This document shows positions 1 to 32,000 of a stretch of 32,000 bases of DNA, one piece after another. The notes below the pieces were generated by a model. It ran no database searches. It was not told the DNA's origin and saw nothing but the letters and a program-made list of their open reading frames with translations. Positions within the stretch are counted from its first letter, which is position 1. Every line of letters begins with the position of its first letter. The position numbers and the translations under genes are program-made. The stretch comes from Mycobacterium tuberculosis H37Rv (GTDB lineage Bacteria; Actinomycetota; Actinomycetes; Mycobacteriales; Mycobacteriaceae): the NCBI RefSeq assembly GCF_000195955.2, contig NC_000962.3, positions 1,680,001 through 1,712,000 of the forward strand, written 5' to 3'.

Positions 1-629
1 GTACTGCGTTGGCCATCGGTCCGGGGACCGTCTCAGTATTGTTGCTCGCTGTGGTCGGGCGTCGCGATATCGCGGACCAGTTGTGTGCCCATATCCCGCA
101 TGGGATGGTCGAAAATCCGTGGGCGGTTGCAACGACACCGCAGCGAGTTCTCGATTACATATTCGGTCGTGTCGAGAGCCATGCAGATTACCACGATTGG
201 GTGTGCGAGCATGTGACCCCGTGGTTTAACCTCGACTGGATTACCTCTGCAAAGCTGGTGGCCGTGGTTGGCTTCCGCGCACTATTCGGTGCATTCCTCC
301 TCGGGTTGCTGTTCTTCGTTGCCACGACATCGATGATCCGCTATGTCTCCGCCGTGCCGGTCAGAACCTTCTTTGCCGAACTGCGCGGCAATCTGGCGTT
401 GCCGGTGCTGGCATCGGCATTGCTGGTTCCGCTGTTCATCACCGCTGTCGACTGGACTCGCTGGTGGGTGATGATCACACTCGACGTGGCCATTGTCTAC
501 ATCTTGTACGCGATCGACAGACCGGAGATCGAGCAACCGCCGTCGAGGAGAAACGTGCAGGTCTTCGTCTGCGTTGTGTTGGTGCTGGCGGTGATACCGA
601 CCGGGTCCGCCAACAACATCGGCAGATGA
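1..629 (+). CDS. 3' part of an integral membrane protein gene entering from the left edge (Rv1490-like)
   Basis: The frame is open from position 3 with no upstream stop in the window, and ends at TGA 627-629. The translation contains several hydrophobic helices (LFGAFLLGLLFFVATT, LALPVLASALLVPLFITAV, WWVMITLDVAIVYILYAI, VFVCVVLVLAVIPTG). Confidence 0.6.
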   Translation, partial: TALAIGPGTVSVLLLAVVGRRDIADQLCAHIPHGMVENPWAVATTPQRVLDYIFGRVESHADYHDWVCEHVTPWFNLDWITSAKLVAVVGFRALFGAFLLGLLFFVATTSMIRYVSAVPVRTFFAELRGNLALPVLASALLVPLFITAVDWTRWWVMITLDVAIVYILYAIDRPEIEQPPSRRNVQVFVCVVLVLAVIPTGSANNIGR

Positions 630-666
630 GGCACCCCGCGGGACCACCCGAAGGCGGGCATGGTGA

Positions 667-870
667 CGTAGGCCAACCGCCGCTGACATGCTTGGGACGG
701 TGATGCTGTTGCAGGCCTATTAGGGGTTGTCGGATCGGGAGCCTTGTGACCGGTTGGCCCTTGATCTGCGTTGGGAGGCCGCGGCGGGGTTGACGGTGCA
801 CGCGCCGTCGTTGCATCCCACGGTGTTGGTCGGGATGCGTAACCGGCTGCGGGCTTCGGATCCGACGTGT
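667..870 (+). mobile_element. Remnant of an IS transposase N-terminal domain (InsH/DUF772-type, IS5/IS1182-like), interrupted by an in-frame TAG
   Basis: Frame-1 translation reads ADMLGTVMLLQAY*GLSDREPCDRLALDLRWEAAAGLTVHAPSLHPTVLVGMRNRLRASDP. This fits the family pattern vLQ..eGLSDRe....l..dlrW..a.GL......fHpTvL...R.RL. The stop is at 721-723. No DDE catalytic portion follows. Confidence 0.45.
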
Positions 871-1207
871 TGGTGGATGCACCATTTTCAAATGCCGTCG
901 CGGGTCGAAACTTGGGTGCCGTCGAAGAATAACCCCACCAAAGGCCCTACATCAGCGCCGTCCTACGTTCGTGTGTCGGACAATCCTTAGTGCCGATGCC
1001 GGATATTCGGGCACTAACGGAAAAGACGTCCTCCGCGTAGAGGCTCCGTTGTTCGAGGCCCAGTTACAGGGGCAAGGTCAGTGGCCGTGACCTCTGCTTC
1101 CCGACACGAGAATGCTGGCCGACCGAACGTAGCGCGGTGCGTTGACGGCATCGAGCTGCCACGCCAAATTTGCACGCGCTGATGCGCTGACCCCGACCGA
1201 AGGTTTA

Positions 1208-1966
1208 TCAAATGAGAGCCGGCTCGCGCACAGGGTCGTCGTAACCCGGCATGCGTCGGTGCTGCCGTCGATAATTGCGGATCTCATAGACGAGCCCAGT
1301 CAGACCTAGCGCGCCCGTGCATACCGACACCAGGATCAGCAGCGGGCTACCGCTACCGGCGAACGCGTCGCCCAGGATGACCACCGCCGCGGTGCCGGGG
1401 AGCAAGCCTGCCAAGGTCGCCCAGGCGAAGGACAGGATCCGCACGCCCGAGGCGCCGGCGGCATAGTTGATCGCCGCGAACGGGACGACGGGAATGAGCC
1501 GCAGCGACAAGATGGCCAGCCAGCCTCGCTCACGCAGACGCTCGTCCAGCCGGTTGATCGCTCGGCGGCGCACCAGACTGTTCAGCTGCCAGCCGGTGGC
1601 ACGCACCAGCAGCATCGCGATTACCGCGCTAGCGGTGCTGCCGACCACCGCGATGAATACGCCCACCACAGAGCCGAACAACAGCCCGGCGGCCAACGTG
1701 AACGCGGTGCGGGGGAATGGCGGCACCGTGACGACGGTATGCACCAGCAAAAATGCCAGCGGGAACCACGCGCCCAGTGACTTGGCCCAGTCGCGCAATT
1801 CCACCGCAGTGGGCACCGGAACCAGCAGCGCGACCACTACCAGTACTGTGATTCCCACCACTGTTCCCACGATGCGCGGCAGCGACGCCTGACGCGCGAC
1901 CGCGCCGAGCGAGGTGGCGATACCGTGCACGGTTTCGGTGGTGTTGCAGATGGCGGGAGCCGTCAC
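1208..1966 (-). CDS. TVP38/TMEM64 (DedA-related, SNARE-associated) family membrane protein
   Basis: 252-aa ORF with multiple TM helices and a family-like core (VPPFPRTAFTLAAGLLFG ... LRLIPVVPFAAINYAAGASGV). Transcribed divergently from mutA. Confidence 0.8.
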   Translation of the reverse strand: MTAPAICNTTETVHGIATSLGAVARQASLPRIVGTVVGITVLVVVALLVPVPTAVELRDWAKSLGAWFPLAFLLVHTVVTVPPFPRTAFTLAAGLLFGSVVGVFIAVVGSTASAVIAMLLVRATGWQLNSLVRRRAINRLDERLRERGWLAILSLRLIPVVPFAAINYAAGASGVRILSFAWATLAGLLPGTAAVVILGDAFAGSGSPLLILVSVCTGALGLTGLVYEIRNYRRQHRRMPGYDDPVREPALI

Positions 1967-2156
1967 GTCTTCGGAGCGTACGGGGTCAACATGAATAACT
2001 CGTTTCCCCAGGCTGGCGTTTCGTCACACTCCGGCCGCGATTGCCGCACCTGGGCGTCTATATGGGCGTCCCGATCAACTAGCCTTATTAGTTAAGTGAC
2101 AATCCCGAAGCAAGCCCAAGCAACATCGCTAATTGCTGGGAAAACAGGAGCAGTCG

Positions 2157-4004
2157 GTGTCCATTGATGTACCCGAGCGTGCCGACCTAGAACAGGTTCG
2201 CGGGCGCTGGCGCAACGCGGTTGCCGGTGTGCTGTCCAAGAGCAACCGTACCGACTCAGCACAACTCGGCGATCACCCCGAGCGGCTGCTGGATACCCAG
2301 ACCGCTGACGGGTTCGCCATCCGGGCCCTCTACACCGCGTTCGACGAGCTCCCGGAGCCGCCGTTGCCGGGCCAGTGGCCCTTTGTGCGCGGCGGAGACC
2401 CGCTGCGCGACGTGCATTCCGGCTGGAAGGTCGCCGAGGCGTTTCCCGCCAACGGTGCGACGGCCGACACCAACGCGGCGGTGCTGGCCGCGCTCGGCGA
2501 GGGGGTCAGCGCGCTGCTGATCCGGGTGGGGGAGTCGGGTGTGGCGCCTGACCGGCTCACGGCGCTGCTGTCCGGGGTGTATCTGAACCTGGCGCCGGTC
2601 ATCCTCGACGCCGGCGCCGACTACCGCCCGGCCTGCGACGTCATGCTGGCGCTGGTCGCCCAGCTCGATCCCGGCCAGCGCGACACCCTGTCGATCGACC
2701 TGGGCGCCGACCCGCTGACGGCGTCGCTGCGCGATCGTCCCGCCCCGCCGATCGAGGAGGTCGTCGCGGTCGCATCCCGGGCGGCCGGCGAACGTGGGCT
2801 TCGTGCGATCACCGTCGACGGACCGGCCTTCCACAACCTGGGCGCGACCGCGGCCACCGAACTCGCGGCCACCGTCGCGGCCGCGGTGGCCTACCTGCGG
2901 GTGCTCACCGAATCCGGGCTCGTGGTGAGTGACGCGCTGCGGCAGATCAGCTTCCGGCTCGCCGCCGACGACGACCAGTTCATGACGCTGGCCAAGATGC
3001 GGGCTCTACGTCAACTGTGGGCGCGGGTCGCCGAGGTCGTGGGCGACCCGGGTGGCGGCGCGGCCGTCGTGCACGCGGAGACGTCGCTACCGATGATGAC
3101 CCAGCGTGATCCGTGGGTGAACATGCTGCGCTGCACGCTGGCGGCCTTCGGCGCCGGTGTCGGTGGCGCGGACACCGTGCTGGTGCACCCGTTCGACGTG
3201 GCGATTCCCGGCGGCTTTCCCGGCACGGCGGCCGGCTTTGCGCGCCGGATCGCTCGCAACACCCAACTGCTGCTTTTAGAAGAGTCGCATGTCGGCAGGG
3301 TGCTCGATCCCGCCGGCGGGTCGTGGTTCGTCGAAGAGCTCACCGACCGGCTGGCTCGGCGCGCCTGGCAGCGTTTCCAGGCCATCGAGGCCCGTGGCGG
3401 CTTCGTCGAGGCCCACGACTTCCTGGCCGGCCAGATCGCCGAGTGCGCCGCCCGCCGCGCCGACGACATCGCCCATCGGCGCCTGGCGATCACCGGCGTC
3501 AACGAATACCCGAACCTGGGCGAACCCGCGCTGCCGCCCGGTGATCCGACATCGCCGGTGCGCCGCTACGCTGCCGGATTCGAAGCATTGCGCGATCGAT
3601 CCGATCACCACCTAGCCCGCACTGGCGCACGGCCGCGGGTGCTGTTGCTGCCGTTGGGTCCGCTGGCCGAGCACAACATCCGGACGACCTTCGCCACCAA
3701 CCTGCTGGCGTCCGGCGGCATCGAGGCGATCGACCCGGGAACGGTTGATGCGGGCACCGTCGGGAATGCCGTTGCCGATGCCGGTTCGCCCAGCGTTGCC
3801 GTGATCTGCGGCACCGATGCGCGCTACCGGGACGAGGTTGCCGACATTGTGCAAGCGGCCCGAGCCGCCGGTGTTTCGAGGGTGTACCTCGCGGGTCCCG
3901 AGAAGGCGTTGGGAGATGCCGCACACCGGCCCGACGAGTTTTTGACCGCGAAAATCAATGTGGTGCAAGCCTTGTCGAATCTGCTGACGCGGTTGGGGGC
4001 CTAG
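2157..4004 (+). CDS. mutA: Methylmalonyl-CoA mutase small (beta) subunit
   Basis: Translation looks colinear with MCM small subunits. GTG at 2157 lies 6 nt after AGGAG (2146-2150). The longest ORF begins at TTG 2133. Stop TAG 4002-4004 directly abuts the mutB ATG. Confidence 0.9.
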   Translation: MSIDVPERADLEQVRGRWRNAVAGVLSKSNRTDSAQLGDHPERLLDTQTADGFAIRALYTAFDELPEPPLPGQWPFVRGGDPLRDVHSGWKVAEAFPANGATADTNAAVLAALGEGVSALLIRVGESGVAPDRLTALLSGVYLNLAPVILDAGADYRPACDVMLALVAQLDPGQRDTLSIDLGADPLTASLRDRPAPPIEEVVAVASRAAGERGLRAITVDGPAFHNLGATAATELAATVAAAVAYLRVLTESGLVVSDALRQISFRLAADDDQFMTLAKMRALRQLWARVAEVVGDPGGGAAVVHAETSLPMMTQRDPWVNMLRCTLAAFGAGVGGADTVLVHPFDVAIPGGFPGTAAGFARRIARNTQLLLLEESHVGRVLDPAGGSWFVEELTDRLARRAWQRFQAIEARGGFVEAHDFLAGQIAECAARRADDIAHRRLAITGVNEYPNLGEPALPPGDPTSPVRRYAAGFEALRDRSDHHLARTGARPRVLLLPLGPLAEHNIRTTFATNLLASGGIEAIDPGTVDAGTVGNAVADAGSPSVAVICGTDARYRDEVADIVQAARAAGVSRVYLAGPEKALGDAAHRPDEFLTAKINVVQALSNLLTRLGA

Positions 4005-6257
<2,253 letters not shown>

Positions 6258-6270
6258 CGAGAGGCCCGCG

Positions 6271-6573
6271 GTGCCGTTTCTGGTTGCATTATCCGGTATC
6301 ATCTCGGGCGTGCGTGATCATTCGATGACCGTGCGGCTCGACCAGCAAACTCGCCAGCGCCTGCAAGACATTGTGAAAGGCGGATACCGGAGCGCTAATG
6401 CGGCGATCGTCGACGCCATCAACAAGCGCTGGGAGGCGCTACACGATGAGCAACTCGACGCCGCCTACGCGGCCGCGATCCATGACAATCCGGCGTACCC
6501 GTACGAGTCTGAGGCCGAACGGAGCGCCGCGCGGGCCCGGCGCAACGCCAGGCAGCAGCGCTCGGCACAGTGA
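6271..6573 (+). CDS. mazE4: MazE-type antitoxin
   Basis: Small ORF ending in GTGA, a 4-nt overlap with the MazF/PemK toxin start. It has an acidic/Ala-rich C-terminal tail. The start is uncertain: GTG 6271, or ATG 6325 which would give MTVRLDQQTRQRL. Confidence 0.7.
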   Translation: MPFLVALSGIISGVRDHSMTVRLDQQTRQRLQDIVKGGYRSANAAIVDAINKRWEALHDEQLDAAYAAAIHDNPAYPYESEAERSAARARRNARQQRSAQ

Positions 6574-6887
6574 ACGCGCCGTTGCGTGGTCAGGTCTATC
6601 GATGCGACCTCGGATACGGGGCCAAACCGTGGCTCATCGTCTCCAACAACGCCCGCAACCGTCACACCGCCGACGTGGTGGCTGTGCGCCTGACAACAAC
6701 GCGGAGAACCATACCGACCTGGGTCGCCATGGGCCCCAGCGATCCATTGACCGGATACGTCAACGCGGACAACATCGAGACCCTCGGCAAAGACGAGCTC
6801 GGTGACTACCTCGGTGAGGTCACGCCGGCGACGATGAACAAAATCAACACGGCGCTCGCGACCGCGCTGGGGCTACCGTGGCCATGA
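6570..6887 (+). CDS. mazF4: MazF/PemK-family endoribonuclease toxin
   Basis: 105 aa. RGQVYRCDLGYGAKPWLIVSNNARN ... VVAVRLTTT is the typical PemK/MazF N-terminal SH3-like barrel signature. Overlaps the antitoxin stop and the meaB start. Confidence 0.85.
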   Translation: MNAPLRGQVYRCDLGYGAKPWLIVSNNARNRHTADVVAVRLTTTRRTIPTWVAMGPSDPLTGYVNADNIETLGKDELGDYLGEVTPATMNKINTALATALGLPWP

Positions 6888-7888
6888 TGGCCGCATCCCA
6901 CGACGACGACACCGTCGACGGGTTGGCGACGGCCGTGCGCGGCGGTGACCGTGCGGCGCTGCCACGGGCCATCACACTGGTCGAGTCGACCCGCCCCGAC
7001 CATCGTGAGCAGGCGCAACAGCTGCTGCTGCGATTGCTGCCGGACTCCGGGAACGCCCATCGCGTCGGCATCACCGGGGTCCCGGGGGTGGGCAAGTCGA
7101 CTGCCATCGAGGCGCTGGGCATGCATCTGATCGAGCGCGGGCATCGGGTGGCGGTGCTGGCGGTCGACCCGTCGTCGACCCGCACGGGTGGATCGATTCT
7201 TGGTGATAAAACCCGGATGGCGCGGCTGGCGGTGCACCCGAACGCCTACATCCGGCCGTCCCCGACGTCGGGAACGCTGGGTGGGGTGACGAGGGCCACC
7301 CGGGAAACGGTGGTGCTGTTGGAGGCGGCCGGTTTTGATGTGATCCTGATCGAAACCGTCGGGGTGGGCCAGTCCGAGGTCGCGGTGGCCAACATGGTCG
7401 ACACGTTCGTGTTGCTGACCTTGGCCCGCACCGGTGATCAGTTGCAGGGCATCAAGAAGGGCGTGCTGGAGCTCGCCGACATCGTGGTGGTGAACAAGGC
7501 CGACGGGGAGCACCACAAAGAGGCCCGGCTGGCCGCCCGGGAGCTGTCGGCGGCGATCAGATTGATCTATCCTCGCGAAGCACTGTGGCGCCCACCGGTG
7601 CTCACCATGAGCGCGGTGGAGGGCAGGGGACTGGCCGAGCTGTGGGACACCGTCGAGCGTCATCGCCAGGTGCTCACCGGGGCCGGCGAATTCGACGCCC
7701 GTCGGCGCGATCAGCAGGTCGACTGGACCTGGCAGCTGGTTCGCGACGCCGTCCTGGATCGGGTGTGGTCCAATCCGACGGTGCGCAAGGTCCGCTCCGA
7801 GCTCGAGCGTCGGGTCCGCGCCGGCGAACTGACCCCGGCCCTGGCGGCTCAGCAAATACTGGAGATAGCTAACCTAACGGATAGGTAA
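6884..7888 (+). CDS. meaB: Methylmalonyl-CoA mutase-associated G-protein chaperone (MeaB/ArgK family GTPase)
   Basis: Walker A motif GVPGVGKST, switch region IETVGVGQSE, and NKxD motif VVNKADG. ATG 6884 overlaps the mazF stop (ATGA). Confidence 0.9.
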   Translation: MMAASHDDDTVDGLATAVRGGDRAALPRAITLVESTRPDHREQAQQLLLRLLPDSGNAHRVGITGVPGVGKSTAIEALGMHLIERGHRVAVLAVDPSSTRTGGSILGDKTRMARLAVHPNAYIRPSPTSGTLGGVTRATRETVVLLEAAGFDVILIETVGVGQSEVAVANMVDTFVLLTLARTGDQLQGIKKGVLELADIVVVNKADGEHHKEARLAARELSAAIRLIYPREALWRPPVLTMSAVEGRGLAELWDTVERHRQVLTGAGEFDARRRDQQVDWTWQLVRDAVLDRVWSNPTVRKVRSELERRVRAGELTPALAAQQILEIANLTDR

Positions 7889-7940
7889 ATAAATCCGTGT
7901 TTGCCGATGGTCGCTGCGAAATCCACGTAAGTTCGACCGT

Positions 7941-9230
7941 GTGATGGTTGACACCGGAGTCGATCACCGCGCGGTTTCGTCCCACGACGGACCGGACGCG
8001 GGCCGGCGGGTGTTTGGTGCGGCGGACCCACGCTTTGCGTGCGTCGTTCGAGCCTTTGCCAGCATGTTTCCGGGGCGCCGGTTCGGTGGCGGAGCGCTGG
8101 CGGTGTATCTCGACGGGCAGCCGGTCGTCGACGTGTGGAAGGGGTGGGCTGATCGGGCCGGATGGGTGCCGTGGTCGGCGGATTCCGCGCCGATGGTGTT
8201 CTCGGCGACCAAGGGCATGACGGCCACGGTCATCCACCGGCTGGCCGACCGGGGGCTGATCGACTACGAAGCTCCCGTTGCCGAGTATTGGCCGGCGTTT
8301 GGCGCCAACGGCAAGGCAACCCTGACGGTTCGTGACGTGATGCGACACCAGGCCGGCCTGTCCGGATTGCGTGGCGCGACGCAGCAAGACTTGCTGGATC
8401 ACGTCGTGATGGAAGAGCGGCTGGCGGCGGCGGTGCCCGGGCGGCTGCTGGGCAAATCCGCCTACCACGCGCTGACGTTCGGTTGGTTGATGTCGGGCCT
8501 GGCCAGGGCCGTCACCGGAAAGGACATGCGCCTGCTGTTCCGCGAGGAACTTGCCGAGCCGTTGGACACCGACGGCTTGCACCTGGGTCGGCCGCCGGCC
8601 GACGCGCCGACGCGGGTCGCCGAGATCATCATGCCGCAAGATATTGCCGCCAATGCGGTGCTGACCTGTGCGATGCGCCGGCTCGCCCATCGGTTCTCCG
8701 GCGGATTTCGCTCCATGTATTTTCCCGGCGCCATCGCGGCCGTGCAGGGCGAGGCGCCGTTGCTGGACGCCGAGATACCCGCGGCCAACGGGGTGGCGAC
8801 GGCGCGAGCGCTGGCGCGGATGTACGGCGCAATCGCCAACGGCGGCGAGATCGACGGCATACGGTTCTTGTCGCGGGAGCTGGTCACGGGCCTGACCCGC
8901 AACCGACGGCAAGTTCTGCCGGATCGAAATCTATTGGTGCCCTTAAATTTTCATCTTGGCTATCACGGTATGCCGATCGGCAACGTGATGCCGGGGTTTG
9001 GTCATGTGGGCTTGGGCGGCTCGATCGGCTGGACAGACCCGGAGACCGGGGTGGCGTTCGCGCTGGTGCACAACCGGCTGCTGTCACCGTTGGTGATGAC
9101 CGATCACGCAGGCTTTGTCGGCATCTACCACCTGATCCGGCAGGCCGCCGCCCAGGCGCGCAAGCGTGGTTACCAGCCGGTGACGCCATTCGGGGCGCCG
9201 TACTCGGAGCCGGGAGCCGCGGCGGGCTAA
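7941..9230 (+). CDS. lipL: Esterase/lipase of the class C beta-lactamase / penicillin-binding-protein fold
   Basis: 429 aa. The S-x-x-K nucleophile motif (FSATKGMTA) sits near residue 90. Family-typical HQAGLSG and GHVGLGGSIGWTDPE segments are present. Confidence 0.85.
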   Translation: MMVDTGVDHRAVSSHDGPDAGRRVFGAADPRFACVVRAFASMFPGRRFGGGALAVYLDGQPVVDVWKGWADRAGWVPWSADSAPMVFSATKGMTATVIHRLADRGLIDYEAPVAEYWPAFGANGKATLTVRDVMRHQAGLSGLRGATQQDLLDHVVMEERLAAAVPGRLLGKSAYHALTFGWLMSGLARAVTGKDMRLLFREELAEPLDTDGLHLGRPPADAPTRVAEIIMPQDIAANAVLTCAMRRLAHRFSGGFRSMYFPGAIAAVQGEAPLLDAEIPAANGVATARALARMYGAIANGGEIDGIRFLSRELVTGLTRNRRQVLPDRNLLVPLNFHLGYHGMPIGNVMPGFGHVGLGGSIGWTDPETGVAFALVHNRLLSPLVMTDHAGFVGIYHLIRQAAAQARKRGYQPVTPFGAPYSEPGAAAG

Positions 9231-9302
9231 TCTGCCCGCCTAATCGGCCTGCCGGCAGCGGCGCTCGGCGCCACGGTGTCGCGATGCTTCCCGGATGCCG
9301 AC

Positions 9303-9920
9303 CTAGCTCGCGGTTTTGGTCGCGATGACGATGTCCTGGAAGCTTAGGCGTGGTTCCCGGCCACTCCATGAGCCGTAGTGCAATGGTTCGTGCACGGCGA
9401 GGCCGAACTTGCCATAGACATCCCTGACGAAGGTCTCCGGCAAGCCGATTGCTTCTTCGGGCCGCTTCTTGTGGATTGTCCGATAACCCGGTCCCTCATG
9501 CTGGAAGTTGTGCGCACTCTTTCCTTCCGCGATGTGGGCTAACGACTCGTCATTGAGCAAGAAGTACGTGCACAGGCATCGTCCGCCGGGCTTCAGCACG
9601 CGGGAGATCTCGTCCAGATAGTGCTCCACGTCCGGCGGAAACATGTGGGTGAACACCGAGGTAAGAAACACCACATCGAACGACGCATCCGGATATGGAA
9701 AGCGAAAGTCTAGTGACTGGTATTTCCCTTTCGGGTTGTACAGCGAGTTGTAGATGTCGGAGACCTCGAACTGGAAGTTGGGGTGCGCCGAGGTGATGTG
9801 CTCCTGGCACCACGCGATGGCTTTCTGCGAGATATCGAAGCCGGCGTAGCGTCCCTCGCTGTTCAGATAGCCGGTGAGCGGCAACGCCATCCGCCCCGAG
9901 CCGCAGCCGACGTCGAGCAC
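9303..9920 (-). CDS. Class I SAM-dependent methyltransferase. Coordinates run from the first canonical start; the frame stays open and homologous-looking up to 10112.
   Basis: Motif I (V)LDVGCGSG lies at the very N-terminus of the GTG-started ORF. Motif II region [12 protein letters not shown] and post-II LKPGG are also present. See the finding on the 64-codon upstream extension. Confidence 0.8.
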
Positions 9921-10133
9921 CGCTTCGTCCGGCTGCAGCCCACACAGGTCGACCAGATACCCGACGAATTCAGCACCGACTTCCTTGTAGGCGCCGCCGA
10001 CGAATTGTCGCAGGGATTTTGGAGGCAGCGCCTCGGCGGAGCCACCGTCGGCTGAACCGCGTTTCGAGCGCGTCAGGATGTTCTGGAAAAGTCGCTTAAT
10101 GATGCACCTCAGTTATCGGCCGCGCTTGAAGGT

Positions 10134-10346
10134 TCAGGAATCCTCCAGGCGGAAGCCGACTTTCATAGTCACCTGGAAGTGCGCGACCGCTCCGTCGACC
10201 AGGTGGCCTCGAATTGACTGTACTTCGAACCAGTCCAGCGCGCGCATGGTCTGCGCAGCTCGGGCCAGACCGCCCTGGATTGCCGCGTCGACGCCGTCGG
10301 GCGAGGTCCCGACGATCTCGATCACTCGGTAGGTGTGATTGCTCAT
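10134..10346 (-). CDS. Dodecin (small flavin-binding/storage protein)
   Basis: 70 aa. MSNHTYRVIEIVGTSPDGVDAAIQGGLARAAQTMRALDWFEVQSIRGHLVDG matches the dodecin family signature (Y..IE..GtS..s...Ai..a...A..t.r....fEV...RG). GAGGGGA Shine-Dalgarno lies upstream of the ATG. Confidence 0.85.
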   Translation of the reverse strand: MSNHTYRVIEIVGTSPDGVDAAIQGGLARAAQTMRALDWFEVQSIRGHLVDGAVAHFQVTMKVGFRLEDS

Positions 10347-10355
10347 CGTGTCCCC

Positions 10356-10658
10356 TCACATTCTTTTACCCGCTCTTACCGGCCAGCGGCACACCAGAAT
10401 AGTCCGGTGCCATCGGGGGAGCCCTCTACGGCCGGTCACTTTGAGCACTTGCCGCGCGGCAGCTTCGGCCGGATTCTCTCCGTCCTCAATGCCGCTGCCG
10501 ACCATCATCCACGTGAGTTGCTCGTCGTCGGGATTGCGACCTTCGACCAGAAGCGCCCGGCGGTGGGGGTCGATGAGCACGACCCGGGTGGTGCGGCGAC
10601 GCCGGCGGTGGTCATCAACTACGAGAGCCGGTCGTCGGCTGGCGGCACCATCGGCCAT
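10356..10658 (-). pseudogene. Degenerate/truncated Nudix-fold ORF immediately upstream of dodecin
   Basis: Translation [52 protein letters not shown] aligns to the Nudix box (GGKIEMGETPEQAVVRELQEEVG in MutT), but the box G and the catalytic RE..EE glutamates are replaced (RQVLKV). Third-position GC is high in the core. Only 100 codons. Stop lies 7 nt before the dodecin ATG. Confidence 0.4.
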
Positions 10659-10849
10659 TCAACAACGTCACAGGTAGCGTGCTGTTTGTATCAGCAGCCG
10701 AAACGCCCAGCGCTCCGGCCGACCAAGGCGGCAGCGACGACCGCAGCGACAACCTGGATCGAACGAGTCCAAAACCGCCGCGGACGCCACTCGGCCCTCG
10801 TATGATCCCGAGGAGATACCCTACGGGGTGGATTGGGGATGGATCGGCG

Positions 10850-11878
10850 ATGCGCCTCTCGATCGTAACGACTATGTACATGTCAGAGCCTTACGTGCTG
10901 GAGTTCTACAGGAGAGCGCGCGCGGCGGCGGACAAAATCACGCCTGACGTCGAGATCATCTTCGTGGATGACGGCTCGCCGGACGCAGCGCTCCAGCAGG
11001 CCGTCTCGCTGCTCGACAGCGACCCCTGTGTTCGGGTAATTCAGCTTTCGCGAAATTTCGGCCACCACAAAGCGATGATGACCGGCCTGGCGCACGCCAC
11101 GGGGGATCTCGTCTTTCTGATCGACTCAGACTTGGAAGAGGACCCGGCTCTCCTAGAGCCGTTCTATGAAAAGCTGATCTCGACGGGCGCCGACGTAGTA
11201 TTTGGTTGCCACGCGCGGCGGCCCGGCGGTTGGTTGAGGAATTTCGGACCGAAAATCCATTATCGGGCGTCCGCCCTGCTGTGTGACCCCCCGCTTCATG
11301 AAAATACTCTCACCGTGCGGCTGATGACAGCCGACTATGTACGCAGCTTGGTCCAGCACCAGGAGCGTGAACTTTCGATTGCCGGTCTGTGGCAGATTAC
11401 TGGTTTTTACCAGGTGCCCATGTCCGTAAACAAGGCATGGAAAGGAACGACCACATACACGTTTAGGCGTAAAGTAGCGACACTGGTCGACAATGTCACT
11501 TCATTTAGCAACAAACCTCTAGTCTTCATTTTCTATCTTGGTGCGGCCATTTTTATTATTTCAAGCTCGGCCGCGGGCTATCTGATCATCGATCGAATTT
11601 TCTTTCGCGCTCTGCAAGCGGGGTGGGCATCCGTGATCGTATCCATCTGGATGCTGGGGGGTGTGACGATTTTCTGCATAGGGCTGGTCGGAATTTATGT
11701 ATCCAAAGTCTTCATCGAAACTAAGCAGCGGCCATACACAATTATCCGAAGAATCTACGGTTCGGATTTAACAACCCGGGAGCCATCCTCTCTGAAGACC
11801 GCCTTCCCGGCCGCGCACCTGTCGAACGGGAAACGCGTCACATCAGAGCCAGAGGGATTGGCAACTGGCAACAGGTGA
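10850..11878 (+). CDS. GT2-family glycosyltransferase with C-terminal TM helices (polyprenyl-phosphate sugar synthase type, GtrB/ArnC/Dpm1-like)
   Basis: [14 protein letters not shown]...[11 protein letters not shown]...[11 protein letters not shown] gives the GT-A DxD/ED signatures. Two C-terminal TM segments follow ([50 protein letters not shown]). The ATG 10850 start is chosen over the longer ORF. Confidence 0.85.
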
Positions 11879-11889
11879 ATAAGCGTAGC

Positions 11890-12711
11890 ATGATTCCTGT
11901 AAAGGTTGAAAACAATACTTCGCTCGATCAGGTGCAAGACGCTCTTAATTGCGTCGGGTACGCGGTTGTAGAAGATGTGCTTGATGAGGCGTCACTGGCA
12001 GCGACCCGTGATCGCATGTATCGTGTACAGGAGCGGATTCTTACCGAGATTGGCAAAGAGCGGCTGGCAAGGGCCGGTGAGCTCGGTGTTCTTCGACTCA
12101 TGATGAAGTATGACCCTCATTTCTTTACCTTTCTTGAAATACCCGAAGTCCTAAGCATCGTTGATCGTGTGCTATCTGAAACGGCCATCTTACATCTGCA
12201 GAATGGCTTTATCCTTCCGTCCTTCCCGCCCTTCTCCACGCCGGACGTTTTTCAGAATGCGTTCCACCAAGACTTTCCCAGGGTTCTGTCCGGTTACATT
12301 GCCTCCGTCAATATTATGTTCGCCATCGATCCCTTTACACGAGACACCGGCGCAACGCTCGTAGTGCCGGGGAGCCACCAGCGCATAGAGAAACCGGACC
12401 ATACCTACCTCGCGCGCAATGCCGTTCCCGTTCAATGCGCGGCGGGCTCGTTGTTCGTTTTTGACTCTACGCTTTGGCATGCGGCTGGCCGAAACACCTC
12501 CGGCAAAGACCGCTTGGCCATAAATCATCAGTTTACGCGCTCGTTTTTCAAGCAGCAGATCGACTACGTCCGCGCGCTGGGCGACGCCGTGGTTCTGGAG
12601 CAGCCTGCGCGTACTCAGCAACTGCTCGGATGGTACAGTCGAGTGGTTACCAATCTGGACGAGTATTACCAGCCGCCGGACAAGCGATTGTATCGGAAGG
12701 GGCAAGGCTAG
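11890..12711 (+). CDS. Phytanoyl-CoA dioxygenase (PhyH) family Fe(II)/2-oxoglutarate-dependent oxygenase
   Basis: HxD facial-triad motif (AFHQDFP), distal His ([10 protein letters not shown]) and Arg ([12 protein letters not shown]). An alternative GTG start at 11875 overlaps the upstream stop (GTGA). Confidence 0.8.
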
Positions 12712-12923
12712 TTTTGCGAGAATTCCGTTGCGCCTATTTGAAAGCCCGACATGAAACGATCGCTTTTAAGCGCATATGTCTGTTCTGCAAAAATGTCTAA
12801 TTTTTCCGATAAAGGTTGGTGGGAAAGCTCGATGCGTGCCGTGTTTTGTAGGTGGCCGGATGATCCACTTAGACAGGCCGTGGAAGCAGAATTTGCGCGT
12901 CCCGATGGCGTTGCGGTGGCGTA

Positions 12924-13823
12924 ATGGCCTGGCGAAAGCTCGGGAGAATTTTTGCTCCGTCGGGCGAACTCGACTGGTCGCGAAGTCATGCTGCGCTACC
13001 GGTTCCTGAATGGATCGAGGGTGATATTTTCCGCATCTATTTCAGCGGCCGCGATGGTCAGAATCGTTCCAGTATCGGTAGCGTGATCGTCGATCTCGCC
13101 GTGGGCGGCAAGATTCTGGACATTCCGGCGGAGCCGATTTTGCGCCCCGGCGCTCGAGGAATGTTTGACGACTGTGGGGTGTCAATCGGATCGATTGTGC
13201 GTGCCGGCGATACGCGACTTTTGTACTACACGGGCTGGAATCTCGCTGTCACCGTGCCCTGGAAAAACACCATAGGCGTGGCGATTAGCGAAGCAGGTGC
13301 ACCATTCGAGCGATGGTCTACTTTTCCCGTCGTTGCGCTGGACGAGCGTGATCCATTCTCGCTTTCTTATCCCTGGGTCATCCAAGATGGAGGGACATAC
13401 CGTATGTGGTATGGCTCAAATCTAGGCTGGGGAGAGGGCACCGACGAGATACCTCACGTGATCAGGTATGCGCAATCAAGGGACGGTGTCCACTGGGAAA
13501 AGCAGGATCGCGTGCATATCGACACAAGCGGATCCGACAATAGCGCGGCCTGTAGGCCGTACGTCGTCCGCGATGCGGGAGTATACAGAATGTGGTTTTG
13601 CGCTCGCGGTGCGAAATATCGGATTTACTGCGCTACATCGGAGGATGGTTTGACTTGGCGGCAACTCGGCAAAGATGAGGGCATCGACGTTTCGCCAGAT
13701 AGCTGGGACTCGGATATGATCGAGTATCCTTGCGTGTTCGATCACAGGGGACAGCGCTTTATGCTTTATTCGGGCGATGGCTACGGTCGCACCGGGTTCG
13801 GTTTGGCGGTGCTGGAGAACTGA
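12924..13823 (+). CDS. Hypothetical protein, beta-propeller glycosidase-like (GH32/43/130-like fold) with Asp-box motifs
   Basis: 299 aa. Two S-x-D-G-x-x-W Asp-box motifs (SRDGVHWE, SEDGLTWR) and the repeated blade-like motif YRMW[YF] recur at roughly 60-aa spacing. Family assignment is tentative. Confidence 0.65.
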   Translation: MAWRKLGRIFAPSGELDWSRSHAALPVPEWIEGDIFRIYFSGRDGQNRSSIGSVIVDLAVGGKILDIPAEPILRPGARGMFDDCGVSIGSIVRAGDTRLLYYTGWNLAVTVPWKNTIGVAISEAGAPFERWSTFPVVALDERDPFSLSYPWVIQDGGTYRMWYGSNLGWGEGTDEIPHVIRYAQSRDGVHWEKQDRVHIDTSGSDNSAACRPYVVRDAGVYRMWFCARGAKYRIYCATSEDGLTWRQLGKDEGIDVSPDSWDSDMIEYPCVFDHRGQRFMLYSGDGYGRTGFGLAVLEN

Positions 13824-13995
13824 TCAGGGCTGACAATAGATGTTTAGCGGCTGATGATGCGCTTCCCGCTCGAATAGGCTGAGACCATTATTGCCGCGGT
13901 AGCGATGATTTCCCGGATTATCGTCGTCGCCGCGATCACTCACTGCTCGTCGAGGCCCTTTAAGGGCTTCATTGTATCCTTCGCACTGCTTATCT

Positions 13996-14544
13996 TCATG
14001 CGCGCAACGTCAGGATGCGCGTGAGCGCCTCGACAACGCGGCTCTGATCTACCTCCTGAAGTCCAACCCACATCGGCAGACGGATTAGGCGGGAAGCCAC
14101 GTCGTTGGTGACGGTCAGGTTGCCATTGGTGCGGCCGTAGCGACGCCCGGCCGGCGAATCGTGAAGCGGCACGTAATGAAAGACCGCGCCTATACCTTCG
14201 CTCGTCAGACGCGCCAGCACCTCCTCCCGATCGGCGCTGGGCGCTAGTAACACGTAGTACATGTGGGCGTTGTGAGAGCAGCCCTGTGGGATGATCGGAC
14301 GGCGCAGGAGCCCCCGCTGTTCCAATGATTCGAAGCTTTCATGATACCGGTTCCATAGGTCCAATCGGATACGCGTGATCCGCTCGGCTTCCTCGAACTG
14401 AGCCCATAGAAAGGCAGCGACTAATTCGCTGGGCAAATAGGAAGACCCTTTGTCCTGCCACGTATATTTGTCGACCTCGTTGCGAAGGAAGCGGCTGCGA
14501 TTGGTGCCCTTTTCCCTGAGAATCTCTGCCCGGAGCAGGAAGTC
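13996..14544 (-). CDS. C-terminal fragment of a split WecE/DegT-type sugar 4-aminotransferase (TDP-4-oxo-6-deoxy-D-glucose transaminase-like)
   Basis: Same reading frame as the upstream fragment, starting right after TAA 14545-14547. Reads DFLLRAEILREKGTNRSRFLRNEVDKYTWQDKGSSYLPSELVAAFLWAQFEEAERI, colinear with E. coli WecE. The first canonical start in frame is only TTG at 14436. Confidence 0.8.
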   Translation of the reverse strand, partial: DFLLRAEILREKGTNRSRFLRNEVDKYTWQDKGSSYLPSELVAAFLWAQFEEAERITRIRLDLWNRYHESFESLEQRGLLRRPIIPQGCSHNAHMYYVLLAPSADREEVLARLTSEGIGAVFHYVPLHDSPAGRRYGRTNGNLTVTNDVASRLIRLPMWVGLQEVDQSRVVEALTRILTLRA

Positions 14545-15144
14545 TTATGAGTTGACAAGCAGGGCGCCGCCTTCGCCGGAAATCACATTCTTGGTCTCGT
14601 GAAATGAGAGCGCTCCCAGGTCGCCGATGCTGCCGAGCGCCCGCCCACGATACGACGCCATCGCGCCTTGGGCCGCGTCTTCGACCACCGCCAGGTTGTG
14701 GTGCGTGGCGATCTTCATGATCGCGTCCATCTCGCAGGCCACGCCGGCATAGTGAACGGGGACGATGGCCTTGGTTCGCGGGGTGATGGCGTCTACGATG
14801 CGAGTTTCATCAATGTTGAGCGTGTCGGGCCGAATATCGACAAAGACTGGCACACCACCGCGCAACACGAAGGCGTTGGCGGTAGAGACAAAGGTGTATG
14901 ACGGCAGTATGACTTCGTCCCCCTCCTCTATGTCCAGAAGCAGCGCCATCATTTCCAGCGCGGCGGTGCATGAGGGGGTGAGTAGTGCCTTGCGACAACC
15001 GGTCTGCTGTTCGAGCCATGCATGGCTACGCCGGGTGAAGGGACCATCGCCGGCCAGGTGGCCGCAAGAATGCGCTTCGGCGATGTACGCGAGCTCCCGG
15101 CCGGTCATGTACGGCCGATTGAATGGAACTTTGTGATCTGACAC
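14545..15144 (-). CDS. N-terminal fragment of the same split WecE/DegT-type aminotransferase (carries the PLP-lysine)
   Basis: VPFNRPYMTGRELAYIAEA... matches the WecE N-terminus (IPFNAPPVVGTELDYM). The PLP-binding motif is SFHETKN. Ends ...GEGGALLVNS then TAA. GTG 15144 start; the longest ORF reaches 15162. Confidence 0.8.
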   Translation of the reverse strand: MSDHKVPFNRPYMTGRELAYIAEAHSCGHLAGDGPFTRRSHAWLEQQTGCRKALLTPSCTAALEMMALLLDIEEGDEVILPSYTFVSTANAFVLRGGVPVFVDIRPDTLNIDETRIVDAITPRTKAIVPVHYAGVACEMDAIMKIATHHNLAVVEDAAQGAMASYRGRALGSIGDLGALSFHETKNVISGEGGALLVNS

Positions 15145-15280
15145 TCGACGCCAACTTCTCAAATCATCGAACAGGGCGCTGAAGTGTTCGGTGATCGGGG
15201 TCGAACATCCACCAGAATTCTCCTTGTGGCCGGCGGATCCCTAGCCTTTTCAGGTATCCCAACATGCCTTCACTATTTCT

Positions 15281-15946
15281 TCATATCTTCCGCAACTCCG
15301 TGCTGGGCACCGGACGGCGCTCCGTCTTGGTTCCTATATAGACACCATCCGCGTCAGCGTCGCCAAGGAGTAGGGCGCCCGCTCCGACCACACACCGTGA
15401 ACCGATGGTGATATGGTCGCGTAGCGTTGCATTGACGCCAATGAAAGATTGCTCCTCTATTACCACGCCACCGGATACGACGATATGAGACGCTAGAAAA
15501 CAGTGATCGTGAATCGTCGAGTGATGGCCGATATGATTGCCGCTCCACAATGTGACGTTGTTGCCAATCGATACGAATGGCTGGATAGTGTTGTCTTCAA
15601 GCAGGAAGACATTTTCACCGATCCGCCCATCGTTCAAGACGGTAGCGTGGGAGCTCACATAGCTGGCGAGTTCGTAGCCGAGAGCCTTAGCGGCAAGATA
15701 TTTTTCCTTCCGCACACCGTTCAGTTTGGCGTAGGCCAGCGCCACGAACATCGCGTGGGACTCCGGCGGAAAGCGTTGTGCGACCTCGTCGAAGGCCACT
15801 AAAGGCAGGCCGCAAAACTCGGACACGCTTGCATAGTCTCGGTCGACTGTGAACGCGACGACCTCATATTCCGAATCCCTTGTGAAGTAGTAATGTGCGA
15901 GCTGAGCGATGTCGCCGCTCCCAAAAATTACCAATGGTTTGGTCAT
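15281..15946 (-). CDS. NeuD/PglD/VioB-family sugar N-acetyltransferase (left-handed beta-helix, hexapeptide repeats)
   Basis: N-terminal Rossmann-like KPLVIFGSGDIAQLAHYY is followed by hexapeptide repeats (IGNNVTLWSGNHIGHHSTIHDHCFLASHIVVSGGVVIEEQSFIGVNATL). The ATG overlaps the upstream gene stop (ATGA). Confidence 0.85.
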   Translation of the reverse strand: MTKPLVIFGSGDIAQLAHYYFTRDSEYEVVAFTVDRDYASVSEFCGLPLVAFDEVAQRFPPESHAMFVALAYAKLNGVRKEKYLAAKALGYELASYVSSHATVLNDGRIGENVFLLEDNTIQPFVSIGNNVTLWSGNHIGHHSTIHDHCFLASHIVVSGGVVIEEQSFIGVNATLRDHITIGSRCVVGAGALLLGDADADGVYIGTKTERRPVPSTELRKI

Positions 15947-16461
15947 GACGCCTTCCTAACCAGAATTGTGAATTCATACAAGCCGTAGTCGTGCAGAAGC
16001 GCAACACTCTTGGAGTACCTGCGCTTGCAGAGATCAAATAGGGCGCATGGGTCAGCATAGTACAGGTCGTCGCGCATCTTTGATGCATCGGAATAAGATG
16101 TCAGGCAATTAAAAGAGAAGCCACGGCGACTCGCGGCATTCAGCATGTCGAGCGTCGCTTCGATGTGAGCGCACCATTCCGTGTCCAACGATTTCAGACG
16201 AACATTGAATATTCCACTCGCGACGCTATAGTCCGCCTCCCGATCTATGCGCGCCGCGCAGATGAAGTCTGCGTTCGCCCGACCTTCGAAACGTAGTGCG
16301 GCCGCGCGCACCATTTCGGGGGAGACGTCGATGCCGGTGTAATCAGTTTTGAAGCCACGCGCATCTAGGTAGTCCAGTAGAGCCCCATAGCCACAGCCTA
16401 GATCGTTGATCGAAAATGGGTCCGCCGCATTGACAATGCGCACCAGCTGGTCAAAGCGCAA
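15943..16461 (-). CDS. Class I SAM-dependent methyltransferase, 5' end apparently frameshifted (ancestral start probably ATG at 16574)
   Basis: Motif I INDLGCGYGALLDYL lies about 20 aa from the ORF start. An upstream out-of-frame ATG ORF encodes MAEDATTMLADVARYYASKLEAHGT, which continues naturally into RGVDWNGEAGQALRFDQL of this frame. Confidence 0.75.
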   Translation of the reverse strand: MRFDQLVRIVNAADPFSINDLGCGYGALLDYLDARGFKTDYTGIDVSPEMVRAAALRFEGRANADFICAARIDREADYSVASGIFNVRLKSLDTEWCAHIEATLDMLNAASRRGFSFNCLTSYSDASKMRDDLYYADPCALFDLCKRRYSKSVALLHDYGLYEFTILVRKAS

Positions 16462-16726
16462 CGCCTGCCCGGCTTCGCCGTTCCAATCGACGCCGCGCGG
16501 GTGCCGTGTGCTTCGAGTTTCGATGCGTAGTAACGGGCCACGTCAGCGAGCATGGTCGTTGCGTCTTCCGCCATGAAGCTGCCTCACGATTTGTGTGTGT
16601 GGGCGTCGGTGCGTGGGTCCGAGACTATACCTTCAACAGTTGCATGCCGAGGCTGCGGCGGGCAATGACCCAAAAACCCGCCGGCACGGTTCGCCGAGCA
16701 AGGAAGCGTGGAGACGATAGATAATT

Positions 16727-17422
16727 TCACTGGCGACAGTACCTCAAATAGTCCGGAGCCTCGGCTCCGACGTTAAAGAGCAGATCCAGAATCGACACGG
16801 CGGGCTCGAACCCTCCCCACAATTGCTTATAATCGCGGTAGCCGTCATAATCGAACCAAGTTACCCGGATGCTAAGTTCGTCGAACACGCGCTCATCGAC
16901 ATACGAACGGGCTGAGGGGCCAGAGACATATTCGGTCGCTGCGGCCTGTTGGCAGAGGTTGGCCAGTCTCTCGGTCTTGCCGTCGGCTAATTCGTAGTCC
17001 CACGAATTTGCCAGTCGCGTGCTGATACCGAGATAACTGCAAATCGCATTCAATAGACGCCTGTTGAGTAAGGAAAGATTCGTGTGCTGTTCTTCGAGGT
17101 AAATCGGCGCGAGCCAGTCAGCGATCTCCGCAAAATGAGCGGCCGCGCTGTAGTTGAATTCTAGTGCCCGCCAGTGCGCTTTCGCCCAATCGGTGCCGTC
17201 GATCAGCGTCTCACGTATCTTTTGATGGAAACGTCCCTTCACCTGGACGGGAACAGTTATCCACTGTAACCCCTGGCTCGTTTTGATCCGATTTCTGTTT
17301 CGCCAATCACGCTTGGTATATTGCATGTCATCATAGATGATGAATTCATCGACGAATGCAATCAGGTCAAAATATCCTCGCCAAGGTATGTAATTTGATT
17401 GAACAATCGCGACTTTCTTCAA
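16727..17422 (-). CDS. WbqC-family protein (polysaccharide/O-antigen cluster associated, function unknown)
   Basis: 231 aa. [46 protein letters not shown] is the characteristic WbqC N-terminal signature. TTG start. AT-richer codon usage than the flanks. Confidence 0.85.
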
Positions 17423-17859
17423 CGCGGTGTCTCCAATTTAGAATAACAAATACGTCGCGCCCGCGACAGCTCCGCTGGAGCGAGTTCAAGCGATTCTGCG
17501 ACATATTCAATATGGTGCTCGGGAAGGCCAGGATGGGCCGCGACCCGGGGCGTCCGGTGCGCGATGAACGTCGCATCGTCTCCTGTGAGATAATTGCATC
17601 CGATCATATAGGGCTGGCTGCGGCTAGGTTGCTGGCAAAAAGATATCGCGGCCGATCCGTTTCTGGTTTTGTCTTGATGATCAAATCCGCTTCCGTTCAC
17701 GAGATCGATTCCTGGTCTTCCCCCAGCGTCGCGATGTCGATAGGTGTCGCGCTTTGTTCGTACCCGCACTACGCGGCGGCGAGAACCTCGCCACCGAATC
17801 GGGATTGGGGGGAGGATACCACTCGGTCGAGGCCCGTCACCGGCCTTCTAGCGGGTTGA
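17356..17859 (+). CDS. Hypothetical ORF (Rv1507A-like), weakly supported
   Basis: It is the longest ORF in this gap (167 aa), with no recognisable motif. Its 5' end is antisense to the first 67 nt of the WbqC gene. A competing minus-strand ORF (17419-17769) ends in a TTGA overlap with the WbqC start. Confidence 0.3.
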
Positions 17860-18094
17860 CCATCAGTGTTTGCAGGGCCCTATCCCGGTATGGCGCACCA
17901 CGGGATCGGCAGCGTTCCGGTTGCTGGCGTGGTACCTCGTTGTGGCGCCGTGGTCCATGTCGATTGAGTGCGTGGATCAGTGTAAACCGTTGCGCGCCAT
18001 GTTCTGTAGGCACTGGTTCGGGTTGTGGTTAGGCTGCACGGTTGGCAGGTTACCAACCACTGAGCCCCTGGGCGGATGTGAGCTCGGACTCCGC

Positions 18095-19654
18095 CTATGG
18101 GGTGTAATTTTGGCAGATTGGGCCGGGTCCCCGTGGTGAGGACTCCTCAACCGGATTGGGTAAGCATGAGGTGGTGCTGGCAGCGGTGTCCTGGTCGCTC
18201 TCCCGAGTAGGCCCGTTGTGACTGTCATGTGGGCGAGCGGGTTTGCGCGCGTAGGAGACGATGATTACTACGCACGTGACCAACCACAAGAACGGTGCCC
18301 ATGTCACCGTGGTGAAAACGAGTGGCGTGGTACCGACTACCCCTTTGGCTCCCAGCTGTCCATAGAGCGGCACGTAGAACGGCTGGCCCGGGACCGCGAC
18401 GTTGACGATGCTCAGCGCCACGGCCAAACTCACGCAGACGCCGACCGCGCGGCGGCGGTCTCCATGGGCTGCGAGTTGGTCGAATATCCCAGCACCAGGA
18501 GGCCCGTTGGGGTCTCGGGCTACCAGTGCAGCGATTGGCAAGACGAAAACGAGATAGTAGAAGGCGACGTCCGCGGGGGAGAAGGTGGCGGTGGCGAGCA
18601 ACACAATCCCCACCATGACAGGCGGGATACGGCGTCCGAGCGCCAGCACGGCGACCACGACTATGACTAGGACAGCAAACCCGATCTGCGTTCGCGGACC
18701 AGTGAGGAAACCCTCTGGGATCTTGCCCGATTGATAGTTCTTGATGCTATCGGGGATCAGCAGGAGTGCCTTGCCAAAGGACACGTTCCGCGGGTCTCGA
18801 AGCCCTCCGAACGAACTATTGAACTTGATGATGCCGTGGATCGACTGTGCGATCGTCCCCGGGAAGCCTCGTGGCCACAACAGAAAGGCTGCGATATTGG
18901 ACACCACCACGCCGGTGATCCCGATACCAGCCCACCGCCATTGTCGAGCCGCCAACAACACCACGCCGAGAACGACGAACTGCGGCTTTACCAGGACGGC
19001 CAAGATCACCGTGATGGTGGCGAGGCCCCACCGCTGTCGGGACAACGCCACGAAGTAAGCCAGCGCGATCGGTACCACGAACCCTGTCGAGTTGCCTCGA
19101 TCGATGACCCCCCACGCCGGGATGGCCGCGGCGCCCAGTGTCACGAAGATGACCACTCGCTCCAGACCACGTGCCCCCCGGGCCGCCCAGATGGCGGGAG
19201 ATATGACCGCCATCGTTAGGGCGACCAGGTAACAGATCAGCCCCAAGCGCGGCGCACCCAGCCAATGGCTGGGTAGTCCGAAAATCGCATACGGTATGCG
19301 GGCGGGGGCCCATGCAGCAACCGCGGTCGGCTGGTAATCGGCGGGTAGCGAGATCAGGTAGTCCGCGGGATTGGGTTGAATCCCGGCGGCGGCGACCATG
19401 GCGTAGTCGCTGAAGCAGTGCCGACCGATATTCATGCCCCAATCAAGCCAACAGTCCCCAGGGACTACCAAAAGAGTGGAAAAGACGTCGACCGCGTACC
19501 ACTGACTGAGGGCGTACGCCGTCGCCGCCGAAATCACCGACGCCAGCAGGATGGTGCCGAGCATGAGGGTGCGCTCGGATTGGGAGCCGATCGCCCAGAG
19601 CCGCTCCCGGCTCGCGGTCACGGCACCGCGCAACACCTCCGGGGGTCGCTTCAT
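18095..19654 (-). CDS. Polytopic membrane protein, possibly a GT-C type (DUF2029/GT87-like) glycosyltransferase
   Basis: More than 10 predicted TM helices across about 520 aa. ATG 19654 is preceded by GAGGAG with 7-nt spacing. The longest ORF runs to 19894, but its first 80 codons are antisense to a duplicated gmdA 5' region. Family call is tentative. Confidence 0.7.
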
Positions 19655-20077
19655 CTGGATTCTCCTCGGTTCTGCGCGAAACGGTAGCAGAGCGCCATGG
19701 TTGCCAACGCGGTCGCCGGGCAGTCTAGACCGGATCTTCCTCGTGGCAACCGACAACAGGACGTCGTTGCCGAAAGGGCGCTGGGCACCGACATCTAGGA
19801 TGAACCCACAGCCACGCCCCGACGTTATGCCATGGCGAAGAGCGACCGGCAGGAGCGGGAACCCAGTGAAGCGAGCGCTCATCACCGGAATCACAGGACC
19901 GGACGGCTCGTATCTCGCTAAGCTCCCGCTGAAGGGATATGTGGCCGCTGGTAGCCCGGCCGAGGTCTATTTCTGCTGGGCGACACGGAATTATCGCGAA
20001 TTGTATGGGTTGCTCGCGGTCAACAGCATCTGGTTCAATCACGAATCACCGCGTCACGGCGAGACATTCATGACTCG
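19641..20077 (+). repeat. Degenerate direct-repeat copy A of the gmdA upstream region plus 5' coding region (internally deleted)
   Basis: Aligns by eye with 22850-23657. Shared strings include gggggtcgc...tggattctcctc...cgcgaaacgg, gtgaagcgagcgctcatcaccggaatcac, gacggctcgtatctcgc, tgggcgac.cg.aattatcgcgaa and ttcaatcacgaatcaccgcg. Confidence 0.85.
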
Positions 20078-20228
20078 TAATCCTGCACCATATCGCGGTC
20101 GGCAACGAGGCGCTGATCGATGCGCAGACGCTGATGCGCCGGCCCACCCGGATAGGTATCAGTATTGGGGCGTTCCGGCCAGCGTACGAGGCGTGATCGA
20201 CCGCGCAATGGGTGTTTGCGTTGAGTAA
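19866..20228 (+). pseudogene. Truncated, internally deleted GDP-mannose 4,6-dehydratase paralog (gmd remnant; Rv1508A-like ORF)
   Basis: Translation [25 protein letters not shown] / [40 protein letters not shown] matches GmdA residues about 1-27, joined directly to about 163-202. Roughly 390 nt of the gene body is missing. Similarity is lost after about 20077. Confidence 0.85.
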
Positions 20229-21093
20229 TAATCTGAACCGTGTGAACGCATGCATGGATGGATTCCTTGCCCGTATCCGCTCACATGTTGATGCGCACGC
20301 GCCAGAATTGCGTTCACTGTTCGATACGATGGCGGCCGAGGCCCGATTTGCACGCGACTGGCTGTCCGAGGACCTCGCGCGGTTGCCTGTCGGTGCAGCA
20401 TTGCTGGAAGTGGGCGGGGGGGTACTTCTGCTCAGCTGTCAACTGGCGGCGGAGGGATTTGACATCACCGCCATCGAGCCGACGGGTGAAGGTTTTGGCA
20501 AGTTCAGACAGCTTGGCGACATCGTGCTGGAATTGGCTGCAGCACGACCCACCATCGCGCCATGCAAGGCGGAAGACTTTATTTCCGAGAAGCGGTTCGA
20601 CTTCGCCTTCTCGCTGAATGTGATGGAGCACATCGACCTTCCGGATGAGGCAGTCAGGCGGGTATCGGAAGTGCTGAAACCGGGGGCCAGTTACCACTTC
20701 CTGTGCCCGAATTACGTATTCCCGTACGAACCGCATTTCAATATCCCAACATTCTTCACCAAAGAGCTGACATGCCGGGTGATGCGACATCGCATCGAGG
20801 GCAATACGGGCATGGATGACCCGAAGGGAGTCTGGCGTTCGCTCAACTGGATTACGGTTCCCAAGGTGAAACGCTTTGCGGCGAAGGATGCGACGCTGAC
20901 CTTGCGCTTCCACCGTGCAATGTTGGTATGGATGCTGGAACGCGCGCTGACGGATAAGGAATTCGCTGGTCGCCGGGCACAATGGATGGTCGCTGCTATT
21001 CGCTCGGCGGTGAAATTGCGTGTGCATCATCTGGCAGGCTATGTTCCCGCTACGCTGCAGCCCATCATGGATGTGCGGCTAACGAAGAGGTAA
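20212..21093 (+). CDS. SAM-dependent methyltransferase (Rv1509-like)
   Basis: Motif I-like [27 protein letters not shown], motif II-like [13 protein letters not shown] and post-II LKPGA. GTG 20212; ATG 20254 is an alternative start. Confidence 0.8.
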
Positions 21094-21097
21094 TGAC

Positions 21098-21346
21098 ATG
21101 GCGCAAGCGACATCGGGCATTCGCGCGGCACTTTCGCAACCTGCTGTGTATGAGGCGTATCAGCGGATTGCGGGCGCTAAAAGCGGGCTTGCGTGGATCA
21201 CAACCGACCCCATCCAGTCGTTGCCAGGCATGCGTACTCTCGACCTCGGTTGCTGGCCAGCGGTGATACACAGCTCCCCGCCAGTGGACGTGACATGTAC
21301 GAGAGACGGCATGAGCGCGGAATGTGCGACCGTGCCGTCGAGATGA
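21098..21346 (+). pseudogene. N-terminal stub of a class I SAM-dependent methyltransferase, truncated just after motif I
   Basis: MAQATSGIRAALSQPAVYEAYQRIAGAKSGLAWITTDPIQSLPGMRTLDLGCWPA matches the common polysaccharide-cluster methyltransferase N-terminus (l..P.vY..yQ.l.Ga......i....i....g.rvLDlGCGpg). Similarity stops at about 21255. The ATG lies 5 nt after the upstream stop with AGAGG upstream. Confidence 0.5.
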
Positions 21347-22593
21347 CCGACGTCGGCGCTACGGCAGCCCCCACCGGACCTATCGCGCGGGGCAGCGTCG
21401 CTCGGGTCGGCGCGGCGACCGCGTTGGCCGTTGCCTGCGTCTACACGGTCATCTATCTGGCGGCCCGCGACCTACCCCCGGCTTGTTTTTCGATATTCGC
21501 GGTGTTTTGGGGGGCGCTCGGCATTGCCACCGGCGCCACCCACGGCCTCCTGCAAGAAACGACCCGCGAGGTCCGCTGGGTGCGCTCCACCCAAATAGTT
21601 GCGGGCCATCGTACCCATCCGCTGCGGGTGGCCGGGATGATTGGCACCGTCGCGGCCGTCGTAATTGCGGGTAGCTCACCGCTGTGGAGCCGACAGCTAT
21701 TCGTCGAGGGGCGCTGGCTGTCCGTGGGGCTACTCAGCGTTGGGGTGGCCGGGTTCTGCGCGCAGGCGACCCTGCTGGGCGCGCTGGCCGGCGTCGACCG
21801 GTGGACACAGTACGGGTCACTGATGGTGACCGACGCGGTCATCCGGTTGGCGGTCGCCGCGGCAGCGGTTGTGATCGGATGGGGTCTGGCCGGGTACTTG
21901 TGGGCCGCCACCGCGGGAGCGGTGGCGTGGCTGCTCATGCTGATGGCCTCGCCCACCGCGCGCAGCGCGGCCAGCCTGCTGACGCCCGGGGGAATCGCCA
22001 CGTTCGTGCGCGGTGCCGCTCATTCGATAACCGCCGCGGGTGCCAGCGCGATTCTGGTAATGGGTTTCCCAGTGTTGCTCAAAGTGACCTCCGACCAGTT
22101 AGGGGCAAAGGGCGGAGCGGTCATCCTGGCTGTGACCTTGACGCGTGCGCCGCTTCTGGTCCCACTGAGCGCGATGCAAGGCAACCTGATCGCGCATTTC
22201 GTCGACCGGCGCACCCAACGGCTTCGGGCGCTGATCGCACCGGCGCTGGTCGTCGGCGGCATCGGTGCGGTCGGGATGTTGGCCGCAGGGCTTACCGGTC
22301 CCTGGTTGCTGCGTGTTGGATTCGGCCCCGACTACCAAACTGGCGGGGCGTTGCTGGCCTGGTTGACGGCAGCGGCGGTAGCTATCGCCATGCTGACGCT
22401 GACCGGCGCCGCCGCGGTCGCGGCCGCACTGCACCGGGCGTATTTGCTGGGCTGGGTCAGCGCGACGGTGGCGTCGACGCTGTTGCTGCTGCTGCCGATG
22501 CCGCTGGAGACGCGCACCGTGATCGCGCTGTTGTTCGGTCCAACGGTGGGAATCGCCATCCATGTGGCCGCGTTGGCGCGGCGACCCGACTGA
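21295..22593 (+). CDS. Polytopic membrane protein (about 12 TM), possibly a Wzx/MOP-type glycan flippase
   Basis: 432 aa from ATG 21295, almost entirely hydrophobic helices with short basic loops. The context is a sugar-transfer locus. The functional call is inference only. The longest ORF starts at 21193. Confidence 0.7.
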   Translation: MYERRHERGMCDRAVEMTDVGATAAPTGPIARGSVARVGAATALAVACVYTVIYLAARDLPPACFSIFAVFWGALGIATGATHGLLQETTREVRWVRSTQIVAGHRTHPLRVAGMIGTVAAVVIAGSSPLWSRQLFVEGRWLSVGLLSVGVAGFCAQATLLGALAGVDRWTQYGSLMVTDAVIRLAVAAAAVVIGWGLAGYLWAATAGAVAWLLMLMASPTARSAASLLTPGGIATFVRGAAHSITAAGASAILVMGFPVLLKVTSDQLGAKGGAVILAVTLTRAPLLVPLSAMQGNLIAHFVDRRTQRLRALIAPALVVGGIGAVGMLAAGLTGPWLLRVGFGPDYQTGGALLAWLTAAAVAIAMLTLTGAAAVAAALHRAYLLGWVSATVASTLLLLLPMPLETRTVIALLFGPTVGIAIHVAALARRPD

Positions 22594-22849
22594 TTTGTGC
22601 CCCAGGTCGACAAATCACGCCGTCTCGTCAGTGAGCACTCCGTCCTCGGGTCCGATCCTTCCAGGAGACGTTGCAACCTGATTTGGCTCAAATTGGTGCG
22701 CACCGAGGGTCGGGCACATCGTAGGGTCGCAACAGTCACATGTGTCACTGCACCGGGCGACACCCGATGTCCCGGCTCTCAGCGACAGCTGTCTGACCTG
22801 TGGTTTTGTTCCCAAGTTGGTCGTGGCTGTGCGGGATTGGAGGTGGCGT

Positions 22850-23657
22850 GGGGGTCGCGTCGTATGGATTCTCCTCCTCGGTTCCGCGCGAAACGGCCGC
22901 AGGCGCAATGGTCACCAACTTGGCCGCGGTGGAGTCTAGCCTCACATTTTCCTGGTCGCCCCCGACAACCAGGAGGTCGCTGCAGAACGGGCGTTCCCTA
23001 CCCACATCTACTATGAAGCGACAGCGGCGCCCCGCTGTGATGGCTGAGCATGACCGACAGAGGCGGGAAGACAGTGAAGCGAGCGCTCATCACCGGAATC
23101 ACCGGCCAGGACGGCTCGTATCTCGCCGAACTGCTGCTGGCCAAGGGGTATGAGGTTCACGGGCTCATCCGGCGCGCTTCGACGTTCAACACCTCGCGGA
23201 TCGATCACCTCTACGTCGACCCGCACCAACCGGGCGCGCGGCTGTTTCTGCACTATGGTGACCTGATCGACGGAACCCGGTTGGTGACCCTGCTGAGCAC
23301 CATCGAACCCGACGAGGTGTACAACCTGGCGGCGCAGTCACACGTGCGGGTGAGCTTCGACGAACCCGTGCACACCGGTGACACCACCGGCATGGGATCC
23401 ATGCGACTGCTGGAAGCCGTTCGGCTCTCTCGGGTGCACTGCCGCTTCTATCAGGCGTCCTCGTCGGAGATGTTCGGCGCCTCGCCGCCACCGCAGAACG
23501 AGCTGACGCCGTTCTACCCGCGGTCACCGTATGGCGCCGCCAAGGTCTATTCGTACTGGGCGACCCGCAATTATCGCGAAGCGTACGGATTGTTCGCCGT
23601 TAACGGCATCTTGTTCAATCACGAATCACCGCGGCGCGGTGAGACGTTCGTGACCCG
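22850..23657 (+). repeat. Direct-repeat copy B (intact): gmdA upstream region plus first about 195 codons
   Basis: Partner of 19641-20077; see that feature for the shared strings. Confidence 0.85.
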
Positions 23658-24096
23658 AAAGATCACCAGGGCCGTGGCACGCATCAAGGCCGGTATCCAG
23701 TCCGAGGTCTATATGGGCAATCTGGATGCGGTCCGCGACTGGGGGTACGCGCCCGAATACGTCGAAGGCATGTGGCGGATGCTGCAGACCGACGAGCCCG
23801 ACGACTTCGTTTTGGCGACCGGGCGCGGTTTCACCGTGCGTGAGTTCGCGCGGGCCGCGTTCGAGCATGCCGGTTTGGACTGGCAGCAGTACGTGAAATT
23901 CGACCAACGCTATCTGCGGCCCACCGAGGTGGATTCGCTGATCGGCGACGCGACCAAGGCTGCCGAATTGCTGGGCTGGAGGGCTTCGGTGCACACTGAC
24001 GAGTTGGCTCGGATCATGGTCGACGCGGACATGGCGGCGCTGGAGTGCGAAGGCAAGCCGTGGATCGACAAGCCGATGATCGCCGGCCGGACATGA
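23074..24096 (+). CDS. gmdA: GDP-D-mannose 4,6-dehydratase
   Basis: [30 protein letters not shown] (SDR Rossmann GxxGxxG), catalytic region [12 protein letters not shown] (YxxxK) and [23 protein letters not shown] 23074. Confidence 0.95.
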
Positions 24097-25061
24097 ACGC
24101 GCACACCTCGGTCGGCCCGCTTGACCGCGCGGCCCGGGTCTACATCGCCGGGCATCGCGGCCTGGTCGGGTCCGCGCTGCTACGCACGTTTGCGGGCGCG
24201 GGGTTCACCAACCTGCTGGTGCGGTCACGCGCCGAGCTTGATCTGACGGATCGGGCCGCGACGTTCGACTTCGTTCTCGAGTCGAGGCCGCAGGTCGTCA
24301 TCGACGCGGCGGCCCGGGTCGGCGGCATCCTGGCCAACGACACCTACCCGGCCGATTTCCTGTCGGAAAACCTCCAGATCCAGGTCAACCTGCTGGATGC
24401 CGCCGTGGCGGCGCGGGTGCCGCGGCTGCTGTTCCTGGGCTCGTCGTGCATCTACCCGAAACTCGCCCCGCAGCCGATCCCGGAGAGCGCGCTGCTCACC
24501 GGTCCGTTGGAGCCGACCAACGACGCGTACGCGATCGCCAAAATCGCCGGCATCCTTGCGGTCCAGGCGGTGCGCCGCCAACATGGCCTGCCGTGGATCT
24601 CGGCGATGCCCACCAACCTGTACGGGCCAGGCGACAACTTTTCGCCGTCCGGCTCGCATCTGCTGCCGGCACTCATCCGCCGCTATGACGAGGCCAAAGC
24701 CAGTGGCGCGCCCAACGTGACCAACTGGGGCACCGGCACGCCCCGACGGGAGTTGCTGCACGTCGACGACCTGGCGAGCGCATGCCTGTATCTGCTGGAA
24801 CATTTCGACGGGCCGACCCATGTCAACGTGGGAACCGGCATCGACCACACCATCGGCGAGATCGCCGAGATGGTCGCCTCGGCGGTAGGCTATAGCGGCG
24901 AAACCCGCTGGGATCCAAGCAAACCGGACGGAACACCACGCAAACTGCTGGATGTTTCGGTGCTACGGGAGGCGGGATGGCGGCCTTCGATCGCGCTGCG
25001 CGACGGCATCGAGGCGACGGTGGCGTGGTATCGCGAGCACGCGGGAACGGTTCGGCAATGA
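24093..25061 (+). CDS. epiA: GDP-L-fucose synthase (GDP-4-keto-6-deoxy-D-mannose 3,5-epimerase/4-reductase)
   Basis: [15 protein letters not shown] Rossmann motif, LGSSCIYP and [11 protein letters not shown] (S...YxxxK), and [15 protein letters not shown] overlap with the gmdA stop. Confidence 0.9.
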
Positions 25062-25789
25062 GGCTGGCCCGTCGCGCTCGGAACATCTTGCGTCGCAACG
25101 GCATCGAGGTGTCGCGCTACTTTGCCGAACTGGACTGGGAACGCAATTTCTTGCGCCAACTGCAATCGCATCGGGTCAGTGCCGTGCTCGATGTCGGGGC
25201 CAATTCGGGGCAGTACGCCAGGGGTCTGCGCGGCGCGGGCTTCGCGGGCCGCATCGTCTCGTTCGAGCCGCTGCCCGGGCCCTTTGCCGTCTTGCAGCGC
25301 AGCGCCTCCACGGACCCGTTGTGGGAATGCCGGCGCTGTGCGCTGGGCGATGTCGATGGAACCATCTCGATCAACGTCGCCGGCAACGAGGGCGCCAGCA
25401 GTTCCGTCTTGCCGATGTTGAAACGACATCAGGACGCCTTTCCACCAGCCAACTACGTGGGCGCCCAACGGGTGCCGATACATCGACTCGATTCCGTGGC
25501 TGCAGACGTTCTGCGGCCCAACGATATTGCGTTCTTGAAGATCGACGTTCAAGGATTCGAGAAGCAGGTGATCGCGGGTGGCGATTCAACGGTGCACGAC
25601 CGATGCGTCGGCATGCAGCTCGAGCTGTCTTTCCAGCCGTTGTACGAGGGTGGCATGCTCATCCGCGAGGCGCTCGATCTCGTGGATTCGTTGGGCTTTA
25701 CGCTCTCGGGATTGCAACCCGGTTTCACCGACCCCCGCAACGGTCGAATGCTGCAGGCCGATGGCATCTTCTTCCGGGGCAGCGATTGA
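25058..25789 (+). CDS. FkbM-family methyltransferase
   Basis: VLDVGANSGQYA (FkbM motif I variant) and FLKIDVQGFE (typical FkbM motif). ATGA overlap with the epiA stop. Confidence 0.85.
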   Translation: MRLARRARNILRRNGIEVSRYFAELDWERNFLRQLQSHRVSAVLDVGANSGQYARGLRGAGFAGRIVSFEPLPGPFAVLQRSASTDPLWECRRCALGDVDGTISINVAGNEGASSSVLPMLKRHQDAFPPANYVGAQRVPIHRLDSVAADVLRPNDIAFLKIDVQGFEKQVIAGGDSTVHDRCVGMQLELSFQPLYEGGMLIREALDLVDSLGFTLSGLQPGFTDPRNGRMLQADGIFFRGSD

Positions 25790-25807
25790 CGCGCCGGCGC
25801 GTCAATC
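25784..25807. terminator. Perfect 24-nt GC-rich palindrome between convergent genes (candidate bidirectional terminator hairpin)
   Basis: gattgacgcgccggcgcgtcaatc is its own reverse complement. It contains the TGA of the FkbM gene (25787-25789) and touches the TAG of the convergent GT2 gene (25807-25809). There is no clear U-tract. Confidence 0.5.
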
Positions 25808-26595
25808 TATTTCGACATTCGCGTGAAGACGTTTTCCCAGAATCGACTGTTGTAGGCGTAGAACTCCCGGCCGCGTAGGTAGGCATGTGATATTCGCCTT
25901 CCCCCGAACGGGTAGCGGCGATGAAGGTCGCCCATGCGGCGCAGATCACCGAAGACCGCGCTTGGTTCCCGGTGCGAGCCGACGCCCGTGGTGTCGAACT
26001 CGCACAGCACACACCGAATCGTGACCGGCTCGCATACCAGCGCGGCCCGCAATATGAATTCCTGGTCGGCGGCGATCCCGAAATCAAGGTCGTAGCCACC
26101 GATCTTGGCCACCAGCGATGATCCGAAGAACGATGCTTGATGCGGAACAACCTGCTTGCCGGCCAGGAATTTGCGCAGGCTGAAAGGTATCGGGCCGCGC
26201 ACCCGATCGAGCCCGACGAGACGATCCATCCCGAAGCCCCACAATTCGGACACCGGTCCCTTGCCGGATAGCGCCTCCACGGCCTGGGCTACCACGTCGG
26301 GCCCGGAAAAACGATCGGCGGAGTGCAAGAACCACAACAGATCACCCGATGCGTGCGCGATGCCCTGGTTCATCGCGTCGTACCGCCCGCCGTCGGGCTC
26401 GGACTGCCAATACGCGAAGCCTGGTTCACACCCGGACAGGTATGCCACCACGTCGTCGCCGCTGCCACCGTCGATTACGATGTGCTCGATGCGTCCCCGG
26501 TAGCGTTGCGCCCGCACACTTTTCACCGTGCGCTGCAACCCGTCGAGGTCGTTGAACGAGATCGTTATCACCGAGACGGTCGGAGCAGACGTCAC
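25807..26595 (-). CDS. GT2-family glycosyltransferase
   Basis: VSVITISFNDLDGLQRTVKSVRAQRY...IEHIVIDGGSGDD...NQGIAHASGDLLWFLHSAD gives the GT-A fold signatures. GTG start. Confidence 0.85.
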   Translation of the reverse strand: MTSAPTVSVITISFNDLDGLQRTVKSVRAQRYRGRIEHIVIDGGSGDDVVAYLSGCEPGFAYWQSEPDGGRYDAMNQGIAHASGDLLWFLHSADRFSGPDVVAQAVEALSGKGPVSELWGFGMDRLVGLDRVRGPIPFSLRKFLAGKQVVPHQASFFGSSLVAKIGGYDLDFGIAADQEFILRAALVCEPVTIRCVLCEFDTTGVGSHREPSAVFGDLRRMGDLHRRYPFGGRRISHAYLRGREFYAYNSRFWENVFTRMSK

Positions 26596-26629
26596 CGAGT
26601 TCCCCTAGGTTGCTGGCGGCGATTGTGGA

Positions 26630-27526
26630 TCACCGGGTCTTGATACCGATGAAGGTGCCTCGAAGATTCGCCGCATAGGAACCTCCGAGCAACGACTCGG
26701 CGATGCTTGGTTCCAAGTTGTCGTACTCCTCCATCACCAGGTCGACGCCGACGTCTTTGATGGCCTGAAGTAGGTGCTCGCGTTGAATCCAGAATGACCG
26801 GCGATTGTCCCAGGACGCCCATTTTGCGGTGTCGCGCTGGCCAAACGAGCGGTCGTCGGAAAACTCGGTAAACCACCTACCGGGAAGTCCCTCATGTTCG
26901 GTGGGCGCCGAGAGCATGAACTTCACCGGCGCCGGCCGCCGCAGCAACCGATCGGTCAATTGTCGTGCCGTCGTGGGCAACCGGAGCCATTTATCGCTCC
27001 GGTTGATGATCGAGAAGTGCGTCTGGAGAATCAGCAGCTTGTTCGTTACCGACGAGAGGGTTTCCAGGTATTGCTTCGGATTCTCCAGGTGGTAGAAGAG
27101 GCCGCAGCAGAAGACGGTATCGAAGAGCCCGTGGTTGGCGATGTTGAGGGCGTTGTCGTGGACGAACCGGAGATTCGGCAGGTTGGTCTTCGATTTGATG
27201 TAGTTGCAGGCCGCCATGTTCAGCTCGCGAACCTCGATCCCGAGGACCTGAAATCCCATGCGCGCGAACCCGACCGCGTACCCGCCTTCCAAGCAGCCGA
27301 CATCGGCCAGGCGTAGGTGGCTCTTGTCCCCGGGAAAGACGGTTTCCAGAATCCCGCGCGCCGAGATGAACCAGGACGATTCGTCTAACGTGCGCGAGGA
27401 CTCCGGTATCGTCAAGGTTCCGTCGTCGAGGCGAACGTTGTGGGCGGTGAATTGTACCGCGCCGGCCGAATGTTCCTGTGCCATCACTTGGTTAGCCCCT
27501 TCGGCTGGTCCTGGGTTTGTCGACAT
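26630..27526 (-). CDS. Class I SAM-dependent methyltransferase
   Basis: Motif I variant LADVGCLEGGYAVGFARMG, then FDTVFCCGLFYHLENP. ATG 27526 lies 2 nt downstream of the preceding gene stop. The longest ORF reaches 27616. Confidence 0.8.
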   Translation of the reverse strand: MSTNPGPAEGANQVMAQEHSAGAVQFTAHNVRLDDGTLTIPESSRTLDESSWFISARGILETVFPGDKSHLRLADVGCLEGGYAVGFARMGFQVLGIEVRELNMAACNYIKSKTNLPNLRFVHDNALNIANHGLFDTVFCCGLFYHLENPKQYLETLSSVTNKLLILQTHFSIINRSDKWLRLPTTARQLTDRLLRRPAPVKFMLSAPTEHEGLPGRWFTEFSDDRSFGQRDTAKWASWDNRRSFWIQREHLLQAIKDVGVDLVMEEYDNLEPSIAESLLGGSYAANLRGTFIGIKTR

Positions 27527-27528
27527 GG

Positions 27529-28539
27529 TCAGGCTCGACAGCCGCGTCGGAGCCGGGAGGGCCACACATCCACGAGCCCCCTGCGGCTCGGCGTCGCGGC
27601 GGCGAGCTTGCGCCACTGGGTCTTGAGCCGCCGCGCGGGTGTCGCCCCGCGGTGCTGCAGCGCCAGCATGGCGATCCGGGGATGGCGCGCGATGGTTTCC
27701 TGCAGCGCGGCGCGCCCCTCCGGGCCTGGAACGTTGGCGATCTGGCGAAGGATCCAGTCGGCCATGACGGCGATGAGCTCCTCGCGCGCGGGGTCTCCCG
27801 GGAACAGGTCGAGCATCGCGTCAAACGTCGCCGCATGCCCCGGACCCTGCGTCAACCAGAACTTTGGCGGGTCCACCACCTGGTTGTGCCACATGCCTTG
27901 GGCGTGGCGGCGATACACGGCCATGGTGTCGGGCAACATGGCGATGTCGCCATGCACCGCGTGCCGGACGTGCAGATACCAGTCCAGGGGCATGACGTCG
28001 GCAGGAATGTCGTCGTAGCGCTCGAGGCGACGGTACACGGCCGAGTTGGTCTGGATGAAGTTCATCAAGATCAACGCATCCAGGCTCAAGTTGCCCCGCA
28101 CCCGAACCGGGGGGAACTTCGAGTCCTTGGCATGGCCGTCCTCCCATATCACTCGGACGGGATGGAAGCACACCGTCGTCTTGGGGTGCCGGTCGAGGAA
28201 TGCGACCTGTTTGCTTAGCTTCAGCGGATCGATCCAGTAGTCGTCCGCCTCGCACAACGCGACGTACTCGCCGCGAGCGGCCGACAGGGCGCCGGTCAGG
28301 TTCCCATTGAGGCCGAGGTTTTCGGTCCTGAAGATCGGCCGGAACACGTGCGGGTACCGCTCGGCGTACTCACGGATGATCGCCGGGGTGGCATCGGTCG
28401 ACGCGTCGTCGGCGACGATGATCTCCACCGGGAAGTCGGTTTGCTGGTCGAGAAAGCTGTCGAAGGCCTGACGGGCGTAGCCCGCCTGGTTGTGAGTGGT
28501 CGAGACGATGCTCACCTTGGGGCAAAGCTGGGGACTCAC
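27529..28539 (-). CDS. GT2-family glycosyltransferase (paralog of the gene at 31028)
   Basis: VSIVSTTHNQAGYARQAFDSFLDQQTDFPVEIIVADDASTDATPAII...ALCEADDYW. GTG 28539; the longest ORF reaches 28650. Confidence 0.85.
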   Translation of the reverse strand: MSPQLCPKVSIVSTTHNQAGYARQAFDSFLDQQTDFPVEIIVADDASTDATPAIIREYAERYPHVFRPIFRTENLGLNGNLTGALSAARGEYVALCEADDYWIDPLKLSKQVAFLDRHPKTTVCFHPVRVIWEDGHAKDSKFPPVRVRGNLSLDALILMNFIQTNSAVYRRLERYDDIPADVMPLDWYLHVRHAVHGDIAMLPDTMAVYRRHAQGMWHNQVVDPPKFWLTQGPGHAATFDAMLDLFPGDPAREELIAVMADWILRQIANVPGPEGRAALQETIARHPRIAMLALQHRGATPARRLKTQWRKLAAATPSRRGLVDVWPSRLRRGCRA

Positions 28540-28870
28540 CGTCGGCCCTTTTCCTGCGCGGCCGCAAGGGTATTGCGATGGCGAACGTGAATCGCCTGTG
28601 CCCGCCGGCCGTCGGCCGTCGTGGCCTGGTGGTCGGCGGACGTACGGCACACGCTGGCGAAGTATAGCGAGGGTGCACTGACGTTGGGCTCGAACCGCGT
28701 GGCGCGCGGTGTGGGCGCACCGTCTCGAGTCGGTGCTGGTTGGCTCGCGGCCTACAACGGCGCTCTCCGCGGCGCGGGCGTACCGGATATCTTAGCTGGT
28801 CAATAGCCATTTTTCAGCAATTTCTCAGTAACGCTACGGGGCGCGCCGTGCCGTAGTAGCGTCCCCACTG

Positions 28871-29635
28871 ATGTGGACGATGGTGCTCCTTTTGGGGTTG
28901 GGGATGGCGATTGACCCGGCGCGTCTGGGACTCGCGGTCGTCATGCTGTCGCGGCGTCGGCCCATGCTGAATCTGTTCGCCTTCTGGGTGGGCGGCATGG
29001 TGGCGGGTGTCGGCATCGCGCTAGCCGTGCTGGTGTTCATGCGCGATGTCGCCTTGGCGGCCATACAAGGCGTGGTGTCCGCGGCCAACGAGTTCAGGGA
29101 AGCGGTCGGGATCCTGGCGGGTGGGCGTCTGCACATCGTCATCGGTGTCATCATGCTGCTGTTGGCCGCGCGCATGGTGGCTCGCGCGCGGGCGCAGGTA
29201 GGGGTACCGGTAGGGCCAGTGGGGGTAGCCGACGGTGGAATGTCGGCCCTGGCGCTAGCGCAGCGCCCCCCGGGTCTTGTTGCGCGGCTGGAAGTGCGTA
29301 CTCAACAGATGCTGCAGGGCGACGTTGTGTGGCCGGCGTTCGTGGTGGGCGTCGCCTCGTCCGCACCGCCCTTCGAGAGTGTGGTGGCGTTGACGGTCAT
29401 CATGGCATCGGGAGCCGAGATCGGCACTCAGCTCGGCGCATTTGTCGTGTTCACCCTCCTGGTGCTTGCGGTCATCGAGATTCCGTTGGTCGCCTACCTG
29501 GCGATACCGCAGCAAACCCAGCAGGTTATGCTGCGGTTTCAGGATTGGGTACGGTCCAATCGTCGGCAGATCTCCCTCACCATCCTGATAGGGGTCGGGT
29601 TCCTCTTTTTGTACCAGGGCGTGACTAGTCTCTGA
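28871..29635 (+). CDS. GAP-family (DUF2910, Gap-like glycolipid export associated) integral membrane protein
   Basis: 254 aa, about 6 TM helices. The N-terminus [37 protein letters not shown] is typical of the family. The link to glycolipid export is from my recollection of the M. smegmatis Gap literature. Confidence 0.7.
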
Positions 29636-29643
29636 GTCGCCAT

Positions 29644-30603
29644 GTGGTGCCTGGTGATGCATCAAGCGTGGTATCGGTGAACCCGGCGAAACCGCTTATC
29701 TCGGTGTGCATCCCGATGTACAACAACGGCGCCACCATCGAGCGCTGTCTGCGTAGCATCCTCGAACAGGAGGGCGTCGAGTTCGAGATCGTGGTCGTTG
29801 ACGACGACTCGTCCGACGACTGCGCCGCGATCGCCGCAACGATGCTGCGACCCGGAGACCGCTTGCTGCGAAATGAGCCTCGCCTCGGCCTCAACCGAAA
29901 CCACAACAAATGTCTGGAAGTCGCGCGCGGCGGACTTATTCAGTTCGTACATGGTGATGATCGGCTGCTCCCCGGAGCCCTGCAGACACTCAGCCGACGT
30001 TTTGAGGATCCCAGTGTCGGAATGGCTTTCGCCCCCCGACGGGTGGAGAGCGACGACATCAAGTGGCAACAACGGTACGGCAGGGTCCATACCCGTTTCC
30101 GCAAGCTGCGCGACCGCAACCACGGGCCGTCGCTGGTCTTGCAGATGGTATTGCACGGCGCGAAGGAAAATTGGATCGGCGAACCGACCGCCGTGATGTT
30201 TCGGCGGCAATTGGCGCTGGACGCCGGTGGTTTTCGCACCGATATCTACCAGCTCGTCGATGTGGACTTCTGGCTTCGGTTGATGCTGAGGTCGGCGGTC
30301 TGCTTCGTTCCGCACGAGCTCTCGGTGCGCCGTCACACGGCGGCGACGGAGACCACACGGGTGATGGCGACTCGGCGCAACGTGCTGGACCGACAGCGCA
30401 TTCTCACCTGGTTGATCGTGGACCCGTTGTCGCCCAACAGCGTTCGCAGCGCCGCGGCGCTGTGGTGGATACCCGCATGGCTGGCCATGATCGTGGAGGT
30501 GGCCGTGCTCGGACCGCAGCGGCGGACGCACTTGAAGGCTTTGGCGCCGGCCCCATTCCGCGAGTTCGCCCACGCCCGGCGTCAACTGCCGATGGCTGAC
30601 TAG
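29644..30603 (+). CDS. GT2-family glycosyltransferase
   Basis: [43 protein letters not shown] ... FVHGDD. GTG 29644; internal GTG alternatives lie closer to the conserved N-terminus. Confidence 0.85.
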
Positions 30604-30732
30604 CAGTCGCACTCTGCCTGGCCGTCGTCGGAGCCACAGACAATTCCAACCCATTTGGCCTGGCGGCCAAGATGACATTTTTACAAGGTAAGGCTAGCCT
30701 TAAGCGTCCGCGTATCCAGGACCTCGGGTCTG

Positions 30733-31002
30733 TTGCGTTGTGGTTGCCTCGCATGCGACGGAGTGCTCTGCGCCAACGGCCCAGGTCGTCCGAGAAGGCC
30801 AGCCTTGACCTGTACAGCTGTGGCGACCCGAACGTTGCACAGCTTGGCGACGAATGCCGAGTTGGTCGAGTCGGCCGATCTGACCGTCACCGAGGATATT
30901 TGCTCGCGAATCGTGTCGCTGCCAGTTCACGACCACATGGCCATTGCCGACGTTGCGCGGGTCGTTGCGCCGTTCGGGGAAGGGTTAGCGCGCGGTGGTT
31001 GA
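30733..31002 (+). pseudogene. C-terminal stub of a DegT/DnrJ/EryC1-family aminotransferase (Rv1519-like ORF)
   Basis: LTCTAVATRTLHSLATNAELVESADLTVTEDICSRIVSLPVHDHMAIADVARVVAPFGE matches the family C-terminus (L...GI.T..hy...h.......dLPvtE.i..eilsLPlhp.m...dv.rVv). The roughly 300 upstream codons, including the PLP-lysine, are absent. Confidence 0.55.
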
Positions 31003-31027
31003 CCCGACAGCGACGGATTCGCCCAAG

Positions 31028-32000
31028 GTGAGTATCGTCTCGATCTCCTACAACCAAGAGGAGTACATTCGCGAGGCCCTGGACGGCTTCGCCGCCCAGA
31101 GGACCGAGTTCCCCGTCGAGGTGATCATCGCTGACGATGCCTCCACGGACGCCACCCCGAGGATCATAGGAGAGTACGCCGCCCGCTATCCGCAGCTGTT
31201 TCGGCCGATCCTGCGGCAGACCAACATCGGTGTCCACGCCAATTTCAAGGATGTGCTGTCCGCCGCTCGTGGCGAGTACCTCGCACTGTGCGAAGGCGAC
31301 GATTACTGGACCGATCCGCTGAAGCTGTCCAAGCAGGTAAAGTACCTGGACCGGCATCCGGAGACGACGGTGTGTTTTCATCCTGTGCGAGTGATCTATG
31401 AGGATGGCGCAAAAGACTCCGAGTTCCCGCCGCTCAGCTGGCGCCGCGACCTGAGCGTCGATGCCCTGCTCGCGCGGAACTTCATCCAAACCAACTCGGT
31501 CGTGTACCGCCGTCAGCCGAGCTACGACGACATCCCGGCCAACGTCATGCCGATAGATTGGTACTTGCATGTGCGGCATGCGGTGGGCGGCGAGATCGCC
31601 ATGTTGCCCGAGACGATGGCGGTCTACCGTCGCCACGCTCACGGTATTTGGCATTCCGCGTACACTGACCGCCGAAAGTTTTGGGAGACACGAGGCCATG
31701 GGATGGCCGCGACGCTCGAGGCGATGCTCGACCTAGTTCACGGCCACCGCGAGCGCGAGGCGATCGTCGGTGAGGTGTCCGCCTGGGTGCTTCGCGAGAT
31801 CGGAAAGACACCCGGCCGACAGGGTCGCGCCCTGCTTCTGAAGTCCATCGCGGACCATCCGCGGATGACGATGCTGTCGCTACAACACCGGTGGGCGCAA
31901 ACGCCCTGGCGGCGGTTCAAGCGCCGGCTGTCCACCGAGTTATCGAGCTTGGCGGCGCTTGCGTACGCCACCCGACGGCGCGCACTCGAAGGTCGGGACG
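31028..32000 (+). CDS. GT2-family glycosyltransferase, 3'-truncated by the window edge (Rv1520-like; paralog of 27529-28539). Absent from the supplied ORF track.
   Basis: I translated this by hand from GTG 31028: VSIVSISYNQEEYIREALDGFAAQRTEFPVEVIIADDASTDATPRII...ALCEGDDYWTDPLKLSKQVKYLDRHPETTVCFHPVRVIYEDG...MPIDWYLHVRHAVGGEIAMLPETMAVYRRHAHGIWH. There is no stop before position 32000. The track instead lists an antisense ORF (30887-31699). Confidence 0.85.
   Translation, partial: MSIVSISYNQEEYIREALDGFAAQRTEFPVEVIIADDASTDATPRIIGEYAARYPQLFRPILRQTNIGVHANFKDVLSAARGEYLALCEGDDYWTDPLKLSKQVKYLDRHPETTVCFHPVRVIYEDGAKDSEFPPLSWRRDLSVDALLARNFIQTNSVVYRRQPSYDDIPANVMPIDWYLHVRHAVGGEIAMLPETMAVYRRHAHGIWHSAYTDRRKFWETRGHGMAATLEAMLDLVHGHREREAIVGEVSAWVLREIGKTPGRQGRALLLKSIADHPRMTMLSLQHRWAQTPWRRFKRRLSTELSSLAALAYATRRRALEGRD

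Follow-up and report, generated by a model that had tools for sequence, protein, structure and literature searches.

Organization of the locus

We analysed a window of 32,000 nucleotides of the Mycobacterium tuberculosis H37Rv genome (NC_000962.3, positions 1,680,001 to 1,712,000), in which two diverged copies of the same segment, hereafter copy A and copy B, flank Rv1509 and Rv1510. The features discussed below are, in window coordinates:

18095-19654, minus strand: Rv1508c, GT87-family membrane glycosyltransferase (Pfam GT87), 519 aa from the ATG at 19654
19641-19654, minus strand: start of the Rv1508c coding sequence (~14 nt), at which the alignment with copy B begins and copy A has its left edge
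19655-19865, no strand: intergenic region A, bidirectional promoter region; leftward TSS 19673 (-10 TACCGT), rightward TSS 19808 (-10 TAGGAT)
19866-20228 (H37Rv 1,699,866-1,700,228), plus strand: Rv1508A, annotated; 120-aa chimera of gmd(1-27), gmd(156-196) and an acyltransferase tail
19866-19944, plus strand: gmd remnant block 1, gmd codons 1 to ~27; Rossmann motif GITGPDG kept; holds the 31-nt identical run
19945-19958, plus strand: internal deletion joint, 14 nt in place of gmdA nt 83-465 (23156-23538)
19959-20080, plus strand: gmd remnant block 2, gmd codons 156-196
20080-20228, plus strand: 3' remnant of a hexapeptide-repeat acyltransferase gene, last 49 codons, one frameshift near 20151
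20212-21093, plus strand: Rv1509, class I SAM-dependent methyltransferase (Pfam)
21098-21322, plus strand: remnant of a 205-aa methyltransferase gene, first 75 codons
21343-22593, plus strand: Rv1510, flippase-like membrane protein, whose homologues are named 'O-antigen/teichoic acid export membrane protein' in the sources
22594-22849, no strand: spacer of 256 bp, located where relatives carry a 1508c-type gene
22850-22865, minus strand: putative 5' end relic of a lost 1508c-type gene, start codon destroyed; left edge of copy B, aligned to copy A
22866-23073, no strand: intergenic region B; rightward TSS 23020 (-10 TACTAT) for gmdA, orphan leftward TSS 22925 (-10 TAGACT)
23074-24096, plus strand: gmdA (Rv1511), intact GDP-mannose 4,6-dehydratase (Pfam; TIGR01472 496.8 bits, cut-off 415); its parts 23074-23155 and 23539-23660 are repeated in copy A

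The repeated unit extends beyond gmd

BLASTN of the two segments yielded two collinear blocks on the same strand. Block 1 pairs 19641-19944 with 22850-23155 (237/312 identical, 76%, 7 gap openings, E=7e-57), and block 2 pairs 19959-20080 with 23539-23660 (100/122 identical, 82%, no gaps, E=2e-31); an independent repeat search of the window recovered the same two block pairs (D1 and D2). These alignments bear out, coordinates included, a sequence-only reading of this DNA that had described 19641-20077 as a diverged copy of 22850-23657, the two being direct repeats about 3.2 kb apart. The start-to-start spacing is 3208 nt for block 1 and 3580 nt for block 2, the difference reflecting ~383 nt of gmdA (23156-23538) that are missing from copy A, where the 14 nt of the joint replace them and the reading frame is kept. 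The jump within copy A to the region encoding AKVYSYW...ETFVTR had been described correctly, as had the near-identical coding start, at which the longest identical run between the copies is found (31 nt, at 19864/23072).

Since gmd genes of Streptomyces, Rhodococcus and proteobacteria match the coding blocks at 72-86%, these blocks by themselves are weak evidence for a specific relationship between the copies. The signal for such a relationship sits in the intergenic part, where global alignment of regions A and B gave 158 identical pairs out of 201 aligned (z=28.8 against shuffles). The upstream leader is common to both copies, as had been proposed, and similarity in the non-coding part lies far above chance level. 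The 5' region of gmd is indeed duplicated, but the repeated unit is wider than that, comprising the whole divergent promoter region between Rv1508c and gmd plus the first ~14 nt of Rv1508c. A unit made of the complete divergent intergenic region and the Rv1508c start implies that each copy would once have been a two-gene module.

Copy A joins a glycosyltransferase gene to a chimeric ORF

The annotated start of Rv1508c at 19894, giving 599 aa, is probably incorrect. Alignments of homologues begin at the first residue of the 519-aa form, which is also the form called in some assemblies, and the published TSS at window position 19673 lies 19 nt upstream of the ATG at 19654 and within the annotated 599-aa ORF. 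Three loci of other mycobacteria (L001, L031 and L032) align to copy A further leftwards into 1508c, whereas copy B does not; their 1508c proteins are 68.7-69.6% identical to Rv1508c and 67-74% identical among themselves. A second -35/-10 pair is predicted in region A (TTGCCA/TAGACT at 19749-19722(-)).

On its right side, copy A runs into the ORF at 19866-20228, the same ORF as annotated Rv1508A (conserved hypothetical, GDP-D-mannose dehydratase homology), whose stop overlaps the start of Rv1509 by 17 nt. The gmd homology of Rv1508A and its probable operon with Rv1509 have already been published (PMC3540035) and its coordinates are given in PMC8477398; neither paper describes, for Rv1508A, the duplicated upstream intergenic region and Rv1508c start, the three-part chimera with an acyltransferase remnant or the single-copy arrangement in other mycobacteria. 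The gmd part is truncated at about codon 196, carries Glu in place of the catalytic Lys157, and lacks Tyr153 and the SSSEMFG segment, which fall within the deleted part. Its match to Pfam PF16363 is restricted to residues 34-72 of Rv1508A, and copy A scores 65.6 bits against TIGR01472. Codon changes in the copy A gmd amount to 12 non-synonymous versus 15 synonymous, compared with 1 versus 13 between copy B and L001, and there are 18 singleton substitutions in copy A versus 2-3 in gmdA and the L001 gmd gene. The internal deletion, the truncation, the lost lysine and the codon changes together support the earlier proposal that one copy has decayed. As M. canettii has the same chimeric ORF at 97-99% identity, the duplication would predate the split between M. 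tuberculosis and M. canettii.

Copy A stops exactly at the beginning of the acyltransferase remnant (20079/20080). Nucleotide homology to the metagenomic mycobacterial contig L010 begins at 20083 (blastn), and the hexapeptide proteins of L010 and L016 match the remnant with residues 194-217 and 218-242 at 75-76% identity (tblastn).

The enclosed genes form a conserved block

In L010, the hexapeptide transferase gene is followed by the homologue of Rv1509, the 205-aa methyltransferase gene and the homologue of Rv1510, and window positions 20083-22588 are collinear with this contig at 84-85%. Because the hexapeptide acyltransferase gene directly precedes the Rv1509 homologue in relatives, Rv1509, the methyltransferase stub and Rv1510 constitute a conserved block, not the inserted cargo bracketed by repeats that the sequence-only reading had envisaged as one option, and the enclosed genes are part of the old synteny of copy B. 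The same reading had rightly recognized the stub, which is 64% identical to the intact L010 gene; relative to the latter, 603 nt are missing by a deletion between GCGCGG microhomologies (joint 21322/21323). The start of Rv1510 is probably the ATG at 21343, and an N-terminal peptide has been mapped to the corresponding genome position 1,701,343 (Shell 2015).

Neither Rv1509 nor Rv1510 is species-specific, contrary to what the sequence-only reading had stated. Homologues of Rv1509 occur at 88% identity in L010, 84% in L011, 81.5% in M. riyadhense (L013), 80% in L016 and 67% in M. rhodesiae, and homologues of Rv1510 at 75-82% identity are abundant. The idea that the repeat accounts for the origin of species-specific genes falls with these observations, as the enclosed genes are neither species-specific nor inserted.

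Three other mycobacteria carry a single copy

In L001, L031 (Mycobacterium sp. TY814) and L032 the module is present once, as a rightward Rv1510 homologue, a leftward 1508c-type gene, the intergenic region and gmdA. The Rv1510 homologue directly adjoins the 1508c-type gene in L001 and L031, whereas in L032 it is three genes away; L031 is syntenic from Rv1510 to Rv1518, and L018 has a further divergent pair of 1508c and gmdA-epiA. This comparison shows that the ancestral state was one copy, ordered Rv1510, oppositely oriented 1508c, intergenic region, gmdA, epiA and Rv1513. The two copies of M. tuberculosis are complementary: Rv1508c persists in copy A, where gmd has been lost, and gmdA in copy B, where the 1508c gene has been lost. 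Since the 256-bp spacer at 22594-22849 has no nucleotide or protein similarity to 1508c homologues or to any compared locus, the latter loss is deduced from synteny. The relatives compared comprised 32 loci, with M. marinum, M. kansasii, M. lacus and M. decipiens outside the sample; in M. riyadhense the locus is arranged differently.

Origin of the repeat

We moderately favour the explanation that the repeat is the relic of a duplicated module, consisting of a GT87 gene of the 1508c type and gmd around a ~210-nt bidirectional promoter, whose copies underwent complementary decay. The module would have been duplicated within the glycolipid (LOS-type/RD4) locus before the ancestor of M. tuberculosis and M. 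canettii, most likely by an in-lineage segmental duplication. Copy A would have kept the glycosyltransferase Rv1508c, while an illegitimate junction fused its gmd, broken off near codon 196, to the final 49 codons of the hexapeptide acyltransferase gene upstream of Rv1509; a later loss of codons 28-155 would have produced the chimeric ORF Rv1508A. In copy B, gmdA would have survived, whereas the glycosyltransferase gene would have been reduced to ~14 nt with a destroyed start codon. Such a structure is an ordinary leftover of locus reshuffling, a known kind of event.

The sequence-only reading had suggested a duplication or an insertion followed by decay, and of these the insertion is contradicted by synteny, while duplication fits the intergenic sequences, which group as ((A,B),(L001,(L031,L032))),L018, A and B being mutually closest among six taxa over ~200 nt. 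The coding-block site patterns (1, 2 and 0) give no resolution of the A/B relationship. No relic of a second Rv1509/Rv1510 set was found left of Rv1508c, so that a simple tandem duplication is not directly documented.

Less plausible, in our estimation, is that two related glycolipid clusters, each ending in 1508c, the intergenic region and gmd, were juxtaposed by horizontal transfer, which would make the copies xenologues. The left cluster (Rv1500-Rv1508c plus gmd) would then derive from another mycobacterium and would have been fused to the right cluster by a deletion running from its gmd to the hexapeptide gene of the latter. This would agree with the different acquisition strata assigned to Rv1500-Rv1508c, Rv1509/Rv1515c and Rv1513-Rv1520 by Veyrier et al. 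2009, with the lower GC reported for the left cluster (Veyrier et al.; a GC profile was also computed) and with the resemblance of left-cluster genes to different relatives, Rv1507c being 85% identical in L009 and 38% in L010 and L016. Likewise, Rv1505c has only ~32% identity with the hexapeptide gene that left its tail at 20080-20228, the Rv1508c to Rv1507c adjacency recurs in L003 and L009, and synonymous divergence between A and B, about the same as that between B and L001, equals between-species divergence. However, intergenic region A is closest to region B among the sampled sequences and not to another lineage, Rv1508c falls in the same clade and at the same distance as the gmdA-partnering 1508c genes of L001, L031 and L032, and a donor-like locus, with Rv1507c, 1508c, the intergenic region and an intact gmd, was not found among the 32 loci. 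An unsampled donor lineage near the M. tuberculosis ancestor would yield a picture identical to that of an in-lineage duplication, which counts against the latter.

The mosaic assembly of the LOS/RD4 locus (Veyrier et al. 2009; RD4 literature) concerns the same locus, and the seam between the Rv1500-Rv1508c and Rv1509 strata coincides with copy A. Those studies use gene presence or absence, whereas the present analysis places the physical joints at single-nucleotide resolution (20079/20080, 21322/21323 and 22849/22850).

The insertion of foreign Rv1509, methyltransferase and Rv1510 genes in or beside gmd, with target duplication, is very improbable. It would account for the direct orientation of the copies on either side of the three genes and for the listing of Rv1509 as a recent acquisition in the literature, but the Rv1510 homologue is found beside or near the 1508c/gmdA module in all three single-copy loci, and the supposed cargo is bounded on the left by the truncated 3' end of a hexapeptide gene from the same conserved operon. 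Furthermore, transposase, integrase and terminal inverted repeats are absent from the region; the ~20-25% divergence of the copies contrasts with target duplications, which are identical at the outset, and the structure is older than the M. canettii split; and a target duplication at gmd does not explain why the repeat extends into the beginning of 1508c, a second gene.

The copies as a recombination substrate

We give hardly any credence to the view that gene conversion maintains the similarity and that the pair is a live recombination substrate deleting Rv1509-Rv1510 in some strains: the 31-nt identical run in its 84%-identical context and the deletion-prone nature of the region in the complex (RD4, L5.3.2 deletion) speak for it, but the run is not significant, as chance alone would produce about 0.16 runs of at least 31 nt in sequences of this length and identity (our own estimate), and the stretch is conserved in other species as well. 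The excision of the enclosed genes through the repeats, which the sequence-only reading had also raised, is not borne out either: at 76-82% identity the repeats are too diverged to be an efficient substrate, all 32 assemblies have the standard arrangement and no repeat-mediated deletion was found among them. RD4, given as Rv1506c-Rv1516c, extends well past the 3.2-kb stretch that separates the repeats, as do both blocks in which the L5.3.2 deletion is described (Rv1493-Rv1509 and Rv1511-Rv1521). In the neighbouring LOS region, two directly oriented pks5 paralogues have likewise recombined, with loss of the intervening gene, according to the account of Boritsch et al. 2016 given in PMC5462905; that event differs from the present case, in which the copies are diverged and the 32 assemblies yielded no recombinant.

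Both copies carry active promoters

According to published transcription maps, the rightward, gmd-type promoters of both copies remain active, at homologous positions: the TSS at 1,699,808(+) and 1,703,020(+) are present in two independent maps (Cortes 2013, Shell 2015), and 23020 in copy B aligns with 19807 in copy A, within 1 nt of 19808. Given these homologous positions, copy A would now drive Rv1508A-Rv1509, and TSS positions and read counts suggest that it serves as promoter and leader for Rv1508A-Rv1509(-Rv1510). Leftward transcription starts at 1,699,673(-) and, as an orphan TSS, at 1,702,925(-) in published TSS tables; the orphan start (window 22925) points into the 3' end of Rv1510. 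Over Rv1510, antisense reads roughly match or exceed the sense reads (9.7 vs 15; 17.7 vs 8), a pattern not shared by Rv1509 (1.3 vs 41) or gmdA (6.3 vs 130). Based on TSS positions and read counts, the orphan leftward promoter of copy B may thus produce antisense RNA over Rv1510.

The locus resembles paralogue decay by reciprocal gene loss in that a two-gene module is present in two copies with a different gene kept in each, traces of the lost genes persist, as a fragment in the case of gmd' and as a handful of nucleotides in that of 1508c', and the decayed copy is under relaxed constraint. It differs from that model in that the duplicated promoter region is still used, with both gmd-type promoters active and one of them probably now serving unrelated downstream genes.

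The intergenic region between Rv1508c and gmd is present twice

The region is the LOS-type/RD4 glycolipid locus of M. tuberculosis H37Rv, which contains the following genes and repeat copies.

Genes and repeat copies of the locus (window positions, to which 1,680,000 is added for genome positions; annotated gene coordinates agree with PMC8477398)
16727-17422, minus strand: Rv1507c
18095-19894 (as annotated), minus strand: Rv1508c
19641-20080: copy A of the repeat
19866-20228, plus strand: Rv1508A
20212-21093, plus strand: Rv1509
21098-21346, plus strand: unannotated open reading frame
21295 (annotated start) to 22593, plus strand: Rv1510
22850-23660: copy B of the repeat
23074-24096, plus strand: gmdA (Rv1511)
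3' of gmdA, plus strand: epiA and Rv1513

BLASTN aligned the two copies, which have the same orientation, in two collinear blocks, 19641-19944 with 22850-23155 (76% identity over 312 columns, E=7e-57) and 19959-20080 with 23539-23660 (82% over 122 nt, E=2e-31), and both pairs were also recovered by a separate repeat search. Copy A lacks nucleotides 83-465 of gmdA, for which 14 nt substitute, and its frame is still open. A sequence-only reading had proposed that the 5' region of gmdA is repeated here and that the shared non-coding leader is the telling part, and both points stood. Since matches of 72-86% to the coding blocks also occur in gmd genes of unrelated bacteria, these blocks alone prove little, and the decisive evidence of relationship is the non-coding part of the repeat. 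Indeed, the intergenic regions of copy A (IGR-A, which includes ...CATCTAGGATGAACCCA...) and copy B (IGR-B) aligned with z=28.8 against shuffles, with 158 of 201 aligned pairs being identical.

The left edge of the repeat lies outside any gmd leader, 14 nt within the coding sequence of the divergent gene Rv1508c. The minus-strand sequence of copy A is ...GAGGAGAATCCAG ATG AAG CGA CCC CC..., while copy B carries the same Rv1508c start region with its start codon destroyed, the homology ending at 22850. The Rv1508c start is thus inside the repeat in copy A and a relic in copy B, and therefore the repeated unit is the whole divergent intergenic region of ~210 nt plus the start of the gene on either side. 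An Rfam scan of 19000-24000 matched no family, and a search of a plasmid collection returned generic gmd matches only and no vehicle.

The annotated start of Rv1508c is probably an error. Homologues align from the ATG at 19654, which is preceded by GAGGAG and has a published transcription start site (TSS) 19 nt upstream, at 1,699,673(-); this start and this TSS argue that the 519-aa form is the real one. The annotated 599-aa form starts at 19894, upstream of the mapped TSS at 19673, and overlaps both Rv1508A and the gmd-type promoter.

Rv1508A is a three-part chimera

It is already known that a gmd fragment is annotated as Rv1508A, which was described as homologous to GDP-D-mannose dehydratase and seemingly in an operon with Rv1509 (PMC3540035). 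We found that Rv1508A comprises gmd codons 1-27, gmd codons 156-196 and the tail of a hexapeptide acyltransferase. As the gmd homology ends at 20080 and the acyltransferase tail follows, Rv1508A is therefore a chimera of three parts; its stop codon is the acyltransferase's own and overlaps the start of Rv1509 by 17 nt. Members of the SDR family use a catalytic Ser/Thr-Tyr-Lys set, which in GmdA corresponds to the SSSEMFG segment at residue 129 and to Tyr153 and Lys157 of YGAAK. In Rv1508A, the deletion of codons 28-155 took both the Ser/Thr segment and Tyr153, and Lys157 is changed to Glu (AKVY to AEVY). The Rossmann motif GxxGxxG is kept (GITGPDG vs GITGQDG in GmdA), which is insufficient for function. 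Rv1508A scored 65.6 bits with TIGR01472, against a cut-off of 415 (gmdA, 496.8 bits), and PF16363 covered only its residues 34-72 (model positions 158-196 of 332). With the score below the cut-off and the catalytic residues gone, we rejected Rv1508A as a functional GDP-mannose 4,6-dehydratase.

Over 201 alignable coding nucleotides, copy A carried 18 singleton substitutions, compared to 2 in gmdA and 3 in the gmd gene of a Mycobacterium MAG (locus L001). Codon changes between copy A and gmdA were 12 non-synonymous and 15 synonymous, those between copy B and L001 1 and 13, respectively. Judged by its sequence, the gmd of copy A is a pseudogene, and Rv1508A is probably a chimeric pseudogene misannotated as a protein of unknown function. 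Two M. canettii strains, CIPT 140070008 and 140070017, carry the same 120-aa chimera at 97-99% identity, so the whole series of changes was complete before M. canettii and the M. tuberculosis complex diverged.

The genes between the copies are collinear with an operon in other mycobacteria

The nearest homologue of Rv1509 (88% identity) lies on a 37-kb metagenomic contig (L010), to which window positions 20083-21321 aligned at 83.6% (L010 9871-11110) and 21323-22588 at 84.7% (L010 11714-12979). This homology sets in within three bases of the end of the gmdA homology at 20080; the joint at 20079/20080 is clean. The first 147 nt of the L010 homology come from the 3' end of a gene for a hexapeptide-repeat acyltransferase, which in L010 and in a second contig (L016) is directly upstream of, and overlaps, the Rv1509 homologue; in M. 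tuberculosis the final 49 codons can still be made out at 75-76% identity, interrupted by one frameshift near 20151. L010 has 603 extra nt separating the two stretches of alignment; they are the remainder of a gene for a 205-aa methyltransferase, whose first 75 codons form a stub in M. tuberculosis, with the deletion lying between GCGCGG microhomologies. The collinearity with L010, acyltransferase tail included, marks Rv1509, the stub and Rv1510 as a conserved operon fragment and not as cargo between repeats, at odds with the proposal that the repeats bracket inserted genes. No transposase or integrase domain was found in 18095-25789, and a repeat search found no inverted repeats bounding the enclosed segment. 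The insertion of a mobile element with target duplication was rejected, as the copies are 300 + 122 nt long and 76-82% identical, not short and identical.

Rv1510 probably starts at the ATG at 21343 rather than at 21295, given an N-terminal peptide, TDVGATAAPTGPIAR, at 1,701,343 (Shell 2015) and homologues that align from there. Many matches to Rv1510 at 75-78% were a core-genome paralogue located beside TerC, a GT2 gene, DUF2304, an epimerase and topA (L014, L015 from M. kyorinense, and L017), and were set aside as uninformative for the locus. The existence of this paralogue, which we take to correspond to the Rv3630 region, means that Rv1510 belongs to a conserved flippase-like family and is the copy specific to this locus.

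Relatives carry the module in single copy

Using Rv1508c scans and context look-ups, we found the module, that is, a 1508c-type GT87 glycosyltransferase gene, the intergenic region and gmd, in single copy in four places. The scan of GTDB species genomes gave 9 loci at ≤69% identity, with a pattern method that misses moderately diverged homologues and does not imply absence from M. marinum or M. kansasii, and the metagenome scan gave 3 short loci, one of them useful (L018).

Single-copy arrangements of the module
L001, Mycobacterium MAG: Rv1510 homologue (rightward), 1508c (leftward), 222-nt intergenic region, gmdA, epiA and Rv1513 (rightward)
L031, Mycobacterium sp. TY814: arrangement as in L001, collinear with M. 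tuberculosis through Rv1514c, Rv1515c, Rv1516c, Rv1517 and Rv1518
L032, Logan contig: GT2, methyltransferase, PhyH, hexapeptide transferase, 205-aa methyltransferase and Rv1510 (rightward), three genes and 1508c (leftward), intergenic region, gmdA
L018, metagenome contig: 1508c, intergenic region, gmdA-epiA

One further locus (L008), whose module is interrupted by an IS4-family transposase, was left out of the polarity argument. The flanks of copy B match those of the relatives: Rv1510 lies to its left, gmdA-epiA-Rv1513 to its right. The 1.5-kb 1508c gene of the relatives is replaced in M. tuberculosis by 256 bp of unassignable sequence and a relic of ~14 nt; blastn comparison of the spacer 22594-22849 with the window and every locus, and tblastn searches using three 1508c proteins, yielded nothing of the lost gene.

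IS elements with DDE transposases were seen in L013 (M. riyadhense, 11272-13550), L008 (5339-6667) and L011 (15863-17509). They either adjoin or lie close to the Rv1510 homologue on its 3' side, or separate 1508c from gmd; the M. riyadhense element is surrounded by a duplication of the 3' half of Rv1510. This IS-bearing boundary is the site of 1508c loss in M. tuberculosis.

The two copies are old and each other's closest relatives among six sequences

The six available intergenic regions grouped as ((A,B),(L001,(L031,L032))), with L018 outside. Alignments of A or B with L001, L031 or L032 reached z values of about 10-12, and L001 and L031 were identical at 189 of 220 positions. The proteins encoded by 1508c in L001, L031 and L032 match Rv1508c at 68.7-69.6% identity and one another at 67-74%; these comparable identities place the gene of copy A in the same orthologous group as the gmdA partners elsewhere. 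A tree of copy A from the 201 coding nucleotides gave no resolution (informative site patterns 1, 2 and 0). At synonymous sites, A and B differ by roughly as much as gmdA and the L001 gene do, and the split is thus old, on the scale of differences between Mycobacterium species.

We favour a duplication of the module in an ancestral lineage, followed by complementary decay, so that the duplication and decay proposed in the sequence-only reading was broadly right: the intergenic regions are closest relatives and the gmd of copy A has apparently decayed. A tandem duplication over the stretch from the hexapeptide tail to gmd(1-196) would yield exactly the joint seen at 20079/20080, where gmd (codon ~196) meets the hexapeptide gene (codon 194). 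The same joint results from a deletion between adjacent clusters, and the rest of a tandem unit (Rv1509, the 205-aa methyltransferase gene and Rv1510) is not traceable in both copies; left of Rv1508c we found no remnant of a second Rv1509/Rv1510 set, as 17300-18250 matched only Rv1507c/Rv1508c homologues. We retained the alternative in which transfer brought two related clusters side by side, each with such a module at its end, and a deletion then joined them. This would fit the missing second set, the identity of only 32-38% between Rv1505c and Rv1507c of the left cluster and their counterparts in right-type clusters, and the assignment of Rv1500-Rv1508c, Rv1509 and Rv1513-Rv1520 to different acquisition strata (Veyrier et al. 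2009), whereas the pairing of IGR-A with IGR-B among the six sequences speaks against it.

As an evolutionary relic, the repeat is of a familiar type, and the mosaic nature of the locus had been recognised before. What is new here is the bidirectional promoter module, its complementary loss, the chimeric reading frame, the mapped joints and the active homologous promoters, which together give a nucleotide-level account of one LOS/RD4 mosaic seam, with its relic pieces, its joints and its single-copy ancestor. Separately, an inverted repeat of ~630 nt (27887-28521 and 31022-31653, 73-76% identity) corresponds to Rv1516c and Rv1520, two glycosyltransferase paralogues encoded in opposite directions (63.5% amino acid identity), a second old duplication in the locus with a divergence similar to that of the gmd module.

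Recombination between the copies is unlikely

The copies had also been proposed as a recombination substrate that would excise the enclosed genes, which we consider unlikely. Their longest identical runs are 31, 21 and 18 nt at an overall identity of 76-82%, and they hold no long near-identical tracts of the kind looked for in a deletion substrate. The suggested screen for strains deleted between the repeats found none: the arrangement was the standard one in all 32 contigs read, each of which encodes exactly this GmdA, a weak negative covering 24 of 5869 index blocks. The extents of the known deletions, RD4 (given as Rv1506c-Rv1516c) and that of L5.3.2 (two blocks, Rv1493-Rv1509 and Rv1511-Rv1521, with Rv1510 retained between them; PMC8477398 Table 3), reach far beyond the inter-repeat interval. 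The retention of Rv1510 in L5.3.2 might be a mapping or orthology artefact, because a ~75-80% paralogue exists elsewhere, and the deletion is perhaps a single block.

Both copies carry an active rightward promoter

Two independent TSS maps place rightward starts at 1,699,808(+), 58 nt before the GTG of Rv1508A (-10 TAGGAT), and at 1,703,020(+), 54 nt before the GTG of gmdA (-10 TACTAT). As 23020 pairs with 19807 in the A-B alignment, both copies use the same active promoter, and copy A therefore drives transcription of Rv1508A and, we infer, of Rv1509 as well, which explains the origin of the Rv1509 promoter. A consensus promoter scan gave one match, not above shuffle expectation, and serves as a pointer only.

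On the minus strand, copy A has the Rv1508c start at 19673. Copy B is devoid of the Rv1508c-type -10 (TACCGT to GGCCGT) and has a strong start at 1,702,925(-) with the -10 TAGACT, a hexamer shared by the two copies. Downstream of this start there is no gene, and its transcript enters the 3' end of Rv1510. Shell's TSS table lists two such minus-strand starts without a downstream gene, at 22925 (coverage 443) and 21600 (167.5). Antisense vs sense reads for Rv1510 were 9.7 vs 15 in exponential culture and 17.7 vs 8 in a second data set (taken as starved cultures), in contrast to 1.3 vs 41 for Rv1509 and 6.3 vs 130 for gmdA. The orphan starts and the high antisense reads suggest an unannotated antisense RNA; the functions assigned to these transcripts are putative. 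We regard it as improbable that the duplicated promoter has been reused as a small circuit, in which the copy A promoter and Rv1508A would feed transcription and coupled ribosomes to Rv1509, Rv1509-Rv1510 would be co-regulated with gmdA-epiA by virtue of their common promoter sequence, and the copy B antisense RNA would lower Rv1510; the translational coupling in this scheme would derive from the 17-nt stop/start overlap, as in the intact ancestral operon.

Rv1509 and Rv1515c have close homologues outside M. tuberculosis

Earlier work described Rv1509 as a 'signature protein' that only M. tuberculosis has, and the repeats had been offered as the origin of such species-specific genes. Our search returned 1217 homologues of Rv1509, including ones on environmental mycobacterial contigs (88% in L010, 84% in L011, 80% in L016), in the M. 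riyadhense chromosome (81.5%), in Mycolicibacterium rhodesiae NBB3 (67%) and in a Gammaproteobacteria MAG (~60%). With homologues of up to 88% elsewhere, Rv1509 was rejected as a species-specific gene, and that explanation falls with it. Similarly, Rv1515c (26630-27526, minus strand), described as exclusive to the M. tuberculosis complex, has a syntenic homologue of 79% in Mycobacterium sp. TY814 (L031 3277-4191). These homologues in other mycobacteria bear on the line of papers in which Rv1509 (and Rv1515c) are treated as M. tuberculosis-exclusive proteins and DNA methyltransferases. Both genes lie within sugar-modification operons, surrounded by genes for an acyltransferase, methyltransferases, glycosyltransferases and a flippase-like protein, and this context suggests a role as glycan or lipid methyltransferases.

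The other published 'signature protein', Rv1507A (17356-17859, plus strand), overlaps the start of Rv1507c and sits between this gene and Rv1508c, in a low-GC spacer where GC falls to 0.47; none of the loci examined contained a homologue. At the far end of the window (1-6200), short direct repeats (D4, D8 and D9) spaced by 1.5-1.9 kb fall in the mutA/mutB region (1,682,157-1,686,257) and presumably reflect mutA-mutB homology.
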